NCBI RefSeq assembly: GCF_002087085.1
Contig: NZ_MWQY01000003.1
Span: 186,001 to 250,000 of the forward strand
DNA: 64,000 nt
Direction: 5' to 3'
Shown here: piece after piece, positions 1 through 64,000 of the stretch
Layout: every line of letters begins with the position of its first letter
Numbering within the stretch: position 1 is the first letter of the stretch
Notes under the pieces: generated by a model
What the model was told of the DNA's origin: nothing
The model's database searches: none
Seen by the model: the letters and a program-made list of their open reading frames with translations, nothing else
Translations under genes and position numbers: made by a program

Positions 1-90
1 GAAATTATTTACCTTTGGTGACCAATATATGACAAAGCCCGAACATGTGTCAATTAACCGGGAAAGGGATATAAAACTGGAAAATATAAT

Positions 91-2070
91 TTATTGTATT
101 GTAAGCAGTTCCTGATAGAGCCCTTCCCTCTGATCGTCTTTCTTCGGTACCGGCGGAGGAGCTTCTCCCGGCATGATCAGAATGTCTCCCTCGTTTATGT
201 AATCAAAGAATCCCAGGGCTTCGATCGTCCCCTCCGCCACGAGATCATCGATACCATCAACGGTAAAACGCCCCACCATATCATCCTCACTGTAGGCGAA
301 TCCGAGACGGTCCCGCAGAAGGCTGACAGCCTCGGGAGGAAAAATAAGAAGCTCGTCTCCCTCCTCGAGGCCGTCGAGGGCACCGATATCAAGCAGTCCG
401 GCATCGAATTCCCGTCGCAGAAGATTGCCCCGCAAGGGCAGTGAAGCGTGAATTCCCCGAACGGCGCGGTCAAGAGCATCGCTAACCCTGTCGTTGCCGG
501 TTCTGTATACCTTCCGTTCTTCCATTCCTGCACCATTGACAGCGAGATACATGTCCGCGTATACAGAAAAACTGCGCCGGGTTTCATCGAAGGAAAGAAG
601 CAGGAAATACTCATCTCCCCGGCCTCTCGCAATACCGAAGGCCTCTGCAAAGGAAGATACCATCCGGGCCCGGAGATCCGTTACGGCGACCCTCTCCATT
701 GAGCTCAGAAAGTCCACAAAAAGATCCGCGGCAATCCTTTCGCCCATATATTTTTCCATGGTTGATTCCGAAGGAATATAGAAAACCCCGAGGCGGTACT
801 CGTTCCGTTCGATTTCGAACTGCCCGAGCCCCCAGGACTGTGCAATCCCGTCCTCCTGAAGACTGCGCTGAATTTCCAGTTCATCCAGGATATCCTCAGA
901 CTGAGTTCCTTCATCAACGATTCCCTCAAGATAGCTGAGATACTTTGCGTAATAACCAAGAGTCTTCCAGACCTCCGCATACCGCATACGGTAACGCGCC
1001 TCCGATGGTTGCAGCTGTACTGCAAGACGATACTCCCGTGCCGCCTTGTCCATGAGAAAACGGGATTCGAACTCGATTCCCCTGTTCAGATGATACTCCG
1101 CCAGAGTCTCCCGCAGCGGGTGATCCCCGGGGGTACTGCGCCTGACCAGGGATTCCAGGGCGTAACGGGTCAGTTCGTCGTCCCGGCGGCTGCGAAACAC
1201 GGAGGTATAACTCCGGATCGCCTCCTCAGGTCGACCTGCCATTTCATATGCCATTCCCAGGGAATAGAGGGTACCGGCATCTGCAGGATCCACTTTAAGG
1301 GCGTTCAGAAGATACTCGATCGCTTCGTCAAACTCATTTTTCAACAGCAGAGCCCGGGCAGCTGTAAGCAATGCAGGCTGATAGTCCGGCTGAAGAGAGA
1401 CGGCGATACGGGCATGATGGAGGGCATCGTCAAAGCGCTCCCGCCTGATATAATGCCGGGCGACAGCTACCTGCACCTCGGGACTGTCTCCATGATACCG
1501 CACCGCCGCGGAGACGTAGGTTTGAGAAGCTTCCTGGCGTTCCAGCTCATCGGAGAGAAGCAGAAGCCCCAGAATAATCCGCTTGTCCCCGGGGACCCGG
1601 GCAAGGGCGTCCTCATAGGTCTGCAGTGCATTACCCACCTCCCCCTGAGCCACGTCCAGTTCAGCCAGCCCCAGCAGGGCTTCCATATTGTTGGGCTCCG
1701 CCTCGATAACCTGGGAAAAAATCTTCCTGGCCTCGTCGAATCTTCCCAGACCCACCAGAATCCTTCCATGGAGCACCTGAAGAGAGGTGCTCCCCCGGCG
1801 CAGTCTGATGGCATCCTGTATATAATGGAGGGCGTCCTGATACTCACCAAGAAAGAAGAATGATTCCGCGAGGCCGATCACGGGGTCGGCATAGACCGGA
1901 TACCTGCGTACAAGCTCGGTATAGGCTTCCACGGCCTGATAGTATTTTCTGTTCTCCTGCAGATTTCTTGCCCGCCTGTAGGCCTCGACCTGAGGGGCCT
2001 CGGCGCCGAGAGGGAACAGGAAGAGAAACAGCAGAATCGCGGAATAAAACCTATTCACCTTTAACATCAC
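91..2070 (-). CDS. Exported tetratricopeptide-repeat protein
   Basis: 659-aa ORF; N-terminal signal-like segment and many TPR-like helical repeats; true start may be a few codons downstream. Confidence 0.75.
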   Translation of the reverse strand: MMLKVNRFYSAILLFLFLFPLGAEAPQVEAYRRARNLQENRKYYQAVEAYTELVRRYPVYADPVIGLAESFFFLGEYQDALHYIQDAIRLRRGSTSLQVLHGRILVGLGRFDEARKIFSQVIEAEPNNMEALLGLAELDVAQGEVGNALQTYEDALARVPGDKRIILGLLLLSDELERQEASQTYVSAAVRYHGDSPEVQVAVARHYIRRERFDDALHHARIAVSLQPDYQPALLTAARALLLKNEFDEAIEYLLNALKVDPADAGTLYSLGMAYEMAGRPEEAIRSYTSVFRSRRDDELTRYALESLVRRSTPGDHPLRETLAEYHLNRGIEFESRFLMDKAAREYRLAVQLQPSEARYRMRYAEVWKTLGYYAKYLSYLEGIVDEGTQSEDILDELEIQRSLQEDGIAQSWGLGQFEIERNEYRLGVFYIPSESTMEKYMGERIAADLFVDFLSSMERVAVTDLRARMVSSFAEAFGIARGRGDEYFLLLSFDETRRSFSVYADMYLAVNGAGMEERKVYRTGNDRVSDALDRAVRGIHASLPLRGNLLRREFDAGLLDIGALDGLEEGDELLIFPPEAVSLLRDRLGFAYSEDDMVGRFTVDGIDDLVAEGTIEALGFFDYINEGDILIMPGEAPPPVPKKDDQREGLYQELLTIQ

Positions 2071-2857
2071 CCTTTGTTTCGCTTTTCCTGTTCTGATCGA
2101 TTATTTTTACCGTCTTTATTTTATGTCCGTCCATCTCCTGGATAATGAAATTCAGGTTCTGGTAGCTGACCTTTTCAAACTTCACGGGGATCTTTCCCAT
2201 CAGATCAAAGACAAATCCCCCCAGGGTGTCGAAATCATCCAGGGGAAGACCGATGCCCGTCTCCTCCTGCAGGTCCTCAAGATTTACCCGGGCGTCACAG
2301 AGAAAAACCCCCTCGCCTATCTCCAGGATATCCTCAACTTCATTATCGAACTCGTCCTGGATCTCTCCAACGATCTCTTCGATTATGTCCTCCATACAGA
2401 CAATGCCTGAAACACCGCCGTATTCATCCACCGCCACGGCGATATGCACGCGGCGGCGTTTGAACTCCTTTAACAGGCTGTCGAGTTTTTTGCTCTCGGG
2501 AACAAAATAGCCTTTTCGGGTCAGAGCACGGACATTTATTTCCTGAGGTTTGAACATGTATTTGAGCAAATCCTTGGCGTAGAGAACCCCGATTACATTG
2601 TCAATCGTCTCTTCATACACCGGGACCCGGGAGTGACCGCAGTCAGTAAGGATTTCCAGCAGTTCCGGAACTCCGGTATCCACTGAAACAAAGACCACGT
2701 CTATTCGGGGAACCATGACCTCCTTGACAGTGGTATCGGAAAGTTCGACGATACCGCGAATCATGTCCTTTTCTTCGATGTTCAATGAGTGATACGACTC
2801 GTCCCCGTCGTCTTTATTCGCCTGAAACAGCTTTTGAAAAAAGGTAGGTTTCTTCAA
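2051..2857 (-). CDS. corC: Hemolysin C / CorC-family CBS-domain protein
   Basis: VKEVMVPR, HSRVPVY, VDEYGG and EDIIEEIVGEI motifs; downstream of ybeY. Confidence 0.85.
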   Translation of the reverse strand: MKKPTFFQKLFQANKDDGDESYHSLNIEEKDMIRGIVELSDTTVKEVMVPRIDVVFVSVDTGVPELLEILTDCGHSRVPVYEETIDNVIGVLYAKDLLKYMFKPQEINVRALTRKGYFVPESKKLDSLLKEFKRRRVHIAVAVDEYGGVSGIVCMEDIIEEIVGEIQDEFDNEVEDILEIGEGVFLCDARVNLEDLQEETGIGLPLDDFDTLGGFVFDLMGKIPVKFEKVSYQNLNFIIQEMDGHKIKTVKIIDQNRKSETKGDVKGE

Positions 2858-3309
2858 CTTTTTTCTTCCCCCATGAGCCGACTAAGTATCTTCTCCTGCA
2901 ACTTCAGCATAGGTTCGCTCTCACTGCTGCTTTCATGATGATGACCCGCAAGATGCAGGACACCATGGATGGACATACGAGAGAGTTCCTCTGTAAAACT
3001 GACACCGTACTCCATCGCCTGCTCCTCGATTCTGTCTACGGCAATCACGATATCTCCCGCAGGGACAGGACCTTCCCCGCCGGATGCGATTTCACTGTCA
3101 CCCTGAGGAAAGGAGAGGACATCGGTAACCTCGTTTTTATTGCGATAGCTCTTGTTCAGATGCTTGATCATCTCTCCGTCGCAGAGAAGTACGGATATCT
3201 CCCAGTTATCGATTTTCAGATAGTCCAGGACTCTGGAAATAAAACCTCGATACTCCTCGATCCAGTCGGGTAATTCAATCCTCTCAAGGGTTATTTCTAT
3301 ACGGTTCAT
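2854..3309 (-). CDS. ybeY: rRNA maturation endoribonuclease YbeY
   Basis: TDVLSFP, GDIVI and HGVLHLAGHHH metal-binding motif. Confidence 0.93.
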   Translation of the reverse strand: MNRIEITLERIELPDWIEEYRGFISRVLDYLKIDNWEISVLLCDGEMIKHLNKSYRNKNEVTDVLSFPQGDSEIASGGEGPVPAGDIVIAVDRIEEQAMEYGVSFTEELSRMSIHGVLHLAGHHHESSSESEPMLKLQEKILSRLMGEEKS

Positions 3310-5528
3310 TGAACAGCCTCTTTTCCTTCTTTCTGTTCAGGATACTCAATCCGGGTATGGAAATGACCCGCCAGAATCTGCACAAAAGTGCGCTTGATCT
3401 TTTCCAGGTCCTTGAAGGTCAGGTCGCAGTTATCAAGCTGATGGTTCTCGAACTTTGACATTATCTGCTTCCAGATAAATTTATCCAGCTTCGCAACCGT
3501 GGGATTCGCCAGAGTCCGGGTAGCCGCCTCGACGGTATCCGCCAGCATGACAACAGCCGCTTCCCGGGATGCGGGGGGAACGCCGTTATATGAGTAATCC
3601 TCCGGCTTGGTACCCCCGTCGGACTTCAGGGCTTCGACGTAAAAATAGTTGATAAGACCGCTGCCGTGGTGCTGGGCCACTATTTCGATTACCTCCTCCG
3701 GGAGTTTCAGTTCCCGGGCCTTCTCTATACCTATCTTAACATGAGATTTAATGACAGCGGCGGAAAGACTGGGTTTCAGCTCGTTATGCTTGTTGTCGTT
3801 ATCCGGCTGGTTCTCCACAAAATATTCGGACTGGTCAATCTTGCCGATGTCATGATAATAGGCTCCTACCCGGGCAAGAAGAGAGTTCGCGCCGATCTCC
3901 CGCGCTGCGGACTCGGCAAGGTTTGCCACGCTGACACTGTGGCTGTAGGTTCCCGGCGCCAGGGTGAGCATCCTGCGGAAAAGGGGCGTATTCAGGTCTG
4001 ACAGTTCTATGAGGCGAAAGGATGTGGGAATATTCAGGATATGCTCGAAAAAAGGCAGTAATCCAATATTCAGTATCGAGCAGAACAGGCTGTTCAGTAC
4101 GGCAAAACCTGCGAGAGACATGAACTGCCCGGGCTGAAGCCGGCCGAGAAAACCGATTACCGCAGCAATGCCGATATGGGCAAGAACCAGATAGAGGGTG
4201 GAACGGACCAGTTCAAAACGTTTGTCCGCCCCAAGGACCACAATAGCTGCGGCAACTCCGGAAAAGAAGGCAAAAACAAGCTCAAAGGGATTTGACCGGT
4301 TGATAAGAAGAAGACTTATGGAGAGAACCAGTCCGAGATTCACCGCGACACGGGGAGAAACAAGAAGAGCAAGCAGCATGGTTACCAGGGCCGTGGGAAA
4401 GAATACTGAAATCGGGAGCCATGACGGAACAGGAGCCAGTTCCGAAATCAGTACCGCGGCAACCAGATAGATAACGGAAACGGATAAGATAAAATATAAC
4501 TGGCTCTCCTTTAGCCGGACACCCGCGTAACGACTGCTGAGAAGCCAGAATGTGAGCAGGTAGAGGGCGATCATGAAAAAACCGATGCCCAGCATGCCCT
4601 GAAGATTGAAACGTGCCGAGGAGTTTCCGATGGCCAGGATCTTCTCCATGTCGTCCTCGGTAACGATAAAACCCTTGCGGACAATACGCTCACCGGGATC
4701 GAGCCGGACCACCACCGGGCTAAGCTCCTGGCGGGCCCGTTCGCGGTTGCGTGCTGTCTGGTCAGGATCGTAAAAGGTGTTTGCTGCGGCGAAAACCTGG
4801 AGAAGATTTGTATAGATGGGTATGAATCCTGCGGAGACCCCCAGGTCGGCAAGGTCCTCCCTGACCCGGTCCTCCAGATTTTCAGTGGTATAAAGCTCCG
4901 AAAGAGGGACTTCCTCGTGTTCCCGGCTGCCGTTCCGCCAGCGCCAGATATCGATGATGGATTCCTTCTGGTCCCACTGATCCGGGAATCGCACCAGGCC
5001 GAAACGAAGAATTCTGCGCAGAAGATCTTCGCAGATTCCAAGATCAAAGGGACTGCGGGCCACCATGAGGATGTCCCTGATCTGATCCGAGGTAAACAGT
5101 CCGGGATACTCAGCCTCGATCTGCAGAATGGCAGTCTCTTCGGGTAAGCGCTGGGAAACGGTACTCTCCACGGTTTCAACAAATCCCCGTAAAAGGGAGA
5201 GACTCCGCTGGGTAATATCCTCTTCCACCTCGAATATGGGCCGGACAAGCTGAACCCTGGCTGCAATCTTCAGGTCCGTTGCTTCCTGATCGATATAAGA
5301 TATTTCGCGGTCCAGGATAAGGTCGTTCTCCGCGACCTTTCCCGCCTCATAATCCGACAATCGGGCCCGGGTAAAGAAACCGCCGGCCTGGGTGCTGATA
5401 AAAAGGAAAACGTAGAGGATCAGAAAACTCGATACTACAAGAAGAAACCTCCGTCTTCGCCGGGGCATGGATGAGGGAAAATAGTTTTCGATACCGGCGG
5501 TAAAGCCGGTTTTAGCCTTGCGTTTCAT
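3306..5528 (-). CDS. 7TM-HD (HDIG) phosphohydrolase, PgpH-like cyclic-di-AMP phosphodiesterase
   Basis: Extracellular domain, multiple TM helices, APGTYSHS and YYHDIGK motifs; conserved phoH-HD-ybeY-corC synteny. Confidence 0.85.
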   Translation of the reverse strand: MKRKAKTGFTAGIENYFPSSMPRRRRRFLLVVSSFLILYVFLFISTQAGGFFTRARLSDYEAGKVAENDLILDREISYIDQEATDLKIAARVQLVRPIFEVEEDITQRSLSLLRGFVETVESTVSQRLPEETAILQIEAEYPGLFTSDQIRDILMVARSPFDLGICEDLLRRILRFGLVRFPDQWDQKESIIDIWRWRNGSREHEEVPLSELYTTENLEDRVREDLADLGVSAGFIPIYTNLLQVFAAANTFYDPDQTARNRERARQELSPVVVRLDPGERIVRKGFIVTEDDMEKILAIGNSSARFNLQGMLGIGFFMIALYLLTFWLLSSRYAGVRLKESQLYFILSVSVIYLVAAVLISELAPVPSWLPISVFFPTALVTMLLALLVSPRVAVNLGLVLSISLLLINRSNPFELVFAFFSGVAAAIVVLGADKRFELVRSTLYLVLAHIGIAAVIGFLGRLQPGQFMSLAGFAVLNSLFCSILNIGLLPFFEHILNIPTSFRLIELSDLNTPLFRRMLTLAPGTYSHSVSVANLAESAAREIGANSLLARVGAYYHDIGKIDQSEYFVENQPDNDNKHNELKPSLSAAVIKSHVKIGIEKARELKLPEEVIEIVAQHHGSGLINYFYVEALKSDGGTKPEDYSYNGVPPASREAAVVMLADTVEAATRTLANPTVAKLDKFIWKQIMSKFENHQLDNCDLTFKDLEKIKRTFVQILAGHFHTRIEYPEQKEGKEAVQ

Positions 5529-6465
5529 AAGCCTGAATTATCTTTTTCACCACCGGATGCCGAACCACATCATGGGCGGTAAAATAGGAAAAAGCGATCT
5601 CATCGATACCGGCAAGCACATTGACCGCGTCGACAAGTCCCGACTTCTTTTTGACGGGAAGATCTATCTGGGTAATATCACCGGTGATTACCGCCTTTGA
5701 TCCTTCCCCCAGCCGCGTAAGGAACATCTTCATCTGCTCCACCGTGGTATTCTGGGCCTCATCGAGGATGATGAAAGCGTTGGAGAGGCTTCTTCCCCTC
5801 ATATATGCCAGGGGAGCGATCTCGATTATGCGGTTTTCCTCAAGACGGCTCACCGTTTCATAGGGCACCAGAATATCCATGGCGTCGTAGAGGGGCCGCA
5901 GATAGGGATTTATCTTCTGAGCGAGATCACCGGGAAGAAAGCCCAGGCTCTCTCCCGCCTCTACAACAGGACGGGTAAGAACGAGCTTTCGCATCCGCTT
6001 GCTCAGAATCTCCTGGAGGGCGTAGGCGATGGCAAGAAAGGTCTTGCCGGTACCCGCAGGCCCTACTCCGAATACAATATCCTTCCCGGTCATGGATTCG
6101 ATATAGGATGCCTGGTTGGTACCCCGGGGGAAAACCTTGGTGGAGCTGCCGGGAACATTAAGAACAGTCCGCCTGAGCAGGGCCAGTTCGGTGTCGTTGC
6201 CCTCGTGCAGGGAACGGTAAATACCGTGGATGAGGTCCCTGTCCGGGGCATGACCGTTCTTCAAATGAGTCTGAAGTTCCCCGATAAGCTCCCGGAAGAC
6301 CCTCTGGTCCTGGGATTTCGGTGAATCCAGAACGAGCTGATTTCCCCTGGTATGGACACGGGAACCCAATACGCCTTCAATATACCGGAGGTTCCGGTCG
6401 TTGACCCCGCAAAGATCATGCAGGATCGTATTATCCTCTAATACTATAGTCACGTCGTCTTTCAC
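5512..6465 (-). CDS. phoH: PhoH-family ATPase
   Basis: GPAGTGKT Walker A, LGFLPG, APLAYMRGR, ILDEAQN. Confidence 0.93.
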   Translation of the reverse strand: MKDDVTIVLEDNTILHDLCGVNDRNLRYIEGVLGSRVHTRGNQLVLDSPKSQDQRVFRELIGELQTHLKNGHAPDRDLIHGIYRSLHEGNDTELALLRRTVLNVPGSSTKVFPRGTNQASYIESMTGKDIVFGVGPAGTGKTFLAIAYALQEILSKRMRKLVLTRPVVEAGESLGFLPGDLAQKINPYLRPLYDAMDILVPYETVSRLEENRIIEIAPLAYMRGRSLSNAFIILDEAQNTTVEQMKMFLTRLGEGSKAVITGDITQIDLPVKKKSGLVDAVNVLAGIDEIAFSYFTAHDVVRHPVVKKIIQAYETQG

Positions 6466-6518
6466 TGCGTCTACGTAGTGTAATGGCGCTCTTCCATTAA
6501 GGTCAAGCGGGAAAGAGC

Positions 6519-9500
6519 TTAAAGGGAAAGATCACCGTCTGAATAGTTGATCTCCTGTTTCAGTTCCGGAATCGGGTTCCACTGCAGATAAATGGAGAAA
6601 TTTGATTCCCATCGGTACACCGGCCGGGTACCCTCATTTTCCTGCTCCGGTTCGCCGGTATATTCGATGGTGAGGTCCCACTGGTCAAGATGATGGACTG
6701 CTTTTAGAGCGATGGACCTGAGATTGAAATTGGAGAGCCGCCGTTCCTCATCATTGAAGAAATTCAGGGAACGGACCAGATCCTCCAGGGGATTTACCGG
6801 TTCTATGCCCGAATCCTCGAGCAGCCAGGGCATGTATCGGAAAACAGAGGTATTCTCTGAATAACTGGAGAACTGAAGATCGATGAACCGAAAAACTTTC
6901 AAGGTAAGGCTCGTTTCAAAAAAGAGGGAGGAGTCAGAAAACCTGTTCAGGTCCTGGGTCAGCCCGGTATCTATGGTAAAACTCATGTTTACCCGCCTTT
7001 TCCAGAAAGGATCGGATAAATAGTCCCGTTTGTAACCGAGGGAAAAGGTACTTGGAATAAACTCCCTTTCTGTCCCCTTATTCCACCCGGTACCGACCTG
7101 GAGGTCGTAGGGATAGAGGTACTCCATGGCATAGCGGGACCAGAAATTCCCGATCCAGCCCTTGAATGCCAGGGTCTGGGGAAGAAAGGTCTGCCGGATT
7201 CCCGAATCATCTTCATCGTTTATGGTGTATTCATAGTTTCCCTGGAGTCCGTACCGGTTATCCGACGTGGCGGCCGTTGCTTCGCTTATTCCCTCCCTGA
7301 GACGGAAGTGTTCAAGGGATTCATTCTCTCCAAACAGGAGACGCTGCCGCAGATAACTGTAGTCATTCAGGTTGATCCTTGCTTCGCTTATCAGATCATC
7401 GGGCTCCCATTCATAGTCGTCGACCTCGGTAGCGCCGCCGGAGAGGTTGAGCACCAGACGATTGAATTCCCCGGTATAGAGGGCATCCACCTGCCCGAGA
7501 AGAGGGGGCAGGACCCAGCTTACATAAACCTTCTGGGGATAGTCCCCGGCATCAAACAGGCTGGTGGAACTCAGCTTCTGTTCCTGAATGGTATTCCGTT
7601 CCCAGGGAAGCACATCATTCCTGAAGCCGTGATCAGCCTCGTACTCCCGGGTAAAAAGGTAATGCCGCAGACTGTATTCCAGGGTCTGATCAACGGGGAC
7701 GGCGGAATGCAGGAACGGACGGTAACTGAGGGTCATAGAATGGGAAAGCCGTTCATAACTGCCGCCCTTGTCACTCTCCACCAGGGAGTCCCAGTTGGGA
7801 ATGGAGGATTCAATATGCCTGGTACGCTGCTTTTCCTGAAAAGTCAGCCCGATGGATTCGTTCAGGGAGAGCAGATTATTCATGTAACTCCCGTCATAGC
7901 GCAGTCTCGCGTCTCCGGAGAAGGTTGTGAGGCTGTAGGCGCTGTCAAAATCCACATCCTCAGGGGACGAATAGAGGGTGGTTCCTCCCTCCTTCCAGCC
8001 GTAGATGTCATAACTGATACCGTGCACCAGGACGGGATTGAAACTGTAGCTCAGGGCATCATTTTTTGCACTATCGGCGTTCAGACGGAGGCTGTAATCG
8101 TCCATCAGACGCGGAGAAAGTACTCCTTCCTCTTCCTCGGTATCGGCGGAATCTTCATCTTCGCTGCTGCGCCAGGGAGGAAGAAGTCCGGAGCTGTCAT
8201 CCCCGGCGCTCCCCTCCCCGGTTCCTCCCCCCCCCTTTTCCGGGAGGAGATTCCCCGCCAGGTTGATACGAAGTTCAGGAAACACAAGACTCTTCGGATA
8301 GGGAAAGTAGATCGAGGAGTATTCGTTCCGCAGATACGAGGGAACAATATCGTACTGGGGTAAAAGGGAATCGAGGTCGGGTTCGGAAGCGGAGATTGTG
8401 CCGTAGGCCCATTCCATGGAGCTGGAAAGCTCCCTGATTCTGAATTCCGTTATCCATGGCCGCAGGCGGGAGGTATCGGCGGAGTAGCTGGAAACCGCCT
8501 CCCAGGTAAAGCTGGAGGGAAGCGTGGTATCCTGGTAGGGGTCCGGATTTTCGGTAATGGCCAGCAGTTCTCCCCAGTCTATGGTCTCCTTGCGATTGTC
8601 GAAGAGCCGGCTGACCCGGGGATCGGAATTAAAGGGTACCGAGAGGGAATAGTCCAGTCCTGCCAGTTCCCCCTCCAGGGAGGAGCGAAGATCAAAACGA
8701 AAGGGAATAAACACCCCGGCAATCCATCCCCCTTCCCATACCGGGACCGGGGAACTCTTGTTTGGATCGTCCCAGGTGTACTGGTACGGAGCATACTGCG
8801 AAACTACCCGGGTGGCTCCGACTCCGGCGAAGAGCTCGAGGGAATCGAGACCGCCGGTGTCGCTGAGAGACAGGTCCAGGGCGCTTACAAGACCCTTTCG
8901 ATTGTAGTAGTCAAGAAGGACCCGAAAATAATCCCCCGATTCCCTCAGCCGCCGTGCCCGCTGGACCTCTTCCCTGGAAGGATTATCCTTGGTCCTCATA
9001 TACAGACCCCGGAGCTCGGTAACCCTGTCGCCCTCTTCCACATCCGTCATCTGCAGAAAAGAGAGGGAGTCCTGATCGCTTTTCGAGGGCATTCCATAGA
9101 GGTACGTTGTTGTCTGAATGAAGGCCCCGTCCACCAGATCGAAGCCAAAGGAGGGATTGACCACCATCTTGTCCCGGAGCTGAAAAAAGAAGGGAAATAC
9201 AAGAACAGGAACCCTGCCGAGGTAAAAGGTCGCGCCATTCATGAGCCACTCACCGGGTTCATAGACCCAGATCTCGTCCGCATCGATCCGGTAGCTGGGA
9301 GGTTCCAGCTGGCTGGAGGTAATCCGGCCGTCCTGCATGAAGATAATCTCGGAGGATGAACGGGCGATGGTATCGCCGTAAAATGTAAAGGTAAGTTCCT
9401 TTTCGTTAACAGTCCGGTTCTGCAGGGTATAGCCTTTCAGAAAACGGCTCTCCCAGCTGCCGAGATTGACCGTCAGGCTTTTACCGTAAAAGGTCTCCTC

Positions 9501-10013
9501 CTGGTTTCCTTCTTCCACCAGGGTATAGCGTACACTTCCCTCTGCACTCAGGTCACCGGTGCTCTGGTTATAGAGCAGCCGATCCGCCTGTATAGTATGC
9601 CTCGTACCCTCCACGGGAGAATAGAGTTCCAGCAGAATGCCGCCGGATATCTCGATATAGCCCTCGTCCCGCGTCTCCAGGGTAAAATACCGGGTCGAGT
9701 CGGCGGAGCGGATAGTGAGGGTCTGTTTTTTCTCAGCCTCCGTCAAATCCGGAATATTCCCGGCTTCGAGCCCGAAGTGAGCATACAGTCGGCGCCTCAG
9801 GGAGTCGATGGTGCCGCGGTGATCAAGGGAAAGGATGCGGCACCAGTCCTGCAGCTGATACAGGTCCGCTGTTGCGATATCGTAGCCGGTGAGTTTCAGA
9901 TAGACCGCAGGATCCAGCATTCCCTGCCCGCCGGTCTGAGCCGTCAGCACCCCTGCAGCGGCAAGAATGAAAACAAGGGTGTATACAGACAGACGAAGCA
10001 GAGGGGATGCCAC
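6519..10013 (-). CDS. LptD/OstA-like outer-membrane assembly protein (spirochaete type)
   Basis: 1164 aa; signal peptide, N-terminal OstA-like beta region (ADRLLYNQSTG, YRIDADEI..PGEW), aromatic-rich beta-barrel-like C-terminus. Confidence 0.65.
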   Translation of the reverse strand: MASPLLRLSVYTLVFILAAAGVLTAQTGGQGMLDPAVYLKLTGYDIATADLYQLQDWCRILSLDHRGTIDSLRRRLYAHFGLEAGNIPDLTEAEKKQTLTIRSADSTRYFTLETRDEGYIEISGGILLELYSPVEGTRHTIQADRLLYNQSTGDLSAEGSVRYTLVEEGNQEETFYGKSLTVNLGSWESRFLKGYTLQNRTVNEKELTFTFYGDTIARSSSEIIFMQDGRITSSQLEPPSYRIDADEIWVYEPGEWLMNGATFYLGRVPVLVFPFFFQLRDKMVVNPSFGFDLVDGAFIQTTTYLYGMPSKSDQDSLSFLQMTDVEEGDRVTELRGLYMRTKDNPSREEVQRARRLRESGDYFRVLLDYYNRKGLVSALDLSLSDTGGLDSLELFAGVGATRVVSQYAPYQYTWDDPNKSSPVPVWEGGWIAGVFIPFRFDLRSSLEGELAGLDYSLSVPFNSDPRVSRLFDNRKETIDWGELLAITENPDPYQDTTLPSSFTWEAVSSYSADTSRLRPWITEFRIRELSSSMEWAYGTISASEPDLDSLLPQYDIVPSYLRNEYSSIYFPYPKSLVFPELRINLAGNLLPEKGGGGTGEGSAGDDSSGLLPPWRSSEDEDSADTEEEEGVLSPRLMDDYSLRLNADSAKNDALSYSFNPVLVHGISYDIYGWKEGGTTLYSSPEDVDFDSAYSLTTFSGDARLRYDGSYMNNLLSLNESIGLTFQEKQRTRHIESSIPNWDSLVESDKGGSYERLSHSMTLSYRPFLHSAVPVDQTLEYSLRHYLFTREYEADHGFRNDVLPWERNTIQEQKLSSTSLFDAGDYPQKVYVSWVLPPLLGQVDALYTGEFNRLVLNLSGGATEVDDYEWEPDDLISEARINLNDYSYLRQRLLFGENESLEHFRLREGISEATAATSDNRYGLQGNYEYTINDEDDSGIRQTFLPQTLAFKGWIGNFWSRYAMEYLYPYDLQVGTGWNKGTEREFIPSTFSLGYKRDYLSDPFWKRRVNMSFTIDTGLTQDLNRFSDSSLFFETSLTLKVFRFIDLQFSSYSENTSVFRYMPWLLEDSGIEPVNPLEDLVRSLNFFNDEERRLSNFNLRSIALKAVHHLDQWDLTIEYTGEPEQENEGTRPVYRWESNFSIYLQWNPIPELKQEINYSDGDLSL

Positions 10014-10016
10014 GTG

Positions 10017-12836
10017 TTACTTCATGACCTCGCGGAGGTAATGGGCGGTGTGAGATCCCTTGACTTTCAGGATTTCCTCCGGTGTACCCCGGGCCACAAT
10101 GTTTCCCCCCTTATCTCCTCCTTCCGGTCCCAGATCGATAATGTAGTCCGCCTGCTTTATGACATCCAGGTTGTGTTCGATCAGCACCACGGAATTGCCC
10201 TTGTCCACCAGCATCTGCAGAACCTCCAGCAGCTTTTTTACATCCGCGAAATGGAGACCCGTTGTGGGTTCATCCAGTATATAAAAGGTTTTGCCCGTGC
10301 TGCGCTTGGAGAGCTCCAGGGAGAGCTTGACCCTCTGGGCTTCTCCGCCTGAAAGGGTCAAAGCTGACTGTCCAAGCTTTACATAGTTCAGCCCCACCGC
10401 CTGCAGGGTCTCCAGGCGCCGCCGGATGGAAGGAATCTTTTCAAAGAATTCCAGGGCCTCCTCCACGGACATATCAAGAACATCATGTATATTTTTGCCC
10501 TTGTAGCGGACATCCAGGGTCTCCCGGTTGAAGCGTTTTCCCTTGCAGACATCACAGGTAACATAGACATCAGGAAGGAAGTGCATCTCGATTTTAATGG
10601 TGCCGTCCCCCTGGCAGTTCTCGCAGCGCCCGCCTTTCACGTTGAAGGAGAAGCGCCCCGCCTTGTAGCCCCTGGCGCGGCTCTCCGGCAGGGAGGCAAA
10701 GAGATCCCGGATGGGGGTAAAGAGCCCCACATAGGTCGCAGGGTTGGAACGGGGGGTCCGGCCGATGGGGCTCTGATCGATATTGATGATCTTGTCGATC
10801 TCTTCAAGACCTTCAGCCCTGTCGTGAGCCCCGGTTTCGAGCTTGTAGGGACTGACAGAGTTCCTGAGGATGGGGAAAAGCAGGTTCTCCATGAGAGTCG
10901 ATTTTCCGGACCCCGAAACCCCGGTTATAACCGTAAAGGTTCCCAGGGGAAAAGAGACATCTATATTCTTGAGGTTGTGCTCTGAGGCGCCGTAGATGGT
11001 AATCGTTTTTCCGTTTCCCCGGCGGCGTTCCGCAGGAATGGGAATGGCAAGCTCACCCCGCAGGTACTGCCCGGTAAGACTCTCCGGCGCTTCGAGGATC
11101 TGTTCGAGGGTTCCGCAGGCGGTAATATGCCCCCCGTGAATCCCCGCCCCGGGACCCAGGTCCACGATATAGTCGGCGGTCTTGATGGTCATATCGTCAT
11201 GTTCGACGACGATGAGGGTGTTCCCTATATCCCGCAGATGCAGAAGGGTCTCTATGAGACGCTGATTGTCCCGCTGATGAAGTCCGATGGTCGGCTCGTC
11301 CAGAATATAGAGGACCCCCACCAGCTGGGATCCCACCTGGGTTGCCAGGCGTATCCTCTGGGCCTCTCCCCCGGAGAGGGTCGCTGACTGGCGCTCCAGG
11401 GTTAGGTACTCCAGGCCGACCTTCTTCATGAAGGTGAGGCGGTCCAGGATCTCCTTCATGATCTGGGCGGAGATGTGCTTTTCCGTGGGGCTCAGACCGA
11501 CCTGGCTGAAGAATCCAAGCAGATCCTGCACCGAACGGCAGGTAAGGGAGTGGATGTTCTCTCCCCCGACGGTCACTGCCAGGGCTTCGGGTTTGAGACG
11601 CTTGCCCCCGCAGGCCGTACATCTCTGCTGGCGCATGAAGCCCTCGAGCCACTCCTTGATGCCCGGGGAACGGCTCTCCCGGTAGCGGCGATTCAGATCA
11701 TTGAGAATCCCCTTGAAGTTTGTGGAGTATTCAAAACGCCCGGTCTTTTTCCGGTTCACATAGGTTATGTCGATTACATCATCACTGCCGTGGAGCAGAA
11801 TATGCCATATATCCTTGTCCAGGTCCTGTATGGGGGTGTCCAGGTCAAAGCCGAAATGGTCGGCCAGGGACTCGAACCAGCTGCGGTGCCAGGCGGAGTC
11901 GGGGTTGTGGGTCTTTATAGCCCCATCGTTAAAGGAGAGGGAGGGATCGGGAATAATCAGGGCGGGATCAAACTCCATGGTCATTCCCAGTCCGGCACAG
12001 ACCTCGCAGGCGCCGAAGGGATTGTTGAAGCTGAAGAGCCGGGGCTGCAGTTCGGGAATGCTGATGCCGCAGTCGGGGCAGGAGTTTTTCTGGCTGAAGA
12101 ACTCCTCCTTCTGGATGTTTTTTTCCAGCTGCACCACCACAATCTGCCCGTCGGCAACCTCCAGGGCGGTCTCCACCGATTCGGCCAGACGCTTGCGCAC
12201 ATCTTCCTGAATTTTCAGACGATCCACCACGACCTCAAGAGAGTGTTTCTGCTTCTTGTTCAGAATAATCTCTTCATCCAGGGAAAGGACTTCTCCGTTG
12301 ACGCGAATACGCACAAACCCTGCCCTGGCGGCATCCTCGATGATCTTGCGGTGCTCTCCCTTTTTTCCCCTCACCACCGGGGCAAGAATCATGATCCTGC
12401 TGCCGTCGGGGTATGCAAGAATAGTGTCCAGGATCTGGTCCACCGACTGCTCCCGGATCTCCTTGCCGCAGACCGGGCAGTGGGGGATTCCGATCCTGGC
12501 GTAGAGAAGCCGCATGTAATCGTATATTTCGGTTACGGTTCCCACGGTTGAACGGGGATTCCGGTGGGTCGTTTTCTGTTCTATGGAGATAGCCGGGGAG
12601 AGTCCCTCGATGTAGTCCACATCCGGCTTGTCCATGCGCCCCAGAAACTGCCGGGCGTAAGCCGAAAGGGACTCGACATAGCGGCGCTGCCCCTCGGCAA
12701 AGATGGTATCGAAAGCCAGGGAGGACTTCCCGCTTCCGCTAAGACCGGAGACGACAATCAATGAGTCCCGGGGAAGTTCAAGATCGATGTTCTTGAGATT
12801 ATGCTCCCGGGCACCTTTTACAATAAGCTTTTTCAT
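10017..12836 (-). CDS. uvrA: Excinuclease ABC subunit A
   Basis: GAREHNLKN, two Walker A motifs ([16 protein letters not shown]), zinc fingers, LSGGEAQR x2. Confidence 0.98.
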
Positions 12837-12905
12837 CGTACCTCAGAGATCAAACGGTACAGAAAAAAAAACTCCTTGGCAACCAGTCTGCGGGAAGCCC
12901 GGGGC

Positions 12906-14291
12906 TCACTCCCCCGTCATCTTGTGCAGTAATTCAGCCGCGCCCTTTATCTGCCGGGATGCTACAAGAAAAAGGCTTTTATCCTGATCCGTAAAGGCAG
13001 CGTAGAAGTCCTTGTCCACCGGTTTGAACCAGACAGATGCCTCCCCTTGGGGATCGTCCTTTAATCTATAGGTAATCCCGAATTCCGGCCTGGCCGTCGG
13101 AAGCTCTCCCCGATTCGGAGCGTCGCCGATAATTCCGACAAGCTTCTGGTAGAGCTTTTTGAAGGCTTTTTCGTCTATCTCTTTTCCTTCCAGGATATAC
13201 CGCACCTGCGGCTCATCAGAATCAGGGGAAGAGTTCCGTTCTATTCGGGCAGAAAAGGTCTCATTCTCATGGACCACCGTGAAAGCGTCGATCTTATCGA
13301 TGGAGATGATCAGGGGGAACTTATCCATAAGCAGGAAACTGTCCATCTGAAGAACAGCGAGATCCGATTCCGCAAGGGTCACGACCCGCTCTTCTTCCCC
13401 AAATCGGACATAGTAGTTCCCGATACTATCGCGGGTTCCCACAATAAACGACAGGCTCCGCTCCCGGTCCCTGAGCTGCAGTTCGTAACTCGGAGAATCG
13501 AGTCCGTAGAGCCCAAGGTCCTCAGGCTTCTCTTCGACAAAATCCTGAATCTTCAGCTCCCGGGGCAGCTTTTCCATAAGTTGTTCCAGTTCGTGGGCAT
13601 CGATTCCCCGGGGTCCCCGTGGGCGAATCATGACCAGGCTGGTAAAAATCGAGCTCAGCGGCTCACTCTCGAGGGTTTCAACCGGAACAAGCTCGATGAT
13701 TTCTCCCTTTCGCCGGAAGAAGAGGTACCGGAGTTCTTCGGCGTTAACAGTCGGTATCATGGTATTTCGAAAATCCTGCTGGTTCAGGAAAAACTGGGCC
13801 ACCCGGGAAGTGTCGATGGTGTAAACCGCCTCAGAGCCTTCAGGCCGGATATATCTCTGTTTTCCCGAGGGTGTCGGATATCCGAGTTCGAATACCGAAC
13901 GTTCTCCGCCCCTGAACGCAAGAGTCACCACTGCCTGAGGCGGTTTCAGACCGAAGTCTTCAAGCCCGATGGCAGGATTCTCGAGACGCCGGTCAGCGGA
14001 GAGCATGGAACTTATTCGTATAACAAGGTCCAGACGGGATTGATCGAGCTCATCCTTCCAGGGAACAGGCAGCACCCAGCGCTCTTCCTCCTTCAGCAGG
14101 ACAAGGCTGCTGCCGTCGGCCCGGAGAACCTCGATTCTTTCGAGATCCTCCGCCGCCCGGGAGATCAGATCATACTGTTCTGCTTCCCCGGGAGCCTCCT
14201 GAGTGACTGTCTGTTTTTTCAGGTAGAGGTAGCTCCCCAGAAGAAGCAGGGGAACAAGGAGTGCGATAACAAGACGCCGGGAACGGCTCAC
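12906..14291 (-). CDS. DUF4340-domain protein
   Basis: N-terminal TM anchor, repeated xGLxxP motifs, last gene of a Gld-type ABC cluster. Confidence 0.7.
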
Positions 14292-15724
14292 AGATGTCTC
14301 CTGCGGATCCAGACTATCGTACCGCAGACAAGCAGGGTTGCCGGAATCAGGATGATGATGATTCCCGCATACAGATAGAGCTGAAAAGCCGTTAAACGCA
14401 GCGGACTGCGATAAAAACTCTTTGCCCTGATGGAAACACGCTCTTTACCTTCGCTGAGCCAGGAGAGGGCGCTCAGAAAAAAGTCGATATTCCCCTTTAT
14501 CTGTCCGTAGGGAGGAATCGATCCCAAAAAAATGGAGTTTCCCACCGCGACGACCCTGAACGCAGGAGGATCCCCGTCGATGTATTTCTTCCGCTCCACC
14601 GTCCAGGCAATAATGTGAGGTCCCGGCAGGTCCGTCTCCTGCAGCAGTAAGGAGCTGTTCTCCCTGTCCGTCCTGCTCCAGGCCCGGGCTGTGGTTGAGA
14701 GAAGCGGGGTCAGATCGACGGAACGGGGTTTACGTCCCGTCTGAACAAGAGGAACCGCATTGGGGGTGATGACATCGAGATTATTGTCCACCAGGGGTTC
14801 GGTTATCCCGTGGTCCATAAGCTCAGGGGCGACAAACAGGGGTGAACGTACATAACGGGATGCATCCGCCTCCATGATGAAGCCCTCACCTATCTCAAGA
14901 CCGTAGCTTTGAAGAATTGCCCTGCCCCCGGGGGAAGGATCGCCGATAAAATCCACCATGACGATCATCCGCCCGCCGTTTTCCACATACTCATAAATTT
15001 TCCGCAGCTCCTCATCGCTTATCTCATACTTGGGAGAAGAGACCAGAAGGACCGAAGCGTCCGCCGGAACTTCATCGGACCTGAGAAGGTTAAGACTCTC
15101 TATTTCATAACTCTCCGCCCGAAGCATTGATTCGATACCGTACTCTCCGAGGCTGTATTCACCATGACCGCTGAGTTCATAGATCTTCGGATTGTAACCG
15201 GAGGAGACATAATTGATGGCCTGGGAAACCCGGGGTTCCACCTGGATTCCCGTTACCTGGGGATGCCCCTGGGGATTATAGCGGATATCATACAGCTCCA
15301 TGTAGGGAATTACCCTGAAGCGCGTGTCCCCCTCGACAATAATGCTGCCGCTCTCCACTTTCTCCCCTTCACCGGCAAAACGGGCAAGAAGACCGGGATT
15401 CAGATCCGGATCAATAATCTTCAAATCTACCGAAGGGCCGATCCGATCATATTCCTGAAGAATTTCGAGAATGCTGGTCTCTTCCTCACCCGCAGGATAG
15501 AGGGCATAGAGTGTGACGGGTTCCTCCAGTTCAGTGAGAATTTTCCTTGTCTGTTCAGATAAAGAGAACAGCCTGTTTTTCGTTAAATCAATCTTCAGCG
15601 GGATCTGCTGTACTATCATATTGAGAATTACCAGGCCGCACAGAAGCGACGCGGTCAGTGTCGCCGCGTAAGCTCCGTAACGAAGCCTTTTATTCTTCAG
15701 TATACTACGCAGGCTCTGCATCAT
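14288..15724 (-). CDS. GldG-family ABC transporter auxiliary component
   Basis: DLTKNRLFSLSEQT, GHGE motif, C-terminal TM plus WIRRRH tail. Confidence 0.85.
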   Translation of the reverse strand: MMQSLRSILKNKRLRYGAYAATLTASLLCGLVILNMIVQQIPLKIDLTKNRLFSLSEQTRKILTELEEPVTLYALYPAGEEETSILEILQEYDRIGPSVDLKIIDPDLNPGLLARFAGEGEKVESGSIIVEGDTRFRVIPYMELYDIRYNPQGHPQVTGIQVEPRVSQAINYVSSGYNPKIYELSGHGEYSLGEYGIESMLRAESYEIESLNLLRSDEVPADASVLLVSSPKYEISDEELRKIYEYVENGGRMIVMVDFIGDPSPGGRAILQSYGLEIGEGFIMEADASRYVRSPLFVAPELMDHGITEPLVDNNLDVITPNAVPLVQTGRKPRSVDLTPLLSTTARAWSRTDRENSSLLLQETDLPGPHIIAWTVERKKYIDGDPPAFRVVAVGNSIFLGSIPPYGQIKGNIDFFLSALSWLSEGKERVSIRAKSFYRSPLRLTAFQLYLYAGIIIILIPATLLVCGTIVWIRRRHL

Positions 15725-15728
15725 ATCG

Positions 15729-16592
15729 TCAGCTCCACCGCCGTTTTTCCAGTGTACGGACTGTTAAATAGAGGAAGAAGATCATAAACGAGAGGTAATA
15801 GACGGTATCCTGGAGGGATAAAATCCCGCTGGAAAATCGTCGGTACCTGTCGATCAGGGAGAACCAGCTCAGGATTTTTCCCACAAGGCCGACGAACAGC
15901 TCCGGATGTAAAAAATGAATCAGATAGACAACGACAGCTCCGAGACCAAGAAGTACCGCAGGGACTATCAGGTTTCGGGTCGTTCCATAGAACCAGAGAG
16001 CGGCAGCTGCGACTATAAGCCCGCTGAAAACGAGTCCGGATGTGGTATTGGAAGGAACGGCATCCTGCAGGATATTGATGAGCCACATGGCAAGGAGGGC
16101 GGCAAAGCTGGTAATCGCTGCGGTAATCTGGTTCTCCGTAAGGCCGGAAATAAAGAGCCCCACGGAGATAAAGGTGCCCCCCAGCAGAATGAACCCGATA
16201 TACCCTCCCAGGGTCTCCCACAAATCGAGTTCTCCGTGAATAAGGATTATCAGGGTATAGAGAAGGGTCAGCGCCAATCCCAGACAGAAAAAGGTCAGGG
16301 CTGCCAGGAACTTTCCCACGACGATCTCAGGGATCCCCAGGGGACTGGTCAGAAGCAGCTGATCAGTTTTCTTCTGTTTTTCATCGCTTAAAAGGCGCAT
16401 GGTCAAAAGGGGTACAATAAAAATGAATATAAAGAGGATGCTTCCGAGAAAACCGAGATACCGGGAATTGCCGCTTATCAGGTTTCCGGTGGTAAAAAAT
16501 ATACCGGTAATCAGAAGAAAAATACTCAAAAAAATATATCCCTGGGGACTTAAGAAAAATGCCCTGAGTTCCCGTTTGAATACTGCCGGCAT
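15729..16592 (-). CDS. ABC-2 permease (GldF-like)
   Basis: PLLTMRLLSDEK..TDQLLLTSP motif; hydrophobic. Confidence 0.85.
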   Translation of the reverse strand: MPAVFKRELRAFFLSPQGYIFLSIFLLITGIFFTTGNLISGNSRYLGFLGSILFIFIFIVPLLTMRLLSDEKQKKTDQLLLTSPLGIPEIVVGKFLAALTFFCLGLALTLLYTLIILIHGELDLWETLGGYIGFILLGGTFISVGLFISGLTENQITAAITSFAALLAMWLINILQDAVPSNTTSGLVFSGLIVAAAALWFYGTTRNLIVPAVLLGLGAVVVYLIHFLHPELFVGLVGKILSWFSLIDRYRRFSSGILSLQDTVYYLSFMIFFLYLTVRTLEKRRWS

Positions 16593-17545
16593 CAGTCAGA
16601 CTCCTTCAGTTTTTCATCCGTTGTAAGATGAAGAAAGATATCCTCCAGACTCATGTCCATGGGACGCATCATGAGAATGGGAAGCCTGTTTTCAGCACAG
16701 GCAAAGAATATCTTTTCCCGGATATCCGTCTCCTGTCCGGCTTCAAGCAGAAGATCAATACTGCCCTCTTCACTGCTCCCGGTACATGACAGGCTGTTTA
16801 GTCCTTCGAGTTTTTCAAGAACCGAAAGGGCTCTCGCTTTTTCCCCGGAAAGTCGAAGCATTATTCTTCCCGTACCCATCAATCTCCGGCTCAGGTTCTC
16901 CGGTGAATCAGATGCGACAATACTGCCCTGGTTCATAATCAGAACCCGTCCGCAGACAGCACTGACCTCCGGGAGAATATGCGAGCTGAGGATTATTGTA
17001 TGCTCCCTTCCCAGGGATTTAATCAGTTTTCTGATTTCCAGGATCTGCTTGGGGTCAAGCCCTGCTGTCGGCTCATCCAGGATCAGAAGAGGCGGGCTTC
17101 CAATCAGCGCCTGGGCGAGACCTACCCGCTGCTGATAGCCCTTGGAGAGGTTGCCAATACGACGATTGCTGACATCGCCGATCTTTACCAGCTCCAGGAT
17201 TCTTTCCCGCTCCGTCGCAAAGGCCTTTTTCTTTATTCCTTTGATTTCGGCCGCAAAGCCGAGATATTCCAGAACAGTCATATCCTGGTACAGGGGAGGC
17301 TTCTCGGGAAGATACCCGATGCATTTTTTAACCTCCCGGGGATGGTCCAGCACATTGAGGCCGTTGACCCAGACATCACCCTCGGTGGCCGAAAGATACC
17401 CGGTTATTATGTTCATTGCAGTGGACTTGCCGGCGCCGTTGGGTCCGAGAAATCCGAGTATTTCTCCCCGCCGGATACTGAAATTTACAGCGTCCAGGGC
17501 AAGATGCTTCCCATAGCGTCTGCTAAGATTCTCCGCCCGGATCAA
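16592..17545 (-). CDS. ABC transporter ATP-binding protein (GldA-like)
   Basis: GPNGAGKST, LSKGYQQR, LILDEPT; TTG start after GGGAGG. Confidence 0.9.
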   Translation of the reverse strand: MIRAENLSRRYGKHLALDAVNFSIRRGEILGFLGPNGAGKSTAMNIITGYLSATEGDVWVNGLNVLDHPREVKKCIGYLPEKPPLYQDMTVLEYLGFAAEIKGIKKKAFATERERILELVKIGDVSNRRIGNLSKGYQQRVGLAQALIGSPPLLILDEPTAGLDPKQILEIRKLIKSLGREHTIILSSHILPEVSAVCGRVLIMNQGSIVASDSPENLSRRLMGTGRIMLRLSGEKARALSVLEKLEGLNSLSCTGSSEEGSIDLLLEAGQETDIREKIFFACAENRLPILMMRPMDMSLEDIFLHLTTDEKLKESD

Positions 17546-17586
17546 ACCAACCTCCCGTCACAGCAGTTCATGAAAACACACCGCAA

Positions 17587-17615
17587 AGAATAGCCCGAGT
17601 ATCCTGGACTGTCAA
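17587..17615 (-). promoter_or_regulatory. sigma70-like promoter of the Gld-type ABC operon
   Basis: TTGACA-N17-TATTCT on the minus strand upstream of 17545. Confidence 0.6.
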
Positions 17616-17673
17616 TAAAAATGATATACCGTATATACCATTAATGTTCCAGTGTTGATAAAAAGAGGGAGGA

Positions 17674-18588
17674 TCAGAAAAAGTAGAAGAATTCCCGACT
17701 GGTTATAACAGGTTCGATGGAGGGATCCGCAAGCTGCGCGATAGCGCGGGAGCGCCATACGCTGCCGGGAAAGGCATCCCGGACCAGCTCCATTACCTGC
17801 CGAAAGGAACCCAGTTCTCCGGCAGCGTAAAGGGAGGCACCAAGATAATACAGAAGGGCGTCTATTCGGCTCTCTTCGAGGTATTCCGCTCCCTCTTCTT
17901 CGGCCATGGCGTTTCTGAAAAGATCGGTAAGACCGGTGTATTCAAGAAAAGGCCTACGTACCTCCAGATGCCGAATTGTCCTGGAAATAACGGTGAGCCC
18001 TCCGCTCAAGAGATGGCGTACGGCATCCATATAGCGGCCGGTGCGGTAGTAGAAAAGACCCAGTTCGGCGTTGGCCAGAAAATACTCCGCTTTATCAAGA
18101 CGGTAGAGCTCCACCACCTTCTCCAGCCCCTGGTCTGTTAAAATGCGGATCATGGCGGCCCTCATGGCTTCCGACTCACGACTGGAGTATTCATCGTCCA
18201 TGAGAAGGATCTCCGTCAGGGCTTTCTCGAATTGGGCGTAGTCACCCTTCTCCTTGTAAAGACGGGCAAGACGTTCCCGTATACGTATTTCGTAGTCCAT
18301 CACATAGAGCTGCCGGCGAAACTCCAGAGCGCGCCGGTACTGCTCTTCCGCCAGGGAGTACTCACCCTCCTCTTCAAAGATGCGGCCAATCCAGTAATGG
18401 GCTTCCGGCGATATCCTGTCCTGTTCCAGTACGGAACGAAAGATCCTCATGGCCTGGCCGTACTCACCTTTTTCAAAAGCGATTTTTCCCGTTTCCAGAA
18501 CCAGCCAGTCCGGCCGGGCTTCCTGGGCCCAGGAGATGGGGCTCAGGAGGATTACACAGACAAGCGGAAACAGGATTCGCATTTTCAC
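17674..18588 (-). CDS. TPR-repeat protein
   Basis: Signal peptide and TPR motifs (AHYWIGRIFEEEGEY); 4-nt overlap with ispG. Confidence 0.75.
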   Translation of the reverse strand: MKMRILFPLVCVILLSPISWAQEARPDWLVLETGKIAFEKGEYGQAMRIFRSVLEQDRISPEAHYWIGRIFEEEGEYSLAEEQYRRALEFRRQLYVMDYEIRIRERLARLYKEKGDYAQFEKALTEILLMDDEYSSRESEAMRAAMIRILTDQGLEKVVELYRLDKAEYFLANAELGLFYYRTGRYMDAVRHLLSGGLTVISRTIRHLEVRRPFLEYTGLTDLFRNAMAEEEGAEYLEESRIDALLYYLGASLYAAGELGSFRQVMELVRDAFPGSVWRSRAIAQLADPSIEPVITSREFFYFF

Positions 18589-19646
18589 TCCTTTATGGCC
18601 TCCCGGATCTCCTCACGCAGAGCTTCCAGGGCCTGATCCATGGGAATTTTCCGTTTAAGTTCCCCGTGGCGGAAGATTATCGCCTCGTTTCCGCTGCCGG
18701 TGATACCGATATCAGCATGTCGTGCCTCCTCCGGTCCGTTTACCACGCAGCCCATGACGGCGACGGTCAGGGGTTTCCTGATGGCGTAAAGTTCCTCCTG
18801 TATCTGTCCCACCAGTTCATGGACCGGGAACTCGGAACGGCCGCAGCGGGGACAGGAGACGATGTCCACTCCACCGGGGCGGAGGCCTGCTTCGCGAAGG
18901 ATTTCCCTTCCGGTAACAACTTCATCCTCCTCAGGTGCTGAGAGGGAAACCCGTATGGTGGATCCGATTCCCTCACCCAAAAGCTGAAGCAGGGCGCGGG
19001 TGTTCTTGACTATACCGGGAATCATGGGTCCAGCTTCAGTCACCCCGAGATGCAGGGGATAGTCCCAGCGGGATGCAAAGCGGCGGTTGACCTCGATGGT
19101 ATTCCCGGCGGAGGAGGACTTCAGGGAGAATACGGCGTCTTTGAATCCCAGGGCCTCCAGGAGTTCAATCTCGTTTTCCGCGGCGGCGATCATTCCCTCA
19201 ACCTGGGGAAGGTCCCGCAGTTTACGCGGCAGAGAACCGCCGTTGATTCCGACCCGGATGGGAATACCCTTGTCAGAGGCCTTGGCGAGCACCTCCTTTA
19301 CCTTCCACTCAGCACCGATGTTGCCAGGATTGATTCGCACCTTCTGGACTCCGTCCAGAACAATCAGGGCGAGGCGGTAGTCAAAATGGATATCCGCTAC
19401 TATGGGAAGGGGAGAAATAGGACCAATTTCTGCAAGGAGCTTCGCGTTTTCCTCGTTTGGTACGGCAAAACGGATAATGTCGCAGCCCAGGACGGCGAAG
19501 CGGCGGAGTTCCTTTAAAAGAAGCTCCCGGTCATCGGGCAGTGCCCGTTTCCACATGGTCTGTATGCTGACGGGAGAATCCCCGCCGAGGGAAACATTTC
19601 CTACCCGCATTACGCGTGTTTTTTCCCGAGTATATATTATGTTCAT
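18585..19646 (-). CDS. ispG: (E)-4-hydroxy-3-methylbut-2-enyl-diphosphate synthase
   Basis: ADIHFDY, RINPGNIG, HLGVTEAG, CPRCGR and MGCVVNGP Fe-S motifs. Confidence 0.96.
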   Translation of the reverse strand: MNIIYTREKTRVMRVGNVSLGGDSPVSIQTMWKRALPDDRELLLKELRRFAVLGCDIIRFAVPNEENAKLLAEIGPISPLPIVADIHFDYRLALIVLDGVQKVRINPGNIGAEWKVKEVLAKASDKGIPIRVGINGGSLPRKLRDLPQVEGMIAAAENEIELLEALGFKDAVFSLKSSSAGNTIEVNRRFASRWDYPLHLGVTEAGPMIPGIVKNTRALLQLLGEGIGSTIRVSLSAPEEDEVVTGREILREAGLRPGGVDIVSCPRCGRSEFPVHELVGQIQEELYAIRKPLTVAVMGCVVNGPEEARHADIGITGSGNEAIIFRHGELKRKIPMDQALEALREEIREAIKE

Positions 19647-19762
19647 CTGTCTAGGATTATCGGCAAAAGAAGGAGTTTCGCCAAGTGGGAGCGGGGCAAA
19701 AGAGATTCCCCTTCAAAGAACAGAGACATTCTTCAAAGGGGAAATTTTCTCTTTGTGCGGAT

Positions 19763-20185
19763 TTAGATTGTACCGAGAAGGAAAACCATGACAAAGAGGG
19801 CAACGGTCTCGACAAGACCGAGAACCATCATGTAGTTGACAAATCCCTTACCGGTCTCGGCCAGGGCGTCCGAGGCAGCAGCTCCCGCTTTTCCCTGGAA
19901 GGCGGCGGAAAAGCCCATGGCGATACCACCGAAGAGGCCGATCCCCAGGTGAGCCATGGTCGGTTCAGGCACAGCCATGATGGAGTTCATCAGAATCATT
20001 CCGTAGATGATCTGAGTCAGGGGTGCACCGACAAAGGCTACCAGCATAAAGGGAGCGGGCCGGTTCTGGGCGAAACACTTCTTCCAGGCTCCGACAGCCG
20101 CCATACCGGCAGCTCCCGCTCCAATGGCGGAACCCATGGCCGCGAAGGCTATTGCGGCGGAAAAGCCAAGCAAACCAAAATTCAT
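19763..20185 (-). CDS. atpK: V/A-type ATP synthase proteolipid subunit K
   Basis: 140-aa four-helix proteolipid with PLTQIIYG, FQGK and VET motifs. Confidence 0.92.
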   Translation of the reverse strand: MNFGLLGFSAAIAFAAMGSAIGAGAAGMAAVGAWKKCFAQNRPAPFMLVAFVGAPLTQIIYGMILMNSIMAVPEPTMAHLGIGLFGGIAMGFSAAFQGKAGAAASDALAETGKGFVNYMMVLGLVETVALFVMVFLLGTI

Positions 20186-20256
20186 AGGATGCTCCTTACA
20201 AAATTATATTCGTTGTATACTCACAGTCCCCATTATAAGGGACTTCAGCACCTGTA

Positions 20257-22071
20257 TCAGGCCGCCCGCTTGGCGAACGGCTCGTAGGGATACCCGGACC
20301 ATTCAAGTCCAAGCTGCCCGGAATATTCCAGCATGTTCAGACGAATACCGTGTACGATAATCGACATCAGGGCAAGAACGATGTTCAGTCCGTGACCGAT
20401 GATCAGCATCAGGACCGAGGCTATTGCCTGCGGGCCGTCGAATCCTATGGACATGGCCATGGCATTGAAGCTCGCCGCCACCGCAACGCTGGAAAGGCCC
20501 ACGGCGAACAGGCGAATGTAGGAGATAATGTTGGAAAAAGAACTTACCCCGTCCAGAAAATTCAGGAGCAGGTTTATGGGATTGAGCCCCTTGAGCATGC
20601 CCCGCAGAAAGTTTCCCTGCTGGTTCGAAAAGAGCACGATCAGTGCGAAACCGGCGACAGCCAGGGGAATAACCAGGGGCGTGAACTCTATTCCCTGCCA
20701 GGAGGTGATTCCGAGTACGATATTCATGGCCAGGAAGAAGAGTCCCCACAGGAGTGAGAGCCACCCGAGATGCTCAAAGGCCTTCAGACTCGGCAGAGTG
20801 CGGAAAAACATCTCGATCCGGGCGATACTCAACTGGGCCACACCGATAATAAAACAGATAAGCTGTACAGCCAGGACTGAGTCCACCCCTTCCTGGGCAA
20901 AACTGGCTATCTGCGGAATAATCAGGCTGTTGAAGGGCTTCCAGGAGGCGATGGTCTCGGAGCCGAACCAGGTACCGGTAATGGCCCCCCATATGACGAT
21001 GGCCGACGACAGAAGCACCACAAGCTTAAGGGGGAGCTTCGCCGATTCCGAGGCTTTCGACAGCCCCCAGAAGGCAAGACCGAGGAAGATAAGCCCGTAG
21101 CCCGCGTCTCCCACGATCATGGCGACAAAAATGGTGAAGGCGGTCAGAAATACCAGGCTGATATCGAACTCCCGGTACCCGGGAAAGGTGCCCATGAGGT
21201 CAAAAATGGGCTTCGCCATCTTTACCGGTCCTTTCCGTTCAACCAGGGTAGGTACGTACTCGTCTTTTGTGGGATCCCGCAGCATCAGTCCCCAGCCGTT
21301 GTCTGCGGCGCTCTTTTTCAATTCCTCCGCCCTGGGTTCCGGGACAAACCCGTGGAGGTAGGCCAGTTCATCCTCGATTCCCACACCGGTCCGGACCTCT
21401 TCAAAGCGAATCTCATCGTCCAGTTCATCACGGTAGGCCCCCAGGGCCTTCTGGTACACGGCCTCGTTTTCCAGTACCTCATCGGTCTTCCGGATTTTTT
21501 CTTCCAGCGCGCCGATATTCTCCCGTACAGTACTCAGCCCGTGTTCCGGGGGATTAAAATCCACAGCCTCGGCGGGCGGGTCCTCCTCGTTATCCACCAA
21601 GGCAAAACGGTAGACCGGACTTGTATCATCGATGCAGTAGAATCCCTTTTTGCCCCGATACGGTTCAGCGGCCTTTTTGGGGATCTGTACCAGCCGGATT
21701 TCGATTCCTTCCTTCTGCAAAAAGGACAGGTCGGAAGGCTTGAAGTCTCCCCAGCCTTTCAACAGTTCCTCGTCCTTGAGGAGTTGAGCGAGTTTTTCCT
21801 GAAGCCGTTTTTTCTCTTCCAGAAGACCGATAATTTCGAAGGCCTTTTTTTCGGCGTCCCCGGGAGTTTTATGCTGTTTAACAGAGATATCGGACAGAGC
21901 AATAAGAGCCCTGTTGACCTGGTCTCTCTTTTCCTTCAAAGCCTCGAGGGTTTCGCTGGTTCCGGCACAGTCTTCAAGATGAACCACCCCCAGCCCCTTC
22001 AGCTTCTTCAGGGACTCTTCCCGTTCCGAGTCCAGGAGAATCAGGTAGACCTTTTTCATTGCTACAATCAT
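20257..22071 (-). CDS. atpI: V/A-type ATP synthase subunit I
   Basis: MIVAMKK start, GDAGYG, SYIRLFAVGL, HGIRLNMLEY; ATG at 22071 preferred over the ORF-track start 22143. Confidence 0.92.
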   Translation of the reverse strand: MIVAMKKVYLILLDSEREESLKKLKGLGVVHLEDCAGTSETLEALKEKRDQVNRALIALSDISVKQHKTPGDAEKKAFEIIGLLEEKKRLQEKLAQLLKDEELLKGWGDFKPSDLSFLQKEGIEIRLVQIPKKAAEPYRGKKGFYCIDDTSPVYRFALVDNEEDPPAEAVDFNPPEHGLSTVRENIGALEEKIRKTDEVLENEAVYQKALGAYRDELDDEIRFEEVRTGVGIEDELAYLHGFVPEPRAEELKKSAADNGWGLMLRDPTKDEYVPTLVERKGPVKMAKPIFDLMGTFPGYREFDISLVFLTAFTIFVAMIVGDAGYGLIFLGLAFWGLSKASESAKLPLKLVVLLSSAIVIWGAITGTWFGSETIASWKPFNSLIIPQIASFAQEGVDSVLAVQLICFIIGVAQLSIARIEMFFRTLPSLKAFEHLGWLSLLWGLFFLAMNIVLGITSWQGIEFTPLVIPLAVAGFALIVLFSNQQGNFLRGMLKGLNPINLLLNFLDGVSSFSNIISYIRLFAVGLSSVAVAASFNAMAMSIGFDGPQAIASVLMLIIGHGLNIVLALMSIIVHGIRLNMLEYSGQLGLEWSGYPYEPFAKRAA

Positions 22072-22096
22072 GCTGCACTCATCCTTGTTCCGCGTT

Positions 22097-22693
22097 TCAT
22101 GAAGCTCCCACAACCTTGGCTTTGGCCATTTTTCCCCGGACAACCGCGGCGGTCTGCTGGTCTCCGAGATAGATCTGGATTCGCCGGATATTTTCCTTTG
22201 ATTCCGGGATCTTTACCTTTTCAAAGAGGTTAACCCGCTGTGAAGTGGTCCTCAGCTCATCGTGCAGCAGTTTCCTGCGGCGCTGCAGAACAGCGACCTC
22301 CGCGTCAAAGGTAATAAGCTCCTTCAAGGCGGCGATCCCCTTGTCGATCCACAGAGGGGTCTTCAGCAGGTCCCACTCTATGTCCTTGAAATCAAGCTCC
22401 TTGAACACAGGAACATCGACACCGGCGATATTCCCGGTTTCCGTTTCCACGTGGTCAATCTGCACATACTCTTCAAGATCAATCTCGTCGCCGAAAACTG
22501 CAATCCAGTGCTGCAGCCTGTCCCTCAGGGCCTGCTGTTTGCGCCTCAGTTCCTGTTCTTCCGCTTCCACCTGGCGGATAACCAGCTGCAGCTGCTGTTT
22601 CTTGAGCTGCAGCGTCGGCAGGTAGCGCTGAAAGCGTTTTAAGGAGTCTTTCTGTTTTTTGAGCTCGTTCTTCGTCAGCTTGACGGCGGCCAT
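22097..22693 (-). CDS. atpD: V/A-type ATP synthase subunit D
   Basis: LPTLQLKKQQL, TTSQRVNLFEKV motifs. Confidence 0.93.
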   Translation of the reverse strand: MAAVKLTKNELKKQKDSLKRFQRYLPTLQLKKQQLQLVIRQVEAEEQELRRKQQALRDRLQHWIAVFGDEIDLEEYVQIDHVETETGNIAGVDVPVFKELDFKDIEWDLLKTPLWIDKGIAALKELITFDAEVAVLQRRRKLLHDELRTTSQRVNLFEKVKIPESKENIRRIQIYLGDQQTAAVVRGKMAKAKVVGAS

Positions 22694-22708
22694 ACACTCC
22701 CCTTCCTG

Positions 22709-24016
22709 TTATACGCTTGCGGTCTCTTTGGGCCAGAATTTCTCTATCAGGGAGGACCGTAAGCCCGTCTCCTGGGGTTCGAAGCATTCAGCGAGGATCT
22801 TCCATCCAAGATCCAGGGCTTCCTCCAGGGGGATATTGACCGTAAGGTCCATCATTTTCTCTTCAAACATATCTCCGTACTTGAGGAGCTTCTGGTCCCA
22901 GTCGGACATCCTGAATCCCATGGACTTCTTTTCCATGGACTCCTTGAATGCCGCATAGAGCTTGATCATGCCGTCCATAAGGGAGCGGTGGTCGTCCCGG
23001 GTTGAGCTGTTGACCTGCTGCTTGAGACGGGAGAGACTGCCGAAAGGTTCGATACGACCGTTTTTCAGGTAGTACTGCCCCTCGGTGATATACCCGGTAT
23101 TGTCCGGTACAGGATGGGTTACATCATCGCCGGGCATGGTGGTTACGCCGAGGATGGTAATGGACCCGGCACCCTCAAAGTCGACTGCCTTTTCGTAGCG
23201 GGAGGCCAGCTGGGAATAAAGGTCTCCGGGGTATCCCCGGTTCGACGGCACCTGTTCCATAGTAATGGCGATCTCTTTCATGGCGTCGGCGTAGTTGGTC
23301 ATATCCGTCAGAAGAACCAGAACCTTCTTTCCCTTCAGGGCGAAGCCTTCGGCTACCGCCAGGCTGATGTCCGGTACCAGCTGCGCCTCTACAATGGGGT
23401 CGGCGGCGGTGTGGACGAAAAAGATGGTCCGGCTCATTGCACCGCCCTCTTCCAGCGTCTCCTTGAAGTAGAGATAGTCGTCAAACTTGAGACCGATACC
23501 CCCCAGGATAATGATATCAACCTCCGCCTGCAGAGCGATACGGGCCAGCAGGGGGTTGTAGGGTTCACCGGAAACCGAGAAAATCGGCAGCTTCTGGGAC
23601 TCCACCAGGGAGTTGAAGACGTCGATCATGGGGATTCCGGTCCGTACCATGTTACGGGGAATGATTCTCTTGGCGGGATTGACCGAGGGTCCGCCGATCT
23701 CGATCATGTTCTCCTCGAGGGTGGGTCCGTTGTCCCGGGGACGTCCGGATCCGTCGAAGATCCGCCCCATGAGGTTATCCGAGAAGGAGACTTTCATGGA
23801 ATGACCGAGAAAGCGTACCTCGTCACCGGTGGAGATCCCCCGACCGCCGGAGAAGACCTGAAGGGAGACCTTTTCTCCCTTCATGCGGATAACCTCCGCC
23901 AGGGACTCTCCATGGGCGGATGAGATAACCGCCAGGTCGCCGTATTTTACATCCGTCGCCGAGACGGTAATAACATTTCCGGAGATTGCCTCTATCTTGC
24001 TGTATACCTTGCGCAT
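22709..24016 (-). CDS. atpB: V/A-type ATP synthase subunit B
   Basis: [31 protein letters not shown]. Confidence 0.95.
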
Positions 24017-24034
24017 TCTGTTTCTCCCTTAACT

Positions 24035-25801
24035 CTACTCTGCCACGGTCTGCAGTAAACGGGCAGCTTTGCTTTCCATTCCTGCCTGGCGCTCGTCTAT
24101 CATCTTCAGGATCTTGCCTTCCAGCTCCTTGAACTCGTCGCCCTGCCACTGGCTCCGGTTATAGTCGATGAAGAGCTGCCGCAGGTTGTTAAAATAGGAG
24201 CGGGCCTCTTCCTTGCTCTCGAAGTTAAGCTTACCGCCCAGAACCTTGAACAGGATATTGAAGATATGGTCCTGCCGTTCCACGCTTACGGAAAAGTCGA
24301 TGGCGTCGAAGGAATCCTGCTGCAGATAGACCGCATCGAGAAAATCGCTCTTCAGGTAGATTACGAAGTCGTCAAGACTCGTTCCCTCTTCTCCGACTAC
24401 CTTCATCATCTGGCCGATCTCGTCTCCCCGGAACAGAAGTTCCCGGGCGTACTCGGTAAGGGCATGATTGACCGAACCTTCATACTTGGACCATGAATCC
24501 AGGGGATGAATGGCCGGGTACTTTCTGGCGTCGGAGCGTTCCCGGGAGAGTCCGTGAAAGGCACCGACGACCTTCAGGGTTGCCTGGGTTACCGGCTCCT
24601 CGAAGTTTCCTCCCGCGGGGCTTACCGTACCGCCGATGGTGACCGAGCCGATGCTGCCGTCCTTGAGCCGGACGAGTCCGGCTCGCTCGTAGAAGGAGGC
24701 GATGGTGGACTCGAGGTAGGCGGGGAAGGCCTCTTCTCCGGGGATCTCCTCCAGACGTCCCGACATCTCCCGCATAGCCTGGGCCCAGCGTGAGGTTGAG
24801 TCAGCCAGAAGCAGAACATGGAGCCCCATCTGACGGTAGTACTCCGCCAGGGTCACCGCGGTATATACCGAAGCTTCCCGGGCTGCAACGGGCATGGAAC
24901 TTGTATTGGCGATAATGATGGTACGCTCCATCAGGGTCTTGCCGGTCCGGGGGTCGAGGAGTTCCGGGAACTCCTTCAGGGTTTCCACGACCTCACCTGC
25001 CCGCTCTCCGCAGGCGGCGATGATAACAACGTCTACTTCCGCATTACGGCTGGTGACCTGCTGCAGAACCGTCTTTCCCGCGCCGAAAGGACCGGGAATA
25101 CAATACGTACCACCCCGGGCTACCGGAAGAAAGGTGTCGATAATCCGCACTTTGGTTACCATCGGCTCGGAGGGTTTGAGACGTTCCTCATAGGCGCTTA
25201 TTGCCCGCTTGACGGGCCACTCGAACTTCATTGTAAGGGTGTGCGTGTTTCCGCTGTCGTCCTTTATTACGGCCACGGTGTCGTCCACCGTGTAGGAGCC
25301 TGCGTCCGCCACGGATTCAACAGTATAGACTCCCTTGAAACTGAAAGGCACCATGATGCGGTGCTTGAAGATTCCTTCGGGAACCGTACCCAGAGAGTCT
25401 CCGCTCTGTACTGTATCGCCGGTTTTAACCGAAGGGGTAAACTCCCATTTGCGCTCCCGGGAAAGGGCGTCGAGATAGACTCCCCTCTGCAGGAAGAAGC
25501 CGCACTGCTCGGCGAGCTTCGGCAGCGGGTTCTGAAGACCATCGTAAATCTGCCCCAGAAGCCCTGGTCCGAGTTCCACCGCCAGAAGCTCCCCGGTAAA
25601 CTCAACCTTGTCTCCGATTCCGATGCCCCGGGTTATTTCAAAAACCTGCAGCTCAACGTTGTTCGCATTTACCCGGATAACCTCAGCCTTGAGGCGCTGG
25701 TCACCGACAAGAATGTATCCTACTTCATTCATGGAGACCGTGCCATCGACAGCTACGGTGACCATATTTCCGTTTATACCTACAACCGTTCCATTCGTCA
25801 T
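24035..25801 (-). CDS. atpA: V/A-type ATP synthase subunit A
   Basis: GPFGAGKT Walker A, CGERAGE, NTSSMPVAAREAS. Confidence 0.96.
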   Translation of the reverse strand: MTNGTVVGINGNMVTVAVDGTVSMNEVGYILVGDQRLKAEVIRVNANNVELQVFEITRGIGIGDKVEFTGELLAVELGPGLLGQIYDGLQNPLPKLAEQCGFFLQRGVYLDALSRERKWEFTPSVKTGDTVQSGDSLGTVPEGIFKHRIMVPFSFKGVYTVESVADAGSYTVDDTVAVIKDDSGNTHTLTMKFEWPVKRAISAYEERLKPSEPMVTKVRIIDTFLPVARGGTYCIPGPFGAGKTVLQQVTSRNAEVDVVIIAACGERAGEVVETLKEFPELLDPRTGKTLMERTIIIANTSSMPVAAREASVYTAVTLAEYYRQMGLHVLLLADSTSRWAQAMREMSGRLEEIPGEEAFPAYLESTIASFYERAGLVRLKDGSIGSVTIGGTVSPAGGNFEEPVTQATLKVVGAFHGLSRERSDARKYPAIHPLDSWSKYEGSVNHALTEYARELLFRGDEIGQMMKVVGEEGTSLDDFVIYLKSDFLDAVYLQQDSFDAIDFSVSVERQDHIFNILFKVLGGKLNFESKEEARSYFNNLRQLFIDYNRSQWQGDEFKELEGKILKMIDERQAGMESKAARLLQTVAE

Positions 25802-25825
25802 TGTGCTCTACTCCGATCTCCCGCT

Positions 25826-26359
25826 TCAGATACCGATTTCGGCATCCTCCAGAGGCTTGGTGATATTCTGATAAGATTCGGTATACCGGGCGGTACCCCG
25901 CTCTTCTGTAAGCTTGTTTTTCCGTTCCAGCAGCATGAGTTTCAGCAGATGGATAACCAGGCGCTCGAGATCAAAAAAGTGTCCAGCCTCGAGTCCATCG
26001 AGGAATTCCCAGGTGAAGCGCATGACCTCGGTCTCGGCTTCCAGGGGGTTCTCCATGGCGACACACTGCCGCGCTTTTTCTCCGATCCGGGCATCAGAAG
26101 CCTGGGCGTACTGGTTCGGGTCCCTGCCCATCCCCTGGGCCCGGTACCGGGCAAGTTCCCGGTCGAACTCGCTGCTGAATACCCTGGTCCTGGCTACAAA
26201 GGGATGAGAAGAAGCCTCACCTCTGAATACAGAGTCAAGAACCTGAAAGTCCTTTTCCGGAAGCATGCTCCTGACGAAGGCCAGAAAGCCCTGGACATCT
26301 GTTTCCGTTGTGCCGGAAAATGAGAGAAAAGGTAAGGTCGCGACTATGTAATAATACAC
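25826..26359 (-). CDS. DUF2764-family V-ATPase accessory subunit
   Basis: MYYYIVATLP start and HFFD motif; lies between subunits E and A. Confidence 0.8.
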   Translation of the reverse strand: MYYYIVATLPFLSFSGTTETDVQGFLAFVRSMLPEKDFQVLDSVFRGEASSHPFVARTRVFSSEFDRELARYRAQGMGRDPNQYAQASDARIGEKARQCVAMENPLEAETEVMRFTWEFLDGLEAGHFFDLERLVIHLLKLMLLERKNKLTEERGTARYTESYQNITKPLEDAEIGI

Positions 26360-26370
26360 GTCAGTCCCCT

Positions 26371-26982
26371 TTACGATTCTTTCGCCGCTGCCTCGACGAT
26401 TTCAGCGAGCTGGGGATTGACAAGACGGGAGAGCATCTCCGCGATCTCCGTTGCGGAAAAATCGTAATAGCTGCCGCCCTCTTTCGTACCGATCCGGAAA
26501 CCTGCCTTTATGGAGGGGAAGGGTTTGATTTCCACACCTTCGCCGAACCTGGAAGCAAGCTGACCGGTGAGCTTTTTGCCGAGTTCCCGGGCATCCTTTT
26601 CGGATAGAAGAAGGGAGAGATCTCCTTCGGAGCCGTCCCACTTTTCCAGGGCCGCGAGAATGATCTTCTCAAGGCCTTCCCCGCTCAGGGCCTCCGCGGT
26701 TTTCTGATTCAGGATTGATTCACCTATGCTCTGAATAGACTGCCGTACCTTCAGAATGAGATCCCGGGCGGCCTGTTCGAGGGCAGCACGTCCGGAGGCC
26801 TCCATTCTGGCGGCCTCTTCTTTGGCGCGGGACCTGATCTGGCCGGCTTCCTGCTCAGCCTCTTTCAGGATTTCATCCTTACGACGGCGGGCATCCTGCA
26901 GAACCTTTTCGGCCTCCTCTCTGGCAGTGCCAAGGCCTTCGGTTTTTATCTTTTCAATAAGTTCGCTCAGTTGGACATCCAT
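26371..26982 (-). CDS. atpE: V/A-type ATP synthase subunit E
   Basis: MDVQLSELIEKIKTEG start after GAGGA; coiled coil; GFRIG..YDFS. Confidence 0.88.
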   Translation of the reverse strand: MDVQLSELIEKIKTEGLGTAREEAEKVLQDARRRKDEILKEAEQEAGQIRSRAKEEAARMEASGRAALEQAARDLILKVRQSIQSIGESILNQKTAEALSGEGLEKIILAALEKWDGSEGDLSLLLSEKDARELGKKLTGQLASRFGEGVEIKPFPSIKAGFRIGTKEGGSYYDFSATEIAEMLSRLVNPQLAEIVEAAAKES

Positions 26983-27116
26983 GCTTTCCTCGCTCTTATA
27001 CACAAGATCGTATTAATTCGGCATTGATATGCCGACATATTAAAGGAGCATTTTTATTTAATCAATACAATTTGTCAAAAATACGCTATTTTTTTATCGA
27101 TATAAACAATCTGTTA

Positions 27117-27479
27117 TCAGACAACCTTGGACCGAATATATTCAGCAACCTTGTCGATCTTTCTCTCCACAAAAATACAGACTGCATCGGGATACGCCGA
27201 ATTGTGGATGGTCTGCCCGCAGCGCTGCTTCAGGCGGGAAATAAAATCGGGAAACGTCTCCCCTTCAATCAGCTCGACCTTATCCAGCTCATCCACAATT
27301 TTTTTTATTCCCGCAAACTCCTGCTTTAACAGGGATATGTTTTCCATATGCACATATTCGGTGATTGCCCGGTCCTGACGGCGTTTTGCCGTAAGTCCGG
27401 CCAGGGTGTTGATATCCTCTTCCAGATCCTCAAGCTCAACCTTCAGGATACGCAGGAACTTTCCTACCCTCTCTTGCAT
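27117..27479 (-). CDS. Hypothetical protein
   Basis: 120-aa ORF with GAGG RBS; plausible helical protein. Confidence 0.6.
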   Translation of the reverse strand: MQERVGKFLRILKVELEDLEEDINTLAGLTAKRRQDRAITEYVHMENISLLKQEFAGIKKIVDELDKVELIEGETFPDFISRLKQRCGQTIHNSAYPDAVCIFVERKIDKVAEYIRSKVV

Positions 27480-27585
27480 AACCTCACCTCATGGACAGAT
27501 TGGAAACATTGGAAATATCCTTACAAGCCTATTGTAATGGACTCAGCCAAAAATGCAACAAAAGTTTCCCACATTTTCCCGTTTT

Positions 27586-27990
27586 CTAGAGGGAACCGAG
27601 AGAAAAATCCCCGTGAATCTTGTAGACATGACCGTCCCGGCTCACCGTCAGATCCCTGTCGGGAAAAAAACGCGGCAGCCGCTCCTGTACCAGATCCACT
27701 ACCTCCTCCTCGATCTCTTCCCGCACATCATCGGGTATCCTGGTCAGGGTCACCATATCGATATCGATTATATAGCCCTTTCCCAGTTCACTCCCGAAGC
27801 CGGCGGTAAAGGAGGTACCCACATTGAAAAGACCGTCGTGCTCCTTGTTGGAGGTTTTTCCCCTCTTTGCCCGGTTGGGATGCAGAGGATACAGGTGACC
27901 GTACTTCTCTTCCAGATAATCGTCGATCTCATCGAACATTTTCTTCATGGTCTCGTCCCACTGCTGCAGTTTCGGGTGTCTCATGCTCAT
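27586..27990 (-). CDS. Hypothetical protein
   Basis: 134-aa ORF translationally coupled to rsgA (TGATG). Confidence 0.7.
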   Translation of the reverse strand: MSMRHPKLQQWDETMKKMFDEIDDYLEEKYGHLYPLHPNRAKRGKTSNKEHDGLFNVGTSFTAGFGSELGKGYIIDIDMVTLTRIPDDVREEIEEEVVDLVQERLPRFFPDRDLTVSRDGHVYKIHGDFSLGSL

Positions 27991-28943
27991 CAGTTCTTCC
28001 CCCTTTCCCGTACATATTCGGGTTCGTTGCCCTGGAGCTGTTCGAGTATCCGCAGGTAGCTCTCGTATCTGTCCGGATGTATCCTGCCCTCTTCCACCGC
28101 ATCCCTCACGGCACAGCGGGGCTCGTGATCGTGGTAGCAGGGAGAAAAGGCACAGTCCTCCAGAAAAGGCTGAAAATCGGGAAAATAGTGTCCCAGATCC
28201 AGGGGCAGAATGCCGGCAATATCGATTTCGCGGATTCCCGGAGTATCCACCAGGCGTCCGGGAAAATCACCTTTGAGCATCAGAGCAAAACAGGTGGTGT
28301 GGCTCCCCCGATTGTACTTCTTCGTAATCTCCCCCACAGCCAGATCCGCGCCGGGAACGATACGGTTCAGAAGGGTGGATTTTCCCACCCCGGATTGTCC
28401 CACGAAGGCGACGTCCATGCCCCGGAGGGATTCAACAAGCTCGTCGACCCCTTCTCCGCTGGCGGCTGAACAGAAACGGACATCCCAGCCGAGGGACCTG
28501 TAGATTTCCAGGCGCCCGGTCATGGCTGAATCCATCTTCTGGTCCATCTTGTTAACCAGGATCATTACCGGCATATCACCGATGGCCGCAGCAACCAGGA
28601 CCCGGTCGATAAAACGGGGTCTGAAGGGAGGGGACTCCGGCGAGCTTAGACAGACAAGCAGATCCATATTGGCCGCTATGGTCTGCATGGTACCCCGCTT
28701 CCGGTTCAGCCGGGCAAAGACATTTTTCCGTTCTCTCCGGGAGACAATCATACCACTCCCCTCGTGCCGGGGGTCCTCTTCGAACTCCACCCAGTCTCCC
28801 ACGGCTATGGGGTTGTAGCGCCCAAGGTCTTCCTTGAGCTTTTTCCCTTTGATACGACAGCTGATCTCCCGTTCACGGCCGTTTTCTTCGGAAAACAGGG
28901 TATAGATATTGTTGATTCCGGAAGCCACTCGTCCTAGGGGCAT
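27990..28943 (-). CDS. rsgA: Ribosome small subunit-dependent GTPase A
   Basis: Circularly permuted GTPase (NKMD, GQSGVGKST, DTPGIRE) and C-terminal C..C.H.HEP.C zinc site. Confidence 0.95.
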   Translation of the reverse strand: MPLGRVASGINNIYTLFSEENGREREISCRIKGKKLKEDLGRYNPIAVGDWVEFEEDPRHEGSGMIVSRRERKNVFARLNRKRGTMQTIAANMDLLVCLSSPESPPFRPRFIDRVLVAAAIGDMPVMILVNKMDQKMDSAMTGRLEIYRSLGWDVRFCSAASGEGVDELVESLRGMDVAFVGQSGVGKSTLLNRIVPGADLAVGEITKKYNRGSHTTCFALMLKGDFPGRLVDTPGIREIDIAGILPLDLGHYFPDFQPFLEDCAFSPCYHDHEPRCAVRDAVEEGRIHPDRYESYLRILEQLQGNEPEYVRERGKN

Positions 28944-29785
28944 TCCAGTACCCCCCGGTAGCTGGCGCCGTAGAGGGCGGCAAAATCATCATACGCAGGA
29001 CCGGGAACAGGAGAGCTTGTATAAATATCGAATACAGAACCCCGCTGTCCGGGATCCGGAAAATCCTCGAGGCGGCGAAGGACCTGTCGTCCCACCCCCT
29101 CCACGGAGTCGACAACCCGTATATCCGGACCCAGGAGGGTCTGGAATTCCTTTTGAAGGTGAAGATAATGCGTACACCCCAGAACCACAGTGTCCACCCT
29201 TTCTTCGCGAAAAAAGTCGCAGGCCGGGCGGACAGCCTCGAGACGGGCCTTTTCATCCGCCCGGGTCAGGTCGTTTTCCACAAAGTCGACCAGATCCTGT
29301 CCGGCAAACCGCAGTACCCTGCAGTCCGCCGCGAAGGTGCTGATCAGGTTCTCCGTATAGGAACTGATCACCGTTTCGGAGGTCGCGATAAGACCGATTC
29401 GGCGAAGACGGCTCTGCTGTGCCGCGGGTTTTACCGCAGGGACCACCCCCACAAAGGGCTTGGAAAAACGTTCCCGCAATGCCCCCAGGGCCACCACGGA
29501 GGCAGTATTGCAGGCAATAAGAAAGATATCCGGATCGAAGCTCTCATTCAGGCAGCCGATCATACGGGTGACGATCTCGATGATCTCATCCTCGCCCTTG
29601 CTTCCATAGGGAAAGCCGGCGGTGTCTGCAAGATAGATATAGGCCCCGGCGGGACGGGCACGGAAAATCCAGTGAAGATAGGGCAGCCCCCCTACCCCGG
29701 AATCGAGGACCGCCAGACGCGGACGGGACAGGGATCCCCTTAGCCGATCAGCCGAAGAGCTTGTTGAATTTGTCCCGTGCATCAT
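28934..29785 (-). CDS. murI: Glutamate racemase (start uncertain: ATG 29785/29782 or CTG 29731)
   Basis: DSGVGG, PYG, ACNTAS and LGCTHY catalytic motifs; ORF-track extension to 30097 overlaps another gene. Confidence 0.9.
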   Translation of the reverse strand: MMHGTNSTSSSADRLRGSLSRPRLAVLDSGVGGLPYLHWIFRARPAGAYIYLADTAGFPYGSKGEDEIIEIVTRMIGCLNESFDPDIFLIACNTASVVALGALRERFSKPFVGVVPAVKPAAQQSRLRRIGLIATSETVISSYTENLISTFAADCRVLRFAGQDLVDFVENDLTRADEKARLEAVRPACDFFREERVDTVVLGCTHYLHLQKEFQTLLGPDIRVVDSVEGVGRQVLRRLEDFPDPGQRGSVFDIYTSSPVPGPAYDDFAALYGASYRGVLECP

Positions 29786-30023
29786 CGTCCCTGGCGGCCC
29801 TTCCGGAGGAGGAGATATTCCGGTTGGGGGAAAAGTAGTCGCAATAGTTGGCTGCTTCCTTGTCCCGGACAGGTTCAGTAATGTGTTCACTGCAGTCATA
29901 CTGTTTTCCCGGGGCATAAAACTGACAGTTACGGCAGGAACGCAGAGCCTTGCCGCAGTTCGGGCATTCATCGGCCCGGTAAATCTTCCGGTCCGGCAAC
30001 GGAGTTCCACATAAAGCGCACAT
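29748..30023 (-). CDS. Small Cys-rich (probable Zn-binding) hypothetical protein
   Basis: CxxC, CxxC, CxxC, C, C pattern (CALC, CPNC, CRNC, DCSE, NYCDYF). Confidence 0.7.
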   Translation of the reverse strand: MCALCGTPLPDRKIYRADECPNCGKALRSCRNCQFYAPGKQYDCSEHITEPVRDKEAANYCDYFSPNRNISSSGRAARDDDARDKFNKLFG

Positions 30024-30132
30024 ACACTGTAGACTACCCCAGGATGCGGGGAATGTGAAGCTGTGCATTCATTAGAGAAGAGATACGTTTTTTTCATTGC
30101 CCCGGCACAGTCCTTGCGGGTATTATGGTTTC

Positions 30133-30894
30133 ATGCAAAAAGCACGGCCGCCGATCCCGCCGGACGAAGCATCTGTAACGACAGTCAATCTGGGAAAGAA
30201 GTTTCCCCGAAGTCCCCGCTGGGCGGTGAAGAATCTATCCTTCAGCTGTCGTCCCGGTACGATAACCGGACTTATAGGGGAGAACGGTGCGGGAAAAACA
30301 ACAAGTCTTCGCATGATATCCACCATGCTCAGCCCAACGGAGGGCAGCGGGACCGTCTGCGGACACAGCCTCAAGGCAGCCCCCACCAGGGTACGACAAA
30401 ACCTGGGGGTTCTCTTCGGAGGCACCAGCGGATTGTACGAGCGCCTGAGCGCAGCGGAGAATATACTCTACTTTGCCCGCCTCAACGGACTCGAGCCCGG
30501 GGAAGGAGAAAAGCGGCTGGCCGAGCTCTCCCGTCTCTTTGGAATGGAGAGCTTTCTCCACCGCCGGGCCGGCACCTTTTCCACCGGAATGCGCCAGAAG
30601 TGCCTCATAGCCAGGGCGATCATCCACGACCCGGCGGTCCTGCTTCTGGATGAACCGACCACCGGCCTCGACTTCAGTACGAGACGGAGTATTTACCGCT
30701 TTATTCTGCAGCAGAAGGAGCTGGGCAAAACAATACTATTCTCCAGCCACGACCTGAACTCGGTACAGGAGATATGCGACAGCCTCCTTGTTCTGCACAA
30801 GGGCCGTCTTGCAGCCCAGGGCAGTCCGGAAACCTTGAGCCGGGAAGGTTCTCTGGAACGAGGAATCAGCGAACTGACAGGAAGCATACAATGA
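30133..30894 (+). CDS. ABC transporter ATP-binding protein, NatA-like (Na+ export)
   Basis: GENGAGKTT, GLYERLSA, FSTGMRQK, LLDEPT. Confidence 0.85.
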   Translation: MQKARPPIPPDEASVTTVNLGKKFPRSPRWAVKNLSFSCRPGTITGLIGENGAGKTTSLRMISTMLSPTEGSGTVCGHSLKAAPTRVRQNLGVLFGGTSGLYERLSAAENILYFARLNGLEPGEGEKRLAELSRLFGMESFLHRRAGTFSTGMRQKCLIARAIIHDPAVLLLDEPTTGLDFSTRRSIYRFILQQKELGKTILFSSHDLNSVQEICDSLLVLHKGRLAAQGSPETLSREGSLERGISELTGSIQ

Positions 30895-32027
30895 TACCCA
30901 GGCGTATACCCGCAGCCCTGATTACAGCCCGTAAGGAACTGAAGGACTTTTTCCGGGACCCCCGTTCCATTATCCTGACCCTGGTTCTTCCGGTAGTGCT
31001 GTTTCCCCTCCTCTTTCGGGTCCTGGAGGAAAGAAGCCCGGAAGCTTCCGGGAGACAGAGGATATTTACCATTGGTCTGTCCGGGGAGGTCCCCGATTTT
31101 CTGAGCAGGACGGATCCCGGCTATTTTGTGGATGATATTGACGAACCTGCAGCGGCGGAGAATGATACAGAACGCCGCAGGCTCCTTTTCAGCCGTTACG
31201 ATGCGGTGGTAATTTCCGAAAGCGGCACCGTCTATTACAACAACGCCGATCCGGAATCAGAGGCCGCTGTCAGATATCTGCAGGAGGCTTCCGGCAGCAT
31301 GGACGGAAAGAAGAAGCAGCTCCAGGGAGATTCCGCGTTTTCCGCTGCCCCCCTGTACCGCCCCGAGGACGCCGCGGGTAAACTGTTTCTATCCCTTGTT
31401 CTCCCCTTTATGGTCTTCATCTTTGCCTCCACCTGCCCACTGCCTGTTGCGGCGGACATGAGCGCCGGAGAGAAGGAACGCCTGAGCCTGGAACCCCTGC
31501 TCTGTACAGCCGCCCCGCGTTCCGGCATTATCAGCGGAAAACTCCTGGCCGCGGCCCTCGCGGGCTGCATCAGTGTGGGGGCCTATTTTCTTGGAATCAG
31601 TATATCTGTTCTCATCAGTCCCGAGATTCTCGGAGACGAGGCCATGATTTTCAACATTGATCCGTCACAGTACCTATTAATTCTGACTCTGATGCTGCTG
31701 GCCACTTCCTTTTTCGCCGCCCTGGAACTTACAGCAGGCTTTATGGCCAGATCGGTTCGGGAGGCCCAGCTCCTGGGCATGCCCTTACTGTTTGTATCCA
31801 TGGGAGCTGTCTATATTGCCCAGAGCATCGATCTGCAGCATGTTCCCCTGCTGATACCCCACATTCCCCTGGTCAACCTGGGACTGGTAATCCGGGAAGC
31901 TGCCCTGGACCGGGTAAATCCGTACCACGCGTCTGCCGCCATTTTGTGGAGCCTTTTCTACCTGTTCTGCGCCGCCTTTGCGTCGGTGCACCGCTTCAAA
32001 CACGAGTCGGTGATCGGGGGAAGATAA
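30891..32027 (+). CDS. ABC-2 permease, NatB-like
   Basis: KELKDFFRD and AGEKERLSLEPLL motifs; ATGA overlap with the ATPase gene. Confidence 0.82.
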   Translation: MIPRRIPAALITARKELKDFFRDPRSIILTLVLPVVLFPLLFRVLEERSPEASGRQRIFTIGLSGEVPDFLSRTDPGYFVDDIDEPAAAENDTERRRLLFSRYDAVVISESGTVYYNNADPESEAAVRYLQEASGSMDGKKKQLQGDSAFSAAPLYRPEDAAGKLFLSLVLPFMVFIFASTCPLPVAADMSAGEKERLSLEPLLCTAAPRSGIISGKLLAAALAGCISVGAYFLGISISVLISPEILGDEAMIFNIDPSQYLLILTLMLLATSFFAALELTAGFMARSVREAQLLGMPLLFVSMGAVYIAQSIDLQHVPLLIPHIPLVNLGLVIREAALDRVNPYHASAAILWSLFYLFCAAFASVHRFKHESVIGGR

Positions 32028-32091
32028 AAAGCTTGATTTTGACCGTTTATGGCCCTATCATTTACACCATAGAAAGAAAGGAGAGGATTGT

Positions 32092-32154
32092 ATGGGAATC
32101 GTTACCGCTCTTGTCGTTGTAATCCTTGTTATTGTAATTGTTAAACTCGTGTAA
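32092..32154 (+). CDS. 20-aa hydrophobic peptide MGIVTALVVVILVIVIVKLV
   Basis: AAGGAGAGG RBS; TTGATT-N17-TATCAT upstream (32033-32061); single TM-like helix; below ORF-track cutoff. Confidence 0.55.
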   Translation: MGIVTALVVVILVIVIVKLV

Positions 32155-32207
32155 TCCGTTGTGAGGCATAGACTTTAGACAAAGGGGAATAAACTGCCGA
32201 AACAGGA

Positions 32208-32236
32208 TTGACAAAAAAACGACTTATTACTATATT
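32208..32236 (+). promoter_or_regulatory. sigma70-like promoter of tRNA-Gly
   Basis: TTGACA-N17-TATATT ending 14 nt before the tRNA. Confidence 0.7.
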
Positions 32237-32250
32237 CTCACCGTAACAAC

Positions 32251-32324
<74 letters not shown>

Positions 32325-32390
32325 AAACAAATGCTTACAGCATCAAGAGTTAGGCTTCTTTCTGATCAAGCATTGAACCCTTCTTTGGCT

Positions 32391-32416
32391 CGTGTAGCCA
32401 ATTGCGTAGCCACTAT
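32391..32416 (+). repeat. Putative integrase arm-type site (left)
   Basis: CGTGTAGCCAATTGCGTAGCCACTAT; 25/26 identical to 48652-48677; internal GTAGCCA direct repeat. Confidence 0.7.
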
Positions 32417-32436
32417 CGCTCACCAAGGAGCATAGT

Positions 32437-33597
32437 ATGGCACGTTATCGATTACCCTACACCTACTACACCCGCACCCTCAAATCCGGGAAAAAGGTGT
32501 ATTACTACCGGACCTACTACGAAAACGGCAACCGGACTCCCGGAATCTCCACCGGAACAAGCACCAAAAAAGACTTTCTTGCTCACATGTCGCATCTCAT
32601 CAAGCAGGATGCCCTGATCCCCGACCGCCGGAAGATCGGCACCTTTGCAGAGTACACCGAGTCCTGGTGGACCTGGGATGCCTGCCCCTACATTGCCCGG
32701 CAGCTCGCCCGGAACGCCAGCGCCATTACCCGGGAGTATGCGAAGTCCCGACGGAGCGAACTTTCATCGCACCTGATTCCAGCCTTCGGGACCACCCGGC
32801 TGGATGCCATTACCCCGGGGATGATCGAAGAGTGGATCCTGTCCATGAAGAAGGCCGGTACCCGGTCGGATGCGACCATCAACCATGCCCTCAAGAACCT
32901 GAAGAAGATCCTGGGAGAGGCCTGTCGCCTGGGGGATATCCCCTCGGATCCGACAGCATCCATCTCGCTGATCCATGAACAGCGAAAAGTCCGCGGGATA
33001 CTCACCCTGGAGGAGATGAAAAAGCTTCTAAGTGATGATGCGCTTGGGACAATCTGGGACGGTCATATTGTGCATTACGCAATTAACCTGACCGCAGCCG
33101 CCACCGGGATGCGCCAAAGCGAGCTGCTCGGGGTAACAAAGGAGAGCTTCCATGGCACCCACATCGATGTTGCGACCGTGTACCGCCCCTTGAGCAAGGA
33201 GAAAAGCACCAAAACCAACCGTCCCCGGATCGTCCCGGTCCCGGGCAGGGTCGCCCAGTATCTCGAGCTGCTCTGTCAGCAAACGAATAATTACCTCTTC
33301 TCGATCGATACCGGCACCACCCCGCTTGCAGGTAACAGTATTACCCGCTCCTTCTATCGTGCTCTGGAACGGATCGGGATCGAAGCTGAAGAGCGGAAGA
33401 CACGCGGGATCGTGTTCCACTCCTGGCGGCACTTCTTCAATACCTACTGTCGGAGCGACAACCTGGCGGATGCAAAGCTTCAGGCTATAACGGGTCATAC
33501 CACGATGAAGATGACGGAAAATTACACCAAGTTCGACATGCAGCACTTCAAGGAAGTAATAGAGCTGCAGGAGCGTCTGATAGGCAATTCTCAATAG
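32437..33597 (+). CDS. Tyrosine recombinase / phage-type integrase
   Basis: Catalytic R (TGMRQSE), HxxR (FHSWRH), H (TGH) and Y (TENY); AAGGAG RBS; next to attL. Confidence 0.93.
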   Translation: MARYRLPYTYYTRTLKSGKKVYYYRTYYENGNRTPGISTGTSTKKDFLAHMSHLIKQDALIPDRRKIGTFAEYTESWWTWDACPYIARQLARNASAITREYAKSRRSELSSHLIPAFGTTRLDAITPGMIEEWILSMKKAGTRSDATINHALKNLKKILGEACRLGDIPSDPTASISLIHEQRKVRGILTLEEMKKLLSDDALGTIWDGHIVHYAINLTAAATGMRQSELLGVTKESFHGTHIDVATVYRPLSKEKSTKTNRPRIVPVPGRVAQYLELLCQQTNNYLFSIDTGTTPLAGNSITRSFYRALERIGIEAEERKTRGIVFHSWRHFFNTYCRSDNLADAKLQAITGHTTMKMTENYTKFDMQHFKEVIELQERLIGNSQ

Positions 33598-33806
33598 AGC
33601 CTAAGACCATTCGTTCAATACATAGCCATCACTTTAACCTAATGTTTTACAATTCCCTTAAATTCTACACACTCTATACGGTTTCTGATAGCAAACAATT
33701 CCGTCAACGACACGGTATTTGGAAATTTGTATAATGATCACGTTCAAACAGTCATGAATCATCATGATTGTTGGTGATTATCGTTAAAAAGCTGGGAAGG
33801 ATTATT

Positions 33807-33992
33807 ATGAGGATTTTAACGAGTTATGAAACCGCAGAGATGTTGCGGATTTCAATGCCGACATTATATCGGCACGTACGAGATGGGTTGATTCCGTGCC
33901 TGAGAGTAGGTCGGCGAAAACTTTTTCGATATAGTGATATCGAAAAATTTATTGACAATCAGATCTCTGACGGGAGTACTAACGGTGTATAG
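33807..33992 (+). CDS. Excisionase-like helix-turn-helix protein
   Basis: 61 aa; LTSYETAEMLRISMPTLYR..G.IP..RVGRR pattern. Confidence 0.85.
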   Translation: MRILTSYETAEMLRISMPTLYRHVRDGLIPCLRVGRRKLFRYSDIEKFIDNQISDGSTNGV

Positions 33993-35259
33993 TATTCCTG
34001 AAACAGCTAAGGCGAAATATGATCCATTGAATGAACATGTACTATCGGAAGACTTCGCCCATAACTATGGGACTCCGATTACAAGTAAGATTGACATTCA
34101 CAATGGGATAGTGATGGTACCAACTGACCGCGGGCTGTATGAAGTTCACTCACAAGAAGGAACCATCACTGTTGTACCATCATCGCAATCCAGACAGTTT
34201 ACCCTCTCAAGCCTGCTTTCAACAGAGTTCCCGGAACTCATCTGGTACGTCGATCGGCTTATAACACCAGGGCTCAGTCTGCTGTGGGGGTATGCTAAGA
34301 GCGGGAAGTCTATCCTTGCGCTGCATATCCTTGTTGACATCGTTCTTGGGCGCAAGGTGCTTGGTACTTTGGCAGTGAAACAATCATCTGCACTCTTCAT
34401 CAGCCTTGAGGATGGAGGTCGTCGCCTTAAGCAGAGGCTCCAAGCCGCTGGAGCAATAGGGAGTGATAATCTTATTATCCATACAGATTGGTCACGCGGT
34501 ACTGAAGGAGTCCGGGAACTTGAGCTGTTCTTGGATGTACATCCAGCTATCAGGGTTGTCGTTATCGACACACTCTTTCTTTTCTCCAAGTTGCCAGATA
34601 GCAACGATTACAGCTCTACTATTAGCCTCATGGAAACCCTTAAACGGGTAGCAGATGACAGGGACATCTGTATTATTGCTTTGCACCATAGTAAAAAGTC
34701 TGGCCGGGAAGATTCTACCGATATAACACAAACTGCCCTTGGTTCTACCGGAATCGTCTCTGGACCGGATCACTTGCTGTACCTAAAGCGGACTCCTGAA
34801 GGTCCTACTGATGCAGTGCTGTTCTTCCGATCCAAGGACGCCGAACCTGCTGAAATTGCGCTGACGTTTGACTCTACTATTCAGGGGTGGCGCTACGCAG
34901 GAGAAGCTGATGAGATGGCCGATACTGATGAGCGACAGGAGATCCTGGAACTGTTACGCCGTAATCAAGGCTCCATGTCCACTGGCGATATCGCGGATGC
35001 GCTGAGAAAGAAGAAAGCAGCTGTTTCAAACCTTCTTGGGCGACTTGTAAAAAAAGGCGCAGTAAGAAAACTCAGCTACGGGATTTACACCCTACCCTCT
35101 GGAGAGTCGTGTAACCCGTGTAACTGTGAAACTGAAGGAAGCAAGGAGGTGTTCCACCAGGATCAGGAAACGAGGACTTTCACAGTTTCACCACTTACAC
35201 AGGAGGTTGATGCTGAAGAGAGTGAAGGTGAAGACCAGGCTCAGGTGCCTTTGTTTTAG
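33985..35259 (+). CDS. RepA-like AAA_25 helicase with C-terminal winged helix
   Basis: GYAKSGKS Walker A, LED, VVVIDTL Walker B, LHHSKK; C-terminal HTH; GTG start after GGGAG overlapping the xis stop. Confidence 0.8.
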   Translation: MYSIPETAKAKYDPLNEHVLSEDFAHNYGTPITSKIDIHNGIVMVPTDRGLYEVHSQEGTITVVPSSQSRQFTLSSLLSTEFPELIWYVDRLITPGLSLLWGYAKSGKSILALHILVDIVLGRKVLGTLAVKQSSALFISLEDGGRRLKQRLQAAGAIGSDNLIIHTDWSRGTEGVRELELFLDVHPAIRVVVIDTLFLFSKLPDSNDYSSTISLMETLKRVADDRDICIIALHHSKKSGREDSTDITQTALGSTGIVSGPDHLLYLKRTPEGPTDAVLFFRSKDAEPAEIALTFDSTIQGWRYAGEADEMADTDERQEILELLRRNQGSMSTGDIADALRKKKAAVSNLLGRLVKKGAVRKLSYGIYTLPSGESCNPCNCETEGSKEVFHQDQETRTFTVSPLTQEVDAEESEGEDQAQVPLF

Positions 35260-35269
35260 GGAGGCGGAG

Positions 35270-35542
35270 ATGGATTGGATGATATCCTGGCTAATTGATC
35301 TACACCTTAAGCAATCTGGCGCCTTCTTTAGTTCCCTGCCAATAGAAGACCAATGTTCTATTGCACACGCTCTTGGCAACATAAAGGCAGGAAATGCAAT
35401 GATCCATTCATTATCGAATGGCAATCGAGTGATTATCGGCAAAGATAGATGTTGCCGACCACAAGTAGTTCCAGCAGAGCAGATCATGACTCTGCTTGCC
35501 CTGAAGCAAAAGAGGCAGGAAGATGCAGTGTCCGAGAAATGA
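35270..35542 (+). CDS. Hypothetical protein (90 aa)
   Basis: GGGAGG RBS then ATG 35270, immediately after the helicase. Confidence 0.55.
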   Translation: MDWMISWLIDLHLKQSGAFFSSLPIEDQCSIAHALGNIKAGNAMIHSLSNGNRVIIGKDRCCRPQVVPAEQIMTLLALKQKRQEDAVSEK

Positions 35543-35669
35543 GAATCCCGAGTTCTGCACCGGTGCTTTCCTGTGCAGATTCTGGGATCCATTCAGCGTG
35601 AAATGTTCGTATCCGCTATTTGCCGCAGCAAGAAGAAGGGAGGCACAGGTAAAAAAGTTAGCAAAATGA
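35523..35669 (+). CDS. Small four-Cys protein (48 aa, MQCPRNENPEFC...)
   Basis: GAGGCAGGAAG RBS, overlaps the upstream stop, followed by hairpins; below ORF-track cutoff. Confidence 0.45.
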   Translation: MQCPRNENPEFCTGAFLCRFWDPFSVKCSYPLFAAARRREAQVKKLAK

Positions 35670-35730
35670 TCGAAGTGCAGCAGAATCCTTAGATTCTGCG
35701 GTACTACTTTTCTTTGTGTACTTCTGTAGG

Positions 35731-35758
35731 CAGAAACCCCTCTTGAGTGGGGTTTTTG
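35731..35758 (+). terminator. Probable intrinsic terminator of the xis-rep operon
   Basis: AGAAACCCC..GGGGTTTTT hairpin with T-run. Confidence 0.55.
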
Positions 35759-35894
35759 TCGACATTAACTGAGTTTCTGTTAACATAATGTATACAGAAA
35801 TCCCCTTCAAGCTCTGTTTCTGCGTCATAGACAATTTCGATTCGTTCTTGAGAACTGAACCACTCCGGAAATCCCGGAGACTGTTTCGTGTGAC

Positions 35895-36795
35895 TACAGC
35901 CCGCTGGCTGTGTCTTCCAGTTGATTATAATATGCCGTCTCAAACTCGGCCGGAGGCATATATCCTAACGGTTCAAGAAGCCGTTTGTTGTTGAACCAGC
36001 TTACCCATTCCCGTGTAGCAGCGCCTCAATCACTTCAAGGTTTTTCCACGGACCTTTTTTCCGAATTACTTCAGTTTTGTAAAGCCCATTGATAGTTTCC
36101 GCCATTGCGTTGTCATACGAGCTGCCGACGCTTCCCACCGACGGCGTAACTTCAGCTTCTGCCAATCTCTTGGAATACCTGATGGAAAGGTACTGCCTAC
36201 CGCGGTCGCTATGGTGGATGAGTCCATCCTGTGTTTGTCTGGCCCACAAAGCCTGCTCGAGAGCATCAAGGGGAAGTTCCGCCTTCATCGAAGTCGACGC
36301 TCGTCACCCGACGATCATGCGGGAAAAGATAGCGATGATAAACGCGACGTACACAAAACCCATCCTCGTTGCAACATACGTAAAATCCGCAACCCACAGT
36401 TGGTTAGGCCTGGTTGCGTTGAAGTCCCGATTGACCAGGTCCAGTGGGAGTTTGTCTTCTTGGTCTGAGACGGTGGTTCGGACCTTTCGGCCCCGGACCA
36501 CGCCCTAAAGGCCCATAGAACACATAAGCCGCGCTATGGTGCACGTTGCGACTATGAAGCCTTCACGCTTCAGTTGACGCCAGATTTTACGGGCTCTGTA
36601 GACTTGGTAGTTCTCATCCCAAACCCGTCTGATTTCTGGCTTGAAGAATTCATCGCGCTGGATACGCGCAGGCGCTGTCTCAGGGGTTCGTTCCCGCTTT
36701 TTCTGCTCGTAATATACCGATGGAGCAATCGGCAGCGTTTTGCAGATTGACTCGACTCCATACTTGTTCCGGTATCTGTCGATAAATCCAACTAT
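35895..36795 (-). pseudogene. IS3-family transposase OrfB (DDE), inactivated
   Basis: WVADFTYV, HHSDRG, SYDNAMAE motifs; in-frame TAG near 36506, TGA at 36304-36306 and a frameshift near 36025 (WFNNKRLLEPLGYMPP continues in another frame). Confidence 0.88.
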
Positions 36796-37118
36796 CTCTT
36801 TTGTGGGCGGTCGAGCTCCGCCTTCACGAAATATCCGGCAACCAGGCGTAAAATCTCATTGGCTTTCTTGAGCTCCCGGACTTCCCGCTCTAAATCTTGT
36901 ATTCGTTTCTTTTCGTCGGAAGTGAGACCTTCGCGGTCCCCGTTATCTTTCTTCGCCTGGCGGATCCATCTTCGAAGCGTCTCCGACGTACAGCCAATCG
37001 TCTCGGCAATCGACTCTATGGCGGCCCACTGCGAATCATATTCGTCCTTGGCGGCGAACACCATCCTAACTGCCCGTTCCTTTACTTCCTCAGAAAACCT
37101 GTTGTTTTTCCTTATCAT
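36792..37118 (-). CDS. IS3-family transposase OrfA
   Basis: FSEEVKERAVRMV..IGCTSETLRRW..ELKKANEILR. Confidence 0.9.
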   Translation of the reverse strand: MIRKNNRFSEEVKERAVRMVFAAKDEYDSQWAAIESIAETIGCTSETLRRWIRQAKKDNGDREGLTSDEKKRIQDLEREVRELKKANEILRLVAGYFVKAELDRPQKR

Positions 37119-37171
37119 GACTCCATTCTCTCACAAGATTTTTTCTCCGGTAAAGTTGGGGCATTTCACTT

Positions 37172-37300
37172 GAGCCCATGTCTTTAATTACATTGAGGTG
37201 ATATTTTACATCAGGAAACGTCGTCATGAGCATCCCGATGGAAAGCCACCTGTAGAAGAATTAGTAGCTAAGGGGTGTCTATAAAACAAGGGGAATTCCA
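37172..37300 (+). pseudogene. 3' remnant of a second IS3-family element
   Basis: Degenerate VFNYIEV(I)FYIRKRRH..PPVE resembling the IS3 OrfB C-terminus, then an IRR-like end GTGTCTATAAAACAAGGGGAATTCCA. Confidence 0.6.
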
Positions 37301-37310
37301 CTGTACCTCA

Positions 37311-38951
37311 TCAACTGGTTGATGGAGATCGGGGACGCTGACGTTCCTGAAGGAGACGGTGATGCGCGTCCCGTGCTTCTTGCAGTATCTTCGGATCGAG
37401 TCCAGCAGCAACTAGCATATCGTCTACTTCGAGAGAAGCCTTCTCTCGGTGCCCGGACCGACAGAGTGCGTCCAACCGATGAAATTTTTCAGACGAGACA
37501 ACAAATCCATCAGGAGAAAGAAGCTCCAGAACATCCGAAGGATCGAGACGTAGGGCACCGCCACCAGTTCTTCGACCGACGATCTCTGCACTGAGCTGAG
37601 CTGGCGTAGAGAGCATTCCCACCGCTACCATTCGCTGGTGGGAGAGGGTCTTATCCAGAAAAGTAACTGCGTGTAGCGTATTCGTACATGCGACTCCAGA
37701 GCGGTTCAACGATAGACAAACAAAAGTCCCACTTGTATACGTCAAAAATGCATCTGGTGGAGAGGTGCCCGGCACTATATACCACGGGTGTCTACTTGAG
37801 CATTTGTGCCCTCGATGGATACCCTCTCGCTCGCCGTACTCGATATATGCCTGAGCTCCACTTGGGCAGTCACCTTTTAGCGGTGGCGAGAACAGGAATA
37901 GCTTTCCGAATCGATCCTCAGCCCAATTATTGTGAACACCAGTCACTTGCAGACCATGTACCTGTTTTGCTCGTGCAACTATCGGTACTAGACAGTCAGA
38001 TTCGATGCCACGATCGATAGCTTCGTCGAGCGACATGACGAAAAACCGCTTTGCACCAGTCACTGCGCCTATCCTAACATGAGCTCTTGACCCGAATGAG
38101 GGGTACTGGCTACGCAATATCTCAAGTACTGAAGCGGCACCCGAGCTTTTTGACGAGAGGTGCCAATCAGCCGGACGTTCCCTTGATAGAGTAATTTCAA
38201 CATCTTCCGAATGTATAGTTCTCTGCAGTTCGATTTTGTGTCGTTCCATTGACCTCAAAATCACCTTTGCACATCCGTCTTGCCTGTTTTCACCTAGGAC
38301 TAGAATACTTTCCTCTTGGGCTTCGGGAAATACCGTCCCAATAACGCGGATGATCTGCAACGACGCAAAAGAAGAAGCAAGGAGAGTGCGAATACGTTCA
38401 GCGTAGTTTGCATGAAGAAAGGCTCCAGGTAGTACAAAGGCTAAGTGCCCACCAGGTCGAATGAAACGGAGTGAATGTACTACAAAATAGGCCCAGTAGC
38501 TTGCGCGTCGCGAGACCTCTCCTCTACTACAGGATTGTTCCGCGGCGAGCCGTGCTGCATCACGAAGTAGGTGATGTCTGACGTACGGCGGATTGCCGAT
38601 GATGACGGAGTAAAGTCCCCCCACATCTGATGGAGTTAAGCGAAGGAAGTCTGTATGCATTAGTTTGGATTGCGCGAGGGACTTCCGCACAAAGGCGATA
38701 GACGTCGCTGCAGCAGAGTCAATCTCTACGCCAACTATCTGGCGGCTTGGATTACTGACTCCAAGATTCCGTAGGCGATTGAAGGCTGACTGCAAAAAAA
38801 CCCCGCTCCCGAAGCTCGGATCGATTACGGTATCATGCTCATTGCGAATTGCCCAAAGCGCCAATGCATCGGCAATATCAGTTGGGGTGTAGTACACACC
38901 ATTCCTTTTCTTCACCGAAACATTTGCTGAATTGGAGAGAGAATAGCTCAT
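37311..38951 (-). CDS. DNA amino-methyltransferase, gamma group (probably N6-adenine)
   Basis: GVYYTP, DPSFGSGVFL (motif I), GNPPY (motif IV), C-terminal TRD-like region; 4-nt overlap with the PLD gene. Confidence 0.9.
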   Translation of the reverse strand: MSYSLSNSANVSVKKRNGVYYTPTDIADALALWAIRNEHDTVIDPSFGSGVFLQSAFNRLRNLGVSNPSRQIVGVEIDSAAATSIAFVRKSLAQSKLMHTDFLRLTPSDVGGLYSVIIGNPPYVRHHLLRDAARLAAEQSCSRGEVSRRASYWAYFVVHSLRFIRPGGHLAFVLPGAFLHANYAERIRTLLASSFASLQIIRVIGTVFPEAQEESILVLGENRQDGCAKVILRSMERHKIELQRTIHSEDVEITLSRERPADWHLSSKSSGAASVLEILRSQYPSFGSRAHVRIGAVTGAKRFFVMSLDEAIDRGIESDCLVPIVARAKQVHGLQVTGVHNNWAEDRFGKLFLFSPPLKGDCPSGAQAYIEYGEREGIHRGHKCSSRHPWYIVPGTSPPDAFLTYTSGTFVCLSLNRSGVACTNTLHAVTFLDKTLSHQRMVAVGMLSTPAQLSAEIVGRRTGGGALRLDPSDVLELLSPDGFVVSSEKFHRLDALCRSGHREKASLEVDDMLVAAGLDPKILQEARDAHHRLLQERQRPRSPSTS

Positions 38952-39805
38952 GATTTCTCCCCGCGATACTGATCCCCAAGGAAATCACTACCTTGCTGAA
39001 GAACAATTTCCATAAGCATCGAGAGGCGTTGCGCTATTGGACCCCGTAGAATTGTACCCGCCTCGAACCTCGAGCGCATACCTGCAACAGTAAAATTAGC
39101 AGATCCGAGATATGCCGAACGTCCGTAATCGGAGACAGCAGCTTTGAAGTGGAAAGTTGAGATACCGAACCGATCTGCTGTGTCAGGCGTGTTCCAAGTA
39201 AGAACCCTACACCCGGGGTAGTGTGCCAGTTGCTCAAGTCTCGCGAGAAGGGTTTTGCTCGAGCTAGCGTTGAAACGACCCAAGATCGTTAGTTGAACAC
39301 CTGACTTCAGCCGACGCTCCACGACTTGAGATATGTCCGAGACTGTATCGCTATCCCAAAAGGGAGCAGCAAGGATTACTCTCTGCTGCGCGCTTGCAAT
39401 CACATCAACAACCGCCGTCCGAAGATCAAGTGCGGTTCGCCGAATATCTGCTTGTTTATCAAGGGATAGACTGGAGGGAAAAGTCACACAGAGCTCAACT
39501 TTTGACTTTGAAGCCCTTTCCATTCCAAGGGCTGCTGCGACCCCTCGTCGGAACTCAGCAGTTGACTTCAGAATGGCATGGTCTATTTCAAAATTGTCAC
39601 CAGACGTGCGGTTTACAACTCCCAAGTCTTCCAGTCCGATCAGAGCAAGTTTAATCTCATCGTACGACGCGGAGCGTTCAGATAATTCAGCCTCGATTTC
39701 ATGAATTCCAACAGACTTGGTTTGATTGGAATAAGCTAACGATTTCTCAACAAGTTCAAGGAGCCGCCCGAGGCGACGCGCCGCTTCAAGATACCGGGTA
39801 CTCAA
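38948..39805 (-). CDS. drmC: Phospholipase D-family nuclease, DrmC-like
   Basis: Single HKD motif HFKAAVSD plus GSANFT; follows DUF1998 gene. Confidence 0.8.
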   Translation of the reverse strand: MSTRYLEAARRLGRLLELVEKSLAYSNQTKSVGIHEIEAELSERSASYDEIKLALIGLEDLGVVNRTSGDNFEIDHAILKSTAEFRRGVAAALGMERASKSKVELCVTFPSSLSLDKQADIRRTALDLRTAVVDVIASAQQRVILAAPFWDSDTVSDISQVVERRLKSGVQLTILGRFNASSSKTLLARLEQLAHYPGCRVLTWNTPDTADRFGISTFHFKAAVSDYGRSAYLGSANFTVAGMRSRFEAGTILRGPIAQRLSMLMEIVLQQGSDFLGDQYRGEKS

Positions 39806-41826
39806 TACTCAACTCCATCCAACTGCCAGAATCCTACAATCTGCTCGAAATTGCTAACATCTGCCCATGGAGCATGTCCACCAATCAAGAAAGTCCTCGA
39901 CAAGCCGTGATTAAATGTACGACACGATATCTCCGGAGACTGAATACAACCGTGACATGCACCTCGTCCATCAATGCAGGTTGAATCATACACGCAATAT
40001 AGTGCTTCGTTAGCCAAAGCATCCAGAAACGCACTAAGTTGATCACGGACGAGTGTCTCAAAGCCACCGAGTTGAAAACTCCCTGAACTATCATAAATCA
40101 CAGTTCCTAGGAGCGGGAGAAACAAATACTCGGACAAGGATGTACGTTCGAGACCAGAATACCAGCTGGCAGCGCGCATCGCTGCATGTGAGAGAGTATG
40201 GACCAATCCAAAGACCATTCTACGCACTCGACAACTCCAGATGTCGTCGTAGTAGCGATCAATAGGCTCAAGATGGCTAAGGATCCACGACAATGGAGAT
40301 TTCTCGTTTTGAGGTACAGCGATCCCATTTGTCCGGAGCCAAGCCGCTACTCTTGCTGGATCGAGGGAGAGAAAGATTCCCTCGTGATCGCCCTCACGAG
40401 CGAGGATTGGAACTGTTCCGACGAGTTCCGGTCGCCCAAGCCGTTGAGCGGCAGCATACTTATCAAGCGAAGGAAATGCACGGATTTCAGTCGGAAGATC
40501 CTGTGCCGATAGCTCCTCGAAAGTCGGCAAAAAGGAACGACGCGTGTAGCCGAAGGTTGCAGTAATAACTGGTAGATCCTCAACTAACATGAGGTCCTTT
40601 ATTCCAAGCTGAGAGCGCGTATTTGCAATCTCGTCGGCAAGCAACGCTGTTGCACTGTCTTCCGAATCTATGACACTCATAGCATCTATAGTTGTTACAG
40701 TGGACCGAAAGGCGAGACTTTCCCGTATAGACGACTGAACATCTATCTCAAGGTGGATGCCTTCAGTTTCATCGTTTTTTTCCTCTTCGAGAGAAGGAGA
40801 TACTACAGCTGTTGCTGCTACAGCAATACGAGACATCAGTTCGGCAGCTCGCTGCGAATCTCCTGTCTGCCGTGCCGCTTGAGCGGCTTTCGTCAATTCT
40901 TGGATCACATCGATGGGATTCACCGGCCGCAAAGGCCGCTCACCGACAGGTAGCAGCGACCAGAGTGTCCTCTGCTCATCATCTGGTATACCAGTTACAG
41001 ATGGTCTGTCCAGACGCAGAATTGTTAGGGACTGCGGATAATAGGTTGCATTCGCACTGTATCGAGTCATACGCATCGCTGTCCTAGTCACGAAAGTACT
41101 GTCAGTATCTCCGCGGTCTACGGATCCGATAGCTCTCTCCTTCACAATGTCCTTAGCACACCGCGGGCAAGTTGCTGTGAACCGGTCCACAACAGTATGG
41201 CCGCACTTTTTGCATATGACCTTCATGTCTTTTACCCGTTCGGACATCGCTGACAACTCTAGATGACCACCTTCTTTGCAGTTGGGGCACCGCAGTCTCC
41301 GCTTCGAAGGCACCAGCAATCCATCTTTCGTCTTACGCGTAGTAGGCAAGTATTCGGAAACAGCGACAATCTCGCCACAACCATGTACGAAAACTTGTCC
41401 AAATTGTCTTACGGTCCGACTGTGGCACGCTGGACAGAATAGGGATGCTGCGGGTAAACCTCGCGGAAAGAAAAGAGTGCCGCAAGAACTGCAAAGAAAT
41501 GCTGTCTCAAAGACCCTTGCCTCCACAGACTCTGGCAGACCAATAGTGAAACGTTGCGCTTCACGTAACGGATCCGGGAAGTTCCGGTCGATACGACCAC
41601 CACGCGACTCCCAACGCTTGAGCTGCTCATTGACCTCTGCCAGTAAAACTTCCGCCCTTGAGGGCTCCCAAACACTCGACAGCCGAACGTTACCCAATTT
41701 TACGACTGCGACACCGTCTTCCCAGTCAACAGTACGTCCAGGAAGATAGTTAAACAATAACTGCGATACTCCTCGCGTCATTGAAAGGGCGGCGATGTCT
41801 GAATTGCTATAGCTATTACTGTCCAC
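39802..41826 (-). CDS. drmB: DUF1998 helicase-associated protein, DrmB-like
   Basis: N-terminal CxxC clusters, HTLSHAAMR, LSEYLF, GGF, C-terminal C..D..C..ACHGC....SC signature. Confidence 0.82.
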   Translation of the reverse strand: MDSNSYSNSDIAALSMTRGVSQLLFNYLPGRTVDWEDGVAVVKLGNVRLSSVWEPSRAEVLLAEVNEQLKRWESRGGRIDRNFPDPLREAQRFTIGLPESVEARVFETAFLCSSCGTLFFPRGLPAASLFCPACHSRTVRQFGQVFVHGCGEIVAVSEYLPTTRKTKDGLLVPSKRRLRCPNCKEGGHLELSAMSERVKDMKVICKKCGHTVVDRFTATCPRCAKDIVKERAIGSVDRGDTDSTFVTRTAMRMTRYSANATYYPQSLTILRLDRPSVTGIPDDEQRTLWSLLPVGERPLRPVNPIDVIQELTKAAQAARQTGDSQRAAELMSRIAVAATAVVSPSLEEEKNDETEGIHLEIDVQSSIRESLAFRSTVTTIDAMSVIDSEDSATALLADEIANTRSQLGIKDLMLVEDLPVITATFGYTRRSFLPTFEELSAQDLPTEIRAFPSLDKYAAAQRLGRPELVGTVPILAREGDHEGIFLSLDPARVAAWLRTNGIAVPQNEKSPLSWILSHLEPIDRYYDDIWSCRVRRMVFGLVHTLSHAAMRAASWYSGLERTSLSEYLFLPLLGTVIYDSSGSFQLGGFETLVRDQLSAFLDALANEALYCVYDSTCIDGRGACHGCIQSPEISCRTFNHGLSRTFLIGGHAPWADVSNFEQIVGFWQLDGVEY

Positions 41827-44800
41827 GCGACAACCTCTGAATCAATTTCTTATCTGCGGAATCCCAGATTATGATGAACCCAGGATCATCCGAATCTCGC
41901 AAGCTACGCATTGACGATAGATGCGAATTCAAGTTTACGGATCTCCTACCATGTACACGTTCTTGGTTCACTATACTGCTGTAGTGATTCTGAACTACCA
42001 CCTCAAGCTGTTCGCGATAGCGTCTGCTTGGAGCCAGATCCGTTCCATACGCGCTATTCATCCATGCGATGATTTCCGATACTTCGAGAGCCTCTGCATT
42101 CTCGCTCCCTTGCAAGTCCTGCACGTCCGCGACCGATACAATACGCCGGCGTATATGTCTCGGAGCTATGGCCATCAAATATCCTGCGAGAATACCGGCA
42201 GATGTTCTTCGTAAGGCAGGTTCGGGCCAACGAATGATTGCAGACGGATCCACAAGACGGTCAAGATACTCATGGAATTTACAAAAGCGATCAAATACGC
42301 TTCTATCTCTCTCACTTTGTGGAGTAGCAACGAACAGTGATATCCCAGGCACCGTTCGTCCTACTCTCGCAGATGCTTGGATGTACTCAGCGACGAGTCT
42401 CGGAAAACCGGCAAAGACAATGATGTTGAACCGGTCGACGTCAACTCCATGACCAATCACGTTTGTAGTTACGATACCGCGCGTCCGCTTCGCGGGGTCT
42501 CCAAGTGGATCAGCGGTTCTAATCGCGTGAACAATGCGACTCATCTCCGATTCAGAAATTCCCCCATTAAAGGTAGTAACGAGGAGATCACCGTGCTCGG
42601 GAGCCAGACGCTGAAGCTCTCGCTTCACTCGTGACTCTATAGCCTCAGCGACTTGATCAGAACCTTTACGCGTGAGAACATATGATAAAACTAACTCATA
42701 GTAAAAAACCAGCAACTTGTAATCATCTTTCGAGAGATCGCCCAAACCATAGCGATCCGCCATGGCCGCGGTATCGGTGTCAGCCAGATGCCGCGCTAAC
42801 TGTAGTTCTTCATAGAGTAGAGAGAGCGTGCGAGTTACAGCAGGTGTGTGCTTTCGTCCCACACCAAGAACTCCCACGAAAACTCTCCCGAGTTTTGCTC
42901 GGTTTTGTGCATAGTAAAAGGACTCATAGGCACTAGGCCCCGGGCCAGGAAACTGTCGAGACTGTCGCAAGTAAAGATGCCAAGCATGTGTCTTGTAACG
43001 TTCGATTGTCGCTGTTGCAGCAACGATTTTCCACGGTCTGCTGCCGAGAGTGTAAGCCAAGTTCATTACAGCCGTTTCGTAGTGCGAGTCAAATGTGCCC
43101 AACTCCTCACTAAGCAGGTGCATTTCGTCCTGAATCAGAAGGCTGGGGGCTGGATCTTTAAAAGGTCCATAGTGTATCCGGTTCGTCGCAGTACCACACG
43201 ACTCCGGAGTCTCCCCTGCCGCGTAGGCTACTGCTGCACTGCAGATTCGGTTAGAATCAAGAAAACTTGTTCCGTGAGTAGGGCAAACCAAGTCAAATCG
43301 ACCAAATAATTCGGCAAATCGCTGGTTTTGCCCAAACTGAGCGAGTTTGTCGACGGTCGAGACGATAACCGTTGGCACAAACCGATAAACGTCTTGGTCT
43401 ACAACGTAAATTGGAAGACGATTCTGTCCCCCGGGACATGAGTCACTCGTGCAACGGTGCTCCACAATGCGGTTAGAAGCATCGTATGACAGAACAGTAT
43501 CGCACCCACAGAATGGACAAGCGAATACACGCCGAAGCTTATCGTCTGGTCCGTTTGTGACAAACCGACGATGCGCGTCATCATCGATACGATTTGGTGT
43601 CGTCCCACTGCCAACAAAGTATCCCATTGAGAAACGAGCGCCACCGAGCCTCTCACGGTGCCGTATAAGCTCTGCAGACCCCAGTGCGGAGCCTAGGCGT
43701 TGCAGTTGTTGAAAAGTTAGAAGACGCAATGGGAATCTCACAAAGGCGGTAACACCAATTCGTTTACCCCTTAGTCGATCAAAGAAAGCTTGCCAGATCA
43801 GAAGACCGAGAAATGCCTCCGTCTTTCCGCCCCCAGCTGCAAACCAAAGGATATCCACGTCATCGTCATGTTCTTCGCGAATTTCCTCGTATTCTCGCGA
43901 AGCAAGTCCAGGAATCTGTGACACGATAAACACAATTTGAAACAAGCGCCACCTATCATAACGTCCGTCAGCAGCAGCTTCCATCGCCTCGTTCATCAAC
44001 ACGAAGGCCCGCAACACATGATCGAAACTGTCGTCCGCAAGTAGTTTAATGCCTCTGGAAAACCGCTGAATTTCGTCGCGAAATCTCTTCCGTGCTTCTG
44101 AAGCGTCGGTGAGCTCTTTTCCCATGAGACCAGAAAGAGTGTCTCTCCATTCGATTCTATCGTACGATTTCATCGCGGTGAGGATCGACTGAAGAGTATG
44201 AATGGGATCACTGCGCATTGAATCGAATGTTGGAGCGCCGTCTGGGATTTCGCGCGGTTCGAGTCTGTAGACATATTCGATCGGCGTGGCATCTGTTGAG
44301 AGTATAACATTCCCGTTCTGAGCATCGTGCCTCACGTGACAGTTGATGCCAATCCCCGCCATTCGTCGGTCGTATCTGAAGCTCTTCGGTAGTTCTCGGA
44401 ACACCGAGAACCGATGCGCACTTGCAGGCAACACAACACTTAACCGAACACGGTAGAGATTTGGGTCAAGGAAATCACCTTCGCCGCGACCAGGTACCTC
44501 AGTTCGGTTGATCACTCTAAGAACCACTCGCACACATTCTGGTTCCGTCGGAATCGGTACAATCCGTACATCAAGTACCGGGCTCCAAAAATTGCGTAGG
44601 GACGCCATTCCCAAGGAGCTGAGCCAACTGCGGTATTTCTCATTAGATTTCACATTCTCTTGCGACACTTGAAACTGTGTTACTCCAGGGTAGAGATCCC
44701 TAGGCGAGATGGAGTCGAGATACCTACGAAAACTTTGGGAAAGATCCATAGTTATCTTCTTTCGCTGGCAGAGATCCCGTATGTTGATTTCGGGTGCTAT

Positions 44801-45319
44801 AAGTCCTGTCACATCTTCCCGTGTCCATACCGGCACAATCTCAGAAGTTTTTATCCCAGTATCGTTACTACCTACACTTTCGTCGACCGATTTGGAAGAA
44901 GAATACTCACGCCGCCAAGCTCCCAGGCCCGATTGTTCCTCTAAAGTCGGCAATCTACGCACATAAATACTAGCACTGAAATCAATGACCATTGCACCGG
45001 CCATTTCGCAGGCCTCATGTGGCATCTTCCATTGAAGCCCAAGAGAAGACTGCTCATAGGCCGAATCCTGCGGGAGGTCTTCTGCCAAACTATCAAGGTC
45101 GTTTCCGGCAGAGATAGGACCAAGTATGGAACTTTTTGGGGACGGCTCGGGCTGATTAGCCATTCGTGATGCAGGAGTCAAGAAACCACAAAGCACGGTG
45201 TCTCTTGGGAACTGACCTACCAACCGCGAGGCAGTTTGATCGGAACCTTGTGCGCGTTCGGCGAATCGTCTTGCTAGATTAATTGAAAATGCATTATATT
45301 CATCGTCAGATATCGACAT
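41816..45319 (-). CDS. drmA: SF2 helicase, DrmA-like
   Basis: WRLFQ, GGGKTEAF, FPLRLLT.QQ, TVDK, QDEMH, ATAT, GVDV, EYIQASARVGR motifs. Confidence 0.85.
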   Translation of the reverse strand: MSISDDEYNAFSINLARRFAERAQGSDQTASRLVGQFPRDTVLCGFLTPASRMANQPEPSPKSSILGPISAGNDLDSLAEDLPQDSAYEQSSLGLQWKMPHEACEMAGAMVIDFSASIYVRRLPTLEEQSGLGAWRREYSSSKSVDESVGSNDTGIKTSEIVPVWTREDVTGLIAPEINIRDLCQRKKITMDLSQSFRRYLDSISPRDLYPGVTQFQVSQENVKSNEKYRSWLSSLGMASLRNFWSPVLDVRIVPIPTEPECVRVVLRVINRTEVPGRGEGDFLDPNLYRVRLSVVLPASAHRFSVFRELPKSFRYDRRMAGIGINCHVRHDAQNGNVILSTDATPIEYVYRLEPREIPDGAPTFDSMRSDPIHTLQSILTAMKSYDRIEWRDTLSGLMGKELTDASEARKRFRDEIQRFSRGIKLLADDSFDHVLRAFVLMNEAMEAAADGRYDRWRLFQIVFIVSQIPGLASREYEEIREEHDDDVDILWFAAGGGKTEAFLGLLIWQAFFDRLRGKRIGVTAFVRFPLRLLTFQQLQRLGSALGSAELIRHRERLGGARFSMGYFVGSGTTPNRIDDDAHRRFVTNGPDDKLRRVFACPFCGCDTVLSYDASNRIVEHRCTSDSCPGGQNRLPIYVVDQDVYRFVPTVIVSTVDKLAQFGQNQRFAELFGRFDLVCPTHGTSFLDSNRICSAAVAYAAGETPESCGTATNRIHYGPFKDPAPSLLIQDEMHLLSEELGTFDSHYETAVMNLAYTLGSRPWKIVAATATIERYKTHAWHLYLRQSRQFPGPGPSAYESFYYAQNRAKLGRVFVGVLGVGRKHTPAVTRTLSLLYEELQLARHLADTDTAAMADRYGLGDLSKDDYKLLVFYYELVLSYVLTRKGSDQVAEAIESRVKRELQRLAPEHGDLLVTTFNGGISESEMSRIVHAIRTADPLGDPAKRTRGIVTTNVIGHGVDVDRFNIIVFAGFPRLVAEYIQASARVGRTVPGISLFVATPQSERDRSVFDRFCKFHEYLDRLVDPSAIIRWPEPALRRTSAGILAGYLMAIAPRHIRRRIVSVADVQDLQGSENAEALEVSEIIAWMNSAYGTDLAPSRRYREQLEVVVQNHYSSIVNQERVHGRRSVNLNSHLSSMRSLRDSDDPGFIIIWDSADKKLIQRLSRGQ

Positions 45320-47582
45320 ATGCTTCCTCTTCGCACTTGATTATATCGTCTACCACCCGCATCTGAGCGGCTGACATCAGTTGGCTGACAGACATTCCCC
45401 ACTCCCGTTCTATTTGTGCGAGCGTCAGTGGTCCCAGTCGGCTAGAGTAAGATGCCCGAATTGCTCTTGCTAGATCTCGTCCTGCTTTTCTGTGAAGGAC
45501 CCGCCAGCGTTTGATCCGATCGAAATACCTCCGAAGATCAGGCTCATATAAACTCACACCAAGTGCCGCAGCAAAAGCTCTAAAACGCTCCCAACTTGCA
45601 GGAGTGCTCGCAGCATCAATGTCTTTGAAAGTAATCCACGACCTGATCGTTGAGTAAGTGACCGGGTGTCCTCTCTCTGCAAGTACACGGGTGATTTTCC
45701 TTAGACTGGGACGGTTTTCAGAATACACCGACTTAACGATAAGCAACCACTCCTCACGAGCAGCGGCAAATTCCTTTAATACACCCGCATCAAGCATCGC
45801 TATTCGACGTTCAGAGAATAGTTCGTGTGAATCATCGTCCAACATGACGATTTTATCTCCAATTTGCAGATTCTCAGCGAACGTGACTGTAGTGTGGCCA
45901 CCCGCAGCACCAAGGACTTCGAACCGCGTATGCTGCCCTGTTGTCATTATAGTTCCATCTTCGAAGACTAATGTAACCTCGCCAGCATTTGCTCGGAAAT
46001 CATTGTCAATCTCATTGGACTCAGTCTTGATTGTCGTCCCTGCGACGTCCATGCCTATAGGCAATTCCGCTGTGTCGGCGAAAGGAGGAACATAAGGCTC
46101 CAAGGCCGCCATTAAACTTTCCAGTGGTTCCGCAGCTGCTGATTGGCCCACGCTTTTCAGTAGTTCGATCATACTGTTCGCACCATACCATGCAGCTCTG
46201 ACTTCCAATGGATCCATAACAAGTTGAGCATTTTTCACTCGATGCGAGAGTATTGCGTCAAGGGTAGCCATTCCGCTGTATCCAATGACTATTGCCCTCT
46301 CATAGCTCCGATGCAAACCACGTTGTCCCACCCACCTTGTCGTCACGCCGAGTTCGTGAAGTCCTTTTGTATCGATACCTAGGACACTCGCTACAGAATG
46401 CTCTACAGACAAAGCCGTTCGTTGGTCCCGCACCAAAACCAGCAACTGCCCATTGCCTTCCTCGTGGATGATGGAAGCAACGGCTGCGTCAAGTCTTTCT
46501 TGCTGGATAGCGACATCTGCCGCTGTGGCAGTGAGTAGTTCGGTGCAGTATGTCAGCATGCTGGCTTCTTCAGGACGAGCATTCTGCAATCGCTCTAACG
46601 CAGCGAAGTAACGCGCCAACTCACGATTCTCATAATTATCAACTGCCTGACGCAATGACCACCAAGCCGCCCGTGCAAGTCGAACAAGCCGATCGAGTTC
46701 GCCCGACATGTCGCTCAAGCCTTCCAATGCAAGATCTAAACTGCGCTGAGCCGAAAGTCGGGTTCCACCGACAGAGACAACTCCGCCTCCAATAAATACC
46801 GGTGGCGGAAGGACAGGTAAAAAGGTCTCAGCTACGTTTTCGATATCCATAGGCAAACCCAAGAGATCACTAGGACTCGCAGCAACGATGACAGTGGGAG
46901 CCGAATCTTCTCGTATCCCAAGAATCGAACTAACAATTTTTCTTCCGCGAATACCTCGATAGAATTGAATATCGGCCAAAACAACATCCGCCTCCGCCAG
47001 AGTTCGTAGTCCGAACTCTCCGGGACGTCGATTCGCAGGTACCTGAATGTGTGGTCTGTATTCGGAATGAGAAGTGTATCTCCCGAGCACAGGGCGTGAA
47101 CCTTTTACAACTCTACCAGTCGGATGTACGCGATCAATACCCATGAAACATTTTGACCCCAATAGCCTCTCTGAAAGATCGCATTTATGTCGTTGGAATG
47201 CATCCTCCCAGTCAGGCTGGACGAAGTCACGTTCTTGTTCACGTTGCTCCATGTGCCTGGTCCGACGTGCTTCGAGCCGCCTTGCGCTTGATTCGGACAC
47301 CGAATACGCCAATGAATCATCAAGATTAAGGACTGGAACTACGCTCCAGGAAGCATTTAACGAAAGCCATGGAACCGCGTCTGGCCAACGGACGTGAAGA
47401 TACAGTGGAAGCTCGGATACATGGGGGATATGCGTCCACGAAGTGAAAAGAACAATTCCACCTGCTCCGCTTGCATGGCGCAGAGCCGCGACCATCGGGC
47501 GCAAATCCTTGTCAATAACTGCTAAACGACATTCCTCGGTGCTGGAGAAGAATGCAGAAAAGTTTTGATTCGATGGCATCAA
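45306..47582 (-). CDS. DrmE-like protein
   Basis: 758 aa at the head of the operon; C-terminal LQIGDKIV..W..TIRSWI pattern recalled from DrmE; assignment rests mostly on position and size. Confidence 0.6.
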   Translation of the reverse strand: MMPSNQNFSAFFSSTEECRLAVIDKDLRPMVAALRHASGAGGIVLFTSWTHIPHVSELPLYLHVRWPDAVPWLSLNASWSVVPVLNLDDSLAYSVSESSARRLEARRTRHMEQREQERDFVQPDWEDAFQRHKCDLSERLLGSKCFMGIDRVHPTGRVVKGSRPVLGRYTSHSEYRPHIQVPANRRPGEFGLRTLAEADVVLADIQFYRGIRGRKIVSSILGIREDSAPTVIVAASPSDLLGLPMDIENVAETFLPVLPPPVFIGGGVVSVGGTRLSAQRSLDLALEGLSDMSGELDRLVRLARAAWWSLRQAVDNYENRELARYFAALERLQNARPEEASMLTYCTELLTATAADVAIQQERLDAAVASIIHEEGNGQLLVLVRDQRTALSVEHSVASVLGIDTKGLHELGVTTRWVGQRGLHRSYERAIVIGYSGMATLDAILSHRVKNAQLVMDPLEVRAAWYGANSMIELLKSVGQSAAAEPLESLMAALEPYVPPFADTAELPIGMDVAGTTIKTESNEIDNDFRANAGEVTLVFEDGTIMTTGQHTRFEVLGAAGGHTTVTFAENLQIGDKIVMLDDDSHELFSERRIAMLDAGVLKEFAAAREEWLLIVKSVYSENRPSLRKITRVLAERGHPVTYSTIRSWITFKDIDAASTPASWERFRAFAAALGVSLYEPDLRRYFDRIKRWRVLHRKAGRDLARAIRASYSSRLGPLTLAQIEREWGMSVSQLMSAAQMRVVDDIIKCEEEAYVDI

Positions 47583-48135
47583 TGAGCATTACCTCTTCAG
47601 AAATCGAAAGATGCAACGCAGATGATACTTACCTGAGTGGTGAGACATGACTTTTGTCACGATGCAAGAGTGTACTGGCACTTGGAATCCGCTGGTCCGC
47701 AGCTTTTGAATTGTACATGCAATTGCCGTGCCTCAACAGCCAAGATGTAGATCTGGTTCATACTAACAATACAGTCAGTATAACGTGAATCACGAGCGTT
47801 CTGAGCCGTTGCCCTCACACTTTGAACTGTCAGCTTTACCGACTCCGAACCAGGACTTTAGCCCACGATTCCTTGTAGCTGCTGTTCCATTGTAAGTAGA
47901 TGGGGCAATGGTTCGTTCATACTTACAGATACTCCTTTGGGCAACTACACGAATTAACCATTAAGCCTTGTCACGATGGCGATTCAAACGCTCCTAGACT
48001 GAACCTACCTTACACAAATGACGTTACGCTATTAAACGATATTTCCATCTATTTTACCGGTTAGCATGTGTTCTTGCAACTGCAAAATCATGATAAGGTA
48101 AGTATGCTGTTAGTAGGGGCGGTTCATAAGAGATG

Positions 48136-48366
48136 TTATCGGTGATCCAAACATATATGGCACGCACAAGCTCCCACTGGTTTTGCGAAATTACCCAGGT
48201 TCTCTGACAAGGACCAGATGCTCTCTGCTGCCTCCACCGGCAAGGTACGGACAGCAGCGTCTATACGACTGAAGTCGATGTCGGATCGTTCAACTGGAAG
48301 TTGATCGTGATATATTCCACGAAAGCGGGCGTGCTTCCGTCTGGCCTTCAACCTTTGAGTGTTCAT
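48136..48366 (-). CDS. Hypothetical protein (76 aa, C-terminal CACHIC)
   Basis: GGGGA RBS before ATG 48366 (MNTQRLKARR...). Confidence 0.45.
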   Translation of the reverse strand: MNTQRLKARRKHARFRGIYHDQLPVERSDIDFSRIDAAVRTLPVEAAESIWSLSENLGNFAKPVGACACHICLDHR

Positions 48367-48651
48367 CGTTAGTTCCCCAGACTGTTGATTGTGGTTTTGC
48401 CGTGCACTCCTGGGATTGCTGATCGTTCGATTATTCCTTGCTCGTGTGTAGAAAGAGACCATCGATATATGCAGATATGCAGGCGAATATTTTTTGGGGT
48501 TCAATCGTGGTGCAGCCTGTAAGCAATTAAAGAACCATCAGCACAAAACCTTTTTTCATATGCCAGCAGTATCTTATGGTTTGCGCCGATGTGCAACTTT
48601 TTTCCTTTCTTGACCAAGCCGACGAGTAATTCCAATTGTCTACATTTTCCC

Positions 48652-48677
48652 CGTGTAGCCAATTGTGTAGCCACTAT
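48652..48677 (+). repeat. Putative integrase arm-type site (right)
   Basis: CGTGTAGCCAATTGTGTAGCCACTAT, matches 32391-32416. Confidence 0.7.
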
Positions 48678-48718
48678 TTTCTCTATTATCTAAAAGTTAT
48701 GATCACTCATGATCACTC

Positions 48719-48746
48719 TTGACATGTTAATTTTTTGTTATATAAT
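48719..48746 (+). promoter_or_regulatory. Consensus sigma70 promoter facing attR (Pcirc-like)
   Basis: TTGACA-N16-TATAAT preceded by tandem ATGATCACTC x2. Confidence 0.65.
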
Positions 48747-48796
48747 GATTTATGTAAGTCGTGAGCGATGGTAAATATCTCTAATATCTCACGTCG

Positions 48797-48844
48797 TCAG
48801 CCTTCCAAGCTGATGACGTCGGTTCGATTCCGATCAGGCGCTGA
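48797..48844 (+). repeat. attR core (duplicated tRNA-Gly 3' portion)
   Basis: Exact copy of 32277-32324; lacks the tRNA 5' half. Confidence 0.95.
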
Positions 48845-48926
48845 GAGTGAGCGGAATGGCAAAGCTTGCTTTGTCATTCCCGAACCGAAGTGACTGAAAC
48901 TGTAAAGTATCAGTCGATGGCGAAGA

Positions 48927-48953
48927 GTCCCCGCTTTGCGGGGGCATTTTTTT
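48927..48953 (+). terminator. Intrinsic terminator downstream of attR
   Basis: GTCCCCGC-TTT-GCGGGGGC followed by ATTTTTTT. Confidence 0.75.
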
Positions 48954-49156
48954 GCCCTGAAGCTTTAGCGGCTTTTCCATATCCTGCCCTGCAAAATCAG
49001 AAAACCTTTATTAGCTTATCCTTTGTCGTGGATGTCGTGGTGAAAATAATAACTCCGGAAGAGGCTCAAACCACTACAGGCACGACAGGATCACGACATA
49101 TTTATTGCGATTCTTCCTCTGTCGTGGTCTCCGTGGATGTCGAGGTTAAGGTTGTA

Positions 49157-49537
49157 TTACGCCAGAAATTGGTAGACCGACATCATGGTTGCGAGGATGA
49201 CAAACCCTGTGGTCATGAACTTGAACATCATGTCAAAACGCTTGTCCACGGATGTAAAACGCTCATCCATCGATTTCTGTACGGCACCAAAACGCTCGTC
49301 CATTGAACGCTGTATAGCTTCAAAACGCTCATCCATGCGTTTAAAGCCTTCCTCGATGCGGGTATCGATGCGGATTATGGCTTCACGAAACTCCGAATGT
49401 TCCCGTTCGTTCCGGTCCTGACGTACCAGGTTCTCAGTCAGCAGGGTTATATAACGGTGCAGGGAGCGTTTGTTCTTTACTTCCACCGCTTCTTCGAGTT
49501 CCTGTTCCAGAATGTCCGCCAAGGATTCCATGGTCAT
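49157..49537 (-). CDS. Bdr/DUF1640-like coiled-coil repeat protein with C-terminal TM anchor
   Basis: 11-aa repeats (MDERFEAIQRS, MDERFGAVQKS, MDERFTSVDKR) and hydrophobic C-terminus; start 49537 or 49531. Confidence 0.65.
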   Translation of the reverse strand: MTMESLADILEQELEEAVEVKNKRSLHRYITLLTENLVRQDRNEREHSEFREAIIRIDTRIEEGFKRMDERFEAIQRSMDERFGAVQKSMDERFTSVDKRFDMMFKFMTTGFVILATMMSVYQFLA

Positions 49538-49607
49538 CTCATGTAATATACTCTGATCAGTACCATTAATACAGCGGAACATAAGCTGTTGCTTCAGGAG
49601 AGACTCG

Positions 49608-50382
49608 ACCACAATGGGCACTACAGGAGCGCGCCATGGTTACAGATTCCTCTCTTCGTCGTGGGTGTCGTGGATTTCGTGGTTAAAATTCTTATTTTCG
49701 AAGATGTTCAAACCACTACAGTCACGACAGGACCACGACATTTTTATGGTTCTTATTCTTTCTGTCGTGGTTTAATCTTCTTCTAATACACTCCTTCAAG
49801 GTCTTCTCATTCTGCCAGCCGTCTTGCCGCCATCAAGGGCCTCGGCAAGCAGGCCGTCCGGCCCGCCCTTGACTGCGGCTGTGACGGTCCGGGGGTGTAA
49901 CAAGGTAAAACCTTGAAGGAGGCTTTGCCATGGTGTATCCGGAATTGTCAAAACTCATCCTGGATTCCGCTTTTGCTGTTCACAGATCCCTCGGTCCTGG
50001 GCTGCTGGAGCTGCCCTACCACAACGCTTTGTATTACGAGCTTGCCGGTAATAATCTGCAGGTTGGCTACAACGCTCCGTTTAATGTTTGCTACCGTGGG
50101 CATACGGTAGGAGAGTATTTTGCAGACCTCATGGTAAACGGTACTGTCATTCTGGAGGTCAAGGCGGTCTCCGCCCTGGGCGTGGAACATACGGCCCAGC
50201 TGCTAAATTATCTGCATATTTCCGGCTGCAGGCTGGGCTTTCTGCTCAATTTCGCGCCTCAACGGCTGGAACTCAAGCGGCTGGTTTTGTAGGCCGGAAA
50301 GGGTAACCACGACGGGTACTACGGGAGCACGATATTGCTGAAGAACTTTATCCTTGGTAGTGGGTTCCATGAAGGTCGTGGT
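49608..50382 (+). repeat. Copy A of a ~775-bp diverged direct duplication
   Basis: Aligns by eye to 51176-51951 (two REP units, leader, GxxExxY gene, REP unit). Confidence 0.88.
49930..50292 (+). CDS. GxxExxY protein (PD-(D/E)xK nuclease-like), copy 1
   Basis: GLLELPY motif, ADL..ILEVK, AQLLNYL, LLNF; AAGGAGG RBS. Confidence 0.92.
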   Translation: MVYPELSKLILDSAFAVHRSLGPGLLELPYHNALYYELAGNNLQVGYNAPFNVCYRGHTVGEYFADLMVNGTVILEVKAVSALGVEHTAQLLNYLHISGCRLGFLLNFAPQRLELKRLVL

Positions 50383-50422
50383 AATGCTTGATAGAGCTGT
50401 TGAATAGCTTTATATTATGCAC

Positions 50423-50439
50423 TGACAGCATTGCTATCA
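50423..50439. promoter_or_regulatory. Putative antitoxin operator
   Basis: Inverted repeat TGACAGCA-T-TGCTATCA just upstream of the antitoxin RBS. Confidence 0.55.
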
Positions 50440-50454
50440 ATGGAGGGTTTTACC

Positions 50455-50709
50455 GTGGCTTCTTTAACGATTCGAAACCTGGATAAAGAGATAAAATCCC
50501 GGCTGCGGGTACTGGCTGCCAGACATGACAGGTCCATGGAGGAGGAAGCGCGGTGTATTCTTGGAGAAGTCCTTACCAGAGAAGAGAACGAGAAAGAAAA
50601 CTCCGGGCTTGGGTCCCGTATTCACCGGAGATTTTCTGATACTGGGGGCATAGAACTCAGCATTCCGGAACGGCGAGAACCTGCACGAGCAGCGGAAATT
50701 ATTGAATGA
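50455..50709 (+). CDS. FitA-like ribbon-helix-helix antitoxin
   Basis: ASLTIRNLD..LRVLAARHDRSMEEEAR; GTG start after GGAGG. Confidence 0.9.
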   Translation: MASLTIRNLDKEIKSRLRVLAARHDRSMEEEARCILGEVLTREENEKENSGLGSRIHRRFSDTGGIELSIPERREPARAAEIIE

Positions 50710-51128
50710 TAGTTCTGGATACCAATGTGCTATCCGAACTTATGCGGCCGACCCCGAACCCAGTCGTTATTACATGGCTTGATACCCTTCCTGTCAGGGA
50801 CGTTGCTTTAAGCTCGATTACTGTTTCGGAGATACTTTTCGGTATAGGTTTGTTACCGTCTGGAAAAAGAAAGGATCAACTCATTTCCGCAGCAAAGACA
50901 CTCTTTGAAACTGATTTTCAGGACCGCATATTTCCTTTCGATGCCGATGCAGCTGTTGAATACGCGGCGATCGTACTTCATCGTCAAAAGTCCGGCCGCC
51001 CCATATCCATGGCTGATGGCCAGATTGCAGCAATATGCAGGGCACGGAAATGCTCGCTTGCGACCCGGAATATAAAGGATTTTGAAGGTACGGGAATAGT
51101 ATTGATCGATCCTTGGGCCGAGGGGTAA
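50706..51128 (+). CDS. vapC: PIN-domain toxin (FitB/VapC)
   Basis: MIVLDTNVLSEL, ADGQIAA, LATRNIKDF, DPW; ATGA overlap with antitoxin. Confidence 0.92.
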   Translation: MIVLDTNVLSELMRPTPNPVVITWLDTLPVRDVALSSITVSEILFGIGLLPSGKRKDQLISAAKTLFETDFQDRIFPFDADAAVEYAAIVLHRQKSGRPISMADGQIAAICRARKCSLATRNIKDFEGTGIVLIDPWAEG

Positions 51129-51175
51129 CAAGTTTTTCCCCATAAGACCGCGGATAACTCTTTTTACAAGGTAGA

Positions 51176-51951
51176 ACCACGACAGGCACTGCAGGAGCAC
51201 CACGGAGCCAGGGTCCCCCGTTTCCTGTGTGGTGCTTTTCGTGAATGTCGTGGTTAAAATCCTTATTTTCGAAAATGCTCAAACCACTACAGACACAACA
51301 GGACCACGACATTTTTTATGGTTCTGATTCCCTCTGTCGTGGTTTAATCTTCCTTTAATTCACTCCTTCAAGGTTTTTTCATTCTACCAGCCGTCTTGCC
51401 GCCGTCAAGGGCCACGGCAAGCGGGCCTTCCGGCCCGCCCTTGACTGCGGCTGCAACGGTCCGGGGACAAACAGGTAAAACCTTGAAGGAGGCTTTGCCA
51501 TGTTGTATCCGGAATTGTCAAAACTCATCCTGGATTCCGCTTTTGCTGTTCACAGGTCGCTTGGTCCGGGGCTGCTGGAGCTGCCCTACCACAATGCTTT
51601 GTATTATGAACTTGCCGGTAATAATCTGCAGGTTGGCTATAACGCTCCGTTTAATGTTTACTACCGTGGTTATACGGTAGGGGAGTATTTTGCAGACCTC
51701 CTGGTAAACGGTACTGTCATTCTGGAGGTCAAAGCGGTCTCCGCACTGGGCACTGAACCTTCAGCCCAGCTGTTAAACTACCTGCATATTTCAGGCTGCA
51801 GGCTGGGTTTTCTGCTCAATTTTGCCCCTCAAAGGCTTGAGTTTAAGCGGCTGGTTTTGTAGGCCGGAAAGGGTAACTACGACGGACACTACGGGAGCAC
51901 GATATTTCTGAAGACTTTATCCTTGGTAGTGGTTTCCGTGAAAGTCGTGGT
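51176..51951 (+). repeat. Copy B of the ~775-bp duplication
   Basis: Aligns to 49608-50382. Confidence 0.88.
51500..51862 (+). CDS. GxxExxY protein, copy 2
   Basis: 112/120 aa identical to copy 1 (manual count). Confidence 0.92.
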   Translation: MLYPELSKLILDSAFAVHRSLGPGLLELPYHNALYYELAGNNLQVGYNAPFNVYYRGYTVGEYFADLLVNGTVILEVKAVSALGTEPSAQLLNYLHISGCRLGFLLNFAPQRLEFKRLVL

Positions 51952-52274
51952 CTGAAAATTAAGTCAGAAGAGGTTTAAACCACTACATTCACGACAGGAG
52001 CACGACAGATTTATGGTTCCCGTTTCCTTTGTAGTGCTGGTAGTGGATATTGTGGTTCCTGTTTCACCGCGCTATTCCCACTAATAATCAAGAATATGCC
52101 ATCCCGCAGCGATGTTTTTATCCTTCTTCTTTTCATCTGAGAGATAGACCTTAATGTTGATGTCAGGTTTTTTTATTGACGCACGGCGATAGAGAACATA
52201 CAGTTTTACCAGACGTGATCTGCCTTCCGGCTTGCTGCGTCCGGAAAAAATAGCCACAGGAGGAATCCTGCGTT

Positions 52275-53264
52275 ATGCAATCCGAAAACCCGAATAATCT
52301 TCTTCTTGATTCCAGAGTAAAAGGCGGCATTTTCGGCCTTGCTATAGGCGACGCTTTGGGGGTGCCCGTCGAATTTATACATCGGGAGAAAATAACCCGT
52401 TCCCCGGTACGCGGCATGCAAGGATACGGGACCCATAATCAGCCCCCGGGGACCTGGTCCGATGATACCTCAATGGCACTGTGTATTCTTGAGTCAGTCA
52501 CCAAAATAGGCTGGAACATTGACGACCAGGCAATGCGTTTTGTCCGCTGGTACAAAGAAGCGCATCTGACCGCCCATGATGCTGTTTTTGATATAGGGAT
52601 AGCGACAGCACAGGCTATTGATCGTATAGCAGCCGGGTACGCACCACTTGAAGCGGGAAGCAGGGATGAAAACTCTAACGGCAACGGATCGCTGATGCGC
52701 AGCCTGCCGGCCGCCGTCTACTGCGCGGTTACCTGCGGTGATGAAAAGTTGGTGGAAGAAGTCGCGAACTCATCGGCCATCACCCACGCCCATCCCCGGA
52801 GCAGACTGGGCTGCGTTATCCACGCGTTTTTAATCTCAGAGCTGCTGAAAAGTAAGCGGATCGATGCCGCCCTCATCGGGGCGGCCAAACGGGTTGAATC
52901 GGTGCTTGAATCCTGTATTCTTTTTTCCGACATGAAGCAGGAGCTGCAGCACTATCATTCCATACTGTATGACAACCTGGAACTCGCTGAATCGTCCGAA
53001 ATACGGTCAAGCGGATACGTGGTAGACACCCTGGAAGCAGCGGTCTGGTGTCTTCTTACAAGTTCAGGCTTTGAAGAATGCGTCCTCAAGGCAGTGAACC
53101 TGGGGGACGATACGGACACGGTGGGCGCGGTTGCAGGAGGCCTTGCAGGAATTTACTGGGGGTATGAAAGTATTCCGTCTGAGTGGATTGAAACTTTGGC
53201 GAAGCATGAGATGATCGGGGCGATGGCGGAGGAGTTTGTTGGTGTTTTAAACTGTTCTCAGTAA
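52275..53264 (+). CDS. ADP-ribosylglycohydrolase (DraG/ARH family)
   Basis: GDALG, WSDDT, GNGSLMR, THAH, GDDTDT motifs. Confidence 0.92.
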   Translation: MQSENPNNLLLDSRVKGGIFGLAIGDALGVPVEFIHREKITRSPVRGMQGYGTHNQPPGTWSDDTSMALCILESVTKIGWNIDDQAMRFVRWYKEAHLTAHDAVFDIGIATAQAIDRIAAGYAPLEAGSRDENSNGNGSLMRSLPAAVYCAVTCGDEKLVEEVANSSAITHAHPRSRLGCVIHAFLISELLKSKRIDAALIGAAKRVESVLESCILFSDMKQELQHYHSILYDNLELAESSEIRSSGYVVDTLEAAVWCLLTSSGFEECVLKAVNLGDDTDTVGAVAGGLAGIYWGYESIPSEWIETLAKHEMIGAMAEEFVGVLNCSQ

Positions 53265-53424
53265 ATGATACTTCATTTGCGTTAGGAAAATCCCCTAATC
53301 ATTTCGTTATACTTAACTTTATAAGTTCAGAAAGATTACTCTTTCTTTTATAAAGATACTTCATTTTCATTGACTTAATAGTGGACAGTTGAATTACAGC
53401 ATATTAGTAGTGTATTGTCATCTT

Positions 53425-54438
53425 GTGGGAACTACAATCAAGGATATGGCTAGAATTTTAGGTGTTTCTCATTCTACAGTATCGCGTGCACTTAGAGATA
53501 GTCCTGAAATTGGTCCTTTGATGAAGCAGAAAGTACGAGATTTGGCGTTAAATCTAAACTATCGCCCTAATGCTTTTGCTCGTAATTTAGTTCGGCAAAA
53601 GTCTGAACATATTGGAATTATTATCCCAGATATAGAAAATCCTTTTTATGCTTCACTATGCAAAAGAATTATTCGGTTCTTTGAAAATAATAATTATAAA
53701 ACAATAATCTGCAATTCTGATCGTGATACAACTAAAGAAAAATCTCACATTGAATACTTAGAAGAATTACAAGTTGCTGGCATTTTAATGGTTCCCGCCG
53801 ATGTTAATCAGGAATCTTTTATGCATTTAACTACTTCCGGGGTGCCCTTAGTTCTAATTGATCATGACGGTACAAAAGAAAAAATTGATTCCGTAATGGG
53901 AAATAACTTCATTGGTGCATGTATAGCGGTAAAACATTTGATATCTTTGGGTTATACCAAGATTGCGCATATTTCCGGACCAGAAAATGCTGATCCTAGT
54001 CTTGCTCGTTTGAAAGGTTATTTACATGTTGTATCAGAATTTTTTTCAACTGATTTCGAACCTATTATTATACATTCTGACTCGACATTTACTGGAGGCT
54101 ATGAAGCTTCTAAATCGTTGTTTTCAGGTAAATATGATTTTGATGCGGTCTTCACGGTAAATGACGTTACAGCTCTTTCTCTATTACAGGTCGTAAATGA
54201 ACGCGGATTGAGAGTGCCATATGATGTTTCCGTTGTTGGTTTCGATGATATTTCTATGGCTCGTATGGCATCTGTTCCTCTAACAACTATGCGACAAGTA
54301 CCAGAAGACATAGCACGCGAGGCCGGTAACATTTTATTGGATAAAATGCAAACAGGCTACTCTGATTCTCAGAGAAACATCTTTTTAACCCCAGAGTTAA
54401 TTATCCGAGACTCCTGTGGTTCTAAATTAAGAGTATGA
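53425..54438 (+). CDS. LacI-family transcriptional regulator
   Basis: TIKDMARILGVSHSTVSRAL HTH, YRPNAFARNL hinge, VVGFDD; GTG 53425 is the likely start. Confidence 0.93.
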   Translation: MGTTIKDMARILGVSHSTVSRALRDSPEIGPLMKQKVRDLALNLNYRPNAFARNLVRQKSEHIGIIIPDIENPFYASLCKRIIRFFENNNYKTIICNSDRDTTKEKSHIEYLEELQVAGILMVPADVNQESFMHLTTSGVPLVLIDHDGTKEKIDSVMGNNFIGACIAVKHLISLGYTKIAHISGPENADPSLARLKGYLHVVSEFFSTDFEPIIIHSDSTFTGGYEASKSLFSGKYDFDAVFTVNDVTALSLLQVVNERGLRVPYDVSVVGFDDISMARMASVPLTTMRQVPEDIAREAGNILLDKMQTGYSDSQRNIFLTPELIIRDSCGSKLRV

Positions 54439-54491
54439 CTAATTTTGGTAAATTCACAGATAGACTTTAAAAGTTATTGTCTTATCCTATA

Positions 54492-55583
54492 TTATATTCT
54501 TCCTACCGCTCCAAAGTTAACCAACAATTGGCCAACAATTTCTTTAGTTCCTAATTCTATCTTTTGACAAATCTTCTTCTCAAATTCGTCAGCAGCATCG
54601 CCTGTCAATAGCATTTCTTTTACTGGCGCCAAGATCTTACGGAAGTCAATTTCATGAGAATTCTCCTGTAAATATGTAAATATTTTTGATTCTATATTTC
54701 CTTTGTTCTTTTCCGACATTATTAATTCTCTTATATTTCGTGTTATGCTTAACCTCATGTCAGTGTCTATATTTATTTTCCCAACTCCCTCTTTTATAGC
54801 GCTTTTTAATTCATCGACATCTATACCTTCTGCTTTCACAAGATCGCCACCATTTTTATTGATATCTTCGACAATATACTTGGGAACAGTTGAACTACCG
54901 TGAGAAACAAGAACTGTACGTAAACCTGAGTGTAGCAGGTTCTCTCTTGCAGCAGTAATTATCTCTTTTCTAAGCTTTACATTACTCCCTTTATTTACCC
55001 CATGCTTTGTGCCAAAAGATAGGGCCAAACAATCAATTCCAGTTTTTTTTACAAAATCTGTCACCAACATAGGGTTTGTATATGTGCTTGTTTCAGAGAA
55101 AATATTCTCTTCTTCGCCTGCTAAAATTCCAAGTTCCGCTTCAACAGTAACATCGTAAGGTTTAGCTAACCTCTTAACTTCTCGAGTGATGTCAACATTT
55201 TCTTTATATGGTAGATTTGAAGCATCAATCATAACAGATGTAAACCCATTCTCTATCAGCATTTTAATGGTATCTAAGTCTTTTACATGGTCAGCATTTA
55301 AGGCTACAGGAATGGAATACGCATGTTTCAATTTCTCAATCATCGATATAACATTCTTTGCACCAAACTCTTTTTCATCTAAAGTTGAATTGTTCATATC
55401 CTTTGCTGAACCTAGAAAACTAATTGCTATCATACCTATCTGAATGATCGCTGGAGTACGAAAAACTTCATGAATATCAAGTGCAGCTTTTAACTGTTGA
55501 AAACATGTAATGTTAAAAGCACCATGCGCATATCGTTTTTCAATAGTGGGTTCAAGTATTTGGTACATCGGTACAAGGTTCAT
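54492..55583 (-). CDS. Class II ketose-bisphosphate aldolase
   Basis: GAFN, ADH, GFTSVMIDAS, EAELG, GTKHG, HGSS, KINIDT. Confidence 0.9.
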   Translation of the reverse strand: MNLVPMYQILEPTIEKRYAHGAFNITCFQQLKAALDIHEVFRTPAIIQIGMIAISFLGSAKDMNNSTLDEKEFGAKNVISMIEKLKHAYSIPVALNADHVKDLDTIKMLIENGFTSVMIDASNLPYKENVDITREVKRLAKPYDVTVEAELGILAGEEENIFSETSTYTNPMLVTDFVKKTGIDCLALSFGTKHGVNKGSNVKLRKEIITAARENLLHSGLRTVLVSHGSSTVPKYIVEDINKNGGDLVKAEGIDVDELKSAIKEGVGKINIDTDMRLSITRNIRELIMSEKNKGNIESKIFTYLQENSHEIDFRKILAPVKEMLLTGDAADEFEKKICQKIELGTKEIVGQLLVNFGAVGRI

Positions 55584-55604
55584 ATTTACTCCATTTCTTT
55601 TTGA

Positions 55605-56522
55605 TCAGGATAGGGACATCTTTTCTTTTTTTATAGTAAATTCTTGGACTTCTTCGAGAGTTGGAATCCCTTTTTGTCCTCCAACAGTTTGACAATTTAT
55701 AGCGGCACAGGCATTAGCAAATCGTACCGTTTTTTTTAGATCATATCCCTTCCATAGAGCGAATATAAAAGCGCCATGAAAGACGTCACCTGCCCCCGTT
55801 GAGTCTATTACATTTACCTTATAAGCAGGTATATTTTCGATACCATCTTTTTTTATTATGTAAGATCCCTTCTCGCCACAAGTCACTATTAAAGCTTTGT
55901 TACCATTCTGCAGCAACGATTTCCCAGCCTCGATTGGGTCGCTAATATTTGTGTATGAACATAGAAAAAGCTCAGACAAGACTGGGTAATCAATATATTT
56001 TAAATACTCAGTTAACCTTGGATCACGATTTTTAGGACTCAAATCTGTTACAGTCACAATATTCATTTTCCTAGCTTTTATTGCTGCCTTTAGCGCTGTC
56101 TCAAAGAAGAACCCATCAAATAGCATATGCGAAACATTCTCATAATTTATTTTATTTATGTTCAAATTTGATAGTCCATTAACACCTTTATAATGTATAA
56201 AGCTTCGTCTTCCTGTAGAGGAATGTATTAATACTAAAGTGACTGCACTTCTGTTTTCATTGCTAATCATTACATTGTCGCATTTAATACCAAACCTATT
56301 AAAGTTTTCTAAATGAGACATTCCTTCGGTATCATTACCGATTGCACTAATAATTTCTGTATCAGCTCCCAGTTTCGCAGCTGTTACCAATCCAGTTGCA
56401 ACCATTCCACCTTGTTGGACTTGATATTCTTCAATGTATTCCACTTCCTCCCAAGCTGGCATATTTGGTATTACTGAAAGAATATCGTATGCGATTCCAC
56501 CGAGTCCTAAAATCCGTTTCAT
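55605..56522 (-). CDS. PfkB-family carbohydrate kinase
   Basis: GGMVAT..AAKLG and DSTGAGDVFHG signatures. Confidence 0.9.
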   Translation of the reverse strand: MKRILGLGGIAYDILSVIPNMPAWEEVEYIEEYQVQQGGMVATGLVTAAKLGADTEIISAIGNDTEGMSHLENFNRFGIKCDNVMISNENRSAVTLVLIHSSTGRRSFIHYKGVNGLSNLNINKINYENVSHMLFDGFFFETALKAAIKARKMNIVTVTDLSPKNRDPRLTEYLKYIDYPVLSELFLCSYTNISDPIEAGKSLLQNGNKALIVTCGEKGSYIIKKDGIENIPAYKVNVIDSTGAGDVFHGAFIFALWKGYDLKKTVRFANACAAINCQTVGGQKGIPTLEEVQEFTIKKEKMSLS

Positions 56523-56544
56523 TTAGTTCAGTCCTTTCTTATCC

Positions 56545-57384
56545 CTATTGCTTTACGGCACCAGCGACCAAGCCGCTCTTAAAAGACTTTTGAGCTATGA
56601 AGTACAAGAAAAATGTCGGAATAACTGATAGTGTGGCGGCTGCCATTAAACGTCCCCAGGCAAAATCATCTTCGACAATCCATTGAACTATACCTGCTGG
56701 TATGGTCATGCTTTTTGAGCTAGTCACAAAAACAAGGGCATATAGGAATTCGTTCCAACAAAGGGTAAAAGAATATAGAGCAACTACTGCAATGCCAGGC
56801 AACGATAGTGGTACAAAAATTTTGGTTAGTATTTGAGGTTTTGTACAACCATCCAATACAGCAGCCTCATCTAGACTTTGAGGAATAGTTGAAAAATAGC
56901 CATAGAGCATCCATGTACAAAAGGGAATAGTAGCACTTAGGTACGAAACTATTAATGCATATAGAGTATTTTGTATACCTGCCCTTGTTATTAAAAAGAA
57001 TAAAGGGATGAATAAAATAGCAGCAGGTATTAAATAACTTGCTATTATGCTTCTTGCAATAAAGATCCTCCCTGGAAACTTTAAGCGAGTAATTGCATAA
57101 GCACTCATGGTAGAAAAAACAATTGAAAACAATGTTACAGTCACACCTACAATCATAGAATTCTTCATATACTGAATAAAGTTTCCACGATTTATTACAT
57201 CTTGAAAGTTCTCAAGACTCCAGTTTTGTGGAAAAATCGTTACATTTCCTGCATAAAAATCTGCAGAAGGTCTAAATGCCGTAAAAAGAATCCATATAAT
57301 GGGAAAAACAGCCCAGAGGATACATATAATGACCAATAACAAAAATAAAATTTTCCTTACCGCATTGTATTTCTTGTAATCCAT
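56545..57384 (-). CDS. Carbohydrate ABC permease (MalG-like)
   Basis: EAA loop (LDEAAVLDG), WNEF. Confidence 0.92.
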   Translation of the reverse strand: MDYKKYNAVRKILFLLLVIICILWAVFPIIWILFTAFRPSADFYAGNVTIFPQNWSLENFQDVINRGNFIQYMKNSMIVGVTVTLFSIVFSTMSAYAITRLKFPGRIFIARSIIASYLIPAAILFIPLFFLITRAGIQNTLYALIVSYLSATIPFCTWMLYGYFSTIPQSLDEAAVLDGCTKPQILTKIFVPLSLPGIAVVALYSFTLCWNEFLYALVFVTSSKSMTIPAGIVQWIVEDDFAWGRLMAAATLSVIPTFFLYFIAQKSFKSGLVAGAVKQ

Positions 57385-57406
57385 AAACTCTTCCTTCTAA
57401 CCAGAA

Positions 57407-58312
57407 TTAATCATTTTTTAGCATGGTGCGAGTAAGGTACACAGTTAATACTGCAAAGACTGGAATTGCGGTAATTGAAACTGCCGACGCAAGAGAAATA
57501 TTTCTCATTTCTATGCCATATTTAAAAGTTAGAGTAGAAAGTATGTGAGTCATACCACCTGGACCACCACCAGTCATTGAATAAACATACTGAAATTGAT
57601 TAAAAGTCCATATAAATGACAGTAACATCGTTGTTATGATGATGTTAGTTAAACTTGGAAGGGTAATATAAAAGAACTTGTGTATTTTATTTCCCCCATC
57701 TATTTCTACCGCTTCATAAAGTTCCTTTGGTATTGTTACTAACCCAGCCAAAAGCATCATTGTATAAAACGGATAACCTTGCCAGGTCGCAGCTATAATC
57801 ACACTAATCATTGCGAACCTTGGATCAGAAAGCCAGTATATAGGTTCACTAGCTAAGCTATATTTAGCTAAAAGGATATTAAAAAAACCATTATAATCAT
57901 CAAAGATCCAGCGCCATGTTAACGCGGCAATATATGGAGAGATCGCCCAGGGTAAAATAATCAAAACCCTGACAGCACCCTTGAATGGAAAATTAGCATT
58001 TAGCAAAATAGCAGTTATTAGACCAATAAAAAACTTTAAAATAACTGAAGAAAAAGTATAGTAAAATGAATTACCAAAGGCACGCCAAAATTCAGCACTT
58101 TGAAATAATGTATAGAAATTTGATAGACCGATAAAATTCCCCTGACCACCCAAGCTCTTATTTGTAAAAGAGATCCAAATTGCTGTTAAAAATGGATATA
58201 ATATAACCAGCAATAAAATAGTTATTGTTGGTAGAATGAATAGATACGCAGTACGTATATCGCGGTACCTTTGTATTTCGAACAAATTTCTTGGAACAGA
58301 TGGAATTACCAT
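57407..58312 (-). CDS. Carbohydrate ABC permease (MalF-like)
   Basis: FIGLSNF, ELYEAVEIDG, ITLP motifs. Confidence 0.92.
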   Translation of the reverse strand: MVIPSVPRNLFEIQRYRDIRTAYLFILPTITILLLVILYPFLTAIWISFTNKSLGGQGNFIGLSNFYTLFQSAEFWRAFGNSFYYTFSSVILKFFIGLITAILLNANFPFKGAVRVLIILPWAISPYIAALTWRWIFDDYNGFFNILLAKYSLASEPIYWLSDPRFAMISVIIAATWQGYPFYTMMLLAGLVTIPKELYEAVEIDGGNKIHKFFYITLPSLTNIIITTMLLSFIWTFNQFQYVYSMTGGGPGGMTHILSTLTFKYGIEMRNISLASAVSITAIPVFAVLTVYLTRTMLKND

Positions 58313-58335
58313 TTTTTTCCCCGATATCCATAATT

Positions 58336-58369
58336 TGGCAAAGTCGATTTATAAAAATCGACTTTGCCA
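58336..58369. terminator. Intercistronic stem-loop after the solute-binding gene
   Basis: Perfect 15-bp inverted repeat TGGCAAAGTCGATTT-ATAA-AAATCGACTTTGCCA. Confidence 0.6.
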
Positions 58370-58408
58370 TAATCGAAAACTTTTCTATAATTTATAAAGT
58401 CAATTTTT

Positions 58409-59692
58409 TTAAAACTTTGCTGCTATTTCTTTAAAGGCTTTATCTGCGTTTCTTACTGCCTCTTCTGGTGACATACCGCGTACTATCATATCAGAAAATG
58501 CTTTTGTAAGGATTCGCTGAACAAGCATTTCTGAAGCAGCGGCACTTGCTGGTCCCTTATAACCAACAACTTTAGCCTCTTCCAACATTTTACCTAAGTC
58601 TTCGAATTTCGGGTTGCTATTCCAAAAGGGTGTATCTATTAAATCCCTATATACAGGCAGATAGCGCGATCCGGCTGATTCAATTATTTTATTATAATTA
58701 TCAACCTGATAAAGGTATCTCAATGCATCTTTTGCCAGCTCATGCTTTTTAGAGTCTTTCGGTAGTGACACCGCCCAACATGCAGTTAGATTTGCACGTG
58801 TTCCTCTGGGGCCAGCAGGCATTCTCGAGAGTACCGTATTTTCATGCAAAGTATCATCATTTTCTTTTATCCATCTGTAAACACTACCAGGATTGATAAT
58901 GAATGCTGTTTGCTTCATCTGGTATGCCTGGTTATTACTACTATCATTCCAGGTAGTAGCGCCCTTGGGGATCGTTTCATCCTCTTCATACATTTTTTTA
59001 ATTAGTCTAAATACCTCTAAAGTTTCCGGTGAATTAAAAACAACTTGTCCATTTTCATTAAAAATATACGAATCGAAAGCCCACATGATTATTCTTGTTG
59101 AGAATTCTGTATCATTTATTTCGGAAAGAGGATGTCCAAAAGCTGGTATGTTGTATTTTTCCTTAATTTTAACAGAAATCCTCGCGATATCATCCCAAGT
59201 TTGTGGGAGTTCTTCACCAACACCCTTTACTAAATCCTCTCGGACATAGAAAAAATAGATATCATTCTGAAACGGAACACCATACAGTTCATCTTCGTGT
59301 TGAAGTACTGGGAGAACTCCATCGAACATTCCACCACCACGTTTATTAAGCTCTTGAAAGAAATCATCCAATGGTGTGAGGACTCCTTGCGTTGCATAAT
59401 ACTTACAAAAATCTCCATCGAAAGTAATAACATCGGGAACATTCCCAGTTTCAAAAGCAGCAGCGAATTTCTCTTTTTGAACTTCTGAGGTGATTGTCGT
59501 GTATTCTACTTCTACGTTGTTCTGCTCACCCCATTCCTTGAGAATTTCTTCGATTAACTCATCGGTTGCCCTGTCCTGCGCTTGCTTACCCCAGAAAACA
59601 AGTGTTTCTTTATCTGATTCCTCTTGTCCTCCAGCAAAAAGCAAACCCATCGCAATTATTACGACTAGACATACTGTTAATAACTTCTTCAT
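58409..59692 (-). CDS. Sugar ABC transporter substrate-binding protein
   Basis: Spirochaete-type signal (LFAGGQEE), PDV, LYGVP, PQTWDD motifs. Confidence 0.9.
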   Translation of the reverse strand: MKKLLTVCLVVIIAMGLLFAGGQEESDKETLVFWGKQAQDRATDELIEEILKEWGEQNNVEVEYTTITSEVQKEKFAAAFETGNVPDVITFDGDFCKYYATQGVLTPLDDFFQELNKRGGGMFDGVLPVLQHEDELYGVPFQNDIYFFYVREDLVKGVGEELPQTWDDIARISVKIKEKYNIPAFGHPLSEINDTEFSTRIIMWAFDSYIFNENGQVVFNSPETLEVFRLIKKMYEEDETIPKGATTWNDSSNNQAYQMKQTAFIINPGSVYRWIKENDDTLHENTVLSRMPAGPRGTRANLTACWAVSLPKDSKKHELAKDALRYLYQVDNYNKIIESAGSRYLPVYRDLIDTPFWNSNPKFEDLGKMLEEAKVVGYKGPASAAASEMLVQRILTKAFSDMIVRGMSPEEAVRNADKAFKEIAAKF

Positions 59693-59712
59693 CCTGGTTT
59701 CCTCCTTGGATT

Positions 59713-59767
59713 ACGGACACGTGTCCGTTAGTGAATTTATGGTAAACGCAAACGTGTGCGCTGTCAA
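59713..59767 (-). promoter_or_regulatory. Sugar-operon promoter with two LacI-type operators
   Basis: TTGACA-N17-TACCAT (59767-59739); perfect palindrome ACGGACACGTGTCCGT at 59713-59728; imperfect CGCAAACGTGTGCG at 59747-59760. Confidence 0.75.
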
Positions 59768-59817
59768 GAAATAATTTTATTAGTTTTAAATACATTTTTA
59801 CCGCTGGATAGTGTAAA

Positions 59818-62800
59818 TCACTCCTCAAACCCGAAATCGTCGAACTTCAGCACATTACAGTTCTCTGCGATAACCCGGCGTTTTTCGTCGCTTAACCCAT
59901 CCGGAACATGGACATCTATGTCGAGGTTTATTTTTACTTCAGATCCAACAATACTCGTGAGGTGCTGCAGCACTTCTTCCGAGATTTTTCCAATTTCCCG
60001 GGAGATATGCAGGGGGTCGATTTTTTTATGGGCATAAAAACGCCGCTGCGGATTATCCACAGTGATGTGCTCAGCTGGTCTGGCTGTTGTATCGTGATTA
60101 TTTGCAGCTTCACCGCTGCCATGGGGAGTTGTACCCGGTTCCGGGTATGCTGAAGGAGCATTATTCTTAGGTTCAGATTCGGCTGCCTTCAACTGCTGTA
60201 CTGCTGCTGCGGCCTGAACAACAATCCCTCTCTCCGTATTTATTGAAACCACCCTGCCTGCCTTCAAGCCCTGATAGCGCTGAGCGTTATCATCGTAGCT
60301 GTCGGCATAGGCAAAACCGTCGCGTTCCCATTCGGGCAAGGCTATTCCGTCGATTACTGCGTTTTCAAGGACCTTTACGCTGGTAACTCTAGGAAGGTAG
60401 GGATAGGTAAAAAAATACTGAATCAGGTCCTTAACAGGAACATGAGAGCCTTTCCAGAGAGGGATTCGATCAAGGTCGATTTTCAGGTTCGATCCGCCCA
60501 TTTCAGCTTGCAGGATTCCTTCGGTACGCAGTTTTTTCGACAGACGTACTGCAAGGGCTTCACTGCCCTGCAAACGGTACTCCGTCAGTTCTATACTTTT
60601 CTTTGGATCCTCCTGGTACGGGACAAGGGCCCAGCAGAAGGTTTCCGGAATTTGCAGCTGTACTGTGCCTGCACATGAATCACGCTGTTCCTCCGCCTGC
60701 CGTATCTGATCAGGGGTCAAATTCAGCGAAACCCTGTCATCAAGAATGCTCTGCCAGGCAAGGTATATTCGCACCGCCTTGTTAAGATCGACATTGCGGC
60801 TTTGATCCGCAGCCAGAAATACCAACGCGTTTCGGTAAATACGGGGTGCGTTGCCCCGGGAATTGAGGATCTCTTCAGCCTTTTCACGAGCGGAAGAGGC
60901 CGCATCTCCTTTCAGGTGGGTGTTGTCGGTACTCAGCACGACCAGTCGGGTCGACATTTCATCGAAGATATCGGCTCCGCCCTGGGGAAATACGTGTACC
61001 TTCTGAAAACCACCGGTATCAGAAGCAGCAAGCTCAATCCGCCGCTGGATCTCTTTCCACACATCATGGGAATCGATCTGCCCCGCCCTTCCCTGGGCTA
61101 TTTTTCGAACTGTGGGCTGGGTGGAATACCAGTAGCGGCGGTTATCAACATAGAGGTAGGTTGCGTTATCCGCCAGCCTGCGCAGGGCATCTCCAAAGGT
61201 GGAGACGGCCTCACCGGGCTGGACGCAGCCGAGTTTTATTTCCTGTTCATCAATGCCCCGTTGAGCTGCGTGCTGGATCGGGGCGGATCCAAGGTAGATG
61301 GTCCGGGCCACCCTACGTACAGCGGAGTATCTTCCCAGATTGGTATTCTCTGAATCAATTTTTCTGGGCAGGGACTGGTCTCCATCCACATCATGGTCAA
61401 TAACCGGTTTCCAGTTGTCCTCCAGATAACGGGTCAGCTCACTCTTTACGTCAGGATCATCTATGGGGATGGTGGAGGGCATTATCAGCAGACTGCGGTC
61501 ATCCTTTTCCCAGAGAGAATAGATTACCGTCGCCATAAGGCGCAGCACACCCCGGGTCCTTTGGAAGCGATCGAGGGTGGACCAGGTGTTATAGAGCTTG
61601 TCGAACAGGTCTGGATGAACGGGATATGCCCGCTTGATGCGTTCCCTGTAGTCGACCTCCTTACACTCCGGGGGAAAATCCTGACTCTGGTCAAGATACA
61701 TGTCGGAAAAGGCCCTGGCAACGGCATCGAGGGCTTTATGGTCCAGCACGCGGCGAAAGAGCCTGCGGCGTACAATCTCAAAGCCTTCCTCCGCGGTCGC
61801 AGGACTCCAGGGGGTATGCACGCGACCGATGGCATTCTTCAGCCGGTCAAGGGCGGCCTGCCCGCCTTTCCCCCCGATTTCGTTATCCGAGGCCGGCACA
61901 CTGACTACAAGAAAGGTATTTTTCGCGTTCTTGGCAGACTCGCTCAAGGTCTGGGCAAAGGTAAACTGGGTATCGAAGGTCCCCGACGGCAGAGTGTCTA
62001 CATCGTAGAACTGCCGGGCATAGGCAACCCACTCATCCACCAGGATCAGGCAGGGTGAATAGGCATCGAAGAGCTCCTTTAGGGCATCCCCGGGATTAGT
62101 CGAAGTGGCATCGGATTCGGCTATCATGGCATAGGCATCCCTGCCGCCAAGCTGCCAGGCGATCTCTCCCCAGAGGGTATTCACCACGGTTCCATCAGCT
62201 TTTTTGTCGGGTTTGCCGGGAGGGATTTTATTCCCGACGATTACTGCCCGGTTTACTTTTTTAGGGACTTCTATCCCCAGCTCCTTGACCAGGGAGTCAG
62301 CCCCGGCCAGTTCCGAGGCAGCGATGCCGGAAAAGAGATGATAGAGGGCCAGCATGGAGTGGGTCTTACCACCGCCGAAGTTGGTCTGCAGTTCCACCAC
62401 TGGGTCTCCACCGTTCCCGGAAATACGCTTCAGTCCGGTTTTAAGCAGTTCATTGAGACCTTCAGTAATGAAGGTCCTGCGAAAAAATTCCCTGGGGTCC
62501 AGGTATTCTCCCGAGCCCCTGCCAAGATACACCTCCCAGAGGTCGGCGGCAAACTCGGCCTGGTTGTAGTTGCCCGAGGCAACATCCTTATGGGGCTCGA
62601 TTACCTCCCGCCAGGGTTTAAGACCGGAAGCCGTTTCTGTTTTTACCTTAACGGTAACCTTCTTCCGTGCTTCCTTGCGGGCCTGCTCGTTAAACCGGAT
62701 CCGTAGAAGATCCTGTTTTTCCGTATTTATCGCCCCTGATGCCGGAGAAGCAATGGATTCCAGGAGCAGGCCGATGCTGTCGAGGGCCCGATAGGCTTCG

Positions 62801-63123
62801 TCCGTGGAAAAAGGCTGCTGATGGGCCCACTGATTGCGGGCATCCTTGATCTGGAAAACCAGGCTGCGATCGCTGCGCCCCAGAACATCGGAGAAGACCT
62901 CGTTCCAGCGGACCTGCATAATCGTCAGAAGCACCTGGATATCCCAGCTGGCAGGGTCTTCGCTTATGGAACCGCCGTACTGGTTTGAGCTGAATATGGC
63001 GGCAATATCCTGAAAATAATTTTTTCCCAGCTTTGTCCGCACCTGGCGGAACACAAAGGGTGTAAGTTCCCTGTTCAGTGTATCCAGGGCTTTTCCTACC
63101 CGTTCTGCATTACTCAACGCCAT
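59818..63123 (-). CDS. Swt1-like HEPN + DUF499 AAA+ ATPase
   Basis: N-terminal RNQWAH (Rx4H), PWREVIEPH.DV, EFAADL, TNFGGGKTH, LVDEW, YPVHP, FQRTRGVLR. Confidence 0.85.
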   Translation of the reverse strand: MALSNAERVGKALDTLNRELTPFVFRQVRTKLGKNYFQDIAAIFSSNQYGGSISEDPASWDIQVLLTIMQVRWNEVFSDVLGRSDRSLVFQIKDARNQWAHQQPFSTDEAYRALDSIGLLLESIASPASGAINTEKQDLLRIRFNEQARKEARKKVTVKVKTETASGLKPWREVIEPHKDVASGNYNQAEFAADLWEVYLGRGSGEYLDPREFFRRTFITEGLNELLKTGLKRISGNGGDPVVELQTNFGGGKTHSMLALYHLFSGIAASELAGADSLVKELGIEVPKKVNRAVIVGNKIPPGKPDKKADGTVVNTLWGEIAWQLGGRDAYAMIAESDATSTNPGDALKELFDAYSPCLILVDEWVAYARQFYDVDTLPSGTFDTQFTFAQTLSESAKNAKNTFLVVSVPASDNEIGGKGGQAALDRLKNAIGRVHTPWSPATAEEGFEIVRRRLFRRVLDHKALDAVARAFSDMYLDQSQDFPPECKEVDYRERIKRAYPVHPDLFDKLYNTWSTLDRFQRTRGVLRLMATVIYSLWEKDDRSLLIMPSTIPIDDPDVKSELTRYLEDNWKPVIDHDVDGDQSLPRKIDSENTNLGRYSAVRRVARTIYLGSAPIQHAAQRGIDEQEIKLGCVQPGEAVSTFGDALRRLADNATYLYVDNRRYWYSTQPTVRKIAQGRAGQIDSHDVWKEIQRRIELAASDTGGFQKVHVFPQGGADIFDEMSTRLVVLSTDNTHLKGDAASSAREKAEEILNSRGNAPRIYRNALVFLAADQSRNVDLNKAVRIYLAWQSILDDRVSLNLTPDQIRQAEEQRDSCAGTVQLQIPETFCWALVPYQEDPKKSIELTEYRLQGSEALAVRLSKKLRTEGILQAEMGGSNLKIDLDRIPLWKGSHVPVKDLIQYFFTYPYLPRVTSVKVLENAVIDGIALPEWERDGFAYADSYDDNAQRYQGLKAGRVVSINTERGIVVQAAAAVQQLKAAESEPKNNAPSAYPEPGTTPHGSGEAANNHDTTARPAEHITVDNPQRRFYAHKKIDPLHISREIGKISEEVLQHLTSIVGSEVKINLDIDVHVPDGLSDEKRRVIAENCNVLKFDDFGFEE

Positions 63124-63144
63124 CTTTTACCTTCCTGTTATACG

Positions 63145-64000
63145 CTATGAAAAAAGTTCCTGTTGGGTTTCCCGGCCCTTGTAGACTGCAGCCAGCCGTT
63201 CAATCTCGCTCCAGCTGGTTATAAGCCCGTTGTAGGCAAGGCCGTCACTGGTCCAGTTTTTGCGTTCGCAGATCGAATAGAGCAGGTATGCAAGCTCCCG
63301 GGCGGCATCCGCCTTCTGCGGTCCGACGGCATGAAGTACCCGGGCGGCGGCCTCCTCCCCTTTTTTCTGCAGCTTCCTGCATAGGTGCTGGGTCACCATC
63401 CAGACCGGTACACCGGTATCGGTAAAGGCTTCCCAGTCCGGGTCCAGGTCGTCCCGGCTGACAAGCTGCACCTTGCCTTTACCGGAGACCACAATCCCCT
63501 GGGCGGCTACATCCGCTACGGTAATGTCCTTGGCGTTGGCCAGCTGTTCGGCAACGCCATAATCAGCCTCCTGAATGCCGTACTGCTGGAACCAGACGAC
63601 AGCCCAGCGGGTAAAGCGGTCGAAATCAGCCTCCTGTTCATTCAGGATTTCGTCCAGGACCTGATTAATAAGCCCCAGGGCGACCCTGACCGTCATTGCA
63701 GAACCGTCGGATTCCAGTACCCGGTGATGGCGGGAGAAGACCGCCATCCCCGGCCCGATGGCCGACTGGGCCAGGTCCACCGGGGCAATGTTCCCCGCCT
63801 GAAAGGCCCGTAATCCCTGGGGGAGCTCGGAACGCAGAATGCGGATAAAATCGCTTCGGCGGATGTCCGGGGCGGTCTCGTCCCGCTTGCGGCAGACCAG
63901 GACAATGGAGGAAGCCAGGGCGTTTGTGCCGATACCAACTGCCCTGTTCGCCATCTCGGTGCGCATGGGCCAGGTGCCGATTATCTGGAACCCCGTCTCC
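63145..64000 (-). CDS. DUF1156-family adenine methyltransferase, C-terminal part (gene starts beyond window)
   Basis: GTWPMRTE, NALASSIVLVCR, IAPVDLAQSAIGPGMAVFS; directly upstream of DUF499. Confidence 0.8.
   Translation of the reverse strand, partial: ETGFQIIGTWPMRTEMANRAVGIGTNALASSIVLVCRKRDETAPDIRRSDFIRILRSELPQGLRAFQAGNIAPVDLAQSAIGPGMAVFSRHHRVLESDGSAMTVRVALGLINQVLDEILNEQEADFDRFTRWAVVWFQQYGIQEADYGVAEQLANAKDITVADVAAQGIVVSGKGKVQLVSRDDLDPDWEAFTDTGVPVWMVTQHLCRKLQKKGEEAAARVLHAVGPQKADAARELAYLLYSICERKNWTSDGLAYNGLITSWSEIERLAAVYKGRETQQELFS

Follow-up and report, generated by a model that had tools for sequence, protein, structure and literature searches.

Leptospira intervening sequences (IVSs) have terminal inverted repeats. 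In Acinetobacter plasmids, pdif modules, many of them toxin-antitoxin pairs, lie between sites of ~28 nt in opposite orientation, and each pdif site consists of XerC/XerD binding sites around a 6-nt spacer. The ends of Tn7 and Mu carry several subterminal binding repeats in inverted orientation, and TnsA is a PD-(D/E)xK nuclease that takes part in transposition.

REPs are described in PMC3733652 as palindromes of 20–40 bp, one end of which bears the tetranucleotide GTAG or CGTC. According to PMC3607928, integron attC sites are composed of R''/L''...L'/R' boxes, and the R boxes carry AAC and GTT on their inner sides. In the table given in PMC3424549, PDDEXK_2 is named a "putative transposase", and PF13366/TIGR04256, the GxxExxY family, is a large family in bacteria, archaea, and viruses whose function is listed as unknown. 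Literature searches for GxxExxY, PDDEXK_3, PF13366, and TIGR04256 returned nothing dealing with repeats, and a broader search returned nothing relevant. Repeat-armed GxxExxY cassettes are apparently undescribed, as we found no published description of them.

Layout of the array

The window (the whole stretch of DNA analyzed, 64 kb) comes from a marine spirochaete. The array lies downstream of a tRNA gene, and its small genes are placed between paired inverted repeat blocks. The 48-nt tRNA-Gly copy at the left is the right-hand direct repeat of an integrase and DISARM island, whose start is the intact tRNA (32251–32322), and the array starts ~180 nt beyond this fragment. The features are as follows.

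48797..48844, +, 3' part of tRNA-Gly(TCC), 48-nt copy, without differences between the anticodon loop and the 3' end
49024..49042, +, R0, single short arm bearing two hexamers, the "half unit" of the earlier note (direct reading and profile HMM)
49070..49147, +, Unit 1: F1 49070–49098, 21-nt gap, R1 49120–49147 (pattern, repeat search, and profile HMM)
49157..49540, −, Cargo 1, gene for a 127-aa coiled-coil protein, no family above threshold
49608..49684, +, Unit 2: F2 49608–49636, R2 49656–49684 (pattern, repeat search, and profile HMM)
49712..49772, +, Unit 3: F3 49712–49740, one-unit right arm 49763–49772 (pattern and repeat search)
49788..49929, +, Leader 1, predicted long GC-rich hairpin (paired changes among 11 sequences)
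49930..50292, +, GxxExxY-1, 120-aa protein with a predicted PD-(D/E)xK nuclease fold (PF13366, TIGR04256, and structure model)
50306..50383, +, Unit 4: F4 50306–50334, R4 50356–50383 (pattern, repeat search, and profile HMM)
50431..51128, +, Cargo 2, fitAB: antitoxin (likely start GTG 50455, end 50709) and toxin 50706–51128
51176..51255, +, Unit 5: F5 51176–51204, R5 51226–51255 (pattern, repeat search, and profile HMM)
51283..51344, +, Unit 6: F6 51283–51311, one-unit right arm 51335–51344 (pattern and repeat search)
51360..51499, +, Leader 2, second hairpin predicted to sequester the Shine-Dalgarno stretch, 90% identical to Leader 1
51500..51862, +, GxxExxY-2, 93% identical to GxxExxY-1
51876..51951, +, Unit 7: F7 51876–51904, R7 51925–51951 (pattern, repeat search, and profile HMM)
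51979..52057, +, Unit 8: F8 51979–52007, R8 52030–52057, right end of the array

The sequence at 49024–52057, which was read directly, holds 15 repeat arms and two further arms reduced to one unit. Eight long and nine short arms in all make up eight inverted units and one lone arm. The earlier note had reported eight inverted-repeat units plus a half unit here. They are real (shuffles predict 0) and all eight are present, but in two of the eight only one unit is left of the right arm. The order in the left part is R0-27-F1-22-R1, the membrane-protein gene (minus strand), and F2-22-R2-27-F3-22-R3half (gaps in nt). Leader and GxxExxY-1, F4-22-R4, and fitAB follow in the middle, and the right part is F5-22-R5-27-F6-22-R6half, leader and GxxExxY-2, and F7-22-R7-27-F8-22-R8. 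The two GxxExxY modules are copies, whose similarity begins and ends at the outer ends of R arms, and a repeat search gives a 1570-nt duplication inside the array.

Sequence and geometry of the arms

A full arm consists of three CACNAC hexamers about one helical turn apart. The number of hexamers per full arm is as the earlier note had it, but the two arms are unequal: the long F arm is 28–29 nt with a hexamer pitch of 9+11, and the short R arm is 26 nt with a pitch of 9+9. The gaps had been given as ~22 and 26–27 nt; between regular-expression matches they measure 22–25 nt from F to R and 27–28 nt from R to F, and with the direct reading included the gaps within units span 21–25 nt. The asymmetry of the arms and the gap lengths are kept in relatives. 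The arms start with ACCAC and end with CACGACA, and the GTAG/CGTC tag is absent from them.

A degenerate 29-nt pattern with up to three mismatches gives eight matches in the 64-kb window, all on the plus strand (49070, 49608, 49712, 50306, 51176, 51283, 51876, and 51979), against a mean of 0.00 in 100 shuffles. Elsewhere in the window the motif is absent, in agreement with the earlier note, which had not seen it there. The repeat search recovers the same eight copies (D4), the opposite arms (D3 and D7), and four 88-nt R-27-F units (D2). A profile HMM was built from 28 arms and run over the whole genome; at E ≤ 10 it gives 19 matches, 15 at 49024–52058, two on contig C30, and two weak ones on contig C75 (E 1.2 and 5.5). 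Fuzzy matching over the genome with up to seven mismatches gives nine matches (eight at the array and one on C30), compared with 0 for a reversed control. The arm motif is thus confined to the array locus and a diverged copy on C30.

This distribution bears on whether the units are REPs or BIMEs that a RAYT mobilizes, or else MITEs belonging to an ordinary IS. The units are intergenic inverted doublets, and neighboring units alternate in orientation as in BIMEs. However, their arms occur at only one locus and C30 in a 97% complete genome, and lack the end tag noted above. PF01797 gives 0 matches for a Y1/RAYT gene in the host genome (97.2% complete), while control genomes matched. No target-site duplication was seen by eye in the array and a relative, where no direct repeat flanks R...F or F...R units, and none of the arrays examined contains or adjoins a transposase gene. 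Since the motif is confined to the locus and C30 and no Y1/RAYT gene was found, the arms are not REPs in our judgment, and this origin is very improbable. The label "REP-like" of the earlier note does not hold, as the arms are not dispersed and have no RAYT.

The folding of the units should also be noted, since the earlier note called them hairpins. As single-stranded DNA, only three of the eight units fold better than all 200 shuffles, and folding is weak for the other five (z-scores in order, −1.58, +1.70, −2.83, −0.62, −4.33, −4.35, −0.53, and −1.30). No compensatory pairing between the arms was detected: 84.6% is paired compared with 85.5% in shuffles, 476 of 500 shuffles being at least as high. 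Position 4 of the hexamer varies independently on the two arms. The lack of compensatory pairing and the mostly weak folding suggest that the arms are inverted binding-site arrays, not selected hairpins. Rfam gave no match to the arms or the leader, either in the whole window at the gathering threshold or in 48600–52200 at E ≤ 5; the sole relevant match is a sub-threshold tRNA fragment.

These results weigh on an explanation at the host or RNA level, in which the arms are processing or insulating stems (compare the ORF-bearing 23S rRNA IVS) or sites of a host DNA-binding protein, GxxExxY is a frequent passenger such as a defense or addiction gene, and the array arose by duplication and homologous recombination only. 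An RNA stem should show compensatory changes, which were not found, and most units fold no better than shuffles. No S23p-type IVS protein occurs in the genome. We consider this explanation unlikely but by no means negligible, and further points on both sides of it are given below.

GxxExxY protein and its leader

Both copies match PF13366 (117.8 and 114.1 bits, cut-off 22; E 4.4e-34 for GxxExxY-1), and TIGR04256 gives 124 bits against a cut-off of 35. The residues G24-x-x-E27-x-x-Y30, D66, E76, and K78 are invariant in 57 sequences. The predicted structure of GxxExxY-1 has a pLDDT of 96.4, and its nearest structural neighbors by Foldseek are Cas4 SSO0001 (E 7.5e-5), the lambda exonuclease family, and Hjc. 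A PDB sequence search with GxxExxY found no relative. The model confidently indicates a PD-(D/E)xK fold with an intact predicted active site.

The leader hairpin pairs CTCCTTCAAGG with the Shine-Dalgarno stretch CCTTGAAGGAGG, and 14 of the 34 predicted pairs stay paired through changes on both sides among 11 sequences. This suggests that the leader sequesters the Shine-Dalgarno stretch and thereby holds down translation of GxxExxY. Such apparent tuning of GxxExxY expression at the RNA level speaks for the host- or RNA-level explanation.

Arms at other GxxExxY genes

In a sample of the class, PF13366 is found in 42 of 151 genomes; its distribution is patchy, with up to 17 copies, often broken. 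Periodic 5-mer triples occur at 1.08 per kb within 330/200 nt of 38 GxxExxY genes compared with 0.14 per kb further off at the same loci (7.7-fold), and 16 of the 38 genes are positive. Bracketing inverted arms exceed the 95th percentile of cross-locus pairs at 9 of 37 genes in a test that is ungapped and insensitive, from which locus L106 was left out for its short flanks. Clear arms are missing at 22 of 38 genes in the strict periodic-triple test and at 28 of 37 in the bracketing test, or roughly half overall. The repeat search detected no inverted repeats close to the GxxExxY genes of C36 and C40, where R-like motifs and the leader can be made out by eye. PF13366 is present in 11 of the 14 genomes having a CACGAA triple and in 31 of the other 137; three genomes (G062, G106, and G137) have such triples and no PF13366 match. 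Single CACGAA matches may be due to chance, because a reversed control pattern matches seven genomes.

Contig C75 of the host carries a second arm family, with 13 arms of another unit sequence at one locus only and its own GxxExxY gene. These arms sit between co-oriented genes of a type I restriction-modification (R-M) operon and would be co-transcribed, as an RNA-level role would have it. Some GxxExxY loci hold the gene inside the loop between the arms (F-gene-R), an arrangement like that of an IVS, which also fits this explanation. On viral contigs, arms of the same build were found at all five GxxExxY loci inspected.

The unit sequence tracks the protein clade (CACGAC/CGCGAC in clade 1, C[AG]CGAAA in clade 2, and C[AG]CAGAG in clade 3), an agreement that common descent of the gene and its flanks would also give, the related sequences not being independent. 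The clade 2 unit is shared across three host families, and units are conserved while GxxExxY proteins drop to 59–73% identity. Clade-wide conservation across host families and viral carriage favor an element traveling with the gene over host- or RNA-level arms. The link between repeats and GxxExxY genes, which the earlier note had proposed together with repeat/protein covariation as a check, is supported by the second family on C75, the triple density, the clade-tracking units, and the viral loci.

A terminus AACCAC/GTGGTT common to all GxxExxY elements was considered and dropped: the ACCAC/GTGGT end motif is only ~1.75-fold enriched near GxxExxY genes overall, and ACCAC lies within 60 nt after the stop codon at 5 of 42 genes.

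Cargo and variation of the array

The Cargo 1 protein contains MDERF repeats, and its C-terminus forms a predicted membrane helix. Its sole Pfam match, to EMC3_TMCO1, is sub-threshold and NCBIfam gives none, so that the description "Bdr-like" finds no family support. Its paralogues adjoin arms on C30. Cargo 2 encodes a ribbon-helix-helix (RHH) antitoxin (PF22513, E 5.8e-18) and a PIN toxin (PF01850, E 3.6e-13), whose genes overlap by 4 nt at 50706–50709, with a promoter-like site at 50388–50416. NCBIfam VapC models for the toxin stay below their cut-offs. By its family matches and gene order, an RHH gene overlapping a PIN gene, we assign Cargo 2 as a FitAB/VapBC type II toxin-antitoxin pair. 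Cargo lies in both orientations.

In genomes of the same genus and in related contigs from metagenomes, identical arms enclose other cargo, including OmpA-family, DUF6804, and sugar-kinase genes. The array adjoins tRNA-Gly in L035 and L078, and L036 has one arm ~6.8 kb from its tRNA-Gly. L078 has a full right arm where Unit 3 has one unit. On C30, a cargo gene starts right after the GTGGTT of an arm; G004 has no gene there.

Four sequencing runs were compared as contigs, which cover shares of only 0.17–0.27, so that uncovered parts of the array are uninformative. In contigs of two runs from other samples, 49603 is joined to 50304; those contigs therefore lack exactly F2...GxxExxY-1. In other sample contigs, a single 105-nt period (49026 to 49132) or 39 nt of R8 is missing. 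The cassette content is variable between strains, and one module occurs in some samples and not in others, in agreement with the cargo shuffling suggested in the earlier note. Homologous recombination of the ordinary kind, or slippage between the repeated arms, can account for all of these variants without a dedicated enzyme, which fits the host- or RNA-level explanation.

The arms might instead be functionless remnants of local tandem and segmental duplication. In line with this are the 1570-nt duplication, the difference of one 105-nt period among samples, and the repetition of the hsdS 3' end at the C75 locus. However, hexamers, asymmetry, and gaps stay conserved among genomes in which the identity of the GxxExxY proteins is down to 71–73%, and analogous arms with other unit sequences occur in other families and on viral contigs. 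We give this explanation little credence.

A scan of genome contigs gave 13 stretches, with several arms on only one contig (L047/L048). Single matches in actinobacterial and other GC-rich contigs look like chance or coding repeats and were rejected. Separately, the GC-rich metagenome contigs L063, L066, and L067, and also L044, have CACGAC-unit palindromes after genes; tblastn on these short pieces found no GxxExxY nearby.

Proposed model

On balance, with slightly better than even confidence, we interpret the region as an array of repeat-armed cassettes of a kind that accompanies many GxxExxY (PF13366) genes, with GxxExxY as the presumed enzyme. Each boundary is a pair of inverted arms. Because the hexamers are conserved and base pairing is not, the most likely role of the arms is to present proteins with a series of binding sites on duplex DNA. 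Genes lie in the interval from R to F, whose length without a gene is 27 nt. On this reading, recombination at the arms adds, removes, duplicates, and exchanges arms, whether or not they carry cargo, and so gives a strain-variable cassette array just downstream of tRNA-Gly. GxxExxY would be the element's own nuclease, binding the unit repeats as an oligomer and cutting at or near the arms, and repair from an arm-sharing copy would copy whatever lies between them. FitAB and the membrane protein, and in relatives the OmpA-family, DUF6804, and sugar-kinase genes, would then be passengers. A selfish repeat-armed cassette family is the best reading, and we infer that GxxExxY is its enzyme. A point against it is that unrelated genes have arms beside them no less readily than GxxExxY does; fitAB and the membrane-protein, OmpA-family, and kinase genes are examples, as expected from host- or RNA-level arms.

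A broader version, possible but doubtful, is that GxxExxY proteins are the mobilizing nucleases of a new cross-phylum kind of miniature mobile DNA, whose sites are inverted arrays of clade-specific 6–9-nt units, and that in this spirochaete genus the arms form an integrase-free, passenger-capturing platform beside tRNA-Gly. The passengers captured or reshuffled would then include toxin-antitoxin, envelope, and sugar-metabolism genes. If GxxExxY moves the arms, it would represent a class of enzyme new to miniature mobile DNA, would provide a second route besides integrons to strain-variable cassette arrays, and would explain insertions inside operons such as that of the type I R-M system. The clade-tracking arms offer a concrete, testable substrate for PF13366/TIGR04256. 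Even with GxxExxY as mere cargo, the arms would mark recombination hot spots that shape accessory gene content.

Comparison with known systems

The array resembles REPIN-RAYT systems, as described in PMC3116915 and PMC3733652, in combining a small enzyme gene with inverted repeat doublets, in having doublets without a gene, and in population variants at the repeats. It differs in that its arms are confined to one or two loci and not dispersed in high copy, that an arm is three unit repeats and not a 20–40-bp GC palindrome, that the arms bracket cargo, and that the linked protein has a predicted PD-(D/E)xK fold with no Y1/HUH gene.

With integrons, as outlined in PMC3607928 and PMC4889954, the array shares imperfect palindromes punctuating small strain-variable cassettes that include a toxin-antitoxin pair, two asymmetric arms, and module boundaries at the GTT-bearing end. 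The array could accordingly be a non-canonical integron array (CALIN), its F-22-R units being unusual attC sites used in trans by an integrase on contig C34. That integrase is a genuine IntI (393.7 bits, cut-off 265). The AAC...GTT outer ends, the 2-nt difference in arm length, reminiscent of extrahelical bases, the boundaries at the GTGGT(T) end of the R arm, and cargo typical of cassettes (a toxin-antitoxin pair and small ORFs) fit as well. However, the attCs of the C34 array are canonical and long (~167 nt, ATAAC...GTTAT), are common to C75, C41, C46, and C58 and not to the array locus, and are unrelated to the arms; the arms are therefore not this genome's attC sites. No IntI or attI was found near the array, and the nearest tyrosine recombinase (32437–33597), with 16.5 bits on TIGR02249, is part of the tRNA island. 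In the array units, pairing ends on the outside with AAC and GTT, and by eye the 4 nt beyond them show poor pairing, so that the register of the R and L boxes differs from that of attC, and no pairing covariation is seen. The units do not match the attC sites to which the earlier note had likened the array. The two orientations of the cargo and the same build inside the R-M operon and on viral contigs, with GxxExxY, also argue against an integron array, which we regard as improbable.

The 23S rRNA IVS with an S23p ORF, characterized in PMC4990558 as a small, patchy ORF regarded as selfish, is similar in that inverted arms enclose an ORF, as at the GxxExxY loci with the gene in the loop. In contrast, the array is not in an rRNA gene (none lies in the 64-kb window), its ORF family is another one (S23p PF05635 has 0 matches in the host genome), its arms are unit repeats, and its genes sit between units, not inside one. 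The pdif modules likewise place genes, often toxin-antitoxin pairs, between oppositely oriented ~28 nt sites; the organization of XerC/XerD sites around a 6-nt spacer is not apparent in the array sequence.

Although the array is without the DDE transposase, target duplication, and defined termini of Tn7 and Mu, it resembles these elements in several putative protein-binding repeats per end, in their inverted orientation, and in a predicted PD-(D/E)xK nuclease. If the broader version of the model is true, the array would be a functional analogue of the integron in which a PD-(D/E)xK nuclease together with homologous repair is the driving force.

Anatomy of the arms and layout of the array

Direct reading of positions 48500-52700 resolves each unit into a long arm (F) and a short arm (R) inverted around a 22-nt gap (F-22-R). 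The F arm (28-29 nt) has the consensus ACCACNAC-NGN-CACNAC-AGGAN-CACGACA, and R, its inverted partner of 26 nt, reads ACCACGAC-ATN-CACGAA-AAN-CACGACA in reverse complement. The hexamer pitch is 9 + 11 in F versus 9 + 9 in R. The F pattern is matched eight times, against a mean of 0.00 matches in 100 shuffles. The layout agrees with the eight units and one half unit counted in the earlier note.

49070, 49608, 49712, 50306, 51176, 51283, 51876 and 51979, + strand: starts of the F arms
Array order, left part: R0-27-F1-22-R1, membrane-protein gene (− strand), F2-22-R2-27-F3-22-R3half, leader and GxxExxY-1, F4-22-R4, fitAB
Array order, right part after fitAB: F5-22-R5-27-F6-22-R6half, leader and GxxExxY-2, F7-22-R7-27-F8-22-R8

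The 27-nt interval from R to F is the place always taken by genes in the window. R3half and R6half represent internal deletions between hexamers, since a related locus (L078) has a full arm at that position. At 50420-50440, just upstream of the antitoxin gene fitA, lies TGCTATCA, presumably the half-site of the Neisseria FitAB operator. The position of the GxxExxY gene varies: it lies between units (R...F) in the window and inside a unit (F-gene-R) in several viral loci and loci of the second protein clade.

Distribution and nature of the arms

A profile of 28 arms searched against the whole genome (E ≤ 10) gives 19 hits, 15 in the array, two on contig C30 and two weak ones on contig C75. The description of the array as REP-like therefore does not hold: the motif is confined to a few loci without genomic dispersal, and the genome, 97% complete, has no Y1/RAYT gene. 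A REP/BIME assignment is rejected on these grounds, and a REP or MITE origin, despite the inverted arms, is very improbable.

The likeness to attC sites also fails. The genome carries a canonical chromosomal integron (G000:C34:1-4061) with a genuine IntI (393.7 bits; cut-off 265), whose cassettes end in long attCs of about 167 nt (ATAAC...GTTAT). These are unrelated to the arms, and this integron is rejected as their source. The integron's array is scattered across several small contigs, with repeats of the same type on the C75 end, C41, C46, C58 and C9, and C4:1958-2752 carries a further intI, which is degraded. An unusual integron as the origin of the arms fits worse, and we regard it as improbable. 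No Rfam family matches the array, and no S23p-type gene was found in the genome.

The earlier note took the units for hairpins. The inverted arms stand, but their pairing does not exceed chance. When 14 F-gap-R units from five sources were aligned and the 21 expected pairs counted, 84.6% of the cells were paired versus 85.5% in shuffles, and position 4 of the three hexamers was unpaired in 6/14, 11/14 and 6/14 units. As folded single-stranded DNA, just three of the eight units beat all 200 shuffles. The conserved features are the hexamers, the distances between them and the difference in length between long and short arm, suggesting that the arms serve as binding sites for protein on double-stranded DNA, arranged as inverted arrays.

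Association of the arms with GxxExxY genes

PF13366 is matched 10 times in the genome. On C36 and C40, paralogues have R-like motifs and a leader as in the window. The gene on C75 closes a second, independent array, and the 13 arms of that array occur at no other place in this genome. The C75 unit is AACCAC-AGAAT-ACAC-AGAAA-ACACGGAAA with a 13-nt gap. This array sits inside a type I R-M operon (hsdM, RhuM, KilA-N, hsdS, YhcG/DUF1016, GxxExxY, hsdR), and a copy of the hsdS 3' end precedes each unit (L080, that is, G000:C75:145000-157000, at 3860-7620). In L080, the DUF1016 gene start is also present as a truncated copy, and a single arm (about 4540-4590) lies in frame inside hsdS, translated as TTKDTKSTKG.

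Across genomes, the association proposed earlier is partly borne out. Around 38 full-length GxxExxY genes in the loci examined, the density of triples of identical 5-mers spaced at 8-11 nt is 1.08 per kb inside a 330/200-nt margin of each gene and 0.14 per kb in the remainder of those loci; 16/38 genes pass this test, whose strictness leaves some evident cases undetected. In a second test, 9/37 genes have inverted arms on both sides that score above the 95th percentile of a null of 300 cross-locus pairs. The unit sequence follows the protein clade: CACGAC or CGCGAC in the window-type clade (63-93% identical), C[AG]CGAAA-type in the second (59-72% identical; hosts from three families), C[AG]CAGAG-type in the third and GGAT-type in the fourth. 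Seven loci on viral contigs encode relatives, and all five inspected have arms.

PF13366 occurs in 42 of 151 sampled genomes of the class, in up to 17 copies, many being fragments with stop codons. The CACGAA-triple pattern occurs in 14/151 genomes, with PF13366 in 11/14 versus 31/137 of the others, related genomes being non-independent; the reversed control pattern matched seven genomes. G062, G106 and G137 have the triple without PF13366. Palindromes composed of 3-4 CACGAC(G) units also follow genes closely on GC-rich metagenome or MAG contigs (L063 569-657, L066 1392-1489, L067 1146-1230, L044 8001-8105), short pieces without GxxExxY.

The GxxExxY protein and its leader

For GxxExxY, AlphaFold gives a confident model (pLDDT 96.4), with Cas4 SSO0001, the lambda exonuclease family and Hjc resolvases as the nearest solved folds. 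In 57 sequences, E27, Y30, D66, E76 and K78 never vary, and the predicted active site therefore looks intact in both copies. Each gene is preceded by a GC-rich hairpin of 130-140 nt.

49788-49929: leader of GxxExxY-1
51360-51499: leader of GxxExxY-2

In this hairpin, CTCCTTCA... is base-paired with the Shine-Dalgarno stretch ...TGAAGGAGG. Among 11 leaders, taken from paralogues with protein identities as low as 38%, 14 of the 34 predicted pairs still pair through two-sided changes. The leader also occurs in L033, L071, L078, L114-L117, L081 and L082, and matches no Rfam family. We regard it as a candidate for a new cis-regulatory RNA motif that sequesters the Shine-Dalgarno sequence; it may act as a translational brake, which would suit a nuclease harmful in excess.

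Turnover of cassettes

Comparison of cassette content between genomes, as the earlier note had suggested, reveals the same arms around other cargo in same-genus genomes and related metagenome contigs. Arms surround an FGGY kinase and a 2-hydroxyacid dehydrogenase in G004, and an OmpA-family gene in G004 and L078. In G002 they surround DUF6804 together with a GxxExxY gene disrupted by a group II intron. In the G002 array (L033, about 9540-13840), the intron sequence interrupts the gene after codon ~28, and the region contains RT/maturase/HNH ORFs and a second partial RT.

The modules of GxxExxY-1 and GxxExxY-2 are 90-93% identical, the similarity starting at the GTGGTT end of R2/R5 and ending at the GTCGTGGT end of R4/R7. 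Functionless duplication as an explanation of the arms fits worse, and we consider it improbable. Contigs of two runs from other samples (X3, depth 112; X4) contain the join 49603-50304, that is, the array minus F2...GxxExxY-1. The joins 49026-49132, one 105-nt period fewer, and 52013-52053 are also found in other-sample contigs. On C30, a membrane-protein paralogue begins exactly after the GTGGTT of an arm, where G004 has no gene.

These sample and C30 variants are compatible with recombination between arms and by themselves need no dedicated enzyme. They would thus suit the main rival reading, in which the arms are functional and GxxExxY is merely a passenger; given the clade-matched units, we judge it rather unlikely.

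C30 also holds a diverged second copy of the whole arrangement, 75-94% identical (L037, 6860-10760, and C30:16661-17230), with a further tRNA-Gly 3' fragment, the stretch after it in three tandem copies, a terminator, degenerate arms, two further membrane-protein paralogues and an amine oxidase flank as in G004. This copy represents either a further locus of the genome or a further strain within the assembly.

Genomic surroundings

The array lies beside a DISARM-type defence island of about 16.5 kb (32251-48844).

32251-32322: intact tRNA-Gly(TCC), left end of the island
32437-33597: tyrosine integrase, directly after the tRNA gene
36721-36837, − strand: IS3-type frameshift pseudoknot (ALIL)
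37311-38951: DISARM-like N6 methylase
38948-39805: DISARM-like PLD protein
41816-45319: DISARM-like helicase
45306-47582: DrmE_C protein of the DISARM-like set
Within 32251-48844: AAA_25/HTH protein
48927-48945: terminator, between the tRNA fragment and the array

The last 48 nt of tRNA-Gly(TCC) are repeated at about 48797-48844. This direct repeat bounds the island, which is therefore an insertion, and the array once lay just downstream of tRNA-Gly and its terminator. tRNA-Gly is near arms in L035 and L078, and in L036 the sole arm detected is about 6.8 kb from it. At the right end of the island, a perfect TTGACA-16-TATAAT promoter-like site (48719-48746) points into the tRNA fragment and the stretch to the terminator; a small RNA of about 190 nt could be transcribed from it, with no match in Rfam. 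The 1101-aa protein at 59818-63123 (− strand), with an N-terminal Swt1-like HEPN domain and DUF499, is probably a further defence gene.

Proposed mechanism and comparison with known systems

The observed anatomy, conservation, association and turnover of the arms suggest a repeat-armed selfish cassette family with GxxExxY as its own nuclease, a mechanism that as a whole we favour by a slight degree. The arms would be the cis sites of the family. GxxExxY would attach to the unit repeats as an oligomer and make a break in or close to an arm; our confidence in this enzyme step is lower, below even odds. Repair from another arm-sharing copy would then copy the intervening DNA, resulting in spread and reshuffling of arms, nuclease genes and passengers.

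In the full-text literature, with most subscription journals outside its scope, no account was found of repeats beside GxxExxY/PDDEXK_3/PF13366/TIGR04256, and a survey table gives the function of the family as unknown (PMC3424549). To this family the window contributes a locus-confined array with non-nuclease cargo, one module whose presence varies from sample to sample, asymmetric arms that show no covariation, units specific to a protein clade and a covarying leader.
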